Shown: piece after piece, positions 1 to 64,000 of the stretch | Layout of the letters: each line of letters begins with the position of its first letter | Numbering within the stretch: position 1 is the stretch's first letter | Virus record (IMG/VR): IMGVR_UViG_3300031949_000005 | Coordinates: 64,001-128,000 of that record | Source: a virus | DNA: 64,000 nucleotides | Reading direction: 5' to 3' (one strand) | Position numbers and translations under genes: made by a program | Notes under the pieces: model-generated | Databases searched by the model: none | Told to the model about the DNA's origin: nothing | What the model saw: the letters and a program-made list of their open reading frames with translations, nothing else

Positions 1-248
1 GTAAAGAAGATTCGATAAATATGTGCTGTCCTTCGAAGCCCTCGAATTGGGTGGCTGTAACATCAATTAAAAATCCCTGACAAATGATGAAACAATGACC
101 ATAATCAGACCAGATAAAACGCGGTTTATAGCCGAGTTTATCTAATCTAACAAAGATTATGTAGGAGCACACACCGCATCCACGACACAAATCATCGTCC
201 CATAGACCATGTTTATCGTTTACTGTTTCTGCCCATATCCGTACTTTT

Positions 249-518
249 TTAGCTATTTTGTACAATCTTTGATATAGCGATTCCGCTTTCATCTTCAAGA
301 ATCCTTATCTTAAAGGGTTGGATTTCTGAATTTTTTCTTAATGCCGCTGCTATGTTGGTTTTGAAAGATTGGATTGATTTATCTTCCGGTTTTTCGACAA
401 TCAAACATTGATCGGTTTGTAATCCATTAAAATCGCTAATAATCTTCAAATACTTTGGCTTACGACCTCTCGTTTCCTTCGTTTTGACATCAGTTAGATT
501 AACAACTTTGGTTTCCAT
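249..518 (-). CDS. small basic protein, possibly DNA-binding (RGRKPKY motif)
   Basis: ORF track; AT-hook-like RGRKPK near the N-terminus; tightly packed with minus-strand neighbours. Confidence 0.5.
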   Translation of the reverse strand: METKVVNLTDVKTKETRGRKPKYLKIISDFNGLQTDQCLIVEKPEDKSIQSFKTNIAAALRKNSEIQPFKIRILEDESGIAISKIVQNS

Positions 519-521
519 TTT

Positions 522-1061
522 CTATCCTTTCAAAATAGATTGAATACTACCCATTATGCTACTATCACTTATTCTATAAACCCAACCATTCCATATATAG
601 TATTCATAACCATACAATTTGGCTACTGCTCTTGCGTTGGCAATATGACCATACCAATGATTATCAGAATTAAATGTGTTTTTCCAACTTATTTTTTCTT
701 TCAAGAATGGTGGTGTCGGTCGTTCGCTTATTCTGCCACTTATGTAATTGGTTACTAAACCAACATAAACTAAATCGCCCCATCTCCAACATGATGGTAA
801 GATTTGAGATGTTACTTCTGTTATATGAACAGCATTACCATAAACAGTTCTATATAAACATGTGTTGTCTTTATTGGCTGACTTTTGAGAAAACCACCCA
901 AATTTCACATCTATATTTGTTTCTCTTAGGAAATATAGACCATTTTTTTCCTCTAGTTTTTGAACATCATGAGCAAGATTAGCACTAGAGTGGTTTGGAT
1001 GATAACAAGACCCTCGTTTACTTCCATGGCATCCACACGTTTTCATCATAGTCCCTTTCAA
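522..1061 (-). CDS. hypothetical phage protein
   Basis: 179-aa ORF overlapping the upstream gene by 4 nt (ATGA-type coupling). Confidence 0.6.
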   Translation of the reverse strand: MKGTMMKTCGCHGSKRGSCYHPNHSSANLAHDVQKLEEKNGLYFLRETNIDVKFGWFSQKSANKDNTCLYRTVYGNAVHITEVTSQILPSCWRWGDLVYVGLVTNYISGRISERPTPPFLKEKISWKNTFNSDNHWYGHIANARAVAKLYGYEYYIWNGWVYRISDSSIMGSIQSILKG

Positions 1062-1384
1062 GACCGGAATAAACCAAATTCATCATCCTCGTCATCTGAC
1101 TCCCATCCTACATTATATCTAGTTTTCCTCTCTAGTTCAATCTCTTGGGCGCAAGATGCACAGAATTCTCCTTCATCAAGAATCCAAGGATCAATAGCTG
1201 GCCAACCGCATTTATTACATGGACAAGTTGGTTGAATACCCATCTTTTCGCAACATTTACTACAGCATGTACCATCACTTGAACTTCTAACTGGTCCTTG
1301 GCAAAAGAAGAAAGCGCCCTTGTCATATCCACCTGTTTCTTTATCACAAAAAGTGCAATAGAATAGCTCTTCTTCTGGGTTCAT
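1058..1384 (-). CDS. Cys-rich (zinc-finger) protein, paralogue of 10577..10837
   Basis: Four CxxC pairs; shares ETG, KMGI and PCxxCxWP with 10577..10837. Confidence 0.65.
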   Translation of the reverse strand: MNPEEELFYCTFCDKETGGYDKGAFFFCQGPVRSSSDGTCCSKCCEKMGIQPTCPCNKCGWPAIDPWILDEGEFCASCAQEIELERKTRYNVGWESDDEDDEFGLFRS

Positions 1385-1836
1385 AATTGTCTCCTTATGA
1401 TATCTCCGTCTCCCGAATAATCAATTGGGATTTTTGTCTTACATTTTTCGCAATTACAAGGAAATTTAGCCTCTAATTCTCTAGATTTCTTAGCTAGTCT
1501 TTCAAATGACTCCATAGTACTTTTGAAGTAAAAATTAAAGTCTCCACTCCAAAAAGTAACCCCAATCCATCTGTACGCTATGTCGGCATTCGACGGTGGA
1601 CGATGTAAGTCTTTTGTGTCTTTGACTATTGCTACAAAGCAATTTTTCATAGGTTCATAGCAAGCTGGAACATACGCTCCGCATCCCCCACATCTTTCGA
1701 TATCAGATGTATACAAACGATCATAACCACACCTAACACAGAGTTTAATAATTGGTGGATGGAATTTGAAACCATATTTAATAGTGAATGCTTCTACTCG
1801 TTGATCTAGTTTGATATTTCGTTCGCTTCGCTCCAT
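1381..1836 (-). CDS. hypothetical Cys-rich protein
   Basis: ORF 1381..1875, start trimmed to MERSE because the longer form overlaps tRNA-Leu; CxxC pairs. Confidence 0.5.
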   Translation of the reverse strand: MERSERNIKLDQRVEAFTIKYGFKFHPPIIKLCVRCGYDRLYTSDIERCGGCGAYVPACYEPMKNCFVAIVKDTKDLHRPPSNADIAYRWIGVTFWSGDFNFYFKSTMESFERLAKKSRELEAKFPCNCEKCKTKIPIDYSGDGDIIRRQL

Positions 1837-1868
1837 CGTTGTGGTCTCATTCCAAAAAAATAGACGAA

Positions 1869-1952
1869 TGGGCAAGGCGGGACTCGAACCCGCACGTCCT
1901 TACGGACACGACTTTTTAAGAGTCGTACGGCTGCCAATTACGTCACTCGCCC
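1869..1952 (-). tRNA. tRNA-Leu(TAA)
   Basis: Reverse complement GGGCGAG...CTTGCCCA; anticodon arm CGACT-CTTAAAA-AGTCG; long variable arm; GGTTCGAGTCC T-arm; CCA not encoded. Confidence 0.93.
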
Positions 1953-1963
1953 AATATTCATAT

Positions 1964-2434
1964 CTATTCGTTTTGTTTATCCTTAATTTTTCTTTTTCTT
2001 ACTGATGTATTAAGAGCTTTTTCTAAAGACCAACCAAGGTCGTCTAATCTTCCTCGTAAAACGCCTCTTGGTATATTATATTCTTTTGCCCAGTCTGCTC
2101 TACATTTAGTTGCACCTAGATATGTTTCTATTCTATTTCTTCTCGTATTTCTTATTTGTTCTCCTTTGGTACTCCATTTACAATTTTCTGGACAATAATT
2201 ACCATCGTTATTAACACGATCTATTTGATGATTAGGAGATGGTTTTTCTCCCATATCTTCTAAGAAGTTTTCAAATTTTAACCATCGTTCACAGACTGTT
2301 ATACCTCTTCCGCCATAGTTGTGGTAATTTGCTGTATTTTTGTTTTTGCATCTTTGAATCATGTGATCCCATGACTTGTAAGTTTTGGATTTATTTTTGC
2401 CGCCATGTCCATGAATTATTGTGTAATTTGCCAT
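1964..2434 (-). CDS. HNH-type homing endonuclease
   Basis: Motifs YxSWxxMxQRC, YGGRGITVCERW, IDRVNNDGNYCPENCKW typical of phage HNH nucleases; lies between two tRNAs. Confidence 0.8.
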   Translation of the reverse strand: MANYTIIHGHGGKNKSKTYKSWDHMIQRCKNKNTANYHNYGGRGITVCERWLKFENFLEDMGEKPSPNHQIDRVNNDGNYCPENCKWSTKGEQIRNTRRNRIETYLGATKCRADWAKEYNIPRGVLRGRLDDLGWSLEKALNTSVRKRKIKDKQNE

Positions 2435-2451
2435 ATTAATCCTTTGTTTCA

Positions 2452-2525
2452 CTACCCCCGATAGGATTCGAACCTATAACCTCCGGTTTAGAAAACCGAT
2501 ACTCTATCCATTGAGCTACGGGGGC
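2452..2525 (-). tRNA. tRNA-Arg(TCT)
   Basis: Reverse complement GCCCCCGTAGCTCAATGGATAGAG; anticodon arm TCGGT-TTTCTAA-ACCGG; A20 Arg identity base; GGTTCGAATCC. Confidence 0.92.
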
Positions 2526-2551
2526 TTTTATTATTGAATCGTCGATAATTA

Positions 2552-3331
2552 TTACATTCCATCATTATACTTTGTAAGATTCTGGACTACCGCATCCAAG
2601 GCTAATTCGAAACCCTGTATAAACCAATGTAGACGATCTCTGCCATTTTGGTTATCTTCAAAATCGTGTGTGCGCTTACTGCGCTGCCAGATGATTATAT
2701 GTCCTGGTTCTCTTGTATCTATGGTAATGCCAATCGCATTAGCACGATCAATAAAGTGTTGTGGTATCTTTGAAGGACTAATCATTATAATTCTCCAATA
2801 CGTATCTCACATTCGCTAATAGGTAAGACAAACATTGTGGGGCTTATTGCTACTAATCCTCCAGTTTCCAGATTAACAGCCAATAATCCAGTTTTGTATA
2901 AAGTGTGTCCAGTGTGGAGTTGTTTTGTTCTTATATAATACTGATTATTTAATTTAAAACACGTTCCAATTTTTATATCCTTAAATTCTTTACATTTTGG
3001 TTTATTACCATTTTCTAAGACGATATTCATTTTTGTTCCTTTTCACGTATTCGTCCATTGTATACGAAAATCTAATTGTCGAAACCCCATATTCGAGAAT
3101 CATCTGATTATCTGCTTCTCTATGTGCGTGGACCATTGCTTGTTCTATGTTCCCGAAAACGCTTGCGCCCGTGTTGAAATAATTAACTACTTGAGTAGAA
3201 TTGAATCCATCATCCCCATCCGGTTCCCATCTTAGGTTGTCAATAGCCATTGCGTGAATAACCCTGTATTCATTGTTGGGAAAACAACCAATATAAATCC
3301 CATTATCAGCCGACATTTCCTTCTCCTTCAA
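2552..3331 (-). CDS. three small hypothetical proteins (2552..2785, 2785..3030, 3005..3331)
   Basis: Abutting or overlapping minus-strand ORFs. Confidence 0.6.
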
Positions 3332-3469
3332 ATATAAACAAAAGAATGTCGAATCTATTGCAAATCATTTGACACACATTAGTAATAAACTCGTCGTCTA
3401 GTCCATCCAACATACATATCAAATCATCTTGTATATGTTCTCTTTGATTTTCTAAATCCCTTCTTGTTA

Positions 3470-3982
3470 TCATTCATCATTCTCTTCAAAAAAATTTTCA
3501 ACATCTTTATTTTGATGATTACCTATTATCTCCTCAAAACTATTTATCAAAAGAATCCTACACAGAATTGCAAACACATGGTTATTTGGGAAATATTTTA
3601 TGAAGAAACTCTCACATTCTTTTTTAGATATAAACTTCAGCGCTAATGCAGCGGCAACCGCTGGACTTCTCGAAATACCAGCCTCGCAATGAATGATTAC
3701 AATTTCATCATCTTCGTTTATGAAATCATTTATTTGATTTGCGTGTGACTCGTCGAATAAGATGGGCCAGTCCGACTTATCCTTGTTTATACTTTTAACT
3801 ACATCAATTTGTTCTGTCCTTAAATCATGGAACTGAAGTCTCAAAATTCGAGACTCCGGTAAACCGATAGACGCCGGATTGGACCGTGGATCGGTTATAG
3901 AGATGACTTTTATGTGTTCTCTATTGAGACATTGATCAATTTCTTGATTGACGAATTCTCTTGGGCATACTTTTATATTCAT
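3470..3982 (-). CDS. protein-tyrosine/dual-specificity phosphatase family protein
   Basis: Active-site loop HCEAGISRS (CX5R); FHD general-acid motif. Confidence 0.85.
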   Translation of the reverse strand: MNIKVCPREFVNQEIDQCLNREHIKVISITDPRSNPASIGLPESRILRLQFHDLRTEQIDVVKSINKDKSDWPILFDESHANQINDFINEDDEIVIIHCEAGISRSPAVAAALALKFISKKECESFFIKYFPNNHVFAILCRILLINSFEEIIGNHQNKDVENFFEENDE

Positions 3983-4099
3983 AGTACTACCACTTCATGA
4001 ATTTAACGACCATAATACCTAACACAAACCACACAAAAGAATGTGATAATCTGTCATAAATATTCCAGGTTCTGGGATAAGGCCATTTATTTTTCATAT

Positions 4100-4309
4100 T
4101 TATATCTCTTGTGGTTGTTTCATTTCAAAAGGCAAATATGATTTTTCGATATCGTTTATGAGGACATTAGTATAATCACTGATAGGACACCCATCCTCGG
4201 TTTCATAATCACATAAATCTCCTGCCATAAATTCTTGTGAAACCCACAATTGTTTATCTGTGTCGAAACTTTGAATTACGCAACCATTTGTTATCTTTTT
4301 TACGATCAT
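4100..4309 (-). CDS. hypothetical protein
   Basis: ORF 4100..4354 trimmed to MIVKK, which follows an AGGAG RBS downstream of tRNA-Lys. Confidence 0.6.
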   Translation of the reverse strand: MIVKKITNGCVIQSFDTDKQLWVSQEFMAGDLCDYETEDGCPISDYTNVLINDIEKSYLPFEMKQPQEI

Positions 4310-4327
4310 TTTATTCTCCTTGGAAAA

Positions 4328-4399
4328 TGGGCGTGGAGGGACTTGAACCCCCAACGTCCCGGTTAAAAGCCGGTTACTCTGCCATTGAGTTACACGCCC
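4328..4399 (-). tRNA. tRNA-Lys(TTT)
   Basis: Reverse complement GGGCGTG...CACGCCCA; anticodon arm ACCGG-CTTTTAA-CCGGG; GGTTCAAGTCC. Confidence 0.92.
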
Positions 4400-4403
4400 G
4401 TCG

Positions 4404-4628
4404 CTATTCTGGCAACAATCGCAATAGTTCTCTTAGAGTAAGAGATTTACCGTTTTGATGAACAAACAAAATACCTCCTCTAGTTTGTGCATACTCCTTA
4501 TCTCTCTTATTAAGGCGATTCAGAAATTCAAGAGACACAGCAAGACAAGAGCTTTGTATTGGGTGTAGATTGCCTTTGCTTATTTGCTGTTCGATTACAG
4601 TTTCACACAATTCTTTTTTGGTCAACAT
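4404..4628 (-). CDS. hypothetical protein
   Basis: ORF track; GGAG RBS. Confidence 0.55.
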   Translation of the reverse strand: MLTKKELCETVIEQQISKGNLHPIQSSCLAVSLEFLNRLNKRDKEYAQTRGGILFVHQNGKSLTLRELLRLLPE

Positions 4629-4630
4629 TA

Positions 4631-5254
4631 CTATTCTCCGTTCAAATCCAGGGTTTCAAGTTCATTCAAACCTATGAATTCGGTTCCATCAATTGTCATA
4701 TGAAAACTTGTGTGTATGTGACCAAAAATCCATAGTTTGGGCTTATGTATATACCACATGGCATCCAGCGCTTGTCCGGTACGACTTGGGTATATTCTAG
4801 TTGAACCAGTAATAATGGGAACAATACTTTGAGGCGGGACGTGAGTGATCATAGTATGAGGCTTCGTTATACCAACCATCGAATAATTTTCGACGGCTCT
4901 ATTTAGGTCCTCCAACGATATTTCCTCATCACGCCACCATGATTTTCCTTCTATTCTAAGATGTTTGTCTATACTCAAACCACCTCGTGTCCAAAAAAAT
5001 TCAAATAAATTCTTTGTTCCTGTGAAAAATCCCATTCTTCCATAATCACCGATATAATGAGGCAACTTTTTTATCTCATCATAATTATCGTGGTTTCCAC
5101 CTATGATGATATGATTACCAGAATCAACCGAATCCATGTGTTCATAATCGAAGCCCATATCGCCTATTTGAATTGTATACGGTTTATTTCTAACTATCTT
5201 GAGATATTCATTGTATTTTCCATGAACATCGCCTATTACTGTTACTGTTGACAT
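4631..5254 (-). CDS. calcineurin-like metallophosphoesterase
   Basis: GDVHG, GD, GNHD, THxPP and FGHIH motifs. Confidence 0.9.
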   Translation of the reverse strand: MSTVTVIGDVHGKYNEYLKIVRNKPYTIQIGDMGFDYEHMDSVDSGNHIIIGGNHDNYDEIKKLPHYIGDYGRMGFFTGTKNLFEFFWTRGGLSIDKHLRIEGKSWWRDEEISLEDLNRAVENYSMVGITKPHTMITHVPPQSIVPIITGSTRIYPSRTGQALDAMWYIHKPKLWIFGHIHTSFHMTIDGTEFIGLNELETLDLNGE

Positions 5255-5341
5255 TTTACACCTTAACTAGACAAAGAATCGAACACACGATTATTATAGC
5301 CCAAATCATATAATTTGTCCAGGTTATAATGTCTTTTCTCA

Positions 5342-5695
5342 TTATAGTAAATATGTTTTGATTAACCATCCTATAGATAAAACTAACGTTGTTCTTATTA
5401 AGGGGTAATACATTTCGCGCCATCTATATTCTGAAGTTTCCTCTAAGTGTCGTTTTAATAATTTAATTGATTTTGGATTATATATTAACGTGTTAACGAA
5501 TAATCCCAACCCCATTATTTGGAATGTATTTATTGGTGAAACCTTAATAGTCGGGACAACAAACCATAACCAACAAATAGAAAGAGCATAAGCGCGGTAC
5601 AGTATAGAAAAAAGAGTAAGGGGTATGCCTAAGACGGTGAATAATATATCCGATAGAGTTTTTACTTTAATAGTCGCATTACAATCTAATTGCAT
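5342..5695 (-). CDS. membrane protein
   Basis: Hydrophobic segments; start trimmed to MQLDC because the longer ORF overlaps tRNA-Glu. Confidence 0.6.
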   Translation of the reverse strand: MQLDCNATIKVKTLSDILFTVLGIPLTLFSILYRAYALSICWLWFVVPTIKVSPINTFQIMGLGLFVNTLIYNPKSIKLLKRHLEETSEYRWREMYYPLIRTTLVLSIGWLIKTYLL

Positions 5696-5715
5696 TTTTG
5701 ATCCTTTCATTAAAA

Positions 5716-5787
5716 TGCTCTCACGGGGACTCGAACCCCGGTCTTTGGCTTGAAAGGCCAATATCCTAGCCGCTAGACGACAAGAGC
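5716..5787 (-). tRNA. tRNA-Glu(TTC)
   Basis: Reverse complement GCTCTTG...TGAGAGCA; anticodon arm TTGGC-CTTTCAA-GCCAA; GGTTCGAGTCC. Confidence 0.9.
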
Positions 5788-6092
5788 TTTTGAATTTCCT
5801 TAATTAAAATGACACCATCCGTTTCCATCTTCGTCGTCAAAAAACCACCCAAGCTTGCTTATTCTTTCATGTTCCATCGCCGTCAATCGTTCTTTAGGCT
5901 CCTCTACATAGATAATATCGTGTTCATAATCTATACCCACTTCTGGGTCATGCTTCTCGATGATTGTTAGACCTTCGATAATCTCTACTTTTCTCCTTAT
6001 ATTTACACTTTACTAACTGAGTGGACTTTTTTATTATTAAGTGGGCGCAAGTTTAGCAATTGGCGCAATATCATAGTGATATCATATGAATA

Positions 6093-6398
6093 TTACATTT
6101 TTTGTGCCCACTCGTACAGGAAACTGTCGAGAGAATCGTATATTCTCACTACCACACAAAGAGCATCAAATTGTCTCCCACGATCGTCGATAAGAACATC
6201 GGCTTCTGGTATTTTTGAGGCATCCTTATGTAGATAATAGAATCCCATGAGACTTGCGATGGCTGCGCCATCCTCGTGAGAGGACCAAACTGTGACATTG
6301 TGTGCGCCGCGACGCACCCATTCTTTGAATTCTATAAACCTTTCGTGAAGCTGTCCATTTATTAAGACGGTATCATCCAGATCTAGAAGTATGCGCAT
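6093..6398 (-). CDS. HAD-superfamily hydrolase, minimal
   Basis: MRILLDLDDTV (DxDxT), VWSS, IDD motifs. Confidence 0.75.
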   Translation of the reverse strand: MRILLDLDDTVLINGQLHERFIEFKEWVRRGAHNVTVWSSHEDGAAIASLMGFYYLHKDASKIPEADVLIDDRGRQFDALCVVVRIYDSLDSFLYEWAQKM

Positions 6399-6445
6399 TT
6401 TAATATTCCGGCCACACCCACATTTTCCCAATCTGACTTCTTTTT

Positions 6446-7728
6446 CTAATCTTCCTTTGGAATGTGTAATCTTATTTGTTCAACCATTTCATATATCAGA
6501 TCTTCTTTTTCTTTTTCTTTTTCTGATAGGAAATTCCAATGTACGCCGTAGGTAAATCCGAGGATAGAAAGAGAGATAAAACCCATTTTACTCAGATTTA
6601 TCCCCAAATCAAAGAAATTCACCAAGAACTCCGTAAAATTCCTTGGAATATCTTTATCAAACTTTATCCTCTTCATTGGTTTAACCACCCCATAGACCAC
6701 ACAAATATCGTGATAGAAGTACTGAGGATGAGGAAAAGGGGCCATTCAATAGTGTGGCCGCGTTCAGCTTTTATAAGAACGAGGGTTAAAAACCAGATAC
6801 TTACGATTAAAGAAGCGATTTTCAAAAACATTTTATTTCTCCTAATCGAATACCCCATATTTAATAATAATAACGGGGTGATTTTCGTCGAGGATGCCTT
6901 CCGTATCCATGTCGGTACTAAAATCGTCTATCGGGAAATATTCCCCGACATCTGCATCATAAATAGTTACGTCCATTCCTAGTGCCTCTTCGCCTAGCTT
7001 CTGAAGGTGATCTAGTAGTCCTTTATACGTCATTTTTAAATCTCCTTAAGAATATATCCATGCTGATCGACTAGAATACCTTGATTATTACATGTCAAAG
7101 TATAAACTCTTGCTGGTCCATTATACTTGCGATTTTTTTAAAATACTGTTTCTTATTTATCATCCGGATTTTCTGTCTAAGATGTGTATTTACGCTGAAA
7201 TCGAAATAATCTCCATCTTGAGATAAAAAATCTTCGCACCAATCGCTAAAACATTGTAAATCACCAACATCAGACGTTGCGTTCATGAGCATTATCATGC
7301 GTGAGCGGGACAATCGGAACGTTGATCCCATATCGAGTTCTCCTTTTGTTACTGACTATCTTATTGGCACCATCTCCTTAGAAATAGGCTTTACCAGTCC
7401 TTGCCTATCTCGCTTTCCCACATGCTTAGTTCGCTCGTTTCCTGTAAATCGTGCTATTCCTTATCCGTAAGGTATGCAAGGCCAGGATCATCAATGCCGA
7501 CTATCATCCGGCCTTCTTGTGTGTATTTTGCATTCGGTGGTACACTACCTATCCATGCTACGTAGGTATCTAGGGTGCCGACAGCACCGCGGTTAAGCGC
7601 CGATCGCATTTTGACAGCCGTTTCGGGATCGGCATTTAATACCCAATCGAGGAATGCGTCAGACACGACTTGCGGTTTGTAGTCTTTGATCCTACGTAAT
7701 GTTTGTGAAAACGCAAATATATCAGCCA
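6446..7728 (-). CDS. run of small hypothetical proteins (ends at 6446, 6673, 6842, 7095, 7454)
   Basis: Consecutive minus-strand ORFs, several with AGGAG RBS; starts uncertain. Confidence 0.5.
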
Positions 7729-8225
7729 TTACTTTCTTACCTTTCAACCTAACAAGATAAAGACATGACACACACACACGACATGGTCGGCACCACCCCT
7801 TTAGGGTCGATTTTTCTAAATAAGGTCCTTCGCACAAACATCCAGACTAGCCCTACGCCCCTAAAAACCCACTTTTCCTCATTTTATAGCTCTTTATGGA
7901 CCCTATAATGATGGTATTTTAGTCCCTTAAAAAGCCTGAAATTTGCCAGAAAAAGGCGTTTTTCACGTCAAATAATAGCTAGAAACGCCAATTTCCCGCA
8001 TTTTCGATGGATCATTCCCTATTATTCGTTCAAAAAGACGATCTGTCTCGCCTAGGGATGATACTTCGCAAGCGAAAACTGGAAAAAATACATATTTTCC
8101 TTCAAGAAATTGAGTTTTTGATATGTCTTTGTAGAGAAAAAGCTTCTTTTCCACTAACTTCCTCCTTTTTCTATTCAGAAACATGGTTTTTGTATACTTT
8201 TCACGACTTTTGTGTATAAGTGAGT

Positions 8226-8789
8226 ATGAAAAAAACATGGGCAAGAGGAAAGGAGTGGTATCGTCGTCAGAGACTTGCGAGTAATCTATGTATGACATAT
8301 GGATGTAAAAACGATAGGGTAATAAATAGACAAACATGCAGAGAATGCCAAAAGAAGAGCAAGAATTATAGGATTAACAGGTCTATTAAACTTACTCAAC
8401 TTGGTCTGTGTACCAGATGTGGTCAAAATAATTATCTTGAAATATATCAAGACAGAAAGACAAAAACCAAGTTATGTGAACTTTGTTATCTCAAGAGAAT
8501 GGCTTCTCAACACCTTGGTGCGGAGAGTTACTACGTAGATTTGTTAAATCTACTTCAAAAACAAAAGTTCAGATGTGCTTATACTGGAGGTGATCTTGTT
8601 TTAGGCTTAAACGCTTCGTTGGATCATATACTTCCGCGAAAGAAATATCCGGATAAAATCAAAGATATTGATAATCTTCAATGGGTTATTCGTGATATAA
8701 ATACGATGAAATCGGGTTTCGAAGAGGAGACGTTCATTAACCTTGTTACAAAGATGTATCTATATTTAACTAAATCCAATAATTCCTAA
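8226..8789 (+). CDS. HNH endonuclease with N-terminal Cys zinc fingers
   Basis: CAYTG...SLDHILP...NLQWVxxxINxMK; opposite strand to neighbours; GTGTATAA motif at 8212. Confidence 0.8.
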   Translation: MKKTWARGKEWYRRQRLASNLCMTYGCKNDRVINRQTCRECQKKSKNYRINRSIKLTQLGLCTRCGQNNYLEIYQDRKTKTKLCELCYLKRMASQHLGAESYYVDLLNLLQKQKFRCAYTGGDLVLGLNASLDHILPRKKYPDKIKDIDNLQWVIRDINTMKSGFEEETFINLVTKMYLYLTKSNNS

Positions 8790-8793
8790 ATCG

Positions 8794-9201
8794 TTATTTA
8801 CATCCCTTCCTAGCTCTAGGATTCCTGTTTTTGGCTCTTGTCGCCTTTTGACGCATCTTGGCCTCTTGTTCTTGTCTCGCCAACCGTTCCTCTCGGCGCA
8901 ATGGGTCGGAATTTATCGTGCCTATACGAATAGACTCATTGGTGGCCAATTTACATACATTTTTGCGCGGACGACATGCAGTTTTTCTTGACTTGATGTT
9001 CTGACCATCCAATCCCTTGGTTATATTGACGAACGGACGCTTGGTGGTGAAACCATAACGGCCATCTCCGGCGACTTTATCTAAATCACCATTAGATGAA
9101 AACCGTCTACCTCCTTTTACTCTTCGAGTCCACTCTAGTCCGAGCCTGTATGTTTTGAGGAATTTTTTATCCTCTTCTGTCTGGGGTATGTTATAGATCA
9201 C
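8794..9201 (-). CDS. basic (Arg/Lys-rich) hypothetical protein
   Basis: GTG start after AGGAG; the longer ORF overlaps tRNA-Ile. Confidence 0.55.
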   Translation of the reverse strand: MIYNIPQTEEDKKFLKTYRLGLEWTRRVKGGRRFSSNGDLDKVAGDGRYGFTTKRPFVNITKGLDGQNIKSRKTACRPRKNVCKLATNESIRIGTINSDPLRREERLARQEQEAKMRQKATRAKNRNPRARKGCK

Positions 9202-9225
9202 TTGGTTTACTCCTGTTAAAAATAT

Positions 9226-9300
9226 TGACCCCACCCGGATTCGAACCGGGAACCTCGATTTTATAAGAATCGCGCTCTAGCCGACTTGAGCTATGGGGCC
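9226..9300 (-). tRNA. tRNA-Ile(TAT)
   Basis: Reverse complement GGCCCCATAGCTCAAGTCGGCTAGAGCG; anticodon arm CGATT-CTTATAA-AATCG; GGTTCGAATCC. Confidence 0.9.
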
Positions 9301-9303
9301 GAC

Positions 9304-9336
9304 TGGACCTCCTGGGAATCGAACCCATAGAGGCCC
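9304..9336 (-). ncRNA. tRNA-Ala-like minihelix (acceptor stem plus T-arm only), or internally deleted tRNA
   Basis: GGGCCTC-TA-TGGG-TTCGATT-CCCAG-GAGGTCC-A: 7-bp acceptor with G3:U70 and A73; D and anticodon arms absent. Confidence 0.6.
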
Positions 9337-9349
9337 ACTTCTTCCACTG

Positions 9350-9991
9350 TTACTGCATTCCAATACCTAGGCCGGACGGTTCATCCCAACGAATATCGCT
9401 TTCGTAGGGACGACGTGATCCACAGACACTGTTGTGATATGCGCCATCACGACTTGGAACAGGATCGTGATAAGACATCCCATCGGGATTTTTCAACGTC
9501 TGCATAATACCCCACCACAGAGCACGCTTTGCGATTTTGTCTCCGGTCCTTATGGCCTGTCGGAGATGCTCATTGTTGAAAATGAGATCGTTGGCACGAG
9601 TCTTAATATCGTACCAGTCGGGTCTAATGATTTGAATATCGACCACAGGCACTGTCGTTGCTCGATAAACAGTCACAACAGACGGATCGTCGAGATAGTC
9701 GTAACTATGATTGCCTATGATGATCCTATCTCCCCGTGATAATTGAGGCGCGATATCCATCTTGAGTTCCATCCGACAGAACTTACAGACTTCCTCGCTA
9801 TAGAGGACGAAGAAGTCATATCTCGTCACGAGAGAGTTCCCACTATCAGAATACGTTTTCGATCCACCAAAGTATCTACTCCCCGTCGGAGTAAATAAGA
9901 ATTTGGGGTGGCTAACGATTCTGTCTAGAATCCCATAAAGAGAATTCTTGATTTCCGGCATGAACGTATCGCTACCATGATAGCTCAACAT
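9350..9991 (-). CDS. putative Pol-beta-superfamily nucleotidyltransferase
   Basis: TGSRYFGG, YDFFV and a later VDIQI aspartate; the first Asp of DxD is not obvious. Confidence 0.5.
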   Translation of the reverse strand: MLSYHGSDTFMPEIKNSLYGILDRIVSHPKFLFTPTGSRYFGGSKTYSDSGNSLVTRYDFFVLYSEEVCKFCRMELKMDIAPQLSRGDRIIIGNHSYDYLDDPSVVTVYRATTVPVVDIQIIRPDWYDIKTRANDLIFNNEHLRQAIRTGDKIAKRALWWGIMQTLKNPDGMSYHDPVPSRDGAYHNSVCGSRRPYESDIRWDEPSGLGIGMQ

Positions 9992-10010
9992 GGTGATCCC
10001 CTTTCCGGCG

Positions 10011-10412
10011 CTATTGCGCCATTGCCTTTTTGATGAAGGAGCACGCAGACATTAAGTCCTCTTCGCCATTAAGAATATTGACGAGGACTTCTCGTTTCCT
10101 AGAGTCGAGTCGGTGTAGAGACACTCCATTAGCCACTTCTTCGATAGCTTCACGGAAGAGTTGGTGTGCGGTTTTTTTCTCCTTTGTCTGGACGAAAGTG
10201 AATTGTCCAGTCTCGTCACGAGAGAGTTCCCACTCCGAAGCAATGGCTTTTACTATCATCGCCACATCCGGTATTGTTAGCCAGACACGATCGAAATTCT
10301 GGGTTATACTTACACCACCACTAGAATTCTTTGGATCGGAACTTACTTCGAAACCATCGGTGAAGTTATAACTTCTAAGACAATACATCACACAATCTCC
10401 TCTAACGGCCAC
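10011..10412 (-). CDS. hypothetical protein
   Basis: 133-aa ORF on the operon strand. Confidence 0.55.
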   Translation of the reverse strand: MAVRGDCVMYCLRSYNFTDGFEVSSDPKNSSGGVSITQNFDRVWLTIPDVAMIVKAIASEWELSRDETGQFTFVQTKEKKTAHQLFREAIEEVANGVSLHRLDSRKREVLVNILNGEEDLMSACSFIKKAMAQ

Positions 10413-10576
10413 CTTTTCAATTGCTTGCCGCGCATCTCCGGGTGTGCTTTCCGTAACTCTCGACGCGCCACATTCCTCGTCTTGGTTTGCGGATTACGAT
10501 GCCCCTTCGGATTGTTCGACTTCTTCGATTTTTTATCTTCCTTCGACGACATTTTCCTCTTCCTTTCGTTCGACTT

Positions 10577-10837
10577 TCATGTTTTCTGACTCTCGTGACT
10601 ATGCAGTGAACACAACCTACAAATCATGCCATTTTCATATTCTGCGTGGTCGAAAGATGGCCAGTGACACAATAGACATGGTAAATTGTCAAATCCCGTT
10701 ATCCCCATCTTGTCGGCACATTGACCACATACAAATCCCGCACTGTCTAGAACCGAATGATCATCGTGAAACCCTGTCTCTTCTTCGCATATGATACACG
10801 AAGGCATTACTACTCCGGTTTCTTCGTTAAGAAACAT
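10577..10837 (-). CDS. Cys-rich (zinc-finger) protein, paralogue of 1058..1384
   Basis: AAGGAG RBS before MFLNEE; four CxxC pairs. Confidence 0.65.
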   Translation of the reverse strand: MFLNEETGVVMPSCIICEEETGFHDDHSVLDSAGFVCGQCADKMGITGFDNLPCLLCHWPSFDHAEYENGMICRLCSLHSHESQKT

Positions 10838-10863
10838 GGTTGTCTCCTTACGTTTGGGGTTAT

Positions 10864-10935
10864 ATCCCATACTAGGATTTGAACCTAGATTCACCGTGTT
10901 GTCACAGTGCGTCTTACCAATTAGACTATATGGGA
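10864..10935 (-). tRNA. tRNA-like RNA with non-canonical anticodon arm (identity undetermined)
   Basis: TCCCATA/TATGGGA acceptor, GTCT-AATTGGTA-AGAC D-arm, CTAGG-TTCAAAT-CCTAG T-arm; anticodon arm CACTG-TGACAACA-CGGTG (8-nt loop, no U33). Confidence 0.75.
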
Positions 10936-10937
10936 TA

Positions 10938-11842
10938 CCAGCGTGAACACGCCAGAAGTGGCCACAATATCGCCGACTAATCCGCTTGTCGATTAGTAAC
11001 GAGATTGGTTCGCGGGCCTTTATAGACTAGAAGCGACGATAGATACGACTACCGCGCTACTATTTATTTGTCTCGTGGTGTCATTTCGGAGTACCATCCT
11101 ATAAGGTAAGCGCTAACTCACTCCCATAGGACGTATCGGTAAACTAAGAATTGCTAGACGGTACGGCGCTATCACCAGACCCGATAAGGTTGCGAGGCTT
11201 ACCAGACCCTTAGTTCCGACGCGCTATGGCCTAGGTTTACGGAGTTACACCGACAACCTATCCCCACCACAATTGCACTTATACTGTAACATATCCGACT
11301 AGACTTGCGTTAGATATGTTCGCGCGACAATTCTTATCAGGATTCTCACCGTATAGTCGCGCCATGTCTGATAAAACCATTTCGGTATGATACGATTGCA
11401 GGATAGTTTATTCCGACAAGCGCTATTCGCCACCGAAGCGCCCTTCGGTATTCTTGCTAAGCGCGCGGACTACCTACATCGTCCCATAACTTGTGTGTTA
11501 TCGGACGTATAAGCGTATACCGTTATATCGGCTAACGCGGGAATTATCGGACGCCTAATTCTCGGACCCTCTTCCCGAACTCCGATAATAATTTCGGGAG
11601 TTAGACCCTGCAAACGAACTAGGTCTTATAACGATGTTTCCCTATCGTTGACGGATTAGCGCGGACTATGCGCTCTCCCATTCTTATACAGCCCGATAAT
11701 AGGCCGTAATTCCGCATAAGACGCAACGCGAACAGCGCGTCTATTTAGTCCGAAGTTATCGGACGCATCGAATATGCGGCGAGGCGCGCACTACCGGACG
11801 AGGAGAATCCGATAATGCGCGATTGCGCCGGATACTCTGGTG
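10938..11842 (-). ncRNA. candidate giant structured ncRNA (~900 nt)
   Basis: No ORF of 60 aa or more within it in six frames; more than 15 helices found by eye, some nested; imperfections are G:U on the minus strand. Confidence 0.65.
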
Positions 11843-12163
11843 TTACTTCTTGCCGAGCTTTGCGAAGCTCGACTTCAATTTTGACGCACCTTGCCGACGG
11901 TTGAGGATAGCGTCAGCGACACCCGCTCCGTTATCGGAGCCGAAGCCTCGATCCGACGGCGGGGTATATCCCGAACCGTTTTCGGACCATTGCTTCAAAC
12001 TCTCAATCACGTCAAGCGCTTCGGCGATTGCATCCTCTCGCTCATCCTCGGCCTTCAGCGCGATTGCATCGACGAGCTTCTTCGTGTCGGAATACCGACC
12101 AGCATCGTCAAGAAATCGTTGCGCATCGAAGGCGACCTTCGGCTCCATCGTACCAGTTGCCAT
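11843..12163 (-). CDS. hypothetical 106-aa protein directly upstream of the candidate ncRNA
   Basis: AGGAG RBS; GC-rich codon use; own promoter. Confidence 0.75.
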   Translation of the reverse strand: MATGTMEPKVAFDAQRFLDDAGRYSDTKKLVDAIALKAEDEREDAIAEALDVIESLKQWSENGSGYTPPSDRGFGSDNGAGVADAILNRRQGASKLKSSFAKLGKK

Positions 12164-12256
12164 AGTAGACTCCTTTAGGAAGCTTCCTATGCGCTACCAG
12201 ACGATAGCACACGCTACCATCCGATAGCGCGTCAAACAAGTTTTTTGCTACATCAT

Positions 12257-12285
12257 ACTATAGCCTCCGGATTGTCAATAGTCAA
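12257..12285 (-). promoter_or_regulatory. sigma70-type early promoter
   Basis: TTGACT-17 nt-TATAGT on the minus strand. Confidence 0.65.
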
Positions 12286-12745
12286 GAGACTTGAACAAAT
12301 TATTTTTAGGTCTTATAATAAGGCACGACATAGAGTGTATATACAATAATAGTCGTATCCTATAATATATCACACTACTCAACAATAATAAGGATTTTAT
12401 TGACCGCGACCGATAAAAGCGCCCCTCGCGTTATTCCGCTAGTCCTATAATATATCACTTTTCTTGTCATGCTACACCATATTATTAGTATCGTCCTATA
12501 AAACGCTAATCCGATAATATCAAATAATGTCCCCGCGATAAACAGGCTCTTGTGTTATTATAGGATCGGTTCGATAATTGCTCGTAAAATCGCACGCAAA
12601 CATAATGATAATAAGCTAGGTCCGATAATCGCAGTTTTAGTAGTGATTGTAACAATATAGAGAGTTTTTGTCCGATAAAACAATCGGATTTTACCACATT
12701 CCGATAATAAAAAGAAGTGTTAGCGCTAAGGTTTTAAGCCAAAAT

Positions 12746-13990
12746 CTAATCTCGGATACCATGTCCGATAATCCTTCCATTGTATCCCTGTGCTCTTATT
12801 CGTCCGATAAGGCCAAAGAGCGCGTTATCCTTCCCGTCCGCAATATAGGACATACCTTCCAGCGCGTTATCATCGTCAAGGTACACCCGCGCTGTATAGG
12901 TGCCTTCGCCGATATGATCGGTTGCAACATAGAGCATTATAAGACCCTCCTATCCGTCGATGGTTATCGGATTCTTCCGTCCGTCAAGAGCGCGTCTATC
13001 CGCTTCGTCCGGTCCCTTGCGCAATTGCCCATACCATCCGGTCCGTGCTAGATTGTCCGATAATCTCTTCGGCGCTTCGTCCGGATTGAACGTCATTGCG
13101 CACGTACCATAATACTTCGAATGGAACGGTCCGGAAACAAACGCCAGCGTCAGATAACCGATTTGCTCGGTCTGGTAATTGAGAGTTTTCCGGCGCTTGA
13201 TTCTGGCAAGTATGGCTTCGCCGAAGGCAATTCGATACTTTGCACGTCTGATAATTGCTCCCACGATTCTTCTCCTTTATCGGACCAACTGAAGTTTGTT
13301 CCAATAATCCATTATTTCCGCTGCGCGGCTCCATCCTACAGGAAGCATAAGGTTATCGGTCGCGTGGGGTTCCCTGGTTTCGATAACCCTTCCGCCCCAT
13401 AAACTCGTGATATATCGGACCGCCGGTTCAACGTACGTTATCGGTACAATCATGTACTGGTTGCGCCTAGGCCCACGTCCTAGGCCGTCCCTATACGTAA
13501 TGAGAACCCGTTGTATGTACCCCATTGTACGCTCCTCGCTACCGATTGTCAAGCGGGAAAAACCGAACCTGTACCCCATCCGGTCCTATATCGTACGGAC
13601 CAATACAATGTCCAATAACTCCTTGAACGTCCGTATCCTCGACCCATTGTCCGTCCGATAAAAGAACCCGGTCACGTTCCGATAAGAAACCGTTGGCTAG
13701 ACCGATAATTGTTTCGGTGTGGTTATCGACACTAACGATGTCTCCAATACAGACTATCATTACCGGACTCCTTGCAGTGTGCTAACCCGTAGATTACCGG
13801 ACACACTGTCATATCCGATAACCTTGCTCGTACCGTCCGATAACGTAACCAGCACAGGCCCATCATCGTCCGATAGCGTATAAGCCGCCGTACGTCCGCT
13901 TGCCAGTGCCACCTCGTCCGATAACCCCTCGTAGAAGCTCGGTCCGATATTCTCCGAACCGGGGATATACAGTCTAGTTGTACCGAACAT
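12746..13990 (-). CDS. operon of five small early proteins (12746..12937, 12950..13264, 13277..~13525, 13539..13760, 13760..13990)
   Basis: Co-oriented ORFs with GGAGG/AGGAG RBS; GC-rich. Confidence 0.65.
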
Positions 13991-14002
13991 TGAAGCCCTC
14001 CT

Positions 14003-14074
14003 TTACGTTAACTCCCACCATACCTTGGCCAGTCCCATAACCACCATCGCCACGGCTAGACCGATAAGTGTCAT
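14003..14074 (-). CDS. 23-aa hydrophobic micro-protein MTLIGLAVAMVVMGLAKVWWELT
   Basis: Hand-translated; starts 1 nt after the previous stop; below the ORF-track cutoff. Confidence 0.45.
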   Translation of the reverse strand: MTLIGLAVAMVVMGLAKVWWELT

Positions 14075-14075
14075 A

Positions 14076-14216
14076 TTATCGGCCTTCACAATCGTTGTTA
14101 TCGGAACACAAGAAGTAACCGCCCGATGGTCCGAGAACACCAACACCCTCTTCCGTCAGATAAAACTTGCACCCGCCGCACGCCAGCAACAAAAGTCCCA
14201 TAAGTAAACGTTTCAT
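14076..14216 (-). CDS. 46-aa putative lipoprotein MKRLLMGLLLLACGGC...
   Basis: Hand-translated; AGGAGG RBS; signal peptide with lipobox-like Cys. Confidence 0.6.
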   Translation of the reverse strand: MKRLLMGLLLLACGGCKFYLTEEGVGVLGPSGGYFLCSDNNDCEGR

Positions 14217-14231
14217 CGTACCCTCCTTTTG

Positions 14232-14357
14232 TTATCGTCCGTACCGATTCGTTGCCAATCCGAAGGCATTGAAAACCAGTCCGATAGTTGCTAGTGCCAT
14301 AACCATCGCCCCGATGTAAAGCCCGTTGTTCGTTAGTAGGTTAATGATCGTTTCCAT
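14232..14357 (-). CDS. 41-aa single-pass membrane protein METIINLLTNNGLYIGAMVM...
   Basis: Hand-translated; first ORF after the 14407-14435 promoter. Confidence 0.55.
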   Translation of the reverse strand: METIINLLTNNGLYIGAMVMALATIGLVFNAFGLATNRYGR

Positions 14358-14406
14358 TGTCCTGTCCCTTCGTTATAAGCCCTTGTTATCCCCTTACCAC
14401 GAGTAT

Positions 14407-14435
14407 ATTTTAGCATACCGATCGGCAAGAAGCAA
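14407..14435 (-). promoter_or_regulatory. sigma70-type early promoter with extended -10
   Basis: TTGCTT-17 nt-TAAAAT with TGn before the -10. Confidence 0.6.
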
Positions 14436-14882
14436 GCCCGAAGGAAAGAATCTTTTTTTAGTCCGATAAGTTAAGATAGGTAGGATAGTCTGATAAATAG
14501 AAGATAGATATATAGTCCTATAGCTTAGTCAAGCTAGGTTCCGATAAGTATAGTATGATGATAGATAGGTTATAGGAGCTTAGCATAGATAGTCTGATAA
14601 TTGGAGGTCCGATAAGGGGAGTGGGTATTTTATGTTATCGGAGCAAGGCGGAAGGAACGTCCGAAAACGCGGGGGCCTGCATTCGCACCAAGACCCCAAA
14701 ACCCATCCATACTATAAAATCGGATCACTTGTTTTTATCTAAAGCTCCATGGCCTCATATCACAAGAAAATTTTAAAGAACATCTTGGCTGTTGCTATAT
14801 TGGTATGAGGTTTAGCGGTCGGCGCTCTTTCCAGGGATATCACGACTAATACTCGTGGTATTCCAATTGTCTTGGGGAAAAT

Positions 14883-16111
14883 ATGTCAGCAATCATGCCT
14901 ATATTGGTTTCGTTAACAGTATCAATAACTGTCTTAATGACATATTATTATTATTTGAAAGTATTATATTCCAAAATTGATATAAGACATAAATTATCAG
15001 ATTCTTTTTTCAAATATTGGTCAATAGACAAATTTGCAAAAGATATTGTTAGATTAAAACGATTTAAAGATTTAAGAAATTATATAGAAGATAATTACAA
15101 GTGGGAAATTTGTCACTTTCAGAAAATGAATGACGATCTTGAACATATATTTTATATTAAAAAGAATACGGTATTATCGTGTCCTTTCCCTATCAAACCT
15201 GATAATTATAGCAATATGCAATTATCTTTATTTATAGCCCATATATTAATCGAAGAGAATTTAATTTTTACTGAATTCTATCAAAATTTCGTTGGTTATT
15301 TAAACAGGAGAAAACATTGAAGCAAATAGAAAAGAAAAAACGAGTCTTTAAAACCATTACGAAAGAAGATGATAGACTTTACGCCAAAAATGAACTGATT
15401 TGCCCAGAATTATTGGACGAACTCCACGATACGGTCGAGGAACTTAACTTTCTCTGTCGTGCTAATACTCCTGTAAAAGATAAAGGATACAGAATAGATA
15501 AAAAACAAAAGAACCAATTGTGTAAAACAATATCCTCAACTTTAAAGGAGATTTTTGAACTATGAGTAATTATTTAATAGAAGGTATTATCGGAACATTA
15601 ATGGGAGAATACGGAATTGTTAAAGTTCTAGAAATAGTTGATGAAAAATCATATCATCATATAATACACAAGGGTATTAAAAATACAATATTAGAATTTA
15701 ATACGTATAACAAAAATTTACCAAAACTAGATCATACATCCTGTTCATGCCCTGGTTGTACTGGTCGTGGATAAAATCATGATAACTTATACGAGAGAAA
15801 AATTTTGTCGTGTATGTTCTCCTATTTTAGAAGATTTTGGTCAAGGTATAAAAATATCTTGTCAGGCTACTTTAAATAAAAAATATTGTGATTTTAATAT
15901 AAGTGATTGTTATGTATTTTATAAAGATATAGTAGAATATTACAAAAAACTAAAATCCTTTTACACGAGAATAGGAGACATGGATTATGTCAATAAATTA
16001 CCAGATGTAGAAAAAATTATAAAACGTGTCTGTTGTTTTTATCAGCCGACAAATGCTACTAATAAAGAAATATATGATGATGTTGTAGTGAATATAGAAT
16101 TATATAGTTAA
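14883..16111 (+). CDS. four hypothetical proteins (14883..15320, 15317..15565, 15562..15774, 15767..16111)
   Basis: Overlapping start/stop codons; AT-rich. Confidence 0.6.
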
Positions 16112-16126
16112 TAAAAGGAGAAATAT

Positions 16127-16738
16127 ATGCGAAAAGATTTTACATCAATTGTTATGATATTGGATCGTTCTGGGTCTATGGCTACACATAAATCAGATAC
16201 GATAGGTGGTTTTAATGAATTTCTCGAAGATCAGAAAAAATTATCCGGAGACGCTGTTTTAACATTGGTTCAATTTGATGATGAATATGAAGTACTACAT
16301 AATTTTATTAATATTAGAGATATAAAACCATTAGATGACCATTCATTCAAACCAAGGGGATCGACGGCGTTATTGGACTCCATGGGGAAAACGATCAATG
16401 ATGTGGGCAAGACTTTAGCCGATATGCAAGAGCATGAAAGGCCCGATAGGGTGATAGTTGTTACAGTTACAGATGGACACGAGAATGCTAGTAAGAATTT
16501 CACAAGAGAATCAATTTTCGATATGATTAAACATCAAAAGGATATATATAATTGGCACTTTGTATTTATTGGGGCTAATCAGGATGCTATTGCGACAGGA
16601 ACATCTTTAGGTATTATGAATAATATGAATTATAACACCAATAAAACAAAACAATTGTATGGTTGTATTAGTAGTAATGTAGGTAATCTAAGAGGCTCCT
16701 GTGATCCACAAAGCTTTAATTGGAATCCTGGTCTATAA
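16127..16738 (+). CDS. von Willebrand factor A domain protein
   Basis: MIDAS DRSGS, TALLD, VTDGHEN. Confidence 0.9.
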   Translation: MRKDFTSIVMILDRSGSMATHKSDTIGGFNEFLEDQKKLSGDAVLTLVQFDDEYEVLHNFINIRDIKPLDDHSFKPRGSTALLDSMGKTINDVGKTLADMQEHERPDRVIVVTVTDGHENASKNFTRESIFDMIKHQKDIYNWHFVFIGANQDAIATGTSLGIMNNMNYNTNKTKQLYGCISSNVGNLRGSCDPQSFNWNPGL

Positions 16739-17283
16739 TGATAGCTTATTGTTCTGGAGACATCTTAGAAACACTATTTGACGCAATAGTAATTCCAGTG
16801 AATTGCGTTGGCGTAATGGGTAAGGGATTGGCCCTTTCTGCAAAGAAGAAATATCCTAAAAATTATGAATTCTACCAAAAACATTGTCATGTAGACAAAT
16901 TACCAGTAAATCTGTTTGAGGATCATACTCCATTATTATCCTTCTTTCCTGGGACTATCGCATGTTTTGAAGAGAATGATAAAGTTATTGTTAATTTTAC
17001 TACTAAAAACCACTGGAGAAATCCATCTAAACTAAAATGGATACGAGATGGTATAGAGGAATTAGCGAATGAAATAAATTATAGGTCTACTATTAACGAA
17101 GTAGATTATTCTTGTGCTTATCCTAAATGGAAATCGTATCTTGCTATTCCGAGAGAAATTAAATCAATAGCAATTCCAAAATTAGGATGTGGTTTGGGCG
17201 GTTTAAAATGGAAACAAGTTGCCCCAATAATAGAATCTTTAGACGATATGGTGAAATGTGACATCGGAATTTATACAAGATAA
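16738..17283 (+). CDS. macrodomain ADP-ribosylhydrolase (DarG/TARG1-like)
   Basis: GDI..., PVNCVGVMGKGLA, NFTTKNHWRNPS, IAIPKLGCGLGGLKW. Confidence 0.88.
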   Translation: MIAYCSGDILETLFDAIVIPVNCVGVMGKGLALSAKKKYPKNYEFYQKHCHVDKLPVNLFEDHTPLLSFFPGTIACFEENDKVIVNFTTKNHWRNPSKLKWIRDGIEELANEINYRSTINEVDYSCAYPKWKSYLAIPREIKSIAIPKLGCGLGGLKWKQVAPIIESLDDMVKCDIGIYTR

Positions 17284-17671
17284 ATTTAAATGGTTAAAAC
17301 CACTTAACAATAATTTAAGAGCCCTATATTGGTACTCGCGTTGTCTTTGCGCCGAATCGGTCCTAAGAATTTGTTTCTCTTATAAAATTCTTCGTCGTGC
17401 CCAACATATACTTCATTTAGAAGAAAAAATAAAAAATCAAGCCGAAGAAATAACTAGAATGAGAGAAATTTTTGAATATAAAAATAAATTACTTAAGGCT
17501 TGCAATATACTAATTGCGTGCGACGGGCCATGTAATAAAGCTTATATGGAGAATCCCTATGACCTTGACGAAGAAATTGTTAAACTGGCTGAAAGGAATT
17601 CTGCTAGACTCAGGCACTGGTGGAATCGTGGTGGGCAACAAGCCTTTGAATCATATAAAACAGCTAGATAA
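17258..17671 (+). CDS. hypothetical protein
   Basis: ORF track. Confidence 0.5.
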   Translation: MTSEFIQDKFKWLKPLNNNLRALYWYSRCLCAESVLRICFSYKILRRAQHILHLEEKIKNQAEEITRMREIFEYKNKLLKACNILIACDGPCNKAYMENPYDLDEEIVKLAERNSARLRHWWNRGGQQAFESYKTAR

Positions 17672-18023
17672 GAATGGTTGTTCTATTGCGTGTACGGCTA
17701 TGGTATCTGGTGTTTCTTATGAATATGTAAAAAATAATTTAAAATCACGAACAACTCATTGTGTCAAAAGTTTCTTAAATAATAATTTTAATATTAAATC
17801 TAGATTTATAAAATTCAATAGTTTGAAAAATTTAAAAAATAATTGTATATTAGTTCTTTGTTCTTTAGATAAAAATATTGGGGAAGGAAATGAAATTGTA
17901 TTTCATAGTGTTGTCTATGACAATATCAGTAAAAGAATTTTAGATCCAGATATAAGCGATATAGATATACATAGCTTATTTCTTTTTAATATTGTACAAT
18001 GTTTGGAGATATTAAATGATTGA
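17628..18023 (+). CDS. peptidase C39-like (papain-fold) protein
   Basis: HIKQLDKNGCSIAC (Q..C) and FHSVVYD...ILDP; start uncertain. Confidence 0.55.
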   Translation: MVGNKPLNHIKQLDKNGCSIACTAMVSGVSYEYVKNNLKSRTTHCVKSFLNNNFNIKSRFIKFNSLKNLKNNCILVLCSLDKNIGEGNEIVFHSVVYDNISKRILDPDISDIDIHSLFLFNIVQCLEILND

Positions 18024-20307
18024 TTCCAAATTAAGAGAATATGCTAAAGCCTTGATAGATAAATTAGAACTAATGCATAATGCTCCTTCGTATACGAGAG
18101 TTTGGAAAATTGCTGCTATACATGGTTGTATTTATTATGGTCCATATTATGGAAAAGAATTAGAAGATCTTAAAAAGGAGATAAATAATGTGGGTTAGAA
18201 TAGATTTTAAAGATGGCGATAGCAAATTATATGATATACCAGGAATTGATACGCTTAATCCAGCTACCGATGAACTCATAAGATGGATTAAAGAAAAAGA
18301 AATTATTAGTATTGATAGATCATTAATAATATTTCCTCACGGTAATCCACAAAAAATCTCAGCGGCACAAGCAAAAGATTTGAATCCAGTATTCGGTGTA
18401 TGTAAAGAAGAATTTATTAATTGTGGAGAAATAAAATCATTTGGAATAGTAGACACCTCAAGCGAGATATGGGAAAAATTATGTGCCCCAGCCCTTGGAG
18501 AGAAAACGATATTAACGCCAAATAAAAAGCTTGAGCTACCGTGAGAGAAGAATTAAGGGCAATAACGATAAAATCCTTGTCGGGCCATTCCGATAACTTT
18601 AAAGAAGAAGTTTTCGCTTTAATGAAATGTGCTGCTCACAAAGGAGAATATTCACTAAAATTAATAAGATTTGATACAGAATTTTGGATGTCCTTTTTTG
18701 AAGAATTAAAAACAAAGGGCTTAAATATTAATATTAAAAAAATCGTAGAAGATACTAGTAGTAATTTGCCGCATAGAATAGTGGTTAGTATTGATTGGAG
18801 ATGATATGAAGGGTAAATTTTATATACAATTAAACAAAAAGGGATGTCAATCTAAAGATCCGGTTTTAATCGTTGGTTACGTTAATTTAAAAGATAAAAG
18901 ATTACATATTTTCGATGATAACGATAATCTTAAATTTGAGATGTTGGTTTTTGATATAAATATCCATCAAGATGGAATAATGTTTATAGGTATTGAAATA
19001 GGATCATCTGATGAATTGTATTTTCAGAAAGTTTGGTTTTTACCGAAAGGATTTGATAATGAAAGTCTATGAACAAATGGTGCGTTTTGTATATAATAAA
19101 TTCGTAATTAGATGTTGGGTTCCCGCTTATACGTCGGTGGGGTTATCGGACTTAGAAACAAAGGAATTGGTTCGTAATTGTTTAACGATACTTGGTAATT
19201 TGGAACAAGAATATCCTCTTCAATTAGCAGAATGTATTTGCGATAAATTCCACATGAATGCCTGCGAGGTAACAGAAAAAGAAACTGGTTGTGGCGGCGT
19301 GTTTTATAGGGAGTGGCCGTAATGTGTGAGTGTGGTTGTATTGCTACGGGCCAATTTTTTAAACTAAAAGGGCCTGATAAGAAGATATATGTTATACAAC
19401 GATATCCTGGATGTAAATCTTGTTCTACTCCTTGTGGGGTGATATTTTCTGAAATAAGTAAAGATCATTCTGATTTTAGTTATTATAATGATCTTTCGCC
19501 AATATGTGCGCAAAAGGAAAATGATGTTATATCTTTCTTCTCACAGGAGGATTTAAAAATAAAATTAAAAAGATATCTTATCGAATATTTTAATAATAGG
19601 GAATTTTCAGCAGGAGAACAATGTTATGATGAATGTGATGCCGATATCATATCAGAGGAATTTGCGGAGGAATTTTTTAATGAAAAATAAATTAATTGGT
19701 TTATTGCTTTTATGTTGTTTGGGATGCGAATATACTAAAATAGAAACCAGTGAAGTAATGGTTGAAAGGGCTGTCGTGGATCAATTAATTTTTTCTCCGA
19801 GTCACCATGATAGCAACTTTAGTCCTGGTCTTAGTACAGGTGGGGATTTAACTTTTACCGTAACGTCAGTAGATATTCCAGAAAAACATGGAGTAATTTT
19901 TAAATGTCGTCATGGTAAATTCTATATTAGTAGGAAGGAATTGTGGGAAAATTTATCACAAGGCGATTGTGTAGATATTCAATATTTAGAAGTATATAAA
20001 GTATTATACGATAGCGAAGGCAAAGAACTTAAAAGAGCTTTAGTAGATTATGATTTTATAGGCGCAGAAAAGAGGGATTGTGATGACCGATAAAGAAAGA
20101 CTAGATTGGTTGGAAGAACAAAATAAAAAAGCAAGTTATACTGGTAAATGTAGGTTTCGTTGGTCTATTACTGGTCGCGGATGGAGATTACACGAAACAA
20201 GTTCTTATGAACTAGATAGAGTTGGTCTGAAACATGGTCCATTTGCTACGGTAAGAGAAGCAATAGATTATGCGATAGAAAATGATAAAGAAAATACTGG
20301 GGTTTGA
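18016..20307 (+). CDS. run of small hypothetical proteins, including a probable lipoprotein (19680..20093)
   Basis: Contiguous overlapping ORFs; MKNKLIGLLLLCCLGC lipobox. Confidence 0.6.
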
Positions 20308-20608
20308 TAATTATACAATAGATGATCTAGGAAATATTTACGGACCTAATAAAAAATTGAAGAGTGTACGTAAACATCACAAGGATGGATATCTTTATGT
20401 TAGATTAAAGAAAAATGGTCAATCTTTTCATAAAGCTGTTCATAGATTGATGGCAATCACTTTTCTTGGTCCGAAAAAAAATGGTTTAGAAGTACGTCAT
20501 CTTGATGGGAATAAATATAATAATAATTTAATTAATTTGAGTTATGGAACAAGGGCCGAAAATCTTTTAGATGATGTTAAACATGGAAAAATTTTAAAAA
20601 AGGGATGA
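20282..20608 (+). CDS. NUMOD4/HNH endonuclease (short)
   Basis: GYLYVRL, VHRLMAITFLG, VRHLDGNKYNNNLINLSYGT..EN. Confidence 0.85.
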   Translation: MIKKILGFDNYTIDDLGNIYGPNKKLKSVRKHHKDGYLYVRLKKNGQSFHKAVHRLMAITFLGPKKNGLEVRHLDGNKYNNNLINLSYGTRAENLLDDVKHGKILKKG

Positions 20609-20630
20609 TGAATTTCTATATTGGTATGAT

Positions 20631-21300
20631 ATGTTAACTTTAAAGGAGAATAAAATGCAAACAGCAACAGAAACAAGTTTTAGTGTTGGCGATTCGGTTA
20701 GAGTAGTATCTTGTGATCAATGCCCAGGTGTCGTAGACAAGATTGGGGTCGTAAAAGAAGTGACAGAAGCGGGTTTTAAGGTCTCCTTCGGCAAGGGGCG
20801 TCCCCAAAAAGGCCGTCCAGAGGTTTTTAGTGCCGCAAGTTTGTCTTTAGTTAATGTTGATTAGATATGAAAATACAATTTCCTTTAGAACTAAAATGCA
20901 ATGGAGAAGATTTTTTAACAGGTAAATATTATAAATTACAAGATAACAACGAACAATTAATTATGAGATTTTGCGCTAGTTCAGGAATCGAAAGTTTTAA
21001 AAATTTAATAAAAGATATCAATGATAATTATTCTATTAACACCTCATTAGGGTTAAATATTTAATGAAAATAGTATTTTTGATAAAGAAAATATTGAAAT
21101 TATTTATAAGGATTAAACGATGTAAAAGATGTGGTTTATCTCCAATAATTAAGAAATTAGATATCGAGGATAGATTTGATGGTATAAATTTCTATATTTC
21201 TTGTGGAGAATATCATTCGCCAGGAGTTAGGCTATGTCATTACTCTTATTTTAGCAAAACATATAAAGAAGCAATAAAAAATTGGAATAGGAATAATTAA
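20631..21300 (+). CDS. three small proteins (KOW/SH3-like 20631..20864; 20867..21064; Zn-ribbon 21064..21300)
   Basis: FSVGDSVRV...G.V KOW-like pattern; CKRCG...EAIKNWN Lar-like pattern. Confidence 0.5.
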
Positions 21301-22502
21301 TGAAAATTATTGCCATAGAAGCAGAGAATATTAAACGCCTTAAAACTATTTCTATTAAACCGGATGGTTCGATGATTATAATTGGGGGCGACAACGAAGC
21401 TGGTAAAAGTAGTTTACTTGATTCTATAGAATACGCTCTTGGTGGAACTAAGAGTATACCATCTAAGCCTATTAGGAATGGACAAGAAAAGGCTAGGATT
21501 ATCTTGGATCTTGGCGACATTATTGTTACTAGAACCTTTACACAAAAGGGAACTAATTTAGTTGTTAAAAATAAGGATGGGGCAACATTCAGTAGTCCGC
21601 AAGCTATGTTAGATAAACTTGTGGGTAATCTTTCGTTCGATCCCTTAGGATTCGCTAACATGAATGATAAAGAAAGATTAACCACTTTGAAGTCTATTGC
21701 AGGTCTTGATTTTACAGAATTAGATAGTGAATATAAAGAAGCTTTTGATAAACGGACAGAAGTTAATAGACAAGGAAAAGAATTAAAAGCTAATTTTGAT
21801 TCTATTGACTCCTACGACGATGTTCCTAAAAATGAAGTTTCTGTTTCTGAAATTTCTAAACAATTAACAGAAGGATTATCTAATAATCAATCAGTATTAC
21901 AACTTAAATCTTTTATAAATAGTGATCAGAATAGATTAAAAGTGTTAGAACAAGAAAAAACAGAGCTTGAACAAAGATTATCTTCTAATCAGAAGAAATT
22001 AAAATCATTAAAGGAAGTAAATACAGAAGATTTAAAAATACAACTAAATTCAGCAGAAGGAATTAATAATAAAGTTAGAAGCAATAAAAGGAAAGAAGAA
22101 ATAGAATGTTCATTAGATAAATTGAGAAATCTTTCATTGGAATTATCTCAAAAACTAGAAAATATTAGTAAAAATAAACAAGATCTTTTAGAAAATTCAA
22201 AGTTACCAATTAAGGGATTAACATTTGACGAAAATGGTGTGATGTTCAAAAATATACCATTTGATCAATGTTCTTCGGCGCAAAAGATAAAAATTTCAGT
22301 AGCCATGGGACTTTCTATGAATCCAGAGTTACGAATATTATTAATTAGAGATGGATCATTATTAGACGAAAAGAATTTGGGCATTATAGCGGAAATGGCC
22401 TCTAAAAAAGATGCACAGGTATGGATTGAAAGAGTTGGTCACGGCAAGGAATGTCAGATCGTGATAGAAGATGGATCTGTTGTTGAATGTCAAACAGTTT
22501 AG
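21300..22502 (+). CDS. SMC/Rad50-like ABC-type ATPase
   Basis: Walker A GDNEAGKS, central coiled coil, signature-like SSAQ, Walker B LLIRD. Confidence 0.85.
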   Translation: MKIIAIEAENIKRLKTISIKPDGSMIIIGGDNEAGKSSLLDSIEYALGGTKSIPSKPIRNGQEKARIILDLGDIIVTRTFTQKGTNLVVKNKDGATFSSPQAMLDKLVGNLSFDPLGFANMNDKERLTTLKSIAGLDFTELDSEYKEAFDKRTEVNRQGKELKANFDSIDSYDDVPKNEVSVSEISKQLTEGLSNNQSVLQLKSFINSDQNRLKVLEQEKTELEQRLSSNQKKLKSLKEVNTEDLKIQLNSAEGINNKVRSNKRKEEIECSLDKLRNLSLELSQKLENISKNKQDLLENSKLPIKGLTFDENGVMFKNIPFDQCSSAQKIKISVAMGLSMNPELRILLIRDGSLLDEKNLGIIAEMASKKDAQVWIERVGHGKECQIVIEDGSVVECQTV

Positions 22503-22813
22503 ATAATTTAGTTTCTCGAATTGAAATCGCTATACGCGAAAGTAAGATTATTGGCAATGAACTAAATTACCAAAGTATCAAAGATAGAGAAATTATGTTT
22601 TTATTATTTTCATATTATTATAATCAAGGATATAAAGAAAACGAAGCTAAGACATTAGCTCGACAACAAATGATTAAATTGATCTTAGCGGAATGTTTGG
22701 GTGATTCATGTTTTTAGTAGGATTTTTTATAGATATGGCTGTGCCAGTATTTTGTGTATTCTGGATAGGATATATGATTTATCTGATAGGAAAAGGTTTT
22801 AAGGAGACATTTC

Positions 22814-23020
22814 ATGTTTAGATGGTTCGAAGATTTAAAAAATAGTATAGCCGATCTTTTTAAATCAAAAGCTACTATTAGAAAAGATGGTACGGCGAGT
22901 AAGCCATATTGTGTTTATAGTATGAGTGGTAAAAATATGGGATGTTATAAGACAAGAAAAGGCGCAGAAAAAAGACTTGCCCAGATAGAAATGTTCAAAC
23001 ATATTAATGAGGGGAAATAA
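22814..23020 (+). CDS. small conserved phage protein
   Basis: GKNMGCYKTRKGAEKRLAQIEMFK motif recognised from phage proteins. Confidence 0.55.
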   Translation: MFRWFEDLKNSIADLFKSKATIRKDGTASKPYCVYSMSGKNMGCYKTRKGAEKRLAQIEMFKHINEGK

Positions 23021-23477
23021 TATGGATTTAATGCCGTTCATTTTTGCTGTTGTTATAGGATTAGTTGGTTTTGTTTTTATGTATTTAAAAAATAAACAAT
23101 ATGATTTTTATTTAGCAGGACCAATGCGTAATATTAAAAATAATAATAAGAAATCTTTTGATGATGGCTCTCTGGCTTTAAGGAATATGGGATATACGGT
23201 ATGGAACCCATCAGAAGAAAATGATAGCAAAGATACTACATTTGAAGAATGGATGATTAAAGATTTAAACCAAGTTATAAATAAATGTAAGAGGATTGCA
23301 TTATTACCAGGATGGAGAGATTCTATCGGCGCAAATGTCGAGGCTATGACAGCCTTAGTATGTAATAAAGATATTTATGAATTAAAATATAGTAAGAAAA
23401 ATAAGATATGGAAATTAAATTATATCAAGAATCTTAATTATTGTCTACCATTTAATAGCACTGCCAAACGACTTTAA
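23007..23477 (+). CDS. DUF4406 / nucleoside deoxyribosyltransferase-like protein with N-terminal TM segment
   Basis: YLAGPM, NPxE, LPGWxxSxGAxxE. Confidence 0.7.
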   Translation: MRGNNMDLMPFIFAVVIGLVGFVFMYLKNKQYDFYLAGPMRNIKNNNKKSFDDGSLALRNMGYTVWNPSEENDSKDTTFEEWMIKDLNQVINKCKRIALLPGWRDSIGANVEAMTALVCNKDIYELKYSKKNKIWKLNYIKNLNYCLPFNSTAKRL

Positions 23478-24033
23478 GTATTTTGGATGCGACTATATCA
23501 TCAGCTACTATTATAGTTTTAAACCACCCTTTTCTTGGCATAGCTAATCCCTTGTAGCAATAATCTACAACTTCCGTACAACTAAATCTTTGTCTATCTC
23601 TGAAATCGAAAACAAAATCGTATTCTTTACCTATTAGACTGATAGCTAATTGAACGCCGCTTTGTGACATATAAGAAGGTGGTCTTAATACTATCATATG
23701 ATCCGTTCTCATAAAATCTATAAGATCTTCACAAATAACGCCGTCGCTTATTGCATGTACTACTTGTTGCGGTTGGCCGTTAAATTCTCCAACATATAAT
23801 CCACCATGGTTCCAGAATCCTGGAATAAACCATTTATCTACATAACCTTCATATCTTTGTATTACTACATCGCCAGGTTGGATGATTTTAGATACTTCTC
23901 TGAAATGTTTACCCTTTAATTCATATTCTTTATGATTTATAACAAACCAAAACGGCCTATTCCATCCACTCCATGTGATATCGCCGAGAAATGTTAATAT
24001 TTTACTCCATATTCTATATATAATCTTTTTCAA
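23452..24033 (-). CDS. permuted papain-like amidase (YiiX/YaeF family)
   Basis: PGD, WNHGGLY (His before Cys), YDF, FSCTEVV. Confidence 0.8.
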   Translation of the reverse strand: MKKIIYRIWSKILTFLGDITWSGWNRPFWFVINHKEYELKGKHFREVSKIIQPGDVVIQRYEGYVDKWFIPGFWNHGGLYVGEFNGQPQQVVHAISDGVICEDLIDFMRTDHMIVLRPPSYMSQSGVQLAISLIGKEYDFVFDFRDRQRFSCTEVVDYCYKGLAMPRKGWFKTIIVADDIVASKILKVVWQCY

Positions 24034-24042
24034 TTATCATCA

Positions 24043-24655
24043 CTACTTTATTCTCATATCTTTTATTAATGATTTTACCTTATCTATACACAATTTTTGA
24101 TGCGATACATAAAGTTCTAAAAAATCTTCGGGTTGTAATAATGCCGGAGACTCATAATCAACATCTATGAATTTAGCTTCTGGTATAATTTTTGTTATTA
24201 ACGATCTTATCTTAGAGATTTGCTGGATATAATTTTCTTGTATTAATTCTCCAGGAGCGATCGGGAGATTTTGTAATCTACAAACATTGATTTGATGTTG
24301 ATGTATTCTTTCAATAGCACCTGATTCTGAAAGTGATTCCCATTTGTTAAGCAAGAAATTAATTATCGGTTTTCGTTTTTTAGAGTTTATCATTTTTTGC
24401 TCTCTTTGAAAAAAAACTCATAATTTCTTCACTAGCATCAATAGCCATACCTAATAGGTCATCTTGATTTTTATTTAGAACGTTAATATGATAATATCTT
24501 TTTGTACAAATTGGTTTTTCGGTATCTAAAATATAATTGCTTATATGGATTCGTAAAATATTATTTTTATATTCTTGTTCTATGGTATAATTACCGGGTA
24601 AATTTGCCCACAGATAATTAGTGAAAACATTAATAATTTGTTCTATGTCGTTCAT
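24043..24655 (-). CDS. two hypothetical proteins (24043..24393, 24380..24655)
   Basis: Overlapping ORFs; GTGTATAA motif upstream. Confidence 0.55.
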
Positions 24656-24681
24656 ATAATCACCACATTATTATACACATA

Positions 24682-25302
24682 TTATTCATTAGTTGTTATA
24701 CTTATCATCTTATCTAGAACAGAATCTGCCAATCCTATATCAACAGCTTGTTGTGCCGAATATATAGTATCATGGGAACACAACTTTTCTATTTTCTTTA
24801 TGGTGATTTTAGGTAATTTCTTTTTCATTTTATCTTGATATATCTCATACATTTTGTAACGTGATTTTTTACTTTCCTTAGCCCAATTTTCTGCTGTTTT
24901 GGATGATCCGTTTATAGATTCAAAACCGTCGTGGATCATCATTATAGCATTCGGGGATAATATTCTTAAATCAGCAGCTTGCAATATTATTGATCCCATA
25001 GACATGGCTTGTCCCCATGCTGTTATCGTAACATGGCATCTAGATGATACAATGGCATCATAAATAGCCATACCGTGATACCAGTCGCCCCCTAGATTAT
25101 TCATATGTATGTATATAGGGTCGCTAGATCTAGAATCTAGATACGTGATGGCCTTTATGAAGTGGTCGGACATCTGGAAATCTGTTCCGGATTCTTCTGA
25201 ATCATTAGTATACGACCGAGATCCAAGATATATCATTCTAGATGGTGGATAACATCCGTATTCAAAATATTTATCAAGATCTTCTCTTGGATATCTAGAC
25301 AT
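24682..25302 (-). CDS. clpP: ClpP-family serine protease
   Basis: RMIYL, NNLGG..G.AIYD, AMSMGS (Ser), MMIH (His), HDTIYSAQQAVDIGLAD (Asp). Confidence 0.85.
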   Translation of the reverse strand: MSRYPREDLDKYFEYGCYPPSRMIYLGSRSYTNDSEESGTDFQMSDHFIKAITYLDSRSSDPIYIHMNNLGGDWYHGMAIYDAIVSSRCHVTITAWGQAMSMGSIILQAADLRILSPNAIMMIHDGFESINGSSKTAENWAKESKKSRYKMYEIYQDKMKKKLPKITIKKIEKLCSHDTIYSAQQAVDIGLADSVLDKMISITTNE

Positions 25303-25305
25303 ATA

Positions 25306-26349
25306 TTAACCGTTAATATAAAAAAGTTGTTTTATTATATTTAATGGATCTCTATCTTTTAGTATTGTATATGTTAAATTGTGTGTATATAAAAAATCAC
25401 ATATTTTTTCATATATATATTCTACTTCTTCGGCGATGTTGTATCTGATACCATCGTCGATTATTTTTTGTGGTTGTAATAAAAAGATATCCGTATAATT
25501 TTGTGTATCTAATAAAGTATTAGCATATAATTTTTCTAAAGAAAATAAATTGCATTTATTAGATGTCGATTTTTTACAATTCAACAGTTGATATAAATAT
25601 GGTAAAAACGTAGGAGAATCAGATATAACAATATTTGATCTATTTAGAATATTATTTTCTCTTCTTTGTTGTTCATCAAAGATTATATATTGTTCTTCTG
25701 GTAATGGTGGTCTGTTATATCTACAAATAAATTCACTACAATATTCGGAACAATAAATAGACGATCCACCCAATCTAGTATTAATTAAACCACTAAGAGA
25801 TTTAGATAGTTCTGTTTTTCCACTACTTGGAGGACCACATATACCTATTCTTCTTTTAAAAAATTCAAAAGCAGAAAGTGGGCATTCTATAAATTTTTCT
25901 TTAGAACCTAATAATTTATGTAATTCTAGTGGAGTAGATTGATCTAATGATTCTATTTCTACGATCATAAGTTTTAATGGACTATTAACTTTGTCTATAG
26001 ATATATTGAAATTCTTATATTTAAAATTTTGTCTAACCTTTTCTACAATTAATTTTTTTAATGGATCTAATAGATATTTTATATGATGATTTATATTACA
26101 ATTATTTTCAATTCTTCCTTCTAGTTTATCACTACCATATTTTGTTGTTAATATTATTTCTGGCGATGAAATATTTTTTTTATAGAGAATATGTCTAATT
26201 CTAATTTCTTTGGATAGATATGTGTCTATCATATTACGTTCGAATGAATCCGGAGAACTTAATTCATTTATTTTAGCATATATATTCTTATTAGCAAACG
26301 TCGTGTAATCAAAAACATAACTACGTTCTTTCTCTATATTATTTTGCAT
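25306..26349 (-). CDS. CYTH-like domain fused to NadR/AAA_28-type P-loop kinase
   Basis: N-terminal ExER, RIR, VEKVR, VEIE; C-terminal GPPSSGKT, SD, DDGIR. Confidence 0.7.
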   Translation of the reverse strand: MQNNIEKERSYVFDYTTFANKNIYAKINELSSPDSFERNMIDTYLSKEIRIRHILYKKNISSPEIILTTKYGSDKLEGRIENNCNINHHIKYLLDPLKKLIVEKVRQNFKYKNFNISIDKVNSPLKLMIVEIESLDQSTPLELHKLLGSKEKFIECPLSAFEFFKRRIGICGPPSSGKTELSKSLSGLINTRLGGSSIYCSEYCSEFICRYNRPPLPEEQYIIFDEQQRRENNILNRSNIVISDSPTFLPYLYQLLNCKKSTSNKCNLFSLEKLYANTLLDTQNYTDIFLLQPQKIIDDGIRYNIAEEVEYIYEKICDFLYTHNLTYTILKDRDPLNIIKQLFYING

Positions 26350-26913
26350 AATTTATAGCCTTTAACATGTTATCAAGTGAACAATTTGGACATTTTATGT
26401 TGCGATTTATCGTATTACAGAATGGACATAAAAGTTTTATTTTATTAACATGTATATGTAATATTAATATTTTATCTATACAATCGTCGCATATAAACAT
26501 TTTGCCAAGTATTCTTCTTCCACACGGAGAGGAATATTCTAAACCACAAGTATCACAAATTATTTCTTGATTCATTTTGATATTTGTTTTCTTATTTTTT
26601 CAATAACAATCGAATAATGATTAAAGTATAAATCAATATAATCTTTTCTAGTCCACTTATATCCTCGTAAGATTTCTGGAAGTGTATTTATTAAATTATT
26701 TAATTCTGGTGATTCATTAGTTATATTTTTTTGTATTCTTTTTTGTTCTCCATCGAATTTGTGATCAAATACTATAGGAAATCTATCTAGTTGCGTTATT
26801 CTTGCGCTTAATCCCCCAGTATATGAGTTAGCTTTTTTGAGTGATTCTTTTTTGCCGGTTCTAATTATGGTTTCCCATTTGTTTAATAATTCTGCTATTA
26901 TTTCAATCTTCAT
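26339..26913 (-). CDS. two hypothetical proteins (Zn-finger 26339..26575; 26572..26913)
   Basis: Overlapping ORFs. Confidence 0.55.
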
Positions 26914-27619
26914 TAATGATTTCTCCTATTTTATCTAAATAATATTTACTACAATCAATGCCTATGCAATTTCTATTTAATCTATTACATACTATAGCCG
27001 TTGTACCAGAACCTATCATAGGGTCTAACACTGTTTCTCCTGGTTCAGAATGACCTAATATAATTCTTTGCAATAAAGCTTCTGGATGTTGACAAGGATG
27101 AAATTTACGTCTTTCTTTAAATGTGCCACAAATCCTTGGAAATTCCCATAGATTAGAAGGCATTTTTCCACCGGCTTTAGCTCTTTTGTCATTATATTTT
27201 TTCATCCTATCGGATTGGATTTTAATATTATCAGGATAAATAGTAGAATTATTTAACCAGTACATATTTCTTATACATGGACTATATATATAATTATTAG
27301 CTTGACCAAATTTAAAGTGCCAATATATTCTTTTAATTAGTGGTATGAATCCTTTTTTAATGATGTATTCTGTTTCTGATACCCATTTATCAGCTATACT
27401 CAAAAAAACTGGTCCATCAGTTAAATCACAACATTTTGTTATCCATAACTTTAATAATTCAACATAAAGACTATTGGGGAGATTATCTGTATAGTTTTGA
27501 TAATGCGTTCCACAATTATCTGGTGGATCAATAAATGTTAATTTAACTTTATAATTTTCTTTAATCACACTCGCTAGATTTTCAAATTTTCCATGCATTA
27601 AATCAATTGTTGACATCAT
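26903..27619 (-). CDS. beta-class N4-cytosine/N6-adenine DNA methyltransferase
   Basis: Motif IV FIDPPD, HPCQHP, motif I VLDPMIGSGTT. Confidence 0.85.
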   Translation of the reverse strand: MMSTIDLMHGKFENLASVIKENYKVKLTFIDPPDNCGTHYQNYTDNLPNSLYVELLKLWITKCCDLTDGPVFLSIADKWVSETEYIIKKGFIPLIKRIYWHFKFGQANNYIYSPCIRNMYWLNNSTIYPDNIKIQSDRMKKYNDKRAKAGGKMPSNLWEFPRICGTFKERRKFHPCQHPEALLQRIILGHSEPGETVLDPMIGSGTTAIVCNRLNRNCIGIDCSKYYLDKIGEIINED

Positions 27620-27950
27620 TGATTCTCACTATTCTTTTTGATTTTTCTTCTGATTTTGGTAATTTGTCACCATCTGGTTTATTTATTCTTTCTTCATAAC
27701 ATTTTATTGGATCATTAGAAGAATATTTTTTAATAGTACAATTTAAAGATTCAGCTATCTCTTTAATTTTTCTTTGTCCGCAACTACTAATAAATTTTTT
27801 AATAATTGTCTCTATAATCTTTTCTGCTATTTTTATTGTCTTGTATTGTCCTATAACTTCATTCGTTTCTGTATCAAATATTGAATAAGGATGTATGTAT
27901 GGTAACGTATTTTTAATAATTGTCAATCTTTTTCCAGGGTTTATCATCAA
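27603..27950 (-). CDS. hypothetical protein
   Basis: ORF track. Confidence 0.5.
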   Translation of the reverse strand: MMINPGKRLTIIKNTLPYIHPYSIFDTETNEVIGQYKTIKIAEKIIETIIKKFISSCGQRKIKEIAESLNCTIKKYSSNDPIKCYEERINKPDGDKLPKSEEKSKRIVRINDVNN

Positions 27951-28197
27951 GGGTATAATAGTATTATAAGAGATTATTTTTTTATTTTTTATTTTTTTGT
28001 AATAAATGTCCTATAACTATACTTTATATAATATAGGGATGTTTTATTGTGTATATAGTTTTTGTGATTTATGAAAAAAAGAATTAATCTTAAAATAAAA
28101 CAAGACAATAAAGCAAAAGCTTTGATGAAAAATGATCTTGAGAAAGAAGATCCAAAAGAAGCAGAATCTATTATACAGTCTAATATAGAGGAGATAT

Positions 28198-28743
28198 ATG
28201 ATAAAAAATTCATTGATGGAATTAGCAATACCAATAATAACAAAAATAGCAAAACTACATAGAAAATCAAATATTTTTGCATATTATACAGAAGATGACA
28301 TAGAACAAGAAATATGGATTTTATGTTTAGATGCATTAAAAAGATATATTAAAAATCGAGGCAATTTAGAACATTATTTAAATACTCATGTTTCTAATAG
28401 ATTAAAAAATCTTAAAAGAGATAAATATTATAGGCCAGATGATGATATTTCTGTAAACAGTAAATCAAGACAGCGAATGAATTTGATTAATGCTTTACCA
28501 ATAAATATAATAAAAGATTCGACTAGGAATCGGTTATTAGCTTCTTCAAGTTCTTCTTGTGTAAATAATCCATCCGATATTTTGACATACTATGAGACAA
28601 AGAAATATCTTGAAGATAATATACCGATAGATTTACTATCATCTTTTAATGAACTAATATCTGGTAATAAAATACCAAGATCTATTTTAAATAAATTAAG
28701 GATAATTGTTGTGAAGATTCTAAAGGATAGAGAAAGTGGCTAA
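28198..28743 (+). CDS. RNA polymerase sigma-factor-like protein (region 2)
   Basis: EDDIEQE..I.CL.AL.RY...LEHYL...V.NRLKN.KR; first gene of the late module. Confidence 0.6.
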   Translation: MIKNSLMELAIPIITKIAKLHRKSNIFAYYTEDDIEQEIWILCLDALKRYIKNRGNLEHYLNTHVSNRLKNLKRDKYYRPDDDISVNSKSRQRMNLINALPINIIKDSTRNRLLASSSSSCVNNPSDILTYYETKKYLEDNIPIDLLSSFNELISGNKIPRSILNKLRIIVVKILKDRESG

Positions 28744-29632
28744 AAAAAAGGGAAGTAAAAAATTAGTAAATCACAAAGAAGCATTTAATGTTTTTAAGGA
28801 TTGTTTACATAAAGAATTAGAGGACAATAAGATACAAGAAGTTTTATTACAACAATTTAATTATGAATGGAGTATTGATTCAATAAGAAGAAATAGAAGA
28901 AAACTTGGTATTATTAAATCTGGTCCGAATGAAACCGAAATCAAAGAAAAATCTGTTTTATCTATCCCACCACCTGGATTAGACGAGGCATCCAAAGCAG
29001 ATTGGTTTAGAGAACAATTCAAGAAAAGTCATCTATCTACTAATCTTAATCTTCAATTTGATTCTACGGAAGTAGATACATATATAGAGGAATACGGTAA
29101 CATATGTTGTCAATTCGAAGATATAGTTTTTAGTGAATTTTTTCAAATAGATGATTTTTTAAAACATAGAATTCTTATTAATAGACAATTAACATTAATG
29201 AGAAGTGTACAAAAAGAAATACAAGATTTAAGAAGTTGGCTGGAAAAAAGTCCTAATAAAGAAAATGAACCTAAAGAAGATAAATTATTAAGAGTCGAAA
29301 AAATACGTTCCTTATCCGATCATACTGGTTTAATTAATAAGATTAACGAAAGATATGACAAGCTTGTGGCAGAAAGACAAAAAATAGCGAGTAATTTAGC
29401 TGCGACAAGAAGAGATAGAATAGACGATCTTCGTAACGGAAAAGAAAATTTCTTTAGTATAATAGCCAGCCTTCAGGCATCGGCGAAAGAGCGAGAAAAA
29501 CAAGGAAGATATGCCGAGATGACAAGGATAGCGTCAGAAGATATTAAAACTAAGTTAAGAGAAAAAATACAATTTCCAGATGGTAGTTACGATTCTGTTA
29601 TTATTGATGGCGAAACAGATAAAGAGGATTAA
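28736..29632 (+). CDS. coiled-coil protein upstream of terminase (possible small subunit)
   Basis: Position; HTH-like N-terminus and coiled coil. Confidence 0.35.
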   Translation: MAKKKGSKKLVNHKEAFNVFKDCLHKELEDNKIQEVLLQQFNYEWSIDSIRRNRRKLGIIKSGPNETEIKEKSVLSIPPPGLDEASKADWFREQFKKSHLSTNLNLQFDSTEVDTYIEEYGNICCQFEDIVFSEFFQIDDFLKHRILINRQLTLMRSVQKEIQDLRSWLEKSPNKENEPKEDKLLRVEKIRSLSDHTGLINKINERYDKLVAERQKIASNLAATRRDRIDDLRNGKENFFSIIASLQASAKEREKQGRYAEMTRIASEDIKTKLREKIQFPDGSYDSVIIDGETDKED

Positions 29633-29633
29633 T

Positions 29634-30602
29634 ATGAATAAGTCTATATTAATAATACCAAATAATAAAAAATCCTTGGATTTGATTAGCGTCGGATATA
29701 AAAACGTATTAGAATATCTCGGATATAACGTTTATTATGAAAATCCATCAAATAAAAGAGATATTATTAATTTAATTGAAAAGTATAATGTCGATATTAT
29801 ATTTTCAGGCTCACAAAATGGAGTTTTTCAGCTACCCGTAAATACCATAAATAAAAATAAGGTTAAGATTATTTTTAAAATATTCCCTATTGACCAAAAT
29901 CTTCTGCACATAGAAGAAGAAATAATAAAATCTATTGAATATATATATTTATGGTCAGAAATTAAAGAACATACAAATGAACGAATAAATTATCTACCAT
30001 TAGCAGGTAATCTTCTCTATACTGCATCAATACTAAAAAAAGAAAATGATATATTATTATCTAATAATTTCGAAAATGATAAAGAAACTATAGACAAGTG
30101 GATATCCCCGATCACTAAACGATTCAAAATTACCAATAACACAATAATATTAATGAACACAGATAATTATCCTCAAAACCTTTTCTTGTCATGCTATTTA
30201 TTTATAAATTTACATAACCAAGATGATAAAACAAAAAATATATATCTTGATACCAATACATTTGATTCTTTACTGTGGGGATGTTATCAATTAAATGACA
30301 TAGAATTATCTAAAGATCTAATGAACGAAAATATTATTTATTTTTCTACTCAATATAATCTCATATCTTTATGTGAATCATTATTAAAAGATAAAGATAA
30401 ACTTATAGATAATATTATTAAATCTTCTTCATTTATTGCCCAGAATCATACTTATTTTAATAGACTTAATATTGTTTTTAAATATTTTGATATGATAGAT
30501 ATTTGTAATCAATGTATGGAGAAACATGATATTGTGGTTACTAAACATAAGTGGTTATTAAAAAATAATATGAATACACAAAAGGAATTTGTTCATGTCT
30601 AG
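29634..30602 (+). CDS. glycosyltransferase-like protein (CgeB type), divergent
   Basis: YLPLA, INLH and terminal NHTYFNR motif. Confidence 0.5.
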   Translation: MNKSILIIPNNKKSLDLISVGYKNVLEYLGYNVYYENPSNKRDIINLIEKYNVDIIFSGSQNGVFQLPVNTINKNKVKIIFKIFPIDQNLLHIEEEIIKSIEYIYLWSEIKEHTNERINYLPLAGNLLYTASILKKENDILLSNNFENDKETIDKWISPITKRFKITNNTIILMNTDNYPQNLFLSCYLFINLHNQDDKTKNIYLDTNTFDSLLWGCYQLNDIELSKDLMNENIIYFSTQYNLISLCESLLKDKDKLIDNIIKSSSFIAQNHTYFNRLNIVFKYFDMIDICNQCMEKHDIVVTKHKWLLKNNMNTQKEFVHV

Positions 30603-31101
30603 ATTATGTATTCCTACATATACTGTTCTTAGAGATTCCAGAGAGAAAGAAGGACATGGATGGGAATTTAAACAACATAAACCAGAAAAGCGTCCACCGA
30701 GATGCGAAGGAATGATTATTAGTACACTTAAAACAGGAGATTATTCTCTTTTGAATTATGAAGATCTTTTAGTTATAGAGAGAAAACTTGATTATTCAGA
30801 ACTATGGGGTAATTATGGTAAAAGAAAATGTTTTGAAGAAGAATGTGAACGAATGCAAAGTATTAAATATAGGTATATAATTATAGAATCTCATTTAACC
30901 AGCGATGTGCTTAGTCTCTCTCCACCACAATTTTCAAAGGGTGTACCAGGACGTGCGTTAATTAGCTGGCTTTGTAATTTATCTTTATCATATGGCGTAC
31001 ATATTATTCCTGTTGGATCTTGTGGTAAGAAATATTGTCAATTAATCTTTGAAGAAGTGGTCAGAATAGAAAGAGATAGATGGACAACAAATGACAACTA
31101 A
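30589..31101 (+). CDS. ERCC4-domain nuclease
   Basis: DSRE, LKTGDYS, IERK motifs. Confidence 0.85.
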   Translation: MFMSRLCIPTYTVLRDSREKEGHGWEFKQHKPEKRPPRCEGMIISTLKTGDYSLLNYEDLLVIERKLDYSELWGNYGKRKCFEEECERMQSIKYRYIIIESHLTSDVLSLSPPQFSKGVPGRALISWLCNLSLSYGVHIIPVGSCGKKYCQLIFEEVVRIERDRWTTNDN

Positions 31102-34100
31102 AAATATTATAACATTACAAGATTTAATGGAAGGAGACGAAGGTAAGTACGCATATTTATTTCCTTATAGAGATCGTATACCGGAAGTACAAAATCATAT
31201 TTTTTCTGATATACAAAGATATAATCAAAGTATGGATAAAATAATTATTTCTAATATGTTAAATATTGATTATATCGGATGGACAGCTAAAGTTCTTCTT
31301 GGATTAGATCTCTTTCCTATTCAAATAGCAATGATTCAGACTTTATGGAAAACTCCTTTCCCTATGGTTGTAGCAGCAAGAGGAGGAAGTAAAACTTTTA
31401 CTCTTGCTGTTTATGTTGTATTAAGAGCATTATTAGAACAAGGAACAAAAATTGTTATCATTGGAGCAGGATTAAGACAAGCAAAATTAGTTTTCAATTA
31501 TATAGAAAATATATGGAATAATTGTTCTGTTCTAAGAAGTATAGTAGGTGGTGGGAAAAAAGGTGGACCAAGACAAAATGTCGATTTATGTTATTTTAAT
31601 ATTGGGGAATCTAGTGTTGTGGCGCTGCCTTTAGGCGACGGCTGTGCTTCAAAAAATACAGCAATAACTTATTTTGATAGATTTGGTACTATATCAGATT
31701 ATCAACCTAATCATATTATTGATAAAAATATTATAAAAAGAAATGAATCAGTTTGGGGAAATGGGAATTTTAATATATCTGATGAGTCCTATTGTAATGG
31801 TTTGCAAAAAACTAAAAAAATAAAAACCCATAAAGGATTTGAATTTGAAGCTACCCATAATCATAAACTTAAAATTTTAAGAAACCATGAGATAATTTGG
31901 ACACGTATGGATGAAATGCAAATTGGTGATAAAATTTTAATAGATAGAACACATAGGTGGCATAATGGTAATACAAATATAGAAAATGAAGAATCTTATG
32001 CTCTGGGATTATTAATTGGTGATGGATCATATACAAATCCATATACTATTGGTTTTGCTACACAAGACCCGGAATTGGCCCATGCTGTTAAAAAAATTGT
32101 GCCGATCAAACAAAGTAATTATCAAAAAGAATATGACAATAATCATTGGACATATCATGGCAAAGAAGTGATATCGTGTATATTTAATCGTTTCGGGATA
32201 TCTGACTATAAAACAAAAGATAAACAATTTCCATCTGAAATTCTTAGATCCTCAAGAGAAGTTACTTCAGCATTTATTTCTGGACTTTTCGATACAGATG
32301 GCTGCGTACAAATATCTACTGCTAAAGGCGGTATTGCTATTACTGTTAGTTTTTGTAATACAAGTAAAAGACTAATAGAGCAATTACAATATATATTGCT
32401 ACATTATGGAATAGTCGCCTATGTAACTTCCAGGAAAAGATCAGAAAAATGGGAAAGATGCTATGAATTGATTATTACAGGTAATGATGTTCTTAAATTT
32501 GCTAATGAAATTGGATTTAGACTTAAAAGAAAACAAAATAAATTATTAAATGCTATTGCTAATAAAAAACGATGGATGAATCACGGCGACGAAGTTCCAA
32601 ATATTTTACCATTGATGAGAAATATATCTAAAGACAATAAGGCTAAAAAAGGATTAATGAAAACATCATCTGTTTGTTATAAGAGATTATTGGGTAAAAA
32701 AACTGCTAGTAGACCTCTTGTTAATAATTTTCTTAGAATATATGGTAATATAAAAAATAATAACATTGATATTATACGAGGTTTAAATAATGATAATATA
32801 TATTATGACGAAATAGTAAGTATAGAAGATTCTGAATGTGTAACTTTTGATATTCATGTTCCAGATACTCATGAATATTGCGCGAATGGATTTTATAGTC
32901 ATAATTCAAAAATTCGTGGTTTCAGAGCGAATATCATCATAGCGGACGAATTTGCGTCCATCCCAGAGGATGTATTTGATATTGTCGTTAGAGGTTTTGC
33001 TTCTACTACAAAATCTCCGGTGGATGAAGCAAAAAGACTTGCTTTTCAAAAAAGATTAGCAAATATGGATTTACCACAAGATGTTAAAAACGTTATACAA
33101 GAAAAATCGCCGACTGGTAATCAGATAGTTTATTCTGGGACAGCATATTATGCTTTTAATCATTTCGCTAAAAAATTTAAAATGTGGAGAGAAATTATTC
33201 AAAGCAAAGGAAATGTTAACAAAGTTTCTGAAATCTTTGGTGGTTATACATCTATACCAGATAATTTTAATTATAAAGATTATGCTGTTATTAGAATTCC
33301 ATACAATTATTTACCAGAAGGATTATTGGATCAAAGACAATTAGCGCATGCGAAAGCTATGTTACCAAAAAATATTTTTCTTATGGAATATGGTGCGATA
33401 TTCGTTGCGGATAGCGATGGTGTATTCCCCAGAAGCTTAATAGAGGCATGTAGTGTGACACCCTCTAGACCAATTCAAACAGCAGATGGAGATGTTATTT
33501 TTACTCCAAGAATGTCTGGTGATTCCAAATTAAAATATGTGATGGGAATAGATCCTGCTGCCGAACAAGATAAATTATCTATTGCTATTATAGAAATTTG
33601 GCCTAATCATTATAGAGTAGTTTATTGTTGGTCTATTAATAAACAAGAATTTAGTAAGAGAAAGAAAAATGGATTTGTTAAAGAAGATGATTATTATACA
33701 TATGTATGTAATAAAACAAAGGATTTGATTTCTAGATTTAATATAATTAGGATAGAAATGGATAGCCAGGGCGGTGGATATCCTATATCAGAAATGTTAA
33801 GAAATAAAAAATTACTAGATAAGGATAAAAAAGATTTTCCTGTATATGAAATAATAGATAGAGATAATCCTCAATATACAGATGGAGAAGTAGATGGCCC
33901 ACATATATTGAATTTGGTTAAACAAAGTACAGAATATAATTCTTTGGCTAATATGTGTTTGCATAAAAGTTTTGAAACTAAAAGGCTCTTATTTCCAGCA
34001 TTCGATACAGTACAAATGTATTCTGCATTAATGGCTGAAATAGCCCTGGAAGTAAAAATAGATACATATGAAGAATGTGTCAATAATATAGAAGAAATGA

Positions 34101-34453
34101 AAAATGAAATATGCACAATACAAGTAACCGAAACATCTACTGGCAAAGAAAGATTCGATACCCCTAATGTTTCTCAACCAGGATCTACAGAAGGAAGATC
34201 TAGAAAAGGTAGATTACGGAAAGATAGATATACATCATTATTAATAGCCCATAAATATATATACGACAATGATGTTAAGGTTGATTTACCAATAGATTAT
34301 TCTGATGTTGTTGGTAATGTAAAAAAATATAGCCAAACTAATGAAAAAGAAGGTTTATATAGAGGTCCAGGTATGGGAAGAATGAAAAATGGTTCTGACT
34401 GGATGAATAAAAAGAATTCGTTTGGTGCTGTAAAAGATAGGAAAAAAATATAA
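31091..34453 (+). CDS. terL: terminase large subunit with intein
   Basis: ARGGSKT, IRGFRA..IIADEFA, GIDPA nuclease motif, KDRY; upstream of the portal. Confidence 0.88.
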   Translation: MTTKNIITLQDLMEGDEGKYAYLFPYRDRIPEVQNHIFSDIQRYNQSMDKIIISNMLNIDYIGWTAKVLLGLDLFPIQIAMIQTLWKTPFPMVVAARGGSKTFTLAVYVVLRALLEQGTKIVIIGAGLRQAKLVFNYIENIWNNCSVLRSIVGGGKKGGPRQNVDLCYFNIGESSVVALPLGDGCASKNTAITYFDRFGTISDYQPNHIIDKNIIKRNESVWGNGNFNISDESYCNGLQKTKKIKTHKGFEFEATHNHKLKILRNHEIIWTRMDEMQIGDKILIDRTHRWHNGNTNIENEESYALGLLIGDGSYTNPYTIGFATQDPELAHAVKKIVPIKQSNYQKEYDNNHWTYHGKEVISCIFNRFGISDYKTKDKQFPSEILRSSREVTSAFISGLFDTDGCVQISTAKGGIAITVSFCNTSKRLIEQLQYILLHYGIVAYVTSRKRSEKWERCYELIITGNDVLKFANEIGFRLKRKQNKLLNAIANKKRWMNHGDEVPNILPLMRNISKDNKAKKGLMKTSSVCYKRLLGKKTASRPLVNNFLRIYGNIKNNNIDIIRGLNNDNIYYDEIVSIEDSECVTFDIHVPDTHEYCANGFYSHNSKIRGFRANIIIADEFASIPEDVFDIVVRGFASTTKSPVDEAKRLAFQKRLANMDLPQDVKNVIQEKSPTGNQIVYSGTAYYAFNHFAKKFKMWREIIQSKGNVNKVSEIFGGYTSIPDNFNYKDYAVIRIPYNYLPEGLLDQRQLAHAKAMLPKNIFLMEYGAIFVADSDGVFPRSLIEACSVTPSRPIQTADGDVIFTPRMSGDSKLKYVMGIDPAAEQDKLSIAIIEIWPNHYRVVYCWSINKQEFSKRKKNGFVKEDDYYTYVCNKTKDLISRFNIIRIEMDSQGGGYPISEMLRNKKLLDKDKKDFPVYEIIDRDNPQYTDGEVDGPHILNLVKQSTEYNSLANMCLHKSFETKRLLFPAFDTVQMYSALMAEIALEVKIDTYEECVNNIEEMKNEICTIQVTETSTGKERFDTPNVSQPGSTEGRSRKGRLRKDRYTSLLIAHKYIYDNDVKVDLPIDYSDVVGNVKKYSQTNEKEGLYRGPGMGRMKNGSDWMNKKNSFGAVKDRKKI
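31643..32905 (+). mobile_element. intein (421 aa) with LAGLIDADG endonuclease
   Basis: G|CASKNT...ATHNH...LGLLIGDG...ISGLFDTDG...FDIHVP..HEYCANGFYSHN|S. Confidence 0.93.
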
Positions 34454-34504
34454 TTGTGTATAATAATGGGATTATGGTCTAACCGTAATTGAATCGAGAA
34501 AATT

Positions 34505-36601
34505 ATGGCAAAAGAAAAAAATGAGGGATTGTACACAACTGGTAAGGATTTATCGGATTATCAACTTCCCGATGATAATGTTTTAATTAGATCAATTTCT
34601 GGAGATACACACAGATCAGTAGCGGAAAGCGTAGCAAGAATTAAATTAAAATCTGGACATAATAGAAATGATGTTGATTTTCATAGACCAGAAGATGCTA
34701 TACCAAATACCCATGAAGCAATAATAGAAGCGTGTCAAGCTATCTATAAAAAAATAGGTATTATAAGAAATGTTATAGACCTTATGTCTGATTTTGCTGC
34801 TGGTGGATTAAGCATACAACATTCAGTTAAAGGTCAAGAACGATTTTTCAAAAAATGGGCAGAAAAAGTTGATCTTGCTAATAGGGCACACGATTTTATG
34901 AAATTGTTTATGCGTGACGGGAATATTATTATTAAAAGAAAATTGGCGATAATAACAAAGCCTGCTTTAAAAGATATGATGAAAGCGGATATGTATGATC
35001 CAAGTAATTTACCAGTAGACGAGGATCATAAACTCGATCAGCCATTAAAAATAAAGAAAGAAAAAAAGAATATTAATAAAAGAGAAATTCCATGGTCTTA
35101 TACGTTTTTGTCACCATTATTGGTTCAAAAAGTAGGTGGCTCAATAGGTAAATTTTTTGGCACAGAATCAATAGCTTTCAAAATACCAAAGGAATTAGCG
35201 CAGTCTATAAAAAATCCTAAAACTGCTGTAGAAAAAGACTTAATAAAGAAACTACCTGCCGAAGTATTGAATTCGGTGAATAGTAGCAATAATAATTCTG
35301 TATTGCTTGATCCATCCACGATATATTTAGATTATTATAAAAAAGATGATTGGGAATCTTGGGGTACACCATTTTTATATGGTATTTTAGAAGATGTTCT
35401 TTTTAAAGAAAAAATGAGATTGGCCGATATGGCCGCTTTGGATGGTGTTATTAACGTAGTAAGATTGTGGAAACTTGGTCGTTCGGACAAAGATATTCTT
35501 CCTACTAAAACTGGCGTTAATAAACTTCTGGATTTATTATCACACAATGTTGGCGGCGGTATAATGGATATCGTTTGGGACGATATGATTGATTATAAAG
35601 TAGAGTATCCTCCGACAGACAAAATTCTTGGTGCAGATAAATATAAATCAGTAAATTCAGATATAATAAAAGGTCTTGGTATTCCAGATGCATTAATAGG
35701 TGGTGGAGATTCCACAACACGAAATGGGCAAACAGCATTTGTTCAATTAAAAACACTTGTAGAAAGATTAGAATATGTAAGAGGTAGATGTATTAGATGG
35801 ATACAGAGTGAGCTTAAGATGGTGGCCGATGCATTTGGATTTAAAGAAATTCCTAATATTTCTTTTGGTATTATGTCTCTGAGAGATGAAGCTGCCGAAA
35901 AACAATTAATAATTCAGTTATTAGATCGTAATATTATATCCGTTGAAACCGCTTGTCAAATCTTCGGACAAGATTTTATGATTGAATTGGGGCATATGAA
36001 AGAAGAGGACAAGATTAGGGAATCAAATCCTCCTATGTTAGAAAAGGCTAATCCATATTATAGACCCAATAGTCAAATGGAATTACAACAAAAATTTGCA
36101 GTTGATTTACAAGATAAAAAATTAGGTTTAAATGGTGGTGACAATTTATCTGGAGATCAACCTAGGTCTGTTGATACCAAAGAAGCTGGTAGACCTAACA
36201 ATACTATAGATACTAAAAAAAGAGATGAAAGAACTAACAGAATATTGTCTGTATACAAGACTGTTGGTGAAAAAATATTTGATAATTTAGATGAAATTAT
36301 AGATAAAATGTTTTTAGAATCTAATGGGGTTAAGAATATTAGATCCTTAACGAAAGATCAAAAGATATCGTTAGAAAATATTAAAATATGTATTTTCCCA
36401 CAAATTGATACCAAAGATAATCTTGATGAAAATTTAATAATAAATTGCATAAATAAACCTAATGAAAATATTGTTAAGAATTTTTGTGGGATATTTACAT
36501 CCTTACTTACTGATTATCAAAAAATAAATAATTGTATTCCAGATATTAAAGAAAAGAAATCTTTAATGTGTTCTTCATGGTCTATCTTAAAAACTTCGTA
36601 A
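34505..36601 (+). CDS. portal protein
   Basis: Position after terL; size; IIRNVIDLMSDF, WGTPFL. Confidence 0.7.
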   Translation: MAKEKNEGLYTTGKDLSDYQLPDDNVLIRSISGDTHRSVAESVARIKLKSGHNRNDVDFHRPEDAIPNTHEAIIEACQAIYKKIGIIRNVIDLMSDFAAGGLSIQHSVKGQERFFKKWAEKVDLANRAHDFMKLFMRDGNIIIKRKLAIITKPALKDMMKADMYDPSNLPVDEDHKLDQPLKIKKEKKNINKREIPWSYTFLSPLLVQKVGGSIGKFFGTESIAFKIPKELAQSIKNPKTAVEKDLIKKLPAEVLNSVNSSNNNSVLLDPSTIYLDYYKKDDWESWGTPFLYGILEDVLFKEKMRLADMAALDGVINVVRLWKLGRSDKDILPTKTGVNKLLDLLSHNVGGGIMDIVWDDMIDYKVEYPPTDKILGADKYKSVNSDIIKGLGIPDALIGGGDSTTRNGQTAFVQLKTLVERLEYVRGRCIRWIQSELKMVADAFGFKEIPNISFGIMSLRDEAAEKQLIIQLLDRNIISVETACQIFGQDFMIELGHMKEEDKIRESNPPMLEKANPYYRPNSQMELQQKFAVDLQDKKLGLNGGDNLSGDQPRSVDTKEAGRPNNTIDTKKRDERTNRILSVYKTVGEKIFDNLDEIIDKMFLESNGVKNIRSLTKDQKISLENIKICIFPQIDTKDNLDENLIINCINKPNENIVKNFCGIFTSLLTDYQKINNCIPDIKEKKSLMCSSWSILKTS

Positions 36602-36672
36602 AGAGTTTAATATTTTTATTAATAGGGGATTATATAACAGGGTCAAGAAATATCAAACGGAGGTATAAAAAA

Positions 36673-37002
36673 ATGGCAATAGTGAATGTGTCCTTAGATA
36701 CTAACACAAAAGAATGTGTTTTAACAATTGATGGTGTTCTGGTGTCTGCGAGTGAGATATATTTCGCAAAATATACCGACTATAATGATCCCGAGAAATA
36801 TATTAAGGATTTTTCCTATACAGTCAAAGTTAGCGATAATAATGGTTTAATAGAAACTAGAAGATATTACTTGCCTAAAGAAGAACATATGATGAATGAA
36901 GCTAACTTAATTATTGATGCAAAAACTGGTTTATCATCAGAAAAGGTCATAAATCAGGACAAAATAGTAGAAGAAATTTCTGCATTATTTAATAATAAAT
37001 AA
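36673..37002 (+). CDS. hypothetical protein
   Basis: GGAGG RBS before MAIVN. Confidence 0.6.
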   Translation: MAIVNVSLDTNTKECVLTIDGVLVSASEIYFAKYTDYNDPEKYIKDFSYTVKVSDNNGLIETRRYYLPKEEHMMNEANLIIDAKTGLSSEKVINQDKIVEEISALFNNK

Positions 37003-37063
37003 TAATTGATGAAAAGTATTTAAAATTAATTTTATTGTGTATAAAAATAAAGTCGGAGAATAA

Positions 37064-38455
37064 ATGAAAATATATCACAAAGAAATTTCGGATGGTCTTA
37101 TAGGCAAACTTCACGCATCTCGTGGGACTATATTAAAGGTTAAATATCCTAAAATATTAAATAAGGCCAATGATTCTAATGCTAATATAAAAACATTACA
37201 AGATTTAATTGGTACTGAACAAAAAGATTTATCACTTCTTGTTTCTATTCTTGTCAGCACTGGATGGAATTTGAATGATGACGTATTTCTTCCGGCAGAG
37301 ATCTGGCAAGCCAGAAATACTCCAGTCCATAAACCAATTAATTATATGCATGATGAGACGATTATTCTGGGCCATATCGTTTCTAGTCGTGCTGTAAATA
37401 AAGACAGTACCGATATAATGGATGATAAAGAACTTCCTTTAAGCTTCGATATAGAAGTTGCTGGTGTTTTATATAAAGCTTTACCTAAAATAAGAGATCA
37501 AATATCTGATATTATATCAAAAGCAAACAATGGTGAAATGTTCGTTTCTATGGAATGTTGGTTTTCTGATTTTGATTATGCTTTTCTTGATGTTAAAACT
37601 GGTACTACCAAAGTTGTTAAAAGAAATGAATCTACAGCGTTTTTAACTAAGCATTTAAAATTAATGGGTGGTACTGGAGATTTTAATGGTAATAAATTGG
37701 GAAGAGTTTTAAGAAATATAAATTTCGGTGGCCAAGGCATAGTAACGAATCCTGCGAATCCAGATTCTGTTATAAAGATTGCCGCCGAACGTGTTAATAA
37801 TAAACCTTTTTTTCTAATTAACGAATTTAATCTACCTAAATGTTTTCAACAAATAGAAGATTGTGAAAAATCACAAGAAAAAACAAATTTGAAGGGGGGT
37901 GTCGAGATGAGCACAAAAGCTGATAATCAAGTATCTGATACAAAGGAAGTATCTGTTGATACTACGGTTCAATCTAAACTAGATGAATCAAATGTTAAGC
38001 TATTAGACGCAACTAAGGAAATTGATAAGTTGATTGCGGAAAAAACAAATCTTCTGAAGGAGATAGATCGTCTGAGTAAAACGGCTGATGCAACCTCGAA
38101 AGAACTAGAGGATATTAAGAAAACTACTATAGCTAATGAAAGACTTGCTAAGCTAAAAGCATTAACAAAAATTGAAGATGAAAAGGCTACTCTAGATGAG
38201 CTAAGAAATATGACTGATGAAACTTTTGCTGTTGTTGTTAAATATGCTAAAAAAGAAGATAAGTCAGAAGCTCAAAATAAAAAAGACGATGTAACAGATG
38301 ATGCCGAGGAATCATTATCAAAAGCTGAAGTAAAAGATGAGCCGGCATTTAATGCAGAAGAAAAGAATGCTAGTGATAAATTGGCAGAAGTAGCTATAGC
38401 TACAGCTAATCTATTACTTAGTCGTAAAAAGAACGATAAACAGAAGGAGGTGTAG
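37064..38455 (+). CDS. prohead protease / scaffold protein
   Basis: NLNDDVF, KPINYMH, VSMECWF, G.V.NPANP; charged coiled-coil C-terminus. Confidence 0.65.
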   Translation: MKIYHKEISDGLIGKLHASRGTILKVKYPKILNKANDSNANIKTLQDLIGTEQKDLSLLVSILVSTGWNLNDDVFLPAEIWQARNTPVHKPINYMHDETIILGHIVSSRAVNKDSTDIMDDKELPLSFDIEVAGVLYKALPKIRDQISDIISKANNGEMFVSMECWFSDFDYAFLDVKTGTTKVVKRNESTAFLTKHLKLMGGTGDFNGNKLGRVLRNINFGGQGIVTNPANPDSVIKIAAERVNNKPFFLINEFNLPKCFQQIEDCEKSQEKTNLKGGVEMSTKADNQVSDTKEVSVDTTVQSKLDESNVKLLDATKEIDKLIAEKTNLLKEIDRLSKTADATSKELEDIKKTTIANERLAKLKALTKIEDEKATLDELRNMTDETFAVVVKYAKKEDKSEAQNKKDDVTDDAEESLSKAEVKDEPAFNAEEKNASDKLAEVAIATANLLLSRKKNDKQKEV

Positions 38456-38461
38456 AAGATA

Positions 38462-38929
38462 ATGCTTAAACCAGACAGAGATTATGCGGAAGTAACAGAT
38501 ATATCTAATTATTGGTCAGAAGTCGCTGGTCAAGCCACTCAAGAAAAAGGTGGAATCGCTTGTGTTGAAACCCAGGGATCTGGAGTAGCTATGGATGATG
38601 TAAACAATGTCGTACTTTACCATGCTACTGGTTCTGGTAGTGTTCCAAAAGGCGTATTACTACAAGATGTTAATCCCCCATTAAGTGCAACACGAGATTA
38701 TAAGAATTTTCACAATATGGAAGTTCGTCCTGGCGAGAAGGTAACATTACTTCGTAAGGGATGGCTAGTAACCGATATGATTCTTGGTACACCAACACAG
38801 GGAGCAAATGCTTATGTTGGTGTTAGTGGTCTTATAACACCGACATCAGGTACTGCTGTCGCCAAAATTGGTCGTTTTGAAACAACACTTGATGCAGATG
38901 GATTTGCTAAAGTATACATTGATATATAA
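38462..38929 (+). CDS. head decoration / cement-like protein
   Basis: Between protease and capsid genes; Gly-rich beta protein. Confidence 0.55.
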   Translation: MLKPDRDYAEVTDISNYWSEVAGQATQEKGGIACVETQGSGVAMDDVNNVVLYHATGSGSVPKGVLLQDVNPPLSATRDYKNFHNMEVRPGEKVTLLRKGWLVTDMILGTPTQGANAYVGVSGLITPTSGTAVAKIGRFETTLDADGFAKVYIDI

Positions 38930-38946
38930 TAAAGGGGGTGAAGTAG

Positions 38947-39978
38947 ATGAAGCGTAATGTACAAAAACCTACAGAAGATATGATTAATTTACTAAAAGCA
39001 ACAGCTTCTAATGATTCAAATGAAGCTAATTCAGCTATGAGAGCGTTAGCACAAGCTCTTCAAATTCCACTAAGATCCGCCTTGGTTAATGGCGATATTC
39101 TTGATGGTATTTTTGCGCCAGAGGTATTAGATCCAGGTGCGACAGCAGAATATCCAATTGATTTCTTCACACAAGACAATGAGGATGATTTTATCGCATA
39201 TACTGTTCCGAGCGAAGGAGCTATTCCTACCAGAACTATCTCCGGCGATATCGTTACAGTATCAACATTCGATAGTGCTAACTCTGTTGATTGGCCACTT
39301 AAATATGCTCGTCAAGCACGATGGAATATTGTGTCTAGAGCTATGGAGGTTCTAGAAGCGGGTTTCGTTCGTAAGATGAATACCGACGGATGGAGATTGT
39401 TAATTTCGGCTGGTGCTGGTAGAACAGATTTTGGTGGTGGAGCACCAATGGTATTCGATGCCAACGCCTCTGTTGGTCAATTTACTAAGAGATTAGTAAG
39501 TTTGATGAAAACAACTATGACACGTCTTGCTGGTGGAAATCGCGCAAGTCTAAGTCGTGGTCGTCTAACAGATCTTTATATGTCTCCAGAAGCACTAGAA
39601 GATATTCGTGAATGGGATCAGAATGATGTTGATGATTTTACTCGTAGGGATATTTTCCTAGCTAGTGATAATCCAGAATCTGGACCACTTGCTGGTATTT
39701 ATGGTGTAAGACTTCATCCATTTACAGAATTAGGCGTTGATCAGGAATTTCAAAACTATTTTGATTCTCTTAGTGTTAGTATGGGCGCATCAGATGAAGA
39801 AATAGTTGTTGGTCTTGATCTTCAGGAAAATGATTCGTTTGTAATGCCAGTAAAAGAACAATTGACTATTTTCGAGGATCCGGCTTTACACAGGCGCAGA
39901 AAGGCAGGCTTCTACGCCTGGCAGGAACATGGATTCGCTGTTTTGGACCCGAGACGGGTACTTTTGGGGTCTTTCTAG
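38947..39978 (+). CDS. major capsid protein
   Basis: 343 aa; position; C-terminal GFYAWQEHGFAVLDPRRV; followed by a terminator. Confidence 0.75.
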   Translation: MKRNVQKPTEDMINLLKATASNDSNEANSAMRALAQALQIPLRSALVNGDILDGIFAPEVLDPGATAEYPIDFFTQDNEDDFIAYTVPSEGAIPTRTISGDIVTVSTFDSANSVDWPLKYARQARWNIVSRAMEVLEAGFVRKMNTDGWRLLISAGAGRTDFGGGAPMVFDANASVGQFTKRLVSLMKTTMTRLAGGNRASLSRGRLTDLYMSPEALEDIREWDQNDVDDFTRRDIFLASDNPESGPLAGIYGVRLHPFTELGVDQEFQNYFDSLSVSMGASDEEIVVGLDLQENDSFVMPVKEQLTIFEDPALHRRRKAGFYAWQEHGFAVLDPRRVLLGSF

Positions 39979-40003
39979 GAACCTTTTAAAACTAATGAAA
40001 ACG

Positions 40004-40028
40004 GGGAGATGAAAATTCTCCCTTTTTT
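40004..40028 (+). terminator. intrinsic terminator
   Basis: GGGAGA-TGAAAAT-TCTCCC-TTTTTT. Confidence 0.75.
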
Positions 40029-40104
40029 CTTATAAAAAAATAAAAAACTCCATAGGATGAGTGTATAATACTATACGAGGAATTCTTTAGAAGGAGGATT
40101 ATGG

Positions 40105-41373
40105 ATGAGATTTGATGATCGAGAAATGAAGAAAATAATTTGTCTTTATGTAGATGAAAATAAATCTGCGCTCGAAATATCTAAAATAATGAAATGTGCT
40201 TGTCAAACTATTATAACATATTTAGGAAAATATAAAATAGAGATTAAAAATAGTGGTTATTGGCATAAAAAAGTTGAATTAGATGATATAAAAAGGGATT
40301 ATTTTGACAATAATATGACTTTGGCACAAATAGGCAAAAAATATAATATTGGTACAGGGTCTCTTTGTGATAGATTTAAAAAGGCTGGCATTAAATTAAG
40401 AGATAGACAAGAAGAATCTTTTAGGGTCTTACATAAAATTCCATTATCGGAGCATGAAAAAATTTGTAAATTATATTTAGATGATGAGACACAAAATTGT
40501 GGCAAAATAGCTAAAATCTATAGTGTTTTTAGAGGAACCATAGCTAATATATTGAGAAAAAATGGTATAGAAATTCAAAAGAATAAAAGGACAAGAAATC
40601 CTGCCTGGAAGGGAGGAGTGACTTTGTTACATGACAGAATAAGGAATTGCGACAAGGCTAATTTTTGGAAAAGGGCTTGCATAGAAAGAGATGAGTATAA
40701 ATGTCAGATAAATGGCGATAACAAGAATTTAAACGTACATCATTATCCAAATAAATTTGCCGATATTTTTAAGGATTTTTTAAGATCAAATTCTAGTTTA
40801 AGACCTATCGAGGATTGTGATAAATTATTTGAATTATCTCAAGCCTATGAAGCGTTCTGGGATATTAATAATGGGGTCACGGTATCGGAAAATATGCATA
40901 AAAAATTACATATGAAAAAGGGTATAACAGACGAAGAAATAGTTTCTTTACATAACCAAGGGTGGTCTTGTAGGAAAATTTCCAAACATTTTGGCAAATC
41001 GGACAGCTTTGCTCTTGCTAGGCTAAGATCAATCGGATTAGACAGAAGAGATATTTCATTTTATAATAAACAAAGAACAAATATTACCGAGGATATCGAA
41101 AGTGGTGTTGTTAAGGATTATATGGATGGGGATAAAGTAAGAAATATTAAGAATAAATATGGCGTTAGTGCTAGTCAATTATATAAAATATTAGAAAGAC
41201 ACAATATCGAACCGGGGAAGAGGGGTAAAAGAGATCAAAGAAGTGATGCTTCAAAGAATAATGAGCGCGTTATTAAATTATACGAAAGTGGTGTAACGAC
41301 AGAAGAGTTGTCAAAGATTTATAATGTTAGCAATACGACAATAAGAAATATACTTAAAATATCGTCTATATAA
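40105..41373 (+). CDS. HNH homing endonuclease with multiple HTH repeats
   Basis: NPAWKGG, ERDEYKCQI, LNVHH, NNGVTV...HKKLH; about six HTH units. Confidence 0.8.
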   Translation: MRFDDREMKKIICLYVDENKSALEISKIMKCACQTIITYLGKYKIEIKNSGYWHKKVELDDIKRDYFDNNMTLAQIGKKYNIGTGSLCDRFKKAGIKLRDRQEESFRVLHKIPLSEHEKICKLYLDDETQNCGKIAKIYSVFRGTIANILRKNGIEIQKNKRTRNPAWKGGVTLLHDRIRNCDKANFWKRACIERDEYKCQINGDNKNLNVHHYPNKFADIFKDFLRSNSSLRPIEDCDKLFELSQAYEAFWDINNGVTVSENMHKKLHMKKGITDEEIVSLHNQGWSCRKISKHFGKSDSFALARLRSIGLDRRDISFYNKQRTNITEDIESGVVKDYMDGDKVRNIKNKYGVSASQLYKILERHNIEPGKRGKRDQRSDASKNNERVIKLYESGVTTEELSKIYNVSNTTIRNILKISSI

Positions 41374-41392
41374 TTATTGTGTATAATGATTA

Positions 41393-41773
41393 GTGAAAAG
41401 TATTCAAAAACGAGTTTGTGACTTATATATTAAAGAATATTTATCTTGTTCTGATATATCATCTCAACTTAATATTTGTCAAGCCACGGTTTATAATATA
41501 TTAAAAAATAATAATATAATCCTTAGAGACAAATCTACCGCAAATAAAATATTTTCTGACGATCTATTAATTAAGCTATACAACATTGGTTTGTCCTGCT
41601 CACAAATAGGAAAAGTATTAGGTATTCATCCCAGTACTGTTGTTAAAAGATTTCAAAAATGTGATTTTCCACTTAGAAATAAAAACCTCTCGCATCAAAT
41701 TAAATATTCAGAAGATGAATTCAATAAATACTTTATGTGTTCTAGCTTTATGGATCTTATTAAACAAGGGTAA
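41393..41773 (+). CDS. double-HTH protein
   Basis: LY....LS..I...L.I...TV twice. Confidence 0.7.
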   Translation: MKSIQKRVCDLYIKEYLSCSDISSQLNICQATVYNILKNNNIILRDKSTANKIFSDDLLIKLYNIGLSCSQIGKVLGIHPSTVVKRFQKCDFPLRNKNLSHQIKYSEDEFNKYFMCSSFMDLIKQG

Positions 41774-41776
41774 TAT

Positions 41777-44700
41777 ATGAGCGCTTCTGGTATATTAAGA
41801 GAAAATAACGTAATATTTTATCATCCATTAGATGATTTTACAGAATACACACAAAATCAAACATGGACTGGTTCTGGAATGTTTGTTCCAGCTAAAATAA
41901 TTAATGGTATAGCTGGTGTATTTTCTCCGAATATAACATGGGAATCAGAGGTCGAATTTTTCTCTTCGGATGGTGCTATAGAACCAGTAATTGCTAGATT
42001 GAATGATACCCAAGTTGTTGTTGTTTACAGAGATGGTGGTAATTTAATAAGTTCTAGAACATGGGCGCATGTCGGAACCATTACTGGTGATACAATAGTA
42101 TGGGCAAGTGGATATGAAGTAATATCTAGTTTTGGTGCTGGTCTTGTTACATTAAATGCTGTATGTAGAGTTGCAGATGATAAATTTGCAATAGCTTTTA
42201 AAGATCCTTTATTTAGCGACCAACAACAAGCTGTTATTGCATCTATTAGTGGAACAACTATCTCGTTCGGTACACCAGTATCATTTCAAACATTAAATAA
42301 TAGCAATTTTGATATAACTTCTCCAGATGAAAGTCATATTGTTGTTGTATATCAAACTGCTACAAGTGGTAGCGCTGGTAATTCTAGGATTGGAAGTATA
42401 AGTGGTACTTCCCTTACTTTTGAAACTATAACTAATTTTCGAGAAGATGGTATTTCTAATGTTTTTGTCGAAAGATTAGATGATACACATGTAGTTGCTG
42501 CATATAGAGATACTAATCCAGATGGTGCTGGTTCTGTTGTTGTCGGTGCTATAAGTGGTACAACCATAACATGGGGATCTGGCATACAATTTGTCGCCAA
42601 TACTCTTCAATCTTTTAGTGTCCTACCACTTGGTTCTACGAAATTTGGTATTATATGGACAGATGCTGGCACACAACTTAATGCTAAAGTTGGTGAAGTA
42701 AGTGGAACAACAATATCTCTTGGCAGTATAGCTACTCTTGCCGATGGAATAACATTAGCATTTTTAAGAGCACATGAAATAGATAGTGATCACTTTATTT
42801 GTGCTTTTCCTAATGCGAGTAATTCTAATAGACCTACCGTTAGTATAGGGTCATTAACAACTAGTGGTACAATAAGTTTTGGAGATATTTCTCTTGTAAC
42901 CACTAATAGTGTGGTACATACAGATATTGTTACAACCGATGGACATAAAGTTGTTATAGTTTACGAGGATACAACCGACTCAAACCATGGTACAGCTAAT
43001 GTTGGTGCATTATTCGTTAGTGCGAATATAGTAGCTACTAGCGGAGGAGCTTATCCATCCGTAAGTGGATATGATAGAATAGTTCTTGGTGGGTGGTCTA
43101 AAAATCTATCCCATAATGATACAGAAGTAACAGTAAGTAAAGGTTATAGTGTTGGTATAGCTTCTGGTAGTATTTCATTAGGTAGTGGTGTATGGAATGG
43201 TTCTGGATTAGTAGATTTCTTGACATCTATAAACGATGGAAGTGGCCATTTATTTGTATTAGATTTTCATAATGACACTGGCGATGATTGGATACTTAAT
43301 ACATCTCTTGATGGAAGTGGTTTTATAAATCATGGGGTTCAATCATCCGGATCACAACCAATAATATTAGTAGAATCTGGTGTTCAATTAATAGCTATAA
43401 ATAATGCTATGAATCACTGGATAGACGAATTAGTATTATGGGGTGGAGAACAAGATAATTTTTCAGATTTTAGTACCCATGAACTTAGAAGATTATTCAG
43501 ATTAGCAGATTTCGCTGGTTTGACTATGCCCCTGTATTCTACATTCGGTGAACCCATTAATGATAATACTACTTTATTTTTAACAGCACACGACATAACA
43601 TCAGATAATATAACTTTATTTTCTCGGGGTATAGAAATTTCAACAGATGAGATAATATTATATCTTCGTGGTCCATTTTTCTTACCAGATGTTAGTGGTG
43701 TTATTTATTATCAACCGAATGACACCGATGACACAGAATTCACCAAACAAATACAATGGACTAATGATAATGTTTCATATATTCCATTAATAATTGATCA
43801 GGGCAATTTTGTTCAAACTTCTGGTAGATTATATAGTCCGAGTGGGAATTATTCATCACCAGATCAATACACTAATTTAACGGCATTATCATGGGTATCT
43901 GGAGTGAGATTTGATAATACGGAAATACAATTAGGATGGATTGATAATAATTCTATATTGATTAATATTAGCGGAGTTAGTGGAGTCATACTAGGATTTT
44001 ATGCATCTGGTATTAGATATGAGTTTCTATCACAATTTTTACTTAATTTTGAGCCTACATTATTTGTAGCAAGAATAGAACAAGATGGGGCTAATTCAAC
44101 AGGATATTTAAGTGTTGATGGTAATAGTTTTATACAAATGGGTCAAGTCTCTTCTGCACAATGGGATAATAGTGGACCAAATATAGGTAATAAATATATA
44201 CAGTTATTATCGAGCGGTATGGCTGCCGACGAAACAACATTATGGGGCAATATAGATCAATTCACATCATTAGAGCTTGTACAATTTTATGTTCTTGGAA
44301 GTGGGTTACAGTTACCATTAAATTATTATACCGATATTTTGGGATCTGGACTTCCGGTTAATAATAACATAGAACTATATATACAGGGTCCACTTCCGAT
44401 AGATGAGTCAATAGACTTATATGTTCAAGGTCCGATTCCTATTAACGATAATATAAATCTACATATTCATGGTTTTGATGATTTTAACGATAACTTCATA
44501 TTAGTTGAAACTGGTCATGAAAGCTTTAACAATAGTATAACATTGAATATTCACGGAATTACTAATAGATTAGTATCTATATATTGGACTGATCCAGGTA
44601 GTAATAAAATACAAAGATCGAATTCAAATGGTTCTAAAATAGAAGATATAATAGATACAGATCTTATTACTCCACTGGGTATAGATATTGATTCTTCTAG

Positions 44701-45712
44701 TAGAAAGATTTATTGGTTGGATGATGGTATTTCCAAATTACAAAGATCTAACCTTGATGGTACTTCTATACAAGATTTAGTGGTTAGTGGAATTAGTGGT
44801 TCAATTGGAATAGCTATAGATAGAACTATTAATAAGATATATTGGACCGACGATACTTCTAATGTTATTAAAAGATCAGATTTTAATGGCAGTAATGTTG
44901 AAACTATTGTATCTGGTTTAGAAAATGCTGTTAGTATAGCCATAGACACAATTAATGATAAAGTATATATTACCAATGGACCATCTGGTCTAGGGAGTGG
45001 TTTGATATCTCGTTTTGATCCAGATGGTTCTAATATTGAAATAGTTATTTCTGGTCTGAATTCTCCGAGGGGTATAGACGTAAACAGTAGAGATGATCAA
45101 GTATTTTGGATTGATGATAATGGCAATTCCATTCATCGTGCAAATTCTAGTGGTATATTAGAACAAATATTAGTATCTGGCTTGACTGATGCAACAGAAT
45201 TATCTCTTGATATAAATAATGGTAAATTATATTGGATTGATCAAACCGAAGCCATAATTCGTAGAATGAATTTTAATGGCACGAATATAGAAGATATAAT
45301 CACTAGTGGTCTTGTGTCGCCATATGGTATAGTCGTTAATCAAAGAGAATCTATTGTTGATTTATCGGTAGAAATAGACATATTTATAAAAAGTTCTGAT
45401 CATTTCCCGCAATTACTTGGTGTATTTAGTGATTCTGTAGTGTCGGTAACGATAGAGGTTTGGGATTTAATAGATGGTGCTAATATATTAGTAATCTTAG
45501 TTGATGATATTTGTCAACAAATAGGTGACACAGGAAGATGGTTCTGGTCAACGATTAATCTGCCGCCACATAGATTTGGTATTCAACAATATATGTACAA
45601 AATGAGTGCTGATAATGGAGAAGAATTTATAGCTGAGTTTTTCATTAAAAGCGCCGGGGTTAATATTCTTCAACACCCCTCGGATAGATCGAAATATATT
45701 TTAGGAGGTTAA
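41777..45712 (+). CDS. large virion protein with beta-repeats and YWTD (LDL-receptor class B) propeller
   Basis: IYWTD/IYWLD/VFWID/LYWID repeats; ~50-aa ISGTTI repeats; 14-aa LxIxG linkers. Confidence 0.7.
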   Translation: MSASGILRENNVIFYHPLDDFTEYTQNQTWTGSGMFVPAKIINGIAGVFSPNITWESEVEFFSSDGAIEPVIARLNDTQVVVVYRDGGNLISSRTWAHVGTITGDTIVWASGYEVISSFGAGLVTLNAVCRVADDKFAIAFKDPLFSDQQQAVIASISGTTISFGTPVSFQTLNNSNFDITSPDESHIVVVYQTATSGSAGNSRIGSISGTSLTFETITNFREDGISNVFVERLDDTHVVAAYRDTNPDGAGSVVVGAISGTTITWGSGIQFVANTLQSFSVLPLGSTKFGIIWTDAGTQLNAKVGEVSGTTISLGSIATLADGITLAFLRAHEIDSDHFICAFPNASNSNRPTVSIGSLTTSGTISFGDISLVTTNSVVHTDIVTTDGHKVVIVYEDTTDSNHGTANVGALFVSANIVATSGGAYPSVSGYDRIVLGGWSKNLSHNDTEVTVSKGYSVGIASGSISLGSGVWNGSGLVDFLTSINDGSGHLFVLDFHNDTGDDWILNTSLDGSGFINHGVQSSGSQPIILVESGVQLIAINNAMNHWIDELVLWGGEQDNFSDFSTHELRRLFRLADFAGLTMPLYSTFGEPINDNTTLFLTAHDITSDNITLFSRGIEISTDEIILYLRGPFFLPDVSGVIYYQPNDTDDTEFTKQIQWTNDNVSYIPLIIDQGNFVQTSGRLYSPSGNYSSPDQYTNLTALSWVSGVRFDNTEIQLGWIDNNSILINISGVSGVILGFYASGIRYEFLSQFLLNFEPTLFVARIEQDGANSTGYLSVDGNSFIQMGQVSSAQWDNSGPNIGNKYIQLLSSGMAADETTLWGNIDQFTSLELVQFYVLGSGLQLPLNYYTDILGSGLPVNNNIELYIQGPLPIDESIDLYVQGPIPINDNINLHIHGFDDFNDNFILVETGHESFNNSITLNIHGITNRLVSIYWTDPGSNKIQRSNSNGSKIEDIIDTDLITPLGIDIDSSSRKIYWLDDGISKLQRSNLDGTSIQDLVVSGISGSIGIAIDRTINKIYWTDDTSNVIKRSDFNGSNVETIVSGLENAVSIAIDTINDKVYITNGPSGLGSGLISRFDPDGSNIEIVISGLNSPRGIDVNSRDDQVFWIDDNGNSIHRANSSGILEQILVSGLTDATELSLDINNGKLYWIDQTEAIIRRMNFNGTNIEDIITSGLVSPYGIVVNQRESIVDLSVEIDIFIKSSDHFPQLLGVFSDSVVSVTIEVWDLIDGANILVILVDDICQQIGDTGRWFWSTINLPPHRFGIQQYMYKMSADNGEEFIAEFFIKSAGVNILQHPSDRSKYILGG

Positions 45713-45713
45713 A

Positions 45714-46049
45714 ATGGCTATACGCGAATATGATTATTTACCGGATTCTCCAATATCTATAATCGGAGAATTAACTACGGGACAAACAGTTACTATTGAA
45801 GTTTGGCAAGATGGAGTTGCTGTGGTTTTAACAAGCGACGTATGTTCTGAAATAGACGCAACAGGAAAGTATAGTTGGTCCACCATTAATTTACCTGTCT
45901 TGCCAACCGATAGAGCGCAATATCACTGGAGAATGGATGATGGTGCTGGTAATACTGTTGAAGATGATTTTATTTTACAATCTATAGAATCTACAGACGG
46001 CAAAATGCCTAGTTTAAGAGATCCAGATTCATATATTTTACAAATATAA
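45714..46049 (+). CDS. structural protein paralogous to the C-terminal domain of 41777..45712
   Basis: Shared VTIEVW, D.C..I..TG...WSTINLP, QY...M. Confidence 0.7.
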   Translation: MAIREYDYLPDSPISIIGELTTGQTVTIEVWQDGVAVVLTSDVCSEIDATGKYSWSTINLPVLPTDRAQYHWRMDDGAGNTVEDDFILQSIESTDGKMPSLRDPDSYILQI

Positions 46050-46058
46050 GGAGCCTAT

Positions 46059-46595
46059 ATGTGGCAAACAGATTTAACTTTAATGCTTAGAATCTTAATT
46101 GATGATTTAAATACTCCACAAAAAAATACGGATGCTTATTTATATCAGGTATTGATATTAGCAGGAATATTGGCTAATAATGAAATTGATTTTTCTCTAG
46201 ATTATATATTTGATATAAGTAATGTTACTATTTCACCAGATCCCATAACTAATAATGATAATATTTTCCAAGCATTAATTCCGCTGAAAGCCGCATGTAT
46301 ATTAAACCAAGGTAATTTTCAAAAAGCGATAGGCCAGGGAATTAAAGTACGTGATGGGGACAGTTCCGTGGATACAACTGCTAGTTTTGGAGGTTATAGA
46401 GATATACTTGAATTAGGTCCATGTAGTGCTTATGATAAATTAAAAAAACAAATACTTATAGCCGATGGTGCTTCTTTTTATGGGGCGGTTTTGTCTCCAT
46501 TCAGAGGGCCTAATGATACACCGATAGATACATTGGCTTGGTATTATGATAATATTTCTCAATATTTTTGTAATCCGAGACAAAGAAATTTTTAA
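46059..46595 (+). CDS. putative head-tail adaptor
   Basis: LRILIDD...; position after head genes. Confidence 0.5.
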   Translation: MWQTDLTLMLRILIDDLNTPQKNTDAYLYQVLILAGILANNEIDFSLDYIFDISNVTISPDPITNNDNIFQALIPLKAACILNQGNFQKAIGQGIKVRDGDSSVDTTASFGGYRDILELGPCSAYDKLKKQILIADGASFYGAVLSPFRGPNDTPIDTLAWYYDNISQYFCNPRQRNF

Positions 46596-46608
46596 TTAGG
46601 AGATATGT

Positions 46609-47229
46609 ATGGCAAATACAAAATTGAGTGCATTGTCAGAGGCTATAGCGGCGTCGGGTATTGATGAACTCTATATAAATGAAAGTGGAGTATCAAAAAA
46701 AATTACGGGATTTCAATTAGCAAATTTTATTAATTCTAGTGGAATAATAAAATCTCTTTCTAGCGATGCGCCAGGTAATTCTTCGTCGAGTATGGTCAAG
46801 GTTTCTGGAATAGATGTTAGTGGAATTGGTCCTGGCACATATATTTTTCAATATTATATTAGTGCCCAATCTGCGCATATTTCTAACAGCATGAAATTTT
46901 CTGTTAACCACACCGGGACAACTACTCTTTTTATGTATAACTTATTTTTTACACATCCCGCTGTTATAAACAATAACGTTGAATTGGATCAAGAATATAA
47001 CGCAACAACAGGAGCAATCTGGGCAGTACAATCAACTAGAATTAAAAATACAACACTAGGGCCACAAACTGCTGTTGATACAGCTAATGCTAGTCTTTTA
47101 TATTATATTCATGGTATTATTATTGTTACAGAGACAGGTGTACTAGAATTATACCAAGGTTCTGAAGATAATGGTATTAACACAATTGTTGAACAAGGAA
47201 CAACATTGATTCTTACGAAAGTTAGATAA
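46609..47229 (+). CDS. fibre/appendage protein paralogue 1
   Basis: MANTKLSAL..AASGIDE...ESGVSKK N-terminus. Confidence 0.6.
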   Translation: MANTKLSALSEAIAASGIDELYINESGVSKKITGFQLANFINSSGIIKSLSSDAPGNSSSSMVKVSGIDVSGIGPGTYIFQYYISAQSAHISNSMKFSVNHTGTTTLFMYNLFFTHPAVINNNVELDQEYNATTGAIWAVQSTRIKNTTLGPQTAVDTANASLLYYIHGIIIVTETGVLELYQGSEDNGINTIVEQGTTLILTKVR

Positions 47230-48482
47230 TGATTGGAATACTTCTTTTAGAAAGTAGTTTAGTAGATGGTCTACTTCTAGAAAATGTTAACGAGGTCTTA
47301 TTCCTTGAATCATTTTCTTCCGATAATTTTATCAATTTATTTATTCATTCAAGCCATACAATGGAATCTTTGGATTTATTTATAAAGGTTCCAGAACCAA
47401 TTAATCAATCATTAGAATTTTTTATTAATGGATTTGATATTAAATCAAATAACATTACTTTGTTTATTGATGGACATATTTCTAATACACAAAATATAAA
47501 TTTATTTATAAATGGTAAGAATGTTTTTAATAATGATATTATATTATTTATTAGTACTTTTAATATAGACGCTAATATGATGGATCTTTTCATATCTGGT
47601 CCAATACGAATTACAGATAATGTTTCACTATTTATTAACGGGATGGATTTACAGAATGATAATATAAATCTTTTTATTCATGGTAATAATAATTTCAATA
47701 ATAATATTAATTTGTTGATTAACGGGCTTAATAATAATAACAAATCGCTAGAACTTTTTATTTATGGGTTTGATATTAAACCAAATAATATTATTTTGTA
47801 TGTTAATGGACATGTTGATAATTCAAGTAATATAATACTCGTAATTAACCCTCATGCTGTGATAGATGATAATATAACTTTATTTATACGACCACCACAA
47901 GAAGCATCATCTATTAGTTTAATAATTAATGGAATTATTCCAATTCTTCCATTATCTTGCCCGATATTAGATCCAAATTCAACAATACAAATACCTTCTA
48001 CTCTTATAACTATATATCAATCTTATATTGATTCTCTTATAAACCAATTGGGTAAACACGTTCTACTAGAATTTGATTCTGTGTTAACACCTTGTCCTAA
48101 CTGTGAATTTGATTTAATTAACCAAAGATCAAGAGGAATTTATATTTCTGGTGGACCCATATCATTTTCAAGAGGTAGTCAATGTCCATATTGTAAGGGG
48201 AATGGTTTGCTAGAAACAAAATCAGAAAAATGTATTATTGCTTTAACCAAATGGAGTCCAAAAGAAATTAATGATTTTAATATTTCTGTTAATAATGATA
48301 AAGCTATTGTTAGATTAAAAGCATTTTTATCAGAATCAGATAATTTAATAAGAGCTAAAACAGCCATAATAGAATATGACCAAAGATCGTTAGTTGTTAT
48401 GAGGGCTAGGATGATTCGTGGAATTGTTCCAATAGGCTTAAGAGATGATAGATATTGTACGAGTTATTGGGAATTGATTTAA
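47229..48482 (+). CDS. 14-aa-repeat virion protein with C-terminal CxxC domain (paralogue A)
   Basis: About 15 NxIxLFIxG repeats; CPNC...CPYCKG. Confidence 0.65.
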   Translation: MIGILLLESSLVDGLLLENVNEVLFLESFSSDNFINLFIHSSHTMESLDLFIKVPEPINQSLEFFINGFDIKSNNITLFIDGHISNTQNINLFINGKNVFNNDIILFISTFNIDANMMDLFISGPIRITDNVSLFINGMDLQNDNINLFIHGNNNFNNNINLLINGLNNNNKSLELFIYGFDIKPNNIILYVNGHVDNSSNIILVINPHAVIDDNITLFIRPPQEASSISLIINGIIPILPLSCPILDPNSTIQIPSTLITIYQSYIDSLINQLGKHVLLEFDSVLTPCPNCEFDLINQRSRGIYISGGPISFSRGSQCPYCKGNGLLETKSEKCIIALTKWSPKEINDFNISVNNDKAIVRLKAFLSESDNLIRAKTAIIEYDQRSLVVMRARMIRGIVPIGLRDDRYCTSYWELI

Positions 48483-48496
48483 ATTAGGAGATTGGT

Positions 48497-49213
48497 ATGG
48501 CGGATATTAAGATTAGTGCATTAACTCAGGTTCCGGCAGCATCTGGTTTAGACGAGTTGGCCGTTAATGAATCTGGGGTTTCAAAAAAGGTAAATATAAC
48601 ACAGCTTGCAACTTTTTTAAATACTTCACCAGATTTTACCGGCGTACCGACCGCACCAACTGCCTCGGCAGGGACAAATACTACACAAATTGCAACAACA
48701 GCCTTCGCTCAATCTGGTGGTCCCGTAAGTGTTAAATTTCTTAATGCGGACGAAACACCCAATGCTCAAACTGCAATGGTTAGAGTGTCTGGGATGGATG
48801 TATCTGGAGTTGCTTCTGGTACTTATGTTTTTGAATATTATATTGTTGCCCAGGCTGCTGGTACGACACAAAGTTTTAAATTTGCTGTTAACCATACTGG
48901 AACAACTACTGTATTTATATATAATCTTTATTTTCCAAGTGCGGGTGTTACTGCTGCTACTGGAGCAATAGATCAAGATAATAATCCTACTACTGGATCG
49001 GTATGGGCTTTTCATGCTACTAGAACCAAAAATGCAACACTTGGACCACAAACAGGTGTTGATACCTTAAATGCCAATATTATGCTTCGTGTTACCGGAA
49101 TGATGATAGTTACAGTATCTGGAACACTAGAATTGTATGAAGGATGTGAACTTGGGGGAATTAATACAACAATAAAAGCTGGAACTTGTTTAATTCTTAC
49201 TAAAACCGGATAG
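48497..49213 (+). CDS. fibre/appendage protein paralogue 2
   Basis: MADIKISAL; fibre repeat PDFTGVPTAPTASAGTNTTQIATTAF. Confidence 0.65.
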   Translation: MADIKISALTQVPAASGLDELAVNESGVSKKVNITQLATFLNTSPDFTGVPTAPTASAGTNTTQIATTAFAQSGGPVSVKFLNADETPNAQTAMVRVSGMDVSGVASGTYVFEYYIVAQAAGTTQSFKFAVNHTGTTTVFIYNLYFPSAGVTAATGAIDQDNNPTTGSVWAFHATRTKNATLGPQTGVDTLNANIMLRVTGMMIVTVSGTLELYEGCELGGINTTIKAGTCLILTKTG

Positions 49214-49222
49214 GAGATCCAT

Positions 49223-49936
49223 ATGGCGGATAAAAAGATAAGCGAATTAACACAAGTTGTGGCCGCATCAGGCTTGGACGAATTTGCTGTTAGTCAATCT
49301 GGAGTTTCAAACAAGGAAACATTAACACAAATTGCTACCTTTAGAAATACTTCGCCAGTTTTTACAGGTATACCAACTGCTCCAACGGCGGCATCTGGCA
49401 CAAATACTACACAAATAGCCACAACTGCATTTATTCAATCTGGTTGTAATGTTAGGGTTATATCTCTTTCCTCTAACGAGGTTGCAACTAGTGAAACCGG
49501 AGGGATTCTAGTATCTGGTTTATTAGTATTCCCAGAAGTAGGAAACTATATTTTTGAATATTATATTTGTGGTCAAGTTTCGGATACAACAACAACCTTC
49601 AAATTCTCCGTGGGTCATAGTGGTGGAAGTATTTCTGCATGTAATTTCTATTTTCCAAATGCTGGTACAAATACAACCAATGGTTTTGTTAATCAAGAAC
49701 TTAATCAGACGACTGGTCAAATTTGGGCCTTTAATGCCGCGAGATCAGGCGGTATTATATTAGGACCACACGATAGTAATAATGCTATTAATGTTAATGT
49801 TATGTATCGTATTACCGGAATTGTAAACATCACAGATTCATCCTTTTTCTTAAGATTAACTCATGGGTCAGAGGTAGCTGGATTAAGCGTACAAATAATG
49901 GCTGGTAGTTCTTTAGTTCTTACTAAAGTTGGATAA
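49223..49936 (+). CDS. fibre/appendage protein paralogue 3
   Basis: MADKKISEL; PVFTGIPTAPTAASGTNTTQIATTAF. Confidence 0.65.
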   Translation: MADKKISELTQVVAASGLDEFAVSQSGVSNKETLTQIATFRNTSPVFTGIPTAPTAASGTNTTQIATTAFIQSGCNVRVISLSSNEVATSETGGILVSGLLVFPEVGNYIFEYYICGQVSDTTTTFKFSVGHSGGSISACNFYFPNAGTNTTNGFVNQELNQTTGQIWAFNAARSGGIILGPHDSNNAINVNVMYRITGIVNITDSSFFLRLTHGSEVAGLSVQIMAGSSLVLTKVG

Positions 49937-49938
49937 TA

Positions 49939-51861
49939 ATGGGCAGATATTTATTAGAAAATAGTTTTATAGATGGTTATCGCCTAGAAGATGATGGTGG
50001 GGTTCTGCTTCTTGAATCATTTTCTATTAATGATTCTATAACTTTATTTACATTTAGTTCGGCGATAGAAACCGATAATATAGAATTATTTATTAATGGG
50101 AAGGATTCACAAAATAATGATTGTGATCTTTTCATTGATGGTAAAGATTCATTAAACGAAAATTTCAATTTAATAATAATCGGTAATGATAATTTTAATA
50201 ATAATGCTGATTTATTAATAAAAGGTCTGGATAATCAAACAGATAATATTGATTTATTTGTACATGGAAAAAATTCAGAAAATAATAATATTAATTTATT
50301 TATAAATGGCCAGATATTTTTCACCAATAATATAAATCTATTTATTTCTGGAATTGTGGGCACAACGACAATTACGGATAATATAGATTTATTTATCAAT
50401 GGTCATAATAGTTTTAATAATAATATAGATTTATTTATAGGTGGTAAAGATAATAAAAATGATAATATATCATTATTCATCAATGGTTCTGATGCTGCAA
50501 ATGACAATATTACACTTTATATAAATGGGCGTGAAACAGATAATGAGAGTATAGTTTTATTTATAAATGGGTTTGATACTGAATCGGATTCAATAACACT
50601 TGTAATATTATCGTCGAACGAAGCAACTGATAATATTGAATTATTTATATATGGAAACGAAGAATTTAATACTTCGTTAGATCTTTTTATACATGGACTA
50701 AATTCAGACAATAATCAAATCAATTTATTTATAAATGGACATGTTTCCAATACACAAAATATAGATTTATTTATAAATGGACACGAGGAACAGAATAACA
50801 ATATAACTCTATTTATTGCTGATGTAAATATATTATCTGATTCTATTGATTTGTTTATAAGCGGACCAATAATTTTTAATAATAATTGTATTTTATTTAT
50901 CCATGGATTTAATGAAAATAATAATGATTGCAATTTAATAATTAATGGACATGAATCAAATAATGATAATATTAATTTATTCATTGCTGGTCTGGATTCG
51001 CAGAATAATAACATAAATCTTTTTATATCTGGTTCTGTTATAACAAATACCCAGTCCGAACAAATAGATTTAATTATATTTGGTAAAAATACGAATAATC
51101 AATCCGTCGATTTAATTATTCTTGGCTCTGATACAAATTCTAATAATATAGATTTATTTATAGAGGGGTCCAATTTTATTGATAATAATCTATCACTTTT
51201 TATCTCTGGGCCGATTTCTGTAAATAATAATATTGATTTATTTGTGTCTGGTATTACGAGTATAATACCCTCAACTTCTGGAAATATTTTATTAATAATC
51301 AATGGTATACAACCAATCGCCCCGGTGGTCTGCCCCGTATTAGATCCAAATTCTGCTATTCAAATAGGCGATGATCTTATAAATATATACCAATCTAGAA
51401 TAGATGCATTAATAGATCAGCTTGGTAAACATGTTTTGATAAATTTTGATCCTATTAAAGAAATATGCCCGAATTGTCTTTTTGATACTTTTGGCGGAAG
51501 ATCTATAGGTACATATAAAATTGGGGGACCGACGCCATTCCCAAGAGGTCAAAAGTGCCCATATTGTAAGGGACACGGATTCTTAATAACAGAAAGACAA
51601 AAGTGTATAAAAACATTGATAAAATGGAATCCAAAAGATGCTGCTAATTACGGAATATCTGTTAGGAAACATAGAGATATCGTGAGATTCAAAACATTTG
51701 CAACAGAGTTTGATGATTTAGTAAGAGCAAGATCGGCAATATCTAACTCGGCTATTTCCGATATTATAAAATTAAAGGTAAGGTTAATTAGGAGTCCGAT
51801 ATTGGTTGGCTTGAGAGAATCTCGATATTGCATAAGTTTTTGGGAATTGATTGATGATTAA
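49939..51861 (+). CDS. 14-aa-repeat virion protein with C-terminal CxxC domain (paralogue B)
   Basis: About 30 NxIxLFIxG repeats; CPNC...CPYCKG; ends SFWELI like paralogue A. Confidence 0.65.
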   Translation: MGRYLLENSFIDGYRLEDDGGVLLLESFSINDSITLFTFSSAIETDNIELFINGKDSQNNDCDLFIDGKDSLNENFNLIIIGNDNFNNNADLLIKGLDNQTDNIDLFVHGKNSENNNINLFINGQIFFTNNINLFISGIVGTTTITDNIDLFINGHNSFNNNIDLFIGGKDNKNDNISLFINGSDAANDNITLYINGRETDNESIVLFINGFDTESDSITLVILSSNEATDNIELFIYGNEEFNTSLDLFIHGLNSDNNQINLFINGHVSNTQNIDLFINGHEEQNNNITLFIADVNILSDSIDLFISGPIIFNNNCILFIHGFNENNNDCNLIINGHESNNDNINLFIAGLDSQNNNINLFISGSVITNTQSEQIDLIIFGKNTNNQSVDLIILGSDTNSNNIDLFIEGSNFIDNNLSLFISGPISVNNNIDLFVSGITSIIPSTSGNILLIINGIQPIAPVVCPVLDPNSAIQIGDDLINIYQSRIDALIDQLGKHVLINFDPIKEICPNCLFDTFGGRSIGTYKIGGPTPFPRGQKCPYCKGHGFLITERQKCIKTLIKWNPKDAANYGISVRKHRDIVRFKTFATEFDDLVRARSAISNSAISDIIKLKVRLIRSPILVGLRESRYCISFWELIDD

Positions 51862-51876
51862 TAGAAGATATATAAT

Positions 51877-52569
51877 ATGGCTAAAATAACATTAATACCA
51901 ACTCCGCAATTTAATCAACAACTAAGTATTGGTGTAAGATCCGATATCAAGAATAGAATTATTGGTCGTGCTTTATTAAAAGGTAATACAATAGTATCTT
52001 CTGTTGGAAACATGTTGGCTGATTTATTAGACAATAATGATGTTATTAAATCATTAAGAGGCAACGGAAGTGTTGATTTGGCGGCACATTTTGGTTTAAC
52101 AGATAGTCAATCAAATGGATTAGCAGATGGAATGATATCGTTGGTTAGAAAATCTGTTAAATTTATTTTCAATAATCAATCAGATATTATTATAGGTATT
52201 AGGGCTGTTCCTAGTGATTTTACTGAATTTTTATCATTACCAGGAGCAGAATATGTTTCTAAATCTTCTAATATTGTTATTCCTGTATTAAGATGGTTAT
52301 TGATAGATCCAGATATTGATATTGGTGCTGCTGCATTCGATATTGTTTTTTCTGGAGATTTTTCTGGTAAATTTGATACAACTATTAATAAGGTTTCACG
52401 AAGCGGAAGAGCCGTTATGATAGAATTACAAAAATTGGGAAAAAATACTGGTTATATTTTACCGGATATTATTAGGGGGAATTTTGGTGAAAATTTCATT
52501 GAATTCGCCCTGGGTCAAGAACAAGTTAGATTAAATGCTGCTAATATATTAATGGAGAATATACGATAA
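51877..52569 (+). CDS. putative neck / tail completion protein
   Basis: Position; PVLRWLL, SRSGRAVM. Confidence 0.45.
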   Translation: MAKITLIPTPQFNQQLSIGVRSDIKNRIIGRALLKGNTIVSSVGNMLADLLDNNDVIKSLRGNGSVDLAAHFGLTDSQSNGLADGMISLVRKSVKFIFNNQSDIIIGIRAVPSDFTEFLSLPGAEYVSKSSNIVIPVLRWLLIDPDIDIGAAAFDIVFSGDFSGKFDTTINKVSRSGRAVMIELQKLGKNTGYILPDIIRGNFGENFIEFALGQEQVRLNAANILMENIR

Positions 52570-53507
52570 TGAGTTTTGATTTTAGGGGTATAGCGAGTGG
52601 TGGATTTGGAGGCTATGAACTCACAGATCAATTATTATATAATTTGAAATTTTTCTTGGAATGGGGATTATTGAATAATGGTGCATATACTAGCTATCAA
52701 TTTAATTCTTCTAGTTTTTATGATTTAGACGAAGCTAAATTGCATTCGGTAATAGATGAAAGATATCCTGATGGTCAAGTATGGGAAGGTATAGGTCCAG
52801 AATGGGTTTGGGAAACTGGTGTAACACCACCATCTGGGGGTACTGCCCCATTTAGGGTATCCGGCGTATATATTAATAATATTTTTTATGGTCAATCTTC
52901 TTCTATTTCTGGTATATTTGGTCATCATATAGATTATCCAAATGCCAGAATAATATTTGATAATCCACAGAGCATTACCGATGATATAAGGGCTGAATTT
53001 ACCACCAAAATGGTTAAAGTAGGACTAGCTGATTCTTTAGAATTTAGACAATTATTATTAGATGCTGTAGAAGAATTTCTAACCGATACCGTTCCATCTG
53101 GTACACCAGTCAGAGATCATCAGGCATGGCTACCAGCTATTTTTATTGATGTCGATTCTGGTAGACAAACCGGGTTACAATTAGGTGGAGGACAGATAAA
53201 AACAAGAATTATTAGTTTCCATATATTCGCAGATAATGCTTATCAAAGAAATTTATTAATGGACTGGTTAGATTATCAAAGTAGGACTGTATTTTGGATG
53301 GCGGATTTAAATGCTATACCATTTCCGTTCGATCAATATGGGGATATAATCACTGGAACTACTAATTGGTTGGATTTAACAAATAATTTTCCATGGAAAA
53401 AATTAAGGGTTTTAGATGGTAAGATACAAAAAATTAATTCTTTAAATACACGTATTTTTAGAGCTAAGGTAATTTGGCAATTAGAAGTGGACTTTGGAAA
53501 TATATAG
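52569..53507 (+). CDS. putative tail terminator protein
   Basis: LPAIFID, GLQLGGG, FHIFA....RN; upstream of the tail tube. Confidence 0.5.
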   Translation: MSFDFRGIASGGFGGYELTDQLLYNLKFFLEWGLLNNGAYTSYQFNSSSFYDLDEAKLHSVIDERYPDGQVWEGIGPEWVWETGVTPPSGGTAPFRVSGVYINNIFYGQSSSISGIFGHHIDYPNARIIFDNPQSITDDIRAEFTTKMVKVGLADSLEFRQLLLDAVEEFLTDTVPSGTPVRDHQAWLPAIFIDVDSGRQTGLQLGGGQIKTRIISFHIFADNAYQRNLLMDWLDYQSRTVFWMADLNAIPFPFDQYGDIITGTTNWLDLTNNFPWKKLRVLDGKIQKINSLNTRIFRAKVIWQLEVDFGNI

Positions 53508-53541
53508 CTTGAGTTGCATAAAATTTGGTGTATAATATAAT

Positions 53542-54387
53542 ATGAATAAATTAAGATCAGATACATGGCAACCCAATGAAGAAATAGCCTCTTCTATTAT
53601 AGAAAAATATAATAATGGAAAATCAGCATTAGCCCTATGTCATCAATATGGTGTGGCCGATGTGACTATTACCAAATTTTTAAAAAGAAACAATATTAAA
53701 ATACGAAATGCTAGTAATGCCCGAAGAACGAATCAAATTAATGAAAATATTTTTGATGATATTAATGAAGAAAGTGCCTACTGGATAGGTTTTATTCTAT
53801 CTGATGGGAATATTTATTATCCCCAAAAGAGATCAAAACAATTAAATTTCGGCTTAAAAAAATCTGATTGGGAACATCTGGAAAAATTCAAGAAATTTAT
53901 TGGATCTAATAAACAATTATATTATAATAATAATGCTGTATTTTTAAGTATTTATTCAAATAAAATAGTGGATAAATTAGAAGAATTTAATATAACTCCT
54001 AGAAAAAGTAAAACAGCAAAAATTCCAGTATGTTTGAAAAATAATAGGCATTTTTGGAGAGGTATGGTCGATGGGGATGGATGGGTATCATGGGGAAATA
54101 ATAGTAATCCTACAATAGGAATATGTGGAACATTCGATATAATAAATAATTTTCGAAAATTTGTAAATAAAGATAATAAAATAATTAAAGAAACAGAATC
54201 TGGTTGTTACTCTATTGTTTTTGCGTGTGCTACTTCTGTGCCAATATGTAAAAGACTATATGATCATTCGACCATATATTTAGATAGGAAATTATCTATG
54301 GCGAAACTAATTTGTAACCATTATAATTTGTGTATAAATGATAGTATGATAGCGATAAAAGAAAAGGGTGATATAAATGGCAAGTAA
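53542..54387 (+). CDS. free-standing LAGLIDADG homing endonuclease with N-terminal HTH
   Basis: YWIGFILSDG and FWRGMVDGDG; LDRK. Confidence 0.85.
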   Translation: MNKLRSDTWQPNEEIASSIIEKYNNGKSALALCHQYGVADVTITKFLKRNNIKIRNASNARRTNQINENIFDDINEESAYWIGFILSDGNIYYPQKRSKQLNFGLKKSDWEHLEKFKKFIGSNKQLYYNNNAVFLSIYSNKIVDKLEEFNITPRKSKTAKIPVCLKNNRHFWRGMVDGDGWVSWGNNSNPTIGICGTFDIINNFRKFVNKDNKIIKETESGCYSIVFACATSVPICKRLYDHSTIYLDRKLSMAKLICNHYNLCINDSMIAIKEKGDINGK

Positions 54388-55426
54388 TTCCCGCATATTC
54401 TACGCTGGGCAGGCAGTTGGATTTGCGCCACATGGTATTTCGGCATCTGGTGGAGATCCTTCTGGCTTTTTTACAGTCCATGGTGTCCAAAGCGTTGGTT
54501 TAACAACTACATTTAATCTTGAACAAGTATTCGAATTAGGTCAATTAGAATTATATGAAAATATTGAGGGTATTCCAGATATCGAGGTAACGGTACAGAA
54601 AGTTCTCGACGGCTACCCCCTACTTTATCATCTTGCCACACAGGATGCTGTTTCTTCAACTCTTGTCGGTAGATCTAATAGTAGATCTTTCATAGCACTA
54701 AACATTTATCCTGATACAAATGAGGCTGCATCTGGTATACCAGTACAAACAGTTGGTATGTCTGGTATGTTCGTATCTTCACTTACATATACATTGAATG
54801 TTGATGGTAATTCTACCGAAGATGTTACATTAGTAGGTAATAATAAAGAATGGACAGCATCTGGTGTATATTTCGTCCCAGTTGGCTTAGATGGAACAGA
54901 TGAACCTTTATCATTAGCATCTTCTGGTGGAGTTCAACGCAGAGAAGATGTCATTATGGGAACTGGTTTAACTGGCACAGTAAGTCTATGGCCAACAGAA
55001 ATTCCAGGTATAGACGCTAGTGGATTTAATGTACAATCTGGTGATAGTTTCTTAGCACATATTCAAACCGCTACAATAAGTACAGATCTTGGTAGAGAAG
55101 ATTTATTTGAACTTGGTCGTAGGGGACCATATCATAGATTTGCTTCATTCCCCGTAGAAGTCACATGTGCTATTGAAGTAACATCTAGCGAGGGCGATCT
55201 TATTGATGCATTAGCCGATCCTCCTGGCGGAACTAATCTCGCGGATCAAACAATAGACGTAATAATGAGAGAAGGATCGAGATTCAATCTTGGGACGAAG
55301 AATAAATTGTCAAGTGTTACTTATGGTGGTGGGGATGCTACTGGCGGAAATGTTTCGACAGTTTTCAACTATTCGAATTTCAACAGTTTAAACATTACAC
55401 ACCCAGAGGATCCTGCTGGACTTTAA
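54377..55426 (+). CDS. major tail (tube) protein
   Basis: GVQSVG.TT.FNLEQVFELGQ, REDLFELG; followed by a terminator. Confidence 0.65.
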   Translation: MASNSRIFYAGQAVGFAPHGISASGGDPSGFFTVHGVQSVGLTTTFNLEQVFELGQLELYENIEGIPDIEVTVQKVLDGYPLLYHLATQDAVSSTLVGRSNSRSFIALNIYPDTNEAASGIPVQTVGMSGMFVSSLTYTLNVDGNSTEDVTLVGNNKEWTASGVYFVPVGLDGTDEPLSLASSGGVQRREDVIMGTGLTGTVSLWPTEIPGIDASGFNVQSGDSFLAHIQTATISTDLGREDLFELGRRGPYHRFASFPVEVTCAIEVTSSEGDLIDALADPPGGTNLADQTIDVIMREGSRFNLGTKNKLSSVTYGGGDATGGNVSTVFNYSNFNSLNITHPEDPAGL

Positions 55427-55450
55427 ATAGTACAACAATAGTATAAAGAA

Positions 55451-55480
55451 TAGGGGCCGGTTATCCGGCCTCTATTTTTT
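55451..55480 (+). terminator. intrinsic terminator
   Basis: TAGGGGCCGG-TTAT-CCGGCCTCTA-TTTTTT. Confidence 0.8.
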
Positions 55481-55545
55481 TAAAAATAATCATCTTTTTC
55501 CTAATCAAATTAAAAAAGAAAATACTTCATGTGATATGATATAAT

Positions 55546-56101
55546 ATGAGCATAAGAATAAGGACTGTTGACGGAATTAAAGTAGCTCTTTGCGGCTACG
55601 AAACTGATCCTAAAGAAGGAGATATTTATTTAGATGATGGTCAACATTATGCTTTAGCTGCGAAGTTTGCTAGAGATTGGCAAGGATCAACAATCAATTG
55701 GTCTTATCCAAAGGAATGGGAAGCTATGGATATACAAAAATTAAGAGATGCGGGTAAGCGTAATGATATTTAAAAAATTTATACATTGGATCAAAGAAAA
55801 ACATCGTTTTAAACAATTCGAAAATGAGCATGGTTTTCATCCATATGAAATCTGGAATCTTAATACCGCTATAGCTAAGTATATTTTACCAAGATTAAAA
55901 GCATTTAAGAAAACATATAGTGGATATCCGCTTGGATTAACAGAAGAAAAATGGGATGATATGATTGATGATATGATTTTTGCTTTTGAATATGAGGTAA
56001 ATCAATGGGATTTAGAAGAACCTTTTAATAAAAAAGAATTAAAACGAATAGAAAAAGGATTTAAATATTTCGGTAAATATTTTTTGAGTTTATGGTATTA
56101 A
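55546..56101 (+). CDS. two conserved hypothetical phage proteins (55546..55773, 55748..56101)
   Basis: ORF track; WNL...ILPRLKAFK...FGKYFLSLW pattern. Confidence 0.6.
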
Positions 56102-56106
56102 GAAAC

Positions 56107-56446
56107 GGGGGCGAAAGGTATCGACCGGGTAATATGAAAAAAGTATTGCGTACCGAGGTTGCTAGTTGGCCTCGTAAAACAACTGGCAAAAGCCTAAACG
56201 GCAATCGTAGTTTTGCTTTAGCTGCTTAGGCAGCACATCAATCAGATGATGTCTATTAGTTTGATTGGTGAAAATAATAGGCTGATCCGATAATAATATC
56301 CTAATATTATTGGATAAGAGAAAATAGGATTGCTGTTTAATAAGCCTGTTGATTGGCGTGTTAAATTTAAGATAAATAATCAACTATGTACGTAGAAATA
56401 TTTTTGGATATACTTCGGGACGGGAGTTCGATTCTCCCCGCCTCCA
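56107..56446 (+). ncRNA. ssrA: tmRNA, tag (A)GNRSFALAA
   Basis: GGGGGCG/CGCCTCCA acceptor with G3:U; PK1 (CGAGG/CCTCG, GCTAGTTG/CAACTGGC); tag ORF 56200-56229; T-loop GTTCGATTC. Confidence 0.93.
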
Positions 56447-56487
56447 TTTTAAATAATTTAAATAAAAATAAATGTTAATGATATATT

Positions 56488-56949
56488 ATGACAAAGGAGA
56501 TAGATATGAATTATCATTTTTATGATGGAATAATTAATCCCCCTGAAGAAAAATATTGTGAAATATGTTGTAAAAATATTTGTAATGATGGTTTTATATA
56601 CTGTTCATCTTGTTTAAATAGCCATATTAATCCCGAATATTTGAATTTTAAAATAAGACACAGGATTTTTGATTTTATTGAGGATATATGTACATGTTGT
56701 GGAGAACAAAATAGAAGATTTCTGAATATCGTTGCAAAAGAAGGAAGATATGTGAATTGTCCATTTATAATATCTCTTTATGGGGATCAATGTATACAAT
56801 TTATTAATTGGTTTATTAATAATAGAAATATTAAAGACGATTTTTCTTGTTTATGTTTTAATTGTATAAATGGAAAATTCTATAACGAAGGTATTTGTCC
56901 ACACAAAACTTTCCCAAAACCAAATCCTATAAAATATATGAAAGGATAA
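56488..56949 (+). CDS. Cys-rich, possibly degenerate HNH-like protein
   Basis: CTCCGE...FL..., LCFNC...GICPH pattern, lacking the usual DH. Confidence 0.45.
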   Translation: MTKEIDMNYHFYDGIINPPEEKYCEICCKNICNDGFIYCSSCLNSHINPEYLNFKIRHRIFDFIEDICTCCGEQNRRFLNIVAKEGRYVNCPFIISLYGDQCIQFINWFINNRNIKDDFSCLCFNCINGKFYNEGICPHKTFPKPNPIKYMKG

Positions 56950-56950
56950 T

Positions 56951-57410
56951 ATGATAAAAAGATTATTTTCTTTATTCATTGTTTTATTTTTAATTACACC
57001 ATGTTATGGTGAATCTCTTAGGGGTCCATCTAAACATAAGATTGACACTACTGTAGTTTATATTAAAAAAATAAATGATCAACAAGTTATAATAGATGTT
57101 GTTGAGGTTAAGAGAAATAAAATTGCTGATGCTAATCCTAATAATAGGAATAATAATGTAAAAAGAAATCATAGTAAAAGAATTATATATGTTCGCCGAT
57201 AAAACTGAGGAATTTGAATTTATATTTTCTAATAACGATGGATTTGAATTAAAAATTAATAATATTTATCCACCGAATATTGAAGTTATGTTTATTTATC
57301 CTTTTGACAATATGTCGCCTTCTGGGGAATATATTGATTTAGAAAATGAAAATTTGGATTCAAAATATCGAAGAAAACTTGATGATAATTTAAGAAATAT
57401 ATTCGGATAA
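56951..57410 (+). CDS. two small hypothetical proteins (first with signal peptide)
   Basis: ORF track. Confidence 0.5.
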
Positions 57411-57414
57411 TCTT

Positions 57415-57942
57415 ATGAAAATAGATGTTCTTATAAGCGGCGAAGAACTTGATTACATAATAACGTCAATAGCTCTTTCTATATGTGATAAATATCCGCA
57501 AGATACTCATATTATAACTATGCCAATAATGGACGGATCTATGTTTTTTGCACCAAATCTACTGATGAAACTAAGTAATTTTGGTTTTACATTTCAAATT
57601 TCTCCTATTAAAATTAGTAGTTATTTCGGCATGACCAAATCTAATGATATGAAGATTGATTGTGTTCTTGATCCGTCGTTGATTAAAAATTCTATCGTTA
57701 TGATTATAGACGATATAGCCGATAGTGGGGTTACATTAAATACTATTAAAAATTTAATAAATTCTTTTGATCCTCAAGAAGTGATAGTGGTAACGTTATT
57801 GAGAAAATATGGTTGTAAATTTCCGGTAGATTTCTATGGTCGTAATATAGATGATGATTTGTTTGTGGTAGGATATGGTCTTGATTATAATGGTTTATAT
57901 CGTGAATTACCGTTTGTTGGAATTATTAAAGGAGAAGAGTAA
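57415..57942 (+). CDS. hpt: hypoxanthine phosphoribosyltransferase
   Basis: PRPP loop IIDDIADSGVTL; SSY; FVVGYGLDYNGLYRELP. Confidence 0.88.
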   Translation: MKIDVLISGEELDYIITSIALSICDKYPQDTHIITMPIMDGSMFFAPNLLMKLSNFGFTFQISPIKISSYFGMTKSNDMKIDCVLDPSLIKNSIVMIIDDIADSGVTLNTIKNLINSFDPQEVIVVTLLRKYGCKFPVDFYGRNIDDDLFVVGYGLDYNGLYRELPFVGIIKGEE

Positions 57943-58469
57943 TGAAGAAAAGTCTTTTGGTTTTATGTTCTTGTTTGTGTTGCTGTGTTCCAAAACATAT
58001 TTCTGGAATGATCATTGATGATCGTGGGAATGGTTTATCTAATATCGAAGTAGTAGCTAAGTCTGATGATAAACAAGTTTCTAAGACCACAGATAATAAT
58101 GGTAAATATATCGTATCCGTTCCCCCTGGTTTTACCGGAATAGTTCAACCTATTATAGCTGCTATTTTAGCGCAAGTTAATCCATCTTTTAGGAGTTATA
58201 CTAATCTACAATCAGATCAAACTAATCAAAATTTTATAGCTAGTCAATTATCAGTAATCGTTTCTGGAAAAATATGTATCGGAGATGGTTCTCCAGTTGG
58301 TGGCGTAACCGTTATCGCAGATGGCAATGCGGATGGTTCTGCTTTTACAACACAAACTATTACAGATACTAATGGTAATTATTCATTAGTAGTTCCATGG
58401 GGATTTACTGGAACGACCACACCAAACAAGCCAGGATATTCATTCCAGGCTGGAAATGCTTGTCCATAA
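57942..58469 (+). CDS. lipoprotein with two carboxypeptidase-regulatory-like beta-sandwich repeats
   Basis: Cys-rich signal peptide; ISG.I....G....V...TD.NG.Y...VP.GFTG twice. Confidence 0.65.
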   Translation: MKKSLLVLCSCLCCCVPKHISGMIIDDRGNGLSNIEVVAKSDDKQVSKTTDNNGKYIVSVPPGFTGIVQPIIAAILAQVNPSFRSYTNLQSDQTNQNFIASQLSVIVSGKICIGDGSPVGGVTVIADGNADGSAFTTQTITDTNGNYSLVVPWGFTGTTTPNKPGYSFQAGNACP

Positions 58470-59036
58470 ATGATTATCTTACTTTTTTCTATAATATTTT
58501 CAATATCACAAAGTTGTATCAATGATTCTGATTGTATAGATTCTAGGTTTTGTAATGGATTAGAGACATGCCAGGGAGGGCTTTGTGTTGGTGGTTTATA
58601 TAAATGTCCAGGATTGGGATGTAACGAAAGTTTAAAAGTTTGTGCCAAGGCGCAAAGAAATAATAATTTATCATTTTGGCATTTCACAATAGATCCAATA
58701 TATGAATTTCAATTATTTATTGATACCGATAATAATTTATCTAATAACTATGAAGGCTATGAAATTATTTTTCGTGGCGTATTTAATGATTTTGGATACA
58801 TAAGAAAAGCTTATCCAGGAAATATTAATAATCCTGGGGGGTGGGGATCTATTGTTACTATGGGATTGTCTATGAGAACCGGAAATGATATGAGATTTTT
58901 CATACCAATTAATTATGGTAATTATAGATGGAAATTGGAAACATATAATAATGGTACAATTCAAACAACCACAACTGGAACAGGATTATCTTTTAACTCA
59001 TTATTGACTACAAGATTTGATTTTTTTGGAAATTAA
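58470..59036 (+). CDS. secreted protein with Cys-rich repeat
   Basis: CINDSDCIDSRFCNGLETCQGGLC. Confidence 0.6.
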   Translation: MIILLFSIIFSISQSCINDSDCIDSRFCNGLETCQGGLCVGGLYKCPGLGCNESLKVCAKAQRNNNLSFWHFTIDPIYEFQLFIDTDNNLSNNYEGYEIIFRGVFNDFGYIRKAYPGNINNPGGWGSIVTMGLSMRTGNDMRFFIPINYGNYRWKLETYNNGTIQTTTTGTGLSFNSLLTTRFDFFGN

Positions 59037-59039
59037 TTT

Positions 59040-59857
59040 ATGGCAAAATTTTATTGTCAATCTGGTCAATTTAAAGAAATTCTGACAGCAAATGATATAG
59101 AAGATGTCATTCTTAAAGCTGTTAAAAAAATTGTTAAAAATAATATTCCATATAATTTTGTTATGAGTATTAGCGAAACTGGTTTTTCTTTAAGTGGATC
59201 ATTATTAGTTTCAATAGTTCCGATATTAAGAGATATGAATATTGAGCTACCATCTGACGACGTGATTATTATGCAAACTTGTATAACATTAAATTTTAAT
59301 CCAGAAACTTTAACAAAACAAGGTAGGGACTGGATTTTGAATGGTGGAGATTTGGAATAATATATGCCGTATATTAAACAAGACAAAAGATTGCTATTTG
59401 ATTCATTTATAAAGGAATTAACATTACAACTTCTTGAAATACATAGATTTATAGATAGTAGACAATTGGGAGGAAATTTAAATTACATAATTAGTAAAAT
59501 TATTTTTGGTTTATGTGATAAAAATAAAGGCTGTGAATTATCTTATGTCTTAATTAATGATATAATTGGAGCATTAGAAAATTGTAAACTCGAATTTACT
59601 AGGCGCATAACAATACCATACGAAGATACAAAAATTAAAGATAATGGTGATATAATATAAGTGTATAATATATGGAAATGAAAAAGAATAAGTTAGACCT
59701 AGAAATAATATCTTCTATATCGAGCCCAAATGTTTGGACTCCAGAAAAAGAAGATGAATGGTTAAAGCAACCAGCGAGAGAGTTGGTTAAGAGATTTCCT
59801 CCTATGAATAAACCATTACACATATCATTTGTCGCCAAGAAAAAGTCTTGGTTATAA
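59040..59857 (+). CDS. three hypothetical proteins (59040..59360, 59364..59660, 59672..59857)
   Basis: ORF track; 59364 has a conserved phage pattern MPYIKQ..GxLNY..KLEF.RR..PYED.KI..NGD. Confidence 0.6.
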
Positions 59858-60783
59858 TGAATACAACCATAAATTACGACGCCGGACAAAGAGTAAGTAT
59901 CTTCGGTAAATCGGATAGACATTTAAAATATTTATCAAATAAATTAAGAATAAAAATAGTTATCAATAAAAATCAAATTAATATACATGGAGAAAACGAG
60001 ACTACGGTAAAAAAAGCACATAATGTTATACAAGAATTAGTAAATATTTCTAAACAACAGAATATAACAAAATCTATAATAGATTCAATTCTTGATTCTA
60101 TTGAATTAAAAAAAATACCAAATTCATTAACAAATTTTAATGGCACCATAATACCTAAAACAGATGGTCAATCAGAATATATAAAAAATATATTAACCAA
60201 AGAATTGATATTCTGTGTAGGACCGGCAGGAACTGGAAAAACATATCTAGCAGTGGCGGCGGCTGTGTCCTTTATTAAAAATCATCAATTTGACAGAATA
60301 TTACTTGTTCGTCCTGCCATAGAAGCTGGTGAAAAACTTGGATATTTACCTGGTGATATTAATGAAAAATTAAATCCATATATGATACCATTTTTTGATG
60401 CACTTATGGATATGATGAGTCCAGATCTTTTGAATAAATTTATTAATAATAAAATAATAGAAATTGCACCAATAGGTTTTATGAGAGGTAGAACATTTAA
60501 TAATTGTATAGTAGTTATGGACGAGGCACAAAATTCGACAAAAGAACAAATGTTAATGTTTTTAACAAGAATGGGCCAAAACTGTAAAATGATAGTTACT
60601 GGAGATACTTCCCAGGTAGATATTGATGTTAAAAGACAATCGAGTGGTCTTATTGATGCTACTAAAAGGTTAGATAAAATAGACAAAATAGCTATCACTT
60701 ATTTAAAACAAGAAGATATTGTAAGAAATCAGCTTGTTGAAGCAATAATAACTGCATATCAAAATAATAATTTGGGTGTATAA
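59857..60783 (+). CDS. phoH: PhoH-family ATPase with KH-like N-terminus
   Basis: GPAGTGKTYLA, RPAIEAGEKLGYLPG, MRGRTF, DEAQN, GDTSQVD. Confidence 0.92.
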   Translation: MNTTINYDAGQRVSIFGKSDRHLKYLSNKLRIKIVINKNQINIHGENETTVKKAHNVIQELVNISKQQNITKSIIDSILDSIELKKIPNSLTNFNGTIIPKTDGQSEYIKNILTKELIFCVGPAGTGKTYLAVAAAVSFIKNHQFDRILLVRPAIEAGEKLGYLPGDINEKLNPYMIPFFDALMDMMSPDLLNKFINNKIIEIAPIGFMRGRTFNNCIVVMDEAQNSTKEQMLMFLTRMGQNCKMIVTGDTSQVDIDVKRQSSGLIDATKRLDKIDKIAITYLKQEDIVRNQLVEAIITAYQNNNLGV

Positions 60784-60825
60784 TTAAATAGGAAAATTTT
60801 AGGATTTTGGGCCAATTTATTTAAA

Positions 60826-63099
60826 TTGACCGAGGAACTAATGGACCATTTCGAATTAGAAAAATTGATTCATACTATATCTTGGGGTAAGATTTTTTTT
60901 ACATACCATGGGTCCGATAATAATTTAATTGATTTTATATTAGTGCCGCCTTCGTTAGAAAATCTTAATATGTCTAACAAGATTTATGAAGATTCTTTTA
61001 AGTATGCATTATCCATGGAATTATTAAAAGAAAATGAATTACTTGAAGAACATAAAAATATTGGTATATTATGGTCTGATAGAATAGAAGAAGAAATAGA
61101 GGGAATTAAGAATGATATACAAAAAATTAAAAGACAATTAATAAATTATTGTACCCAAAAAATTAAACTTGCAAGATTAAAACAATTGTTAAGAAATGCG
61201 GAAAAATCTCTTATAGAAAGAATTATAAAAAAACATGAAATTATAAAAAATAGCGCAGAATTTTATGCATTAACCAATAAACAAAGATATCTAATAGGTA
61301 GAATAACAAGAAATTCAAATTATGATTTATTTTGGAATAATCCAGAAGATTTCGATAAAGAAACGGATATTGGTCTTGTTAATAAATTAACTCTTAAGTT
61401 CTTCGATGAATCTATTATATCTAATGCTATTATAAGAAAAATAGCTAGATCTAATTTTTGGAGACAAATATGGTGTGCTTCTAAAATAACTGGGAATATC
61501 TTTGAAGGTTCTCCAGTTCTATGGACATTTAATCAAAGGGAATTAGTATACTGGTCATATATATATGATATGGTATTTGAAGCTTATGAGCGACCACCAT
61601 CATTTATTATCGAAGATGATGATTTAATGGATTCATGGTTTATGCAACAATCAGAGAAAGTAGAATCTAGAACATCTAAAGATATGATCAGTGGTAATAT
61701 AAAAGATTCCAAAAAGAGAGGTACTGATAAACAAGAATTATTTATAATGGCCGATAGGGAAGGTGCTAAAGACGTTTATGGATTAAATGATCCCCAAACA
61801 AGATTAAGAATTCAAAAGACACAAGAAATTACTAAAAAATTAGGCAAAGTAGAAGAACAAAATTTGCCTGATAGTAAGATACAAATAAGATCAAAAGCCA
61901 TGGAAATGCAAAGAGCACATATAAAAGGAAAAAAATCTCGTGGAAGATAAAGCTATAAAAAAAGAAAAAATTCAACAATCAATTAAAGATAGGTTTAAAA
62001 GAATTATTAACACTAAATTAGAAACATGTTTTATATTTGCTTTGTCGGAGATGGAAAGGATTTTTGGGAACAAGTTATGGGGGCATAATTTGTCAGAAGA
62101 TAAGCTAACAGACACACAAAAGGAAAATAGAGAAAAATGGAAAGAAATTAGACTCAATATATTGAATAATGGTAATCAACAACGTAGATCATTAATATCA
62201 GAACTTGATTTACATGATATGATTTTTATAGGATATAGAATTGAAACTAGGAGAAAAAAATGCAAAGAAACAGAGAATTAGTAAAAACTATTGATACCGA
62301 TGGAAAAGAATTGGAACTAATTGTTTTGTATCCAACACATAAGATAGCACAAGAGGCTAACTTACAATATAACTTAAAAGTATCTAATTTAATAAGAACT
62401 AGTGGTAAAACTGGAGAAAGATTGTTATTAAGATCAGAGATTAATACTTATTTGGTTACAACTGGTATATGGACAAAAGAAGATGCTATAGAAATGGAAA
62501 ATCTTGGTTTAAAAATTCGTGCTTGTGAATTTAAAGTAAAACAAGGTGGTATAAAAATAAGCGAGGCAAGAGAATTTGCTATAACCATGGGTGAATTCAG
62601 AAATAGAATGCTAGTTCTATATAATAAAAGACAACAATTAGATTCGGCTACGGTAGAATCTGTCGCAGAAAATCATAAATTTAATTTTTTGGTATCAAAA
62701 TGTTCTGTTCTTGCTAATTCTGAATTACCATATTTTATGGACCTGAATGATTATATGGAAAGATCTGATGAACAGGCTTCTATAGATTGTGCTAATACAA
62801 TGGCAAAAATTCTATATGGATTTGATAAAAATGTTTCCGCCAATTTATTCGAAGTCAAATGGTTGAAAGAAGCTGGTTTTGTCGATGAAAATGGTAGATA
62901 TATTAATCAGGAAAAGAAATTAGTTGATAGAAATAATAGACTAATTGATAAAGAAGGTAGATTTATAAACAATGATGGTGAATTTATAGATATTAATGGT
63001 GTCAAGGTTGATGGAAATGGTAATCTTGTTGTGACAGAAACTCGTCCATTTATTGATGATAATACTGGACAAGAAATATCTATATGTATTAAGGAATAG
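60826..63099 (+). CDS. three pre-tape-measure proteins (60826..61950, 61940..62281, 62260..63099), probable tail assembly chaperones
   Basis: Position directly before the tape measure; helical/charged composition. Confidence 0.45.
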
Positions 63100-63108
63100 T
63101 GGTATATA

Positions 63109-64000
63109 ATGGCTTCTCCTTTTGTACTTGATGTTAATTTAAGAATAAATGAGATTATTGGGCTTGAAAAAATCAAGCAACAACTTTCTCAATCTTTTGC
63201 TACTAATGTTGGTGCTACTGGCGGCGGTGCCGCAAAACCCAGTACAACTGCTTCAACATTATCTCAATTATCAACAGCGGGATTAGCACAGTCTACCGCT
63301 AATTTAAATAAATTTTCTCAAGCTGGGACCAATGCCGCTACTTCTGTAACAAAAGTATCAACAGCAGTCACACAAGGAGCAAAAGCCGCCACGACTTATG
63401 CCGATTCGGTATTCCTAGCTGGTAGAAGATATTCTGCATTCGTTCTTGCGACATCTGTACCATTTGCGGGTATTGCGGTTTTAAAATCTGCTACCGAATC
63501 TGTTATAGAATTCGATAGAGCTATTACTAAATTAGATCAGGTTTTACAACAACCAAGAGCAAATATAGAGGCATTGAGAAGTGATATTATAAAGCTTTCT
63601 ACAACAACAGGAACTTCTATAAAAGATCTTTCTGAAGCATCATTGACACTAGCCCAAGCAGGATTCTTTGAAAGTGGTCAAGATTTTGCCAAATTCCTTG
63701 AACCATTATCTAAAATACCATTACTACCAACTTTTAAAGATATTGATCAAGCCGTAGAAGGTGTTATTGCATCATTATCACAATTTAAGAACGAAGGTCT
63801 TGATACGGCAATCGTATTAGATAAATTAACTGCTGTGGCAGATAAATTTGCCGTAGAATCACAAGACTTAATTGATGTTGTACAACGTGCTGGTGGTACA
63901 TTTGCTCAGGTTGGTGGAAATTTTGATGAATTATTAGCGATATTTACTGCTATTAGAGCTACAACAAGAGAAAGTTCCGAAGCTGTTGCAACTGCTTTAA
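63109..64000 (+). CDS. tail tape measure protein, truncated by the window end
   Basis: Hand-translated MASPFVLDV...LAQAGF...DKLTAVADKFAVESQDL...RAGG...TTRES; open to the end of the window. Confidence 0.85.
   Translation, partial: MASPFVLDVNLRINEIIGLEKIKQQLSQSFATNVGATGGGAAKPSTTASTLSQLSTAGLAQSTANLNKFSQAGTNAATSVTKVSTAVTQGAKAATTYADSVFLAGRRYSAFVLATSVPFAGIAVLKSATESVIEFDRAITKLDQVLQQPRANIEALRSDIIKLSTTTGTSIKDLSEASLTLAQAGFFESGQDFAKFLEPLSKIPLLPTFKDIDQAVEGVIASLSQFKNEGLDTAIVLDKLTAVADKFAVESQDLIDVVQRAGGTFAQVGGNFDELLAIFTAIRATTRESSEAVATAL

Follow-up and report, generated by a model that had tools for sequence, protein, structure and literature searches.

A probable new family of large structured RNAs linked to a small protein gene in uncultured phages

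Large ornate RNAs of phages and bacteria

To our knowledge, bacterial and phage RNAs near 1 kb in length with a complex conserved structure are very few, namely GOLLD, ROOL, OLE, HEARO and raiA, and their functions are long-standing questions. ROOL (Rumen-Originating, Ornate, Large) has a length of about 580 nt. The tRNA cluster of phage T4 is polycistronic, and its tRNAs and stable "species 1 and 2" RNAs are separated by RNase P and other host enzymes; the species RNAs are only about 120-140 nt long and are not known to have an associated protein gene. Two of the large ornate RNAs were recently found to build RNA-only nanocages. GOLLD is an RNA of phages and prophages, often longer than 800 nt, that lies beside tRNA islands and sometimes has tRNAs joined to it; one half of the molecule is conserved and the other is variable, and it has no known function. 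ROOL is also a heavily structured RNA of phages and prophages near tRNA islands, with no known protein partner or function. OLE is described as a large ornate RNA that acts together with small proteins of its own, whose genes lie alongside.

Here we describe a locus within a window of 64,000 nucleotides (positions 64,001-128,000 of IMG/VR record IMGVR_UViG_3300031949_000005), which belongs to the 167.6-kb record of an uncultured phage. The giant RNA of this locus fits GOLLD in size and placement (906 nt, a 167.6-kb phage, beside tRNA genes), a likeness of placement and not of membership. It differs in that the Rfam GOLLD model does not match it, even at E<=10 in the window, in that the conserved half is the 5' half here and the 3' half in GOLLD, and in that a dedicated gene, encoding the protein p106, always precedes the RNA. 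ROOL is shorter and unrelated in sequence and structure, and its Rfam model likewise finds no match in the giant RNA. OLE is bacterial (Bacillota), has membrane-protein partners, lacks a tRNA context and has no sequence relation to the giant RNA, although by analogy it sets a precedent for a particle of RNA and p106, in which binding by p106 is putative. The T4 tRNA cluster resembles the polycistronic processing that is proposed here for the phage of the window. Fremin et al. 2023 (PMC10690425) drew on the same data source and on evidence of the kind used here, covariation in phage intergenic regions, and reported, in the text accessible to us, 8,495 unnamed IMG/VR candidate motifs, tRNA-like motifs included. 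That portion of their text makes no mention of an RNA of about 0.9 kb tied to a p106-like gene, and pieces of the giant RNA may be among its candidate motifs.

Our best reading is a putative new class of GOLLD/ROOL-like phage RNA. We put at roughly 80% the probability that the locus represents a new family of structured RNA, tied to p106, and that the eight-part module of the preliminary description (promoter, 106-aa protein, giant RNA, odd tRNA, zinc finger, nucleotidyltransferase, minihelix and tRNA-Ile) is not conserved. The parts of the locus are collected in Table 1.

Table 1. Features of the giant RNA locus, in window coordinates.
Feature	Position	Strand	Basis
Sigma70-like promoter TTGACT-17-TATAGT	12257..12285	-	Sequence pattern
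Leader, about 87 nt: two tandem hairpins and AAGGAG ribosome-binding site	12164..12250	-	Read from sequence
p106, 106-aa acidic all-helical protein, predicted homodimer, without known family	11843..12163	-	ORF and homologues
Giant structured non-coding RNA, about 906 nt	10937..11842	-	Fold, conservation, covariation
tRNA-like element abutting giant RNA 3' end	10863..10936	-	ARAGORN and Rfam tRNA model
87-aa double zinc-ribbon protein, four CxxC pairs, lineage-specific	10577..10840	-	Translation
54-aa very basic protein, lineage-specific	10388..10552	-	ORF
133-aa ORF without relatives	10011..10412	-	ATG at 10388 is the probable true start
213-aa orphan protein (p213), candidate Pol-beta-type nucleotidyltransferase fold	9350..9991	-	Model and fold-level leads
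tRNA minihelix: 7-bp acceptor stem and T arm, G3:U70, A73	9304..9336	-	Alignment and fold
tRNA-Ile(UAU), canonical	9226..9300	-	ARAGORN; Rfam tRNA model 61.5 bits

The giant RNA and the p106 gene

The elements are all co-oriented on the minus strand downstream of TTGACT-17-TATAGT, where the preliminary description had placed them. The promoter matches 10 of the 12 sigma70 hexamer positions, and its hexamers are identical in the nearest relative, L002, in which the 17-nt spacer has diverged. Eight further loci have TTGAC(T/C/G)-17-TATAGT or TATAAT sites 86-228 nt upstream of the p106 homologue, and a sigma70-like promoter stands upstream of the p106 gene in about half of the loci. The arms of the leader hairpins differ in sequence between the window and L002 with the pairing kept (judged by eye, unscored). 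It had been stated that no U-tailed terminator separates the 106-aa ORF from the tRNA-like gene, and our minus-strand scan from 12257 to 9226 agrees: its sole candidate is weak and falls within an ORF (10095-10081). Between the p106 gene and the giant RNA neither a promoter nor a terminator was found, and a separate promoter for the RNA was not detected. In every locus the RNA starts 3-30 nt past the p106 stop codon. The layout is compatible with a single promoter-driven transcript, and we infer from the short gap and the absent terminator that leader, p106 gene and giant RNA form one transcript; on this arrangement, co-transcription of the RNA with p106 is likely.

The giant-RNA stretch has a G+C content of 47-50% in a genome of 30%, and the small genes beside it have a content similar to its own. 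The sense strand folds at -338 kcal/mol (z -6.85) and the antisense strand at -284 (z -3.83). The G+C contrast, the z-score of -6.85 and conservation in other phages put the signal of the locus beyond chance. The RNA is 90.8% identical to that of L002 over 905 nt, and the promoter-leader-p106 stretch has about 67% nucleotide identity in the same comparison; identities of the proteins are 58% for p106, 70% for the zinc-ribbon protein and 47% for p213. In about 17 distinct metagenomic phage contigs, sequence homologous to the RNA sits just past the p106 stop codon. It does so in the 7 distinct metagenome loci that extend far enough 3' (L005 partly) and, by profile search, in 10 of 12 IMG/VR loci. 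The carriers are uncultured phages of about 120-180 kb, and the RNA is about 0.9-1.0 kb long. The most diverged pair, L027 and L031, was missed by the profile, and RNAalifold gives -192.5 kcal/mol for the sense strand at the same position versus -125.8 kcal/mol for the other. Relatives were collected with p106 as the bait, so the test of whether the RNA always lies beside it runs one way only, from the protein gene to the RNA. Scans for exact 22-24-mers in viral contigs yielded no relatives, a gapped-pattern scan of the same kind of contigs returned only the already-known contig, and single-sequence protein scans of viral contigs gave no match. Eight gapped-pattern matches in bacterial genome contigs had no profile match and were set aside as chance. 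No relative was found among GenBank phages by DNA or by major head protein.

Covariation was assessed in two sequence-based alignments that are independent of each other. In the 5' domain of subfamily A, 33 of 71 pairs are compensatory, as against 17.7 in shuffles (0 of 500 reach 33) and 7-9 in slid controls. Subfamily B, aligned over its full length, has 227 pairs, 83 of them compensatory, with 37.0 in shuffles (0 of 500 reach 83) and 15-24 in slid controls. The shares of paired cells (91.9% in A and 92.4% in B) are inflated, because RNAalifold took its structures from the very alignments in which the pairs were counted; comparison with the slid and shuffled controls speaks against an artefact. 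Among the best-supported helices are 11837-11826/11781-11770, 11764-11759/11753-11748 and 11708-11702/11694-11687, together with the long-range helix 11649-11646/11537-11534. The subfamilies share a conserved 5' domain (about 11450-11838), and the 3' half is more variable: it aligns poorly between subfamilies and also within subfamily A, where 25 pairs were obtained. A single, likewise sequence-based alignment of 18 sequences over all subfamilies had too many gaps to keep more than the first helix.

Searched against Rfam 15, GOLLD and ROOL among the models, the giant RNA gave no match at E<=10 in the region 8500-15500 of the window, none at E<=1 in nine relatives and none at the gathering score in eight more. 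Identity as a group I or II intron, RNase P RNA, tmRNA, riboswitch or other Rfam family was rejected for lack of an Rfam match. The giant RNA of the preliminary description is borne out as an ORF-free, conserved and covarying stretch with a sense-strand fold. The interval 10937-11842(-) almost certainly encodes a real structured RNA, and its family is very probably absent from Rfam.

More than 17 homologues of p106 share the invariant motif NG.GYTP...GFGS(D/E)N. The AF2 model is all-helical (pLDDT 87.7), and the predicted homodimer scores 0.77 versus 0.54 for the best control. Of proteins solved as one-chain pairs 20 of 30 reached that mark, and of those solved as single chains 1 of 23. Dimer runs agree with one another in at least 98% of contacts, and the pLDDT of the partner is at least 85. 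No Pfam or PHROG family matches p106, and a profile search of bacterial genomes gave no match. Foldseek against the PDB returned no fold match (E>=2), an Atlas search gave scores of 0.82 or less, and the best VIA-align Z was 3.4; neither Foldseek nor VIA-align revealed a recognisable RNA-binding fold. Several histone-fold proteins, at Z of about 3 and rmsd of 8-10 Å, were rejected as a match. A basic C-terminus had suggested p106 as a ribonucleoprotein partner. The protein does have a short basic tail, but the family is net acidic (pI 4.8-6.1), which weakens that idea, and we regard binding of p106 to the giant RNA as possible but doubtful.

tRNA-like elements and downstream genes

The tRNA-like element that abuts the giant RNA scores 47.9 bits with the Rfam tRNA model (gathering score 29), and its acceptor stem, D arm and T arm fold intact. 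ARAGORN needs an 8-nt loop with a four-base "anticodon", acaa, to call it. At minimum energy its anticodon arm closes a 4-nt loop with a 7-bp stem and lacks a seven-nucleotide loop with U33, so the element is probably non-decoding. The copy in L002 has a 22-nt insertion, differs in anticodon and D region and is not called as a tRNA; its acceptor stem covaries with that of the window copy. The window, L002, L033/34, L035, L030 and L011 carry aberrant tRNA-like elements behind the RNA. In L006, L012/13 and L028 none was found in the roughly 1 kb beyond the RNA's 3' end, and maturation by RNase P would therefore not be universal. In the window, the tRNA-like element and five tRNA genes follow the giant RNA on the same strand, and among the loci whose sequence continues for at least 3 kb downstream, most have same-strand tRNA genes there.

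The minihelix aligns with an intact tRNA-Met(CAU) at the same position in L002 with one internal gap of 40 nt, which removes the D and anticodon arms. Its fold is stable (-21.3 kcal/mol, z -4.67), and judged from the alignment it is what a deletion left of a tRNA-Met(CAU) gene. Of the non-decoding tRNA mimics postulated earlier, the elements that follow the RNA thus recur in several lineages, and the minihelix drops out as a relic.

Four CxxC pairs can be read in the translation of the 87-aa protein, and with these paired ligand sets the zinc finger of the preliminary description stands. Matches to Pfam DUF4428 and DZR_2 are both sub-threshold, and the CxxC pairs are presumably kept in the L002 protein, which is 70% identical in sequence. 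The zinc-ribbon gene is present in one of five larger relatives. The 54-aa protein has a counterpart in L002 only (81% identity over 42 aa), and the 133-aa ORF has no homologue in any locus, L002 included.

The protein p213 has three detectable relatives among 1.8 billion representative proteins. These carry TGSRYFGG-x5-SDYDFF, which fits hG[GS] followed by DhD/Eh 9-13 residues later; in p213 of the window a 9-residue insertion splits the DxD, parting D49 from Y58-D59, and the spacing departs from the nucleotidyltransferase (NTase) motif. The AF2 model has a pLDDT of 58. Its top Foldseek rows are almost all NTase-fold proteins at weak E-values of 0.02-0.26 (small alarmone synthetases, GrpB, TUT4, MenT1, TdT and CCA-adding enzyme), and the Atlas structure rows (GrpB, AbiEii, NTP_transf_5, RelA_SpoT) have TM scores of only 0.37-0.49. 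The NTase label given earlier to p213 is weakly supported: it draws on fold-level leads, and neither Pfam nor PHROG has a match; going by the model, p213 may have a Pol-beta-type nucleotidyltransferase fold.

Alternative readings and a possible mechanism

That the giant-RNA stretch is decayed or unrecognised coding sequence has a negligible probability. Nearby small genes do have a similar G+C content, but no open frame is conserved on either strand of 10937-11842, stop-free runs are at or below shuffle expectation (the longest on the sense strand is 56 aa versus about 81 aa in shuffles), and substitutions follow the base pairs, with 4.8% of paired columns differing between window and L002 versus 22% of unpaired columns. 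The conservation might instead belong to the DNA itself, as in a replication origin, packaging site or protein-binding GTCCGATAA motif field. The RNA and p106 genes do sit on the margin of a motif field of 3.5 kb, conserved in all relatives, and contain 8 of the 33 CCGATAA copies; a divergent-transcription switch is near the locus, and many relatives' contigs break nearby. In two relatives whose records end in repeats, which circular assembly alone may account for, the locus is internal. Against this, the motif is not conserved at homologous positions of the RNA, and compensatory changes keep the pairing and not the sequence. G.U pairs (13.8% and 18.8% of paired cells in two alignments) far exceed A.C cells (only 16 and 18), and folding energy is strongly strand-asymmetric, the alifold energy of window and L002 being -310.5 for the sense strand versus -230. 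Duplex DNA and symmetric cruciforms fail as an explanation because of the G.U excess and the strand asymmetry, and we hold a DNA-level origin of the conservation to be extremely unlikely.

Scarcely more probable is a single RNA-centred machine of all eight elements, with the zinc-ribbon protein, the NTase-like protein and the minihelix as RNA partners. The elements are co-oriented and tightly packed without a strong terminator, their order is largely kept in L002, and the fold-level leads for p213 include tRNA-acting enzymes; yet at the locus the zinc-ribbon, 54-aa, 213-aa and 146-aa genes are common to L002 only. The p213 gene is absent from four related genomes estimated to be 96-100% complete, and the zinc-ribbon gene is in one of them, about 6 kb from the locus if that genome is circular. 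The scarcity of p213 relatives, its split DxD and the origin of the minihelix by deletion also speak against the machine, as do the swapped order of tRNA-Ile and the 146-aa gene between window and L002 and the HNH endonuclease gene inserted near the locus. Compared by gene neighbourhood, most of the supposed module is unlinked in related genomes, and the claim of one eight-element unit is largely refuted. By the same comparison, the conserved unit is the p106 gene plus the giant RNA, with the promoter in about half of the loci, and behind it there often stand an aberrant tRNA-like element and tRNA genes; the zinc-ribbon and NTase-like genes, the minihelix and tRNA-Ile belong to a downstream small-gene/tRNA array as its lineage-specific cargo. 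Within the conserved unit, the 0.9-kb stretch could be a giant structured 3' UTR that acts in cis on the p106 mRNA (stability, localisation, translation control), with no independent RNA. Its start directly behind the p106 stop codon at every locus, with no intervening promoter or terminator and no promoter of its own detected, agrees with such a role. We nevertheless consider it improbable, as the RNA is far more conserved than the gene (90.8% versus about 67% nucleotide identity), is three times the length of the p106 gene, has more than 200 conserved pairs and in several lineages ends at a tRNA-like putative processing signal.

For an independent giant RNA we propose the following course of events. 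Host sigma70 RNA polymerase would start at TTGACT-17-TATAGT, as the pattern and its conservation suggest, and a single transcript would take in, one after the other, the structured leader, p106 and the giant RNA. A cut by RNase P at the 5' end of the tRNA-like element would free the 3' end of the giant RNA in this phage. An acceptor stem and T arm suffice for RNase P, and on this ground we infer release by that enzyme; from the sequence, we give about even odds that RNase P sets the 3' end here. The freed RNA would fold into a stable particle, alone or with dimeric p106, and would act in infection as has been proposed for GOLLD and ROOL, also found beside phage tRNA islands. A more specific version, in which the RNA, a covalent non-decoding tRNA-like "handle" and the p106 dimer form an early ribonucleoprotein that traps or decoys host tRNA-acting factors, is a long shot. 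Such a decoy, possibly a GOLLD/ROOL-like multimeric cage with its own protein, would be aimed at anticodon nucleases, tRNA-sensing defence systems, RNase P, CCA-adding enzyme or EF-Tu, and would shield the tRNAs and the translation of the phage itself.

That another, unrelated family has the genomic habit of the known ones, in large phages and beside tRNA islands, suggests that this habit reflects a general phage strategy. The family adds two handles that the others lack, the linked p106 gene and the recurrent degenerate tRNA-like element at the 3' end, and these make the function of giant RNAs more testable. If the decoy proposal is true, a giant ornate phage RNA would for the first time have both its protein partner identified and its target defined.

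Layout of the locus and fold of the giant RNA

The window covers bases 64001-128000 of a 167,640-bp IMG/VR phage record. The record is estimated to be complete (CheckV), and no relative was found among GenBank phages by DNA search or by its major head protein. The genome has a G+C content of ~30%, versus 42-51% in window 9000-14700. A preliminary description had placed eight RNA-centred elements here, from a promoter to a tRNA-Ile gene, and ORF, tRNA and promoter calls confirmed that these are present in their places and co-oriented; its label of "NTase" for the 213-aa ORF is shaky, and the rest of the observation stands. Since the minus strand carries all elements of the finding, transcription would proceed from 12285 to 9226; this interval has only one minus-strand terminator-like site, a weak one within the 133-aa ORF. 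Elsewhere in the window, amid structural-looking genes, is a full-length tmRNA gene (56107-56449, plus strand; Rfam, 163.5 bits) that was uncalled by ARAGORN.

Coordinates of the locus in the window, and of the first tRNA-like elements in relatives (L numbers denote loci on relatives' contigs)
Feature	Coordinates	Strand	Basis or remark
Promoter, TTGACT-17-TATAGT	12285-12257	-	sequence pattern
Leader, ~87 nt, AAGGAG at its end, upstream of p106		-	read from sequence
p106, 106-aa ORF	11843-12163	-	ORF call
Giant RNA, ORF-free stretch of 906 nt	10937-11842	-	
tRNA-like gene abutting the 906-nt stretch	10863-10936	-	ARAGORN with 4-base anticodon; Rfam tRNA model, 47.9 bits
87-aa protein, four CxxC pairs (Zn-ribbon), after the tRNA-like gene		-	
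54-aa basic protein, after the 87-aa gene		-	
133-aa ORF, after the 54-aa gene		-	
p213, 213-aa ORF, after the 133-aa ORF	9350-9991	-	
Minihelix, 33 nt, acceptor + T arm	9304-9336	-	
tRNA-Ile(UAU), last of the series	9226-9300	-	
L033/34 first tRNA-like element	L033:11295-11365		5-nt "anticodon" loop; ~1 kb 3' of the p106 stop, thus just past the RNA
L035 first tRNA-like element	L035:12608-12703		long hairpin in place of the anticodon arm
L011 first tRNA-like element	L011:3917-4009		93 nt, with insertion
L030 first tRNA-like element	L030:12299-12363		truncated, 65 nt

The longest sense stop-free run in the giant RNA stretch is 56 aa, versus ~81 aa in shuffles. Its minus strand folds at -338 kcal/mol (z -6.85), and the plus strand, treated as RNA, at -284 kcal/mol (z -3.83). 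Searching with the 213-aa protein sequence turned up a single relative, on the 7.8-kb ENA contig L002, which is syntenic with the window. Nucleotide identity between the two is 90.8% over 905 nt of the giant RNA versus ~67% over promoter, leader and p106, and the neighbouring proteins are 47-70% identical. The two RNAs differ in 4.8% of paired columns versus 22% of unpaired ones, and every pair with a differing position is kept (4 double and 19 wobble changes, 0 broken). Because RNAalifold avoids broken pairs, the informative part of the joint fold is its strand asymmetry, -310.5 kcal/mol in the sense versus -230 kcal/mol in the antisense direction.

The motif CCGATAA (extended consensus GTCCGATAA) occurs in 33 copies on both strands of window 11181-14641, within and between genes, a field limited to 3.5 kb of the 167-kb genome. 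Every relative has such a field upstream of p106, with 11-76 copies per locus, and no consensus wider than the motif emerged from those copies. The motif looks like a candidate DNA-level protein-binding or modification site.

Relatives, subfamilies and covariation

A first alignment of p106 homologues led to 10 JGI metagenome loci and a deeper one to 12 IMG/VR loci, on contigs of 40-181 kb. All JGI loci with enough 3' sequence have a homologue of the window RNA directly 3' of the p106 stop codon (in L005, the homology lies in the 83 nt retained there), as do 10 of the 12 IMG/VR loci. The two missed, L027 and L031, have a conserved fold in that place (sense -192.5 versus antisense -125.8 kcal/mol) and constitute subfamily D. 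Subfamily A consists of the window, L002, L006, L008, L009, L011 and L014, subfamily B of L010, L012, L029, L032, L033, L035 and probably L030, and subfamily C of L026 and L028. Many of the relatives' contigs break off within the giant RNA or no more than 1-1.7 kb past it (L005, L008, L009/L024, L010/L025, L014, L003, L004), and those breaking at or near it include one of 166 kb and one of 40 kb; such breaks could stem from microdiversity, repeats or a genome end.

[quoted passage not shown] For the 5' domain of subfamily A (7 sequences), RNAalifold gave 71 pairs, 33 of them with changes on both sides that keep pairing, versus 17.7 in shuffles (none of 500 reached 33) and 7-9 when partners were slid by 1-3 columns; 91.9% of cells are paired, versus 78.4% in shuffles. 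Subfamily B at full length (6 sequences, ~950 nt) gave 227 pairs in 33 helices, some long-range, with 92.4% of cells paired and 83 compensatory pairs, versus 37.0 in shuffles (0/500 reached 83) and 15-24 in slid controls. Compensatory changes also separate L006 from L009 (47) and L026 from L028 (45), with a strand bias as in A and B. An A.C cell becomes G.U if read on the opposite strand. G.U makes up 13.8% (A) and 18.8% (B) of paired cells, and A.C cells number only 16 and 18; G.U is thus far above A.C, and the structure is therefore that of an RNA in the p106 sense rather than of duplex DNA. We conclude that the giant RNA is real.

The p106 protein, its promoter and its leader

The p106 family has an invariant core, NG.GYTP...GFGS(D/E)N. 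The AF2 model is all-helical and confident (pLDDT 87.7); PDB comparisons brought out no clear fold, and the protein matched neither a Pfam nor a PHROG family. The predicted homodimer scored 0.77 versus 0.54 for the best control, with contact agreement of at least 98% and a partner pLDDT of at least 85 across runs; 20 of 30 proteins known structurally as pairs of one chain attained that mark, as did 1 of 23 known as single chains. Throughout the family the protein is net acidic, with a pI of 4.8-6.1 and 4-7 Lys/Arg among the last 25 residues. The strict adjacency of p106 and the RNA favours a functional tie, and its acidity speaks against p106 being an RNA-binding protein of the classical type; we regard direct binding of the giant RNA by p106 as doubtful.

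A promoter pattern, TTGAC(T/C/G)-17-TATAGT or TATAAT, also lies 86-228 nt 5' of p106 in L002, L005, L006, L010, L012, L028, L029 and L030. As sequence patterns, these sites are consistent with host sigma70-dependent expression with a long structured leader, and hence probably with early expression. In the window the leader contains two tandem hairpins alike in sequence (12170-12235, minus strand), GCGCUAUCGGAUGGUAGCG and GUGCUAUCGUCUGGUAGCGC, whose arms are changed yet still paired in L002; other relatives' leaders also have hairpins. A divergent promoter-like site, TTGAAC-17-TATAAT (plus strand, within 12291-12470), adjoins the p106 promoter back to back, and the 450-nt gene-poor stretch upstream holds two copies of TCCTATAATATATCAC.

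Downstream elements and the place of the RNA among giant phage RNAs

In its minimum-energy fold, the tRNA-like element of the window has an anticodon arm of a 7-bp stem and a 4-nt loop. Compared with its L002 counterpart, the acceptor stem and T arm are retained via compensatory changes, whereas the D and anticodon region is wholly different and L002 has a 22-nt insertion. The first such element past the RNA is non-canonical in L033/34, L035, L011 and L030 as well (table). Same-strand normal tRNA genes lie downstream in most loci with at least 3 kb of 3' sequence. In L006, L012/13 and L028, the search of ~1 kb 3' of the giant RNA gave neither a tRNA nor a tRNA-like element, which makes the association a frequent rather than a universal one. 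An acceptor stem with a T arm suffices as an RNase P substrate, and in the window the 3' end of the giant RNA is the exact start of the tRNA-like element; it is therefore reasonable to suppose that RNase P would free this end.

The eight elements had been proposed to form one module, but they are not linked as such in related genomes, and the eight-part module thus fails on the proposal's own terms. Among the loci compared, L002 alone shares the Zn-ribbon, 54-aa, 213-aa and 146-aa genes with the window; in these two, tRNA-Ile and the 146-aa gene stand in opposite order. None of the loci has a relative of the 133-aa ORF. In four related genomes (estimated 96-100% complete) p213 is absent from all, and the Zn-ribbon gene is found in one. 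What stands of the proposal is a three-part core made up of the promoter, p106 and the giant RNA, to which a tRNA-like element is often added. By alignment with the intact tRNA-Met(CAU) in the same place in L002, the minihelix is a deletion relic of a tRNA-Met gene, with a single 40-nt internal gap and the D and anticodon arms gone. The stems remain paired, and the relic has acquired G3:U70, so it may keep some activity as a processing signal. This pair and A73, also present in the relic, are alanine identity elements in E. coli; the intact L002 tRNA has G3:C70. An HNH/endonuclease VII-like gene (8220-8789, plus strand; 63% identity in L002, where it is also found) is inserted, on the opposite strand, among the small genes and tRNAs of the minus-strand array. 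This insertion, the tRNA-Ile/146-aa swap and the tRNA-Met deletion together mark the array as recombinationally plastic.

Only three relatives of p213 were detectable among 1.8 billion representative proteins. They have the motif TGSRYFGG-x5-SDYDFF, in agreement with the signature of Pol-beta nucleotidyltransferases; in the window copy, a 9-residue insertion splits the two aspartates. Structure matches of the low-confidence model (pLDDT 58) are almost all NTase-fold (E 0.02-0.26), and Atlas structure rows agree. By motif and model, p213 is probably an NTase-fold protein, possibly inactivated.

A search of window 8500-15500 against Rfam 15 at E<=10 returned only tRNAs and, antisense to tRNA-Ile, one sub-threshold match (24.8 bits, E 0.1), which was taken as chance. 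Nine relatives searched at E<=1 and eight further ones at gathering score gave nothing relevant, and a literature search returned no account of such an RNA. An IMG/VR-wide screen gives 8,495 unnamed motifs (Fremin et al. 2023, PMC10690425), which might hold fragments of the giant RNA. The giant RNA resembles GOLLD and ROOL in size, phage origin, tRNA-island setting, attached tRNA-like parts and unknown function. Membership in either was ruled out, as the giant RNA fails both covariance models; moreover, its conserved half is the 5' rather than the 3' one, and it has an obligatory protein gene upstream. We classify the giant RNA as a new family within a known kind, the giant ornate phage RNAs.

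Follow-up and report, generated by a model that had tools for sequence, protein, structure and literature searches.

A candidate new class of large ornate RNA encoded behind a conserved small protein gene in uncultured phages

The locus described here is part of a window of 64,000 nucleotides, which covers bases 64001-128000 of the 167,640-bp IMG/VR virus record IMGVR_UViG_3300031949_000005 that is rated as complete by CheckV. The record belongs to a tailed phage, far from cultured phages, whose genes include those for a major head protein and for a large terminase that apparently bears an intein. At 31091-34453, a gene with a weak match to the large subunit of terminase contains intein-splicing and LAGLIDADG domains within its open reading frame (ORF) of 1120 residues and resembles a terminase interrupted by an intein. 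The phage also encodes a tmRNA (56107-56449; full-length Rfam match, 163.5 bits). The genome has an overall G+C content of 31.5% and a sole GC-rich island at about 8800-14400, where the content rises to 45-55%. There, on the minus strand, a gene encoding a conserved protein of 106 residues (11843-12163), with the Shine-Dalgarno (SD) sequence AAAGGAG preceding its ATG, is directly followed by a stretch of about 906 nt that is the subject of this study (10937-11842) and, directly 3' of it, by a tRNA-like element (10863-10936). Both boundaries had been correctly placed in the initial annotation of this DNA, which was made by a model from the letters and a list of ORFs: the stop codon of the upstream gene occupies 11843-11845 and the tRNA-like element begins at 10936. 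Five ordinary tRNA genes detected by ARAGORN follow the tRNA-like element on the same strand, all within 9 kb of the RNA, and a gene encoding a very basic protein of 146 residues is located downstream at 8794-9234 on the minus strand. Finally, an array of the octamer TCCGATAA/TTATCGGA extends from inside the RNA through small upstream genes (11181-14641).

The stretch between the protein gene and the tRNA-like element is non-coding. As already stated in the initial annotation, it is devoid of sizeable ORFs, with the longest one encompassing 47 residues when all frames are considered. Coding under an alternative genetic code was rejected, since the frame stays closed under every single stop-codon reassignment, with frames of at most 126 codons in 10937-11842. 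In a comparison with the related stretch on contig L164, substitutions are distributed over the three codon phases without periodicity (27/27/26), and homologous stretches do not contain a common ORF; the one of about 1290 nt in L122 has no ORF of 50 or more residues on either strand. At the same time, the stretch folds better than its shuffles and does so in a strongly strand-specific manner: the minus strand has a minimum free energy (MFE) of -338.7 kcal/mol (z = -7.14, 20 shuffles), compared to -284.2 kcal/mol for the plus strand (z = -2.45, 20 shuffles). The wobble signature that had been noticed in the letters is evident in 37 of the 305 MFE pairs of the minus strand, which are G:U and would appear as A:C mismatches if read on the plus strand. 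Together with the covarying homologues described below, these energies bear out the proposal of a large structured RNA encoded on the minus strand.

All twelve pairs of helix arms listed in the initial annotation lie where it had placed them, seven of them as part of the single-sequence MFE structure and the rest in the consensus fold of the window and L164. Near the 5' end of the RNA, a 14-bp hairpin with the loop UCUCCUC (11786-11820, minus strand), all 14 pairs of which are contained in the MFE structure and which is kept in L164, corresponds in position to the first hairpin of the wider family, which is variable and, in the main group of relatives, covaries (columns 49-56 with 110-117). 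A three-way junction closed by CCGCAUA/UAUGCGG (11712-11779, minus strand) is found in the consensus fold of both sequences and has undergone compensatory changes with respect to L164 at 11766/11723 and 11736/11730, both from GC to AU. Further 3', the minus strand contains a core domain (11533-11684) that aligns to a covariance model built from other subgroups and termed R2, and two modules that we refer to as A and B. Module A (GGGUCU...hairpin...GGGUCC, 11564-11608) places two G:U-rich self-complementary hexamers around a hairpin, and module B (GGGUCU...hairpin...GGGUCU, 11177-11209) shows a compensatory change from GC to UA at 11203/11183 in the comparison with L164. Across the consensus fold, 72 substitutions fall into unpaired columns compared to 36 into paired ones, and 8 compensatory (4 within the RNA proper), 20 wobble-compatible and no disruptive changes were counted, in a fold that was itself optimised on the same two sequences.

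Relatives of the locus were identified by an indirect route. Searches of viral contigs with single proteins of the window, of 106 and 213 residues, respectively, gave no matches, and the family was reached by a pattern search of IMG/VR for three close copies of the octamer, followed by tblastn. The contigs from the pattern search carry equally dense octamer arrays and, according to tblastn, encode relatives of the small proteins of the island, above all of the 106-residue protein. With an alignment of this protein as query, 9 viral and 33 metagenome loci were found, and a protein search led to L164, an ENA contig whose 106-residue protein is 58% identical to that of the window. Homologues of the protein are present in 20 distinct loci, each with an ORF-free stretch coming next. 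In about 20 distinct phage and metagenome lineages this stretch measures 0.9-1.3 kb and immediately follows the orthologous gene in the same orientation, and the stretches are alike from the first bases past the stop codon. The RNA is always located 3' of the same protein gene, and the relatives that carry versions of it are sediment phages. They comprise a main group, in which 12 sequences are full-length and several partial, with 60-80% identity across about 870-950 nt, and a second group (L122, L124 and L155) with 70-80% identity across 1.2-1.8 kb. Because the RNA and the tRNA-like element of the window and L164 are 87.9% identical over 1005 columns, compared to 58% for the protein and 59-81% nucleotide identity in other segments of the syntenic locus, the purifying selection acting on the RNA is stronger than that on the protein genes at its flanks. 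In L122 and L124, where the flanks are AT-rich, the module is GC-rich as well, and for this reason its composition looks constrained rather than recently imported.

Base pairing in the main group was investigated by several approaches. RNAalifold applied to 18 sequences yielded 118 pairs in the commonly covered part, 61 of which show compensatory double changes. One domain of 150 nt was aligned with MAFFT, which is blind to structure, and its pairing was compared to a control in which the partners were slid by 1-3 columns. In this domain, 97.7% of the cells are paired compared to 24-49% in the slid controls, 14 pairs contain double changes compared to 2-5, and 500 shuffles without exception fell short of the observed values. 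From end to end, the 12 complete sequences yield 215 pairs with 92.4% of the cells paired (36-41% if slid) and 122 pairs with double changes (40-54 if slid), to which all quarters of the molecule contribute. The relatives of the RNA maintain more than 200 base pairs via compensatory changes. As in the window, folding is asymmetric between the strands, with z-scores of -5.9 for the sense and -2.9 for the antisense strand of a member of this group.

The counterparts of the two modules stand out by their high content of wobble pairs. The equivalent of module A (columns 327-333 with 359-365) is paired in 94% of the cases with 67% of the pairs being G:U, and for that of module B (columns 707-714 with 738-745) the fraction amounts to 59%. 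With this proportion of G:U pairs, the GGGUCU helices can therefore form only in RNA of the minus strand. G:U is also the commonest combination at many conserved pairs, at several of them in 16-18 of the 18 sequences. In addition, two hairpin loops with the sequences UCAGC and GCUGA are complementary in 12 of 12 sequences and change together in L142, to UGUCGGUA/UACCGACA, in support of a contact between the loops that is either tertiary or intermolecular. A counterpart of this pairing was looked for and not found in the window and L164, and a search for conserved palindromes in the hairpin loops, which would hint at symmetric kissing of the kind seen in GOLLD and OLE, gave none.

The RNA of the window is very probably homologous to this family, with the evidence coming largely from its genomic position and from intermediate sequences. 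It is matched neither by the sequence profile of the main group, which does not match L123 either, nor by the covariance model R1, even with filters switched off; R1 matches L123, L122, L124, L145 and L155 at the corresponding place. L123 in turn aligns with the window over about 430 nt, and a profile built from the window, L164 and L123 recognises L155 (E 3e-9), L122 (E 1e-7) and L124 (E 7e-4), again at the corresponding place. The broadened model R2 finds L164 at the orthologous place with 19.6 bits (E 0.006 when 78 kb were searched). Its match to the window at 11533-11684(-) is weak (8.2 bits, E 0.048) and constitutes the top match of a 1.2-kb search on the correct strand. R2 proved specific, with the two known members as its sole matches in 862 kb of other viral DNA. 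The order of the two GGGUCU-hairpin-GGGUCY modules in the window also agrees with that in the main group. One close (L164) and one distant relative (L123) were found for the subtype of the window. Its copy is the most divergent subtype of the family, with a membership that is founded largely on synteny and intermediates.

The tRNA-like element at the 3' side of the RNA (10863-10936, minus strand) contains an acceptor stem, a D arm and a T arm and scores 47.9 bits against the Rfam tRNA model (RF00005), above the gathering threshold of 29 bits. Its 'anticodon arm' consists of a 7-bp stem and a 4-nt loop (ACAA); a 7-nt anticodon loop is absent and ARAGORN reports the element as 'tRNA-???' with the anticodon (acaa). 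In the corresponding element of L164, the acceptor stem covaries with respect to the window (10933/10867 from CG to UA and 10931/10869 from AU to GC), the T arm is conserved and the D/anticodon region contains an insertion of 22 nt; it is called as tRNA neither by ARAGORN nor by Rfam. In the window, L164, L136 and L149, the RNA is immediately adjoined by a tRNA or tRNA-like element, and in L128 such an element is found close behind it. For RNase P, RNase Z and the CCA-adding enzyme, the acceptor/T-arm half is the part of a tRNA that is recognised. The element of the window would therefore be suited to free the 3' end of the RNA, and it probably acts as processing signal rather than as decoder. 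A candidate transcript start is provided by a putative sigma-70-like promoter located 5' of the 106-residue protein gene (TTGACT-17-TATAGT, 12257-12285, minus strand), which matches the consensus at 10 of 12 positions, with a score that is joint-best in the region 10400-12800 and best on the minus strand. From this promoter down to 10400, the minus strand does not contain a terminator-like site. The non-decoding character of the 3' element, the obligatory upstream gene and the status of the window copy as divergent subtype within a wider family were all absent from the initial annotation.

The arrangement is reminiscent of MALAT1 and MEN-beta, where a tRNA-like mascRNA is located downstream and cleavage by RNase P at this site makes the 3' end of the long RNA. 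In both cases, a long structured RNA directly precedes a non-decoding tRNA-like element, although MALAT1 is eukaryotic and nuclear and the likeness would thus be confined to the processing logic. Within phages, the species 1 and 2 RNAs of T4 are stable molecules of about 100-140 nt that are co-transcribed with tRNAs and matured by tRNA-processing enzymes. In contrast to these products of a tRNA cluster, the RNA described here comprises about 900 nt and some 30 or more helices.

The 106-residue protein contains invariant T-P and F-G-S-x-N motifs and nearly invariant Y and D residues. At 50% identity, its family forms 70 clusters in a set of 1.84 billion representatives, with all members being about 100-130 residues long, and the protein is confidently predicted to be all-helical (AF2 pLDDT 89.7). 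The protein has no match in Pfam or PHROG. A Foldseek search of the PDB with the predicted model gave a best E of 5.4, VIA-align a Z of 3.4 at best, its histone-fold rows having an rmsd of about 10 Å, and the Atlas no named cluster at a value of at least 0.9, so that the fold searches offered no usable lead. Relatives were also absent from the bacterial and archaeal species genomes of GTDB, which therefore offer neither a prophage nor a clue to the host. The very basic 146-residue protein is 76% identical in L164 and is encoded downstream of the RNA in L122, L124 and L155, directly adjoining it in the first two, and it may act together with the RNA. The conserved order of the module leads from small genes in the octamer array to the 106-residue protein gene, the RNA and, in many cases, the 146-residue basic protein.

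The octamer array is strongly concentrated around the RNA. Counted as CCGATAA, it is found 47 times in the window, where 10 copies would be expected; 33 of the 47 are located within 11181-14641, and 34 of the 58 copies of the genome inside a 6-kb span around the RNA. Seven exact copies are contained in the RNA, where the octamer and its complement build conserved helices, and the array continues upstream for 3 kb. The copies sit inside small SD-preceded genes and AT-rich spacers, and upstream of 12200 about 73% of them share one orientation. Most homologous loci that extend far enough upstream have an array of 2-3.5 kb with 4-14 copies per 500 nt 5' of the 106-residue protein gene. In L169 (634-1527) and L170, a relative of the 106-residue protein is followed by 15 octamer copies in 900 nt and no recognisable RNA, so that the components of the module are arranged differently there. 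Possible roles of the octamer include protein binding, a Chi-like function or pairing with RNA.

In our best reading, the RNA defines a new class of large ornate phage RNA, which is an analogue of GOLLD and ROOL and a member of neither. The explanation that we favour as a whole, with moderate confidence, is that of an ornate RNA, from an undescribed family borne by large uncultured tailed phages, that is transcribed as part of an operon, released at the tRNA-like element and active in trans as scaffold. Transcription would initiate at the sigma-70-like promoter (12285-12257) to yield an operon transcript that includes the 106-residue protein gene, and the 3' end of the RNA would be released by an RNase P cut at the 5' side of the tRNA-like element. 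The mature RNA would then be a folded, trans-acting scaffold at the head of the phage tRNA island, possibly as ribonucleoprotein with the 106-residue protein, as suggested by the adjacency of its gene. In this way it would occupy a niche resembling that of GOLLD and ROOL, without kinship to either.

A different view of the same components, which we consider improbable, treats the RNA, the 106-residue protein and the TCCGATAA/TTATCGGA array as a single functional system of an undescribed kind. The extra octamer copies of the RNA could then find pairing partners among the 20-50 copies of the early transcripts or DNA nearby. Perhaps together with the protein, the RNA would provide the early region of the phage genome with a multivalent guide or scaffold for its organisation or protection, instead of being a free-standing GOLLD-like particle.

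It is also unlikely that the RNA acts exclusively in cis, as giant structured spacer or 3' UTR of the operon transcript that stabilises the mRNA of the 106-residue protein, sets the processing of the tRNA cluster or attenuates read-through. Such a role would be in line with its invariant position in the operon, between the protein gene and the tRNA-like element, and with the absence of a promoter and terminator of its own. However, known spacers and attenuators need far less than 900 nt with over 200 covarying pairs and a loop-loop contact that covaries as well, the RNA is the most conserved element of the locus, and its downstream neighbour differs by lineage, being a tRNA, a tRNA-like element, the basic protein or a hairpin.

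We regard it as very unlikely that the stretch is instead an element acting at the level of DNA, which would continue the TCCGATAA array as replication origin, packaging site or protein-loading region and whose hairpins would either be incidental or function in single-stranded DNA. The seven exact CCGATAA copies in the RNA, the 3 kb of array further upstream and its conservation in most homologous loci would fit this assignment, as would the termination of several contigs 0.3-3 kb downstream of the RNA. The latter is observed in the assemblies L123, L124, L126/L148, L141 and L162, and these independent ends suggest either a physical end of the genome or a repeat that breaks the assembly; in the record of the window itself, the module is located mid-contig. 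The pairing, however, is specific for one strand, with conserved G:U pairs that a cruciform or the opposite strand would present as A:C mismatches, the z-scores of folding differ between the strands, and the octamer array thins at the RNA in homologues.

Very few bacterial and phage RNAs exceeding 500 nt are of unknown function, with OLE, GOLLD and ROOL being the classic cases. We searched the locus with the 4227 covariance models of Rfam 15, which include GOLLD, ROOL, OLE, HEARO, introns and RNase P. The window stretch has no match at the gathering threshold and, in a scan of 10700-12000 with permissive filters, the RNA remained without match at E<=10, as did the RNA of L164; for ten homologous loci, no family matched the RNA at E<=1. 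The sole matches inside 10700-12000 are the tRNA-like element and a sub-threshold one of freshwater-2 over the downstream ribosome-binding site. In particular, the models of GOLLD (RF01998), including its conserved 3' domain, and of ROOL (RF03087) match neither the window nor L164 or the ten homologous loci, and OLE, HEARO, group I/II introns, RNase P and tmRNA are without match in 10937-11842. The suspicion voiced in the initial annotation, that the RNA belongs to neither GOLLD nor ROOL and may represent a new class, is supported by these searches. GenBank phages gave no blastn matches with the RNA of the window and of the main group as queries and no tblastn matches with the 106-residue protein, and a literature search did not reveal a description of the RNA. 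For comparison, the elements found in a survey of structured RNAs in IMG/VR average 67 nt (PMC10690425).

In light of these results, it is highly improbable that we are dealing with a strongly diverged GOLLD or ROOL beyond the reach of narrow Rfam models. The idea draws on a common niche, since both are large phage RNAs of 0.6-0.9 kb that are often found near tRNA islands and have no known protein partner, with some GOLLD copies adjoining or surrounding tRNAs (PMC12286853), and on the variable 5' half of GOLLD. The RNA shares with GOLLD that it is phage-encoded in a virus record, longer than 800 nt (906 nt), ornate and located near tRNAs, and with ROOL, a large structured RNA of phages and prophages, the frequent vicinity to tRNA islands. 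Conversely, there was no Rfam 15 match even with permissive filters at the thresholds given above, and a syntenic protein gene is undescribed for either family. The modules of the new RNA, two GGGUCU-hairpin-GGGUCY elements, UGGGAUAGG and GACACGACAC..AAUAAAC, differ from GOLLD, as does its invariable location 3' of the 106-residue protein gene and its embedding in the TCCGATAA array, and it was found only in uncultured phages, with searches for prophage or bacterial copies giving none. Compared to ROOL, it is about 50% longer and shows no conserved palindromic loop. Finally, a self-splicing intron, ribozyme or mobile-element RNA (group I/II, omega/bridge RNA or retron RNA) is scarcely credible since, despite the large, ornate and GC-rich appearance of the RNA in an AT-rich genome, the Rfam intron, ribozyme and HEARO models are unmatched, the module lacks a gene for a reverse transcriptase, transposase or homing endonuclease, the upstream gene stops at a conserved stop codon with nothing resuming past the RNA, and the position is fixed across all lineages.

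Recent cryo-EM structures of OLE, GOLLD and ROOL have revealed unexpected cages built of RNA only (PMC12286853). As a putative further class, the RNA lends itself to structure determination and to studies of how such molecules serve phages, offering a length of about 0.9 kb, more than 200 pairs supported by covariation, a covarying tertiary contact, unusual G:U-rich GGGUCU duplexes and a tRNA-like 3' element. The strictly syntenic 106-residue protein is a candidate partner and as such a handle that is missing from GOLLD and ROOL.

The family may extend to a further subtype. At L167 (2843-3900), a more distant relative of the 106-residue protein is followed by a gene-free stretch of 1.06 kb with 47% G+C that contains a GGGUCC-hairpin-GGGUCC module and has no profile match to the other subgroups. 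We also observed a conserved hairpin, GGGCCUACGGGCCGGGAAG, just 3' of the RNA in L127, L128, L130, L142 and L162, which occurs in main-group lineages without an abutting tRNA.

Follow-up and report, generated by a model that had tools for sequence, protein, structure and literature searches.

The window studied here, namely the whole 64-kb stretch of viral DNA, raises the question of why one octamer, TCCGATAA, should be written again and again into a single block of about 3 kb, and what reads it there. An exact search of the window found 33 copies, of which 25 lie within 11498-14642 and eight in the other 60 kb, the same numbers that the initial annotation had reported from the letters alone; most of the coordinates it listed are also correct, except that 13835 should be 13836 and 14588 should be 14608. 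Dinucleotide shuffles of the window yield 3.3 ± 2.0 copies, with a maximum of 9. The full phage genome (167,640 bp) contains 36 exact copies, so the block, which occupies 75.5-78.6 kb of the record, has a density of 7.9 copies per kb as compared with 0.067 per kb outside it, a local enrichment of ~120-fold. Because the 11 copies seen outside the block are close to the ~8 predicted there by Markov models of order 1-4, this enrichment is strictly local. Models of order 0-2 would place 0.1-0.5 copies in the block and a model of order 3 would place 4.6 there, against the 25 present. The many near-matches noted in the annotation amount to 40 one-mismatch words in the region of 11-15 kb, versus about 1-2 per kb elsewhere. 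Both orientations do occur, with 17 copies on the plus and eight on the minus strand; between 12510 and 14642 the plus strand holds 16 of 19 copies, so that the leftward genes carry TTATCGGAC on their coding strand. The array ends at ~14.7 kb, where the annotation had placed its limit, namely at the switch of coding strand and the drop in GC content.

Since no stretch as long as 11 bases that includes the motif occurs twice, duplication is excluded as the origin of the array, and with it, as with low-order composition, one of the trivial explanations that had been considered at the outset. Twelve of the 25 exact sites lie inside small minus-strand ORFs (1,851 bp in total), where they are read in several frames to encode LSD/LSE, IIG/LIG/VIG, SDN and NPIT. 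Shuffling of synonymous codons gives 1.2 ± 1.0 copies with a maximum of 6 in 1000 shuffles, against the 12 that are found. The array is not accounted for by low-order composition, duplication or codon usage. A literature search for the motif strings retrieved primers only.

The full site is GTCCGATAA(Y) and stands alone: the sequence within ±45 nt of it contains no further conserved element, and there is no information content upstream of it in three sets of aligned sites (100, 74 and 27) and no helical or codon periodicity in the spacing. Together with a minimum spacing of 15-18 bp, the lack of a partner element and of helical phasing indicates small, independent sites. Changes are tolerated at position 4 and at the first base but not at positions 2, 5 and 7, a pattern that resembles a protein-DNA contact map. 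In the non-coding parts of the array the sites form quasi-tandem runs with a spacing of 23-27 bp. The word GTCCGATAA differs from the octamers GTTTAAAC and TTAAGACA. It partially resembles the res half-sites of gamma-delta on plasmid F (TGTCCGATATTT, CGTCCGAAATAT and GTGCGATAATTT); serine-recombinase res subsites (TGTCYNNTA) were considered and rejected, since the base two before TCC is rarely T and there is no fixed inverted pairing.

We then compared this locus with 15 related loci found through Fam1, a small protein encoded within the array, which include five relatives of ~120-166 kb. Twelve of these loci carry 15-52 copies upstream of Fam1, in the equivalent place, that is in the first leftward operon, next to the strand switch and the minimum of GC skew; the remaining three have a degenerate CCGATAA / GTCCNATAA version of the same word, and no relative was found with another word in this position. 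The array is kept at the same synteny in five relatives whose major capsid proteins are 64-72% identical, and it coincides with the strand switch and the minimum of cumulative GC skew in all three of the complete or large family genomes examined. Its polarity is equally consistent, for among seven family members 144 of 166 sites (87%) have TTATCGGAC on the coding strand of the operon (144 vs 22, p = 4e-23), the direction of transcription being deduced from the ORFs alone. In a relative with 72-82% nucleotide identity, 15 of the 25 sites are kept in place as compared with about 2.6 expected, while 10 sites have been lost and 11 gained, which indicates that the number of sites is held constant. 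The synonymous shuffles, this positional conservation with turnover and the presence of the array in the equivalent region of relatives support the conclusion, drawn in the initial annotation from the different reading frames, that selection acts on the DNA word itself. The phages of this family are large, come from soil and are apparently virulent; nothing that would point to a temperate life, such as an integrase or a homologue of an immunity repressor, turned up in the phage. It has no SprT-like gene either.

In the divergent intergenic region at 14358..14882, presumed to be the promoter region of the leftward operon, the coding strand switches, GC content falls and cumulative GC skew reaches its minimum for the whole genome; four exact sites and two GTCTGATAA variants lie here. 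To its left, a closely packed minus-strand operon of small ORFs (12746..14357, comprising 14232-14357, 14076-14216, 13760-13990, 13539-13760, 13277-13579, 12950-13264 and 12746-12937) holds 11 copies of the motif within ORFs; the product of 14076-14216 is lipoprotein-like and has 46 residues, whereas 12950..13264 encodes Fam0, a conserved protein of 104 residues with an invariant GPF motif, which is found in 13 of 16 related loci and is absent from two of the three loci with degenerate arrays. Next comes an AT-richer intergenic region (12164..12745) upstream of Fam1, which contains four exact sites as well as several GTCCTATAAT boxes and has matches to sigma-70-like promoters on each of the two strands. 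Across this region the orientation of the sites flips; the GC dip of 300-400 bp that lies here, inside the array, is kept in every relative. Fam1 itself (11843..12163, minus strand) is a conserved, all-helical protein of 106 residues (AF2 pLDDT 87), present in all 16 related loci and in 73 clusters retrieved by an exhaustive search, its distant homologues residing, where their DNA was available, on contigs of < 2 kb. Downstream of Fam1 sites are few and tend to the reverse orientation, though the genes are still leftward. The array continues here into an ORF-free stretch of 905 nt (10938..11842, minus strand) with five exact sites, mostly in the opposite orientation, which aligns with a relative at E 4e-242 inside an 82%-identical block.

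All these elements lie in a GC island (8794..14700) with 46-48% GC versus 31% for the genome, which is wider than the array, its left 2.3 kb having zero copies of the motif, and is adjoined on its left edge by an HNH endonuclease gene (8220-8789, plus strand). The island is also present in a close relative with flanks of 37-41% GC, and its GC content equals the overall value (41-50%) of remoter relatives. Searches of Pfam and PHROGs with ten ORFs of the island gave no match, save a sub-threshold DUF4428 zinc ribbon for 10577-10894, and Rfam recognized only two tRNA genes in 8000-15500. HTH_7-like domains appear only in paralogues resembling homing endonucleases and are absent from genome G006. 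The AF2 model of Fam0 has an alpha-beta-beta-beta-alpha order with weak matches to dsRBD/HicB-like folds (Z about 5, under the noise level stated for the tool); Foldseek and VIA structure searches retrieved nothing above noise for Fam1 or Fam0, nor did sequence profiles of the PDB or the ESM Atlas provide a match for either.

Tight arrays of the same core word, located between genes, are also present in two phage groups that are unrelated, here called B and C to distinguish them from the family of the window, group A. In both, the sites occur in the two orientations within short, tight blocks of non-coding DNA, and these blocks are opposed. In group B the arrays are found 4-8 kb upstream of terminase, their sites are spaced by 14-25 bp and the region between the opposed blocks is not AT-rich; group C, which is T7-like, has its array in the interval that separates the terminase gene from the first early genes. 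A comparison by BLAST clustering and with 442 family HMMs revealed no protein family common to groups A, B and C, only families common to two of them: B and C share DUF7178, A and C share DUF4406, and A and B share an AAA+ ATPase and NT5C. A word that is invariant over three unrelated groups of 31-59% GC, combined with the lack of a common protein family, fits a very conserved host reader better than a phage repressor. A scan of a genome collection for motif triplets brought up only Ser-Asp coding repeats in tandem and other, unrelated repeats that lacked the GTCC context.

How might such an array work? The binding-site array proposed in the initial annotation remains, we infer, its best reading, and the form of it that we tentatively favour, while granting it somewhat less than an even chance, is a polar docking array for one sequence-specific protein that would control transcription of the early operon in an orientation-dependent way, partly as operator and partly in the manner of 'stoperators'. 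Orientation-dependent control appears most likely because ~87% of the sites face one way relative to the operon. The stand-alone 9-bp GTCCGATAA(Y) sites, which according to this model act in cis, are maintained by selection on the DNA and extend over both the promoter region and the genes of the first leftward operon, presumably an early one, of phages of ~120-170 kb, beside the divergence point of the two transcription arms. One copy of a single DNA-binding protein would most likely dock at each site; sites in the divergent promoter region would serve as operators and those within or between genes as roadblocks, so that the early operon would be shut off or gated. Candidate readers are Fam1 and Fam0, the small proteins encoded within the array, and the divergent sigma factors of the phage itself.

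The closest known parallel is provided by the Cluster A mycobacteriophages, in which the repressor acts as a monomer on more than 20 asymmetric sites, and the orientation of these sites tracks the direction of transcription (PMC9283540). As in the present array, the sites of these systems (L5 gp71, Bxb1 gp69 and the TipsytheTRex repressor; PMC9283540, PMC6550527) are short and devoid of a dyad partner, are present both in promoter regions and downstream and follow transcription, which the group B arrays do not. However, our sites are 9-12 bp long rather than 13-14 bp, are limited to one operon of 3-5 kb rather than spread genome-wide, and recur in unrelated phage groups; moreover, half of them are intragenic, whereas L5-type stoperators lie mostly in short intergenic gaps. 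The occupation of the divergent promoter region as well as of gene bodies supports the docking array. Several observations were counted against it: no reader was found and the models of Fam1 and Fam0 have no convincing match to a DNA-binding fold; the coding location of half of the sites and the local extent of the array depart from the L5 type; the few sites downstream of Fam1 tend to be reversed; and the word is the same in three groups that have no protein family in common. The two-orientation, non-coding blocks of groups B and C were counted specifically against a role as roadblocks.

Among the alternatives, the one that survives best, even if we consider it unlikely, is that the array is a replication origin or partition locus: an initiator or a centromere-binding protein would dock at the sites, which would resemble iterons and lie on either side of the AT-rich unwinding region of a bidirectional origin. 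Origins with iterons or initiator sites are known in phages, for instance the ori/crr type I octamers of P4 and oriL/oriR of SPP1, which likewise have short direct and inverted words around an AT-richer region at the minimum of GC skew. The location of the array at the skew minimum and strand switch in three family genomes would fit this possibility, as would the conserved AT-richer dip with its flip of orientation, the quasi-tandem runs and the opposed blocks of groups B and C, which are typical of initiator sites. Yet the skew minimum may reflect divergent transcription alone, and 20-50 sites running through genes over 3-5 kb far exceed known iteron origins, the number of sites being ten times that of P4 or SPP1. 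The irregular spacing lacks helical phasing, the neighbourhood of the array showed no gene for an initiator or for a protein of ParA or ParB type, and the centre between the opposed blocks of group B is not AT-rich.

Distinctly unlikely, in our estimate, is the possibility that the sites are -10 elements of the sigma-28 type, read by an RNA polymerase holoenzyme carrying either host FliA/SigD/WhiG or the phage's divergent group-3-like sigma, and serving as -10-only promoters, as a sink for sigma or polymerase, or as pause sites. The -10 element of sigma-28 is GCCGATAA (PMC12784957), with which CCGATAA shares seven of eight bases, the core being identical, and within coding sequence the information-rich 8-mer appears as Ser/Ala-Asp codons. 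The specificity of FliA is broadly conserved and mostly borne by the -10 element, which would explain one word at differing GC content, and it has been suggested that intragenic sites have a titrating effect (bioRxiv 10.1101/188474). The genomes of the family encode two to three proteins of the sigma-70 family, one of which has weak FliA/WhiG- and SigB/F/G-like matches. Nevertheless, the base before CCGATAA is T in 75-100% and G in only 0-14% of array sites in eight genomes, whereas the extended -10 requires G, and an extra conserved G precedes this T. A TAAA -35 element is not present at the proper distance of 14-16 nt upstream, with 0-4 matches to the full pattern per genome; read as promoters, the sites would be antisense to the local genes in group A and G006, and those of group B, which are 14-25 bp apart in both orientations, are unfit for promoters. 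Furthermore, groups B and C yielded no sigma gene, and the word is at chance level upstream of the remaining genes of the phage. A promoter of 8 bp that stands alone does have a precedent in the late promoters of T4.

A broader variant, decidedly improbable in our judgement, would make the GTCCGATAA arrays a device common to unrelated phages for capturing RNA polymerase via a FliA-like (group 3) sigma, either host sigma-28 or that encoded by the large phages themselves. The antisense, -10-only sites would then switch off the early genes and redirect transcription to the next block, possibly draining the flagellar sigma as well.

The strong polarity for the sense strand could also suggest that the array is read as RNA, with UUAUCGGAC words in early mRNAs recognized by an RNA-binding protein or nuclease, or pairing with GUCCGAUAA words in a structured RNA just downstream. 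The 905-nt ORF-free stretch indeed folds far better than its shuffles on the minus strand (z = -6.5, versus -3.0 on the plus strand) and carries the word mostly in the complementary orientation, partly in predicted helices, while Fam0 has a weak dsRBD-like fold. This alternative seems highly doubtful, given that both orientations occur within the short non-coding blocks of groups B and C, that most relatives have few or zero sites in the downstream stretch, that the tolerance of any base at position 4 suits protein-DNA reading better than pairing, and that the fold match of Fam0 lies below noise.

Very improbable, too, is the proposal that the array marks DNA beside a physical end of the genome, either the first injected, as the initial annotation had it, or the last packaged, and that it would protect this DNA, through coating or Chi-like switching of RecBCD/AddAB, or serve packaging. 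In its favour, a word of 8-9 bases with strong polarity is reminiscent of Chi, group B arrays precede the terminase gene by a few kb, and the group C array occupies the place where T7-type genomes end, a layout inferred from T7. Short-repeat arrays (SRL/SRR) reportedly lie beside the terminal repetition of T7, in the same concatemer-junction zone from terminase to early region and with no assigned function; they differ from the present array in word and length and are not known to run through genes. No genome end is known for this family, the block lies in the middle of the record and the terminase gene is 16.5 kb away from it. The only relative flagged as having a terminal repeat (G003) shows a 127-bp overlap that is an assembler k-mer artefact, and an independent Logan contig runs unbroken and at uniform depth from the island into the right arm. 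Where contigs of other relatives stop inside the array, in at least one case at a 23-bp tandem repeat, the ends have the appearance of assembly breaks and not of termini. Chi-like protection is less likely also because Chi words vary between bacterial groups, whereas this word is invariant across phages of 31-59% GC, and eight sites per kb greatly exceed what Chi requires.

Finally, an artefact of local composition, recent duplication or chimeric assembly, which the location of the block within the only GC-rich island of the genome might suggest, is almost certainly wrong, considering the Markov and shuffle controls that rule out composition, the absence of flank homology, the copy-free left part of the island, the Logan contig of the source run that joins the island to the AT-rich right arm, the recovery of both parts at 99-100% identity in a second soil study and the conservation of the array in many relatives.

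Most of the experimental understanding of dense, polar arrays of a single asymmetric site comes from one group of mycobacteriophages, which are temperate. The comparable array described here belongs to large soil phages that are apparently virulent, is limited to their first operon and runs through protein-coding sequence, where the recurrent Leu-Ser-Asp and Ile-Gly codons illustrate how a DNA signal can shape small proteins. The occurrence of its word in unrelated groups of very different GC content suggests that the reader is either a very conserved host factor or something small, mobile and invisible to sequence comparison, and identifying this reader would expose a control step of early infection common to phage families.

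An exact search found 33 copies of TCCGATAA in the window, 25 of them within 11498-14642 (hereafter the block), compared with 3.3 ± 2.0 copies expected for the window from dinucleotide shuffles. The initial annotation had already counted 25 copies in the block, and this number stands, while two of its coordinates were slightly off (13836 instead of 13835 and 14608 instead of 14588). The entire virus record of 167,640 bp, of which the window represents bases 64001-128000, contains 36 copies, and the 11 lying outside the block compare with ~8 predicted by order 1-4 Markov models; the word is therefore without genome-wide excess. Within the block, the expectation is 0.1-0.5 copies by Markov order 0-2 and 4.6 by order 3. 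No word of 11 or more bases containing the motif recurs, and the copies therefore do not derive from duplication. Thus neither local composition nor tandem duplication, the deflating explanations that the initial annotation had raised, accounts for the pattern. One-mismatch variants crowd into the same 3.5 kb as the exact copies and show that position 4 and the first base of the site can change, whereas positions 2, 5, and 7 hardly ever do. The extended consensus of the site is GTCCGATAA followed by C or T (GTCAGCTAA is a point-mutant form of this site, while GTTTAAAC and TTAAGACA are other octamer words that do not belong to this array), and no second conserved element was found within 45 nt on either side of it. 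Twelve of the 25 copies fall inside small ORFs, in various frames and both orientations (encoding LSD/LSE, IIG/LIG/VIG, SDN, and NPIT), whereas synonymous-codon shuffling predicts 1.2 ± 1.0. The word is therefore imposed on the proteins, which bears out the earlier proposal that selection acts on the DNA.

The block lies within the sole GC-rich island of the genome (46-48% vs. 31% GC, window ~8.8-14.7 kb), the left 2.3 kb of which contain no copy of the word. This island is not an assembly chimera, since a Logan contig of 118.7 kb from the source soil run extends from 10211 across it into the AT-rich right arm, and pieces of the island and its flanks are found at 99-100% identity in a second soil study. 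Its GC content equals that of the GC-richer members of the family, and it is common to the lineage of the window and a close relative with flanks at 37-41% GC; either members of the family have exchanged it as a module, or it resists the AT drift of this lineage. Exactly at its left edge lies a plus-strand HNH endonuclease-like gene with several CxxC pairs (8220-8789), on the strand opposite to that of its neighbours. A repeat of ~30 bp containing CTCGTCACGAGAGAGTTCCCAC occurs twice, at about 9820-9845 and 10211-10240, inside two different minus-strand ORFs, and the Logan contig of the source run begins exactly at its second copy.

On the minus strand, tightly packed ORFs run from 14357 down to 12746 and are followed by an AT-richer intergenic region of 580 bp and then by the 106-aa ORF called Fam1 (11843-12163); no island ORF has a match in Pfam or PHROGs. 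A GC dip of 300-400 bp lies directly upstream of Fam1 in every relative. The AT-richer region of the window also contains two copies of GTCCTATAATATATCAC (12355-12375 and 12440-12460), in which a T in the tolerant position of the array word gives rise to a perfect TATAAT box. The coding strand switches at ~14.4-14.9 kb, a point that coincides with the genome-wide cumulative GC-skew minimum and from which the two gene arms diverge. The block sits again at the skew minimum in two relatives (G003 and G005), a position that would suit a replication-origin or partition-type array, although we regard this interpretation as unlikely.

When viral contigs were scanned for the word occurring three times in a row, at least 119 loci emerged; among those listed, many are simple tandem or coding repeats and about 30 are dense irregular arrays. 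One group of loci contains collinear homologues of the small proteins of the island and belongs to phages whose major capsid proteins share 64-72% identity with that of the window. In five such genomes (120-166 kb, GC 41-50%) the word is confined mainly to one block of 2.6-5.2 kb with the same synteny, which holds 50 copies in G005, 23 in G003, and 21 in G002. Searching with a Fam1 alignment identified 15 loci, 12 of which have 15-52 copies within 5 kb upstream of Fam1, while the array of the remaining three is shorter and degenerate, consisting of CCGATAA and GTCCNATAA words. The array is consequently not missing from relatives, the further outcome by which the initial annotation would have been refuted, and among the loci examined none had a different word at the equivalent place. 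Across seven family members, 144 of the 166 operon sites face one way, with TTATCGGAC on the coding strand (p = 4e-23), and the few sites downstream of Fam1 tend to be in the opposite orientation.

Selection was evaluated with a close relative, the island of which is covered by two contigs of another sample at 72-82% nucleotide identity. Fifteen of the 25 sites are kept in place, compared with about 2.6 expected (P about 1e-9); 10 sites are lost and 11 gained elsewhere, so that the total number is kept (25 vs. 26). Individual sites are therefore under purifying selection, and their number is under stabilising selection.

Which protein might read the sites was considered in several ways. Fam1 is present in 16 of 16 family loci (73 clusters in an exhaustive search), and its structural model is confident and all-helical, but no structural match for it was found. 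Fam0, a 104-aa minus-strand ORF at 12950-13264, is present in 13 of the 16 loci, being missing from two of the three with degenerate arrays; its model has an alpha-beta-beta-beta-alpha fold with weak dsRBD/HicB-like matches. Both proteins are candidates, and neither can be called a DNA-binding protein on the evidence of these predicted models. The sites partially resemble the resolvase half-site consensus TGTCYNNTA (the gamma-delta res site being read from plasmid F), a reading we rejected because the 5' T is not conserved in the array sites and fixed inverted pairing is absent. The HTH_7-like domains of the genome sit in homing-endonuclease-like paralogues, multi-copy proteins with C-terminal HTH_7/sigma-r4-like helices that occupy nine places in the record of the window (G000), for instance 4351-4851, 18279-18827, 33092-33625, 41366-41884, 55138-55674, 157290-157835, and 162663-163343. 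One copy adjoins the array in G003 (5381-5845), and a 422-aa HNH plus HTH protein follows the major capsid gene in the window (40105-41373).

The array site also shares CCGATAA with the consensus of the sigma-28 -10 element, GCCGATAA (PMC12784957), and the specificity of FliA, which is conserved widely and resides mainly in the -10 region (bioRxiv 10.1101/188474), would account for the presence of one word in diverse phages. Moreover, the genomes of the family have two to three sigma factors of divergent sequence, among them one for which weak FliA/SigF-like matches were obtained. However, the base preceding CCGATAA is T rather than G in 75-100% of array sites, the TAAA -35 element is missing, the sites read as promoters would be antisense to the local genes, and those of an unrelated phage group (group B, see below) lie as close as 14-16 bp. 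On these grounds sigma-28 promoters were rejected; a sigma-like protein may read the sites, although we consider this quite improbable. The three small sigma-70-family proteins of the genome (181-204 aa) are encoded at window 28198-28743 (+), G000:153808-154422 (-), and G000:25022-25576 (-), with orthologues in G003. Matches to FliA/WhiG- and SigB/F/G-like proteins were weak for the 204-aa protein, as were those to SigB/F/G- and WhiG-like proteins for that of 184 aa. The 181-aa protein gave a sub-threshold Sigma70_r2 hit alone, and its gene lies shortly before those for the terminase and the structural proteins.

Beyond Fam1 lies an ORF-free stretch of 905 nt (10938-11842), the minus strand of which is a candidate for a large structured RNA. 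Its predicted fold reaches -336.7 kcal/mol vs. -285 ± 8 for shuffles (z = -6.5; plus strand, z = -3.0), and within an 82%-identical block it can be aligned with a relative (E 4e-242), whereas the neighbouring Fam1 shows just 58% protein identity. The stretch is kept in part in a related locus (L294) and has no match in Rfam. It is followed by a minus-strand tRNA-like gene (10863-10936; 47.9 bits with the Rfam tRNA model), to which ARAGORN gives a four-base anticodon (acaa) and assigns no amino acid. That the array itself acts at the RNA level seems to us very unlikely.

The initial annotation had placed the array in a leading region of the genome, a claim that found no support: the block lies mid-record, with the large terminase gene 16.5 kb to its right, and from the assembled contigs no genome end could be placed at the array. 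The contigs of three relatives (G001, G002, and G004) terminate inside the array, that of G004 in a 23-bp tandem repeat of the site; such ends look like assembly breaks. The "direct terminal repeat" of G003 is an overlap of 127 bp, as assembler k-mers typically produce. We consider a role in end protection or packaging very unlikely. A 1120-aa ORF (31091-34453, plus strand) matches the terminase large subunit at residues 301-450 as well as 605-908, with overlapping HNH/endonuclease matches (PHROGs) at residues ~297-496, which suggests a terminase interrupted by an intein or endonuclease.

The same word forms arrays in two unrelated phage groups. Group B contigs (42-98 kb, 50-54% GC) have two or more tight intergenic ACGTCCGATAAT arrays, within each of which a first block of sites faces one way and a second block the opposite way. 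These arrays lie on either side of a DUF7178 gene, a few kb upstream of that for the terminase. The paired arrays (G008:5045-5474 and 7889-8081; G009:54777-55064 and 57508-57659; G010:10279-10705 and 14471-14918) enclose this conserved gene and a 55-aa zinc-ribbon ORF. DUF7178 is also present in group C, T7-type podophages of 44-50 kb and 53-59% GC, in which a GTCCGATAAC array separates the terminase gene from the beginning of the early genes. The genome of the window shares a DUF4406 (nucleoside deoxyribosyltransferase-like) gene with group C and an NT5C deoxynucleotidase gene with group B (window 23007-23477, plus strand, and G000:27042-27662, minus strand, respectively), which hints that all groups with the array have some chemistry of the nucleotide pool or of DNA modification. 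BLAST clustering and 442 family HMMs revealed no protein family present in all three groups (the family of the window, B, and C), and the genome of the window has no SprT-like gene. The lack of a shared family leaves three kinds of reader: a host protein whose specificity holds across hosts that differ widely in GC, a small mobile protein that has diverged beyond detection, or a separate protein for each of the groups.

In Cluster A mycobacteriophages, repressors bind as monomers to more than 20 asymmetric sites, the orientation of which tracks transcription and matters for function (PMC9283540). The array described here resembles this system in its asymmetric sites oriented with the presumed direction of transcription and in their proposed action as operators and roadblocks, but differs from it in being local, in passing through coding sequence, in having no recognised repressor, and in the occurrence of its word in unrelated phages. 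Overall, the evidence supports well a cis-acting, selection-maintained, and polar array on the first leftward operon, made up of independent 9-bp sites and located next to the point where the gene arms diverge. The simplest mechanism would have each site occupied by one sequence-specific protein that acts, dependent on orientation, on the transcription of this operon, with the sites in the divergent promoter region serving as operators and those along the operon as roadblocks.
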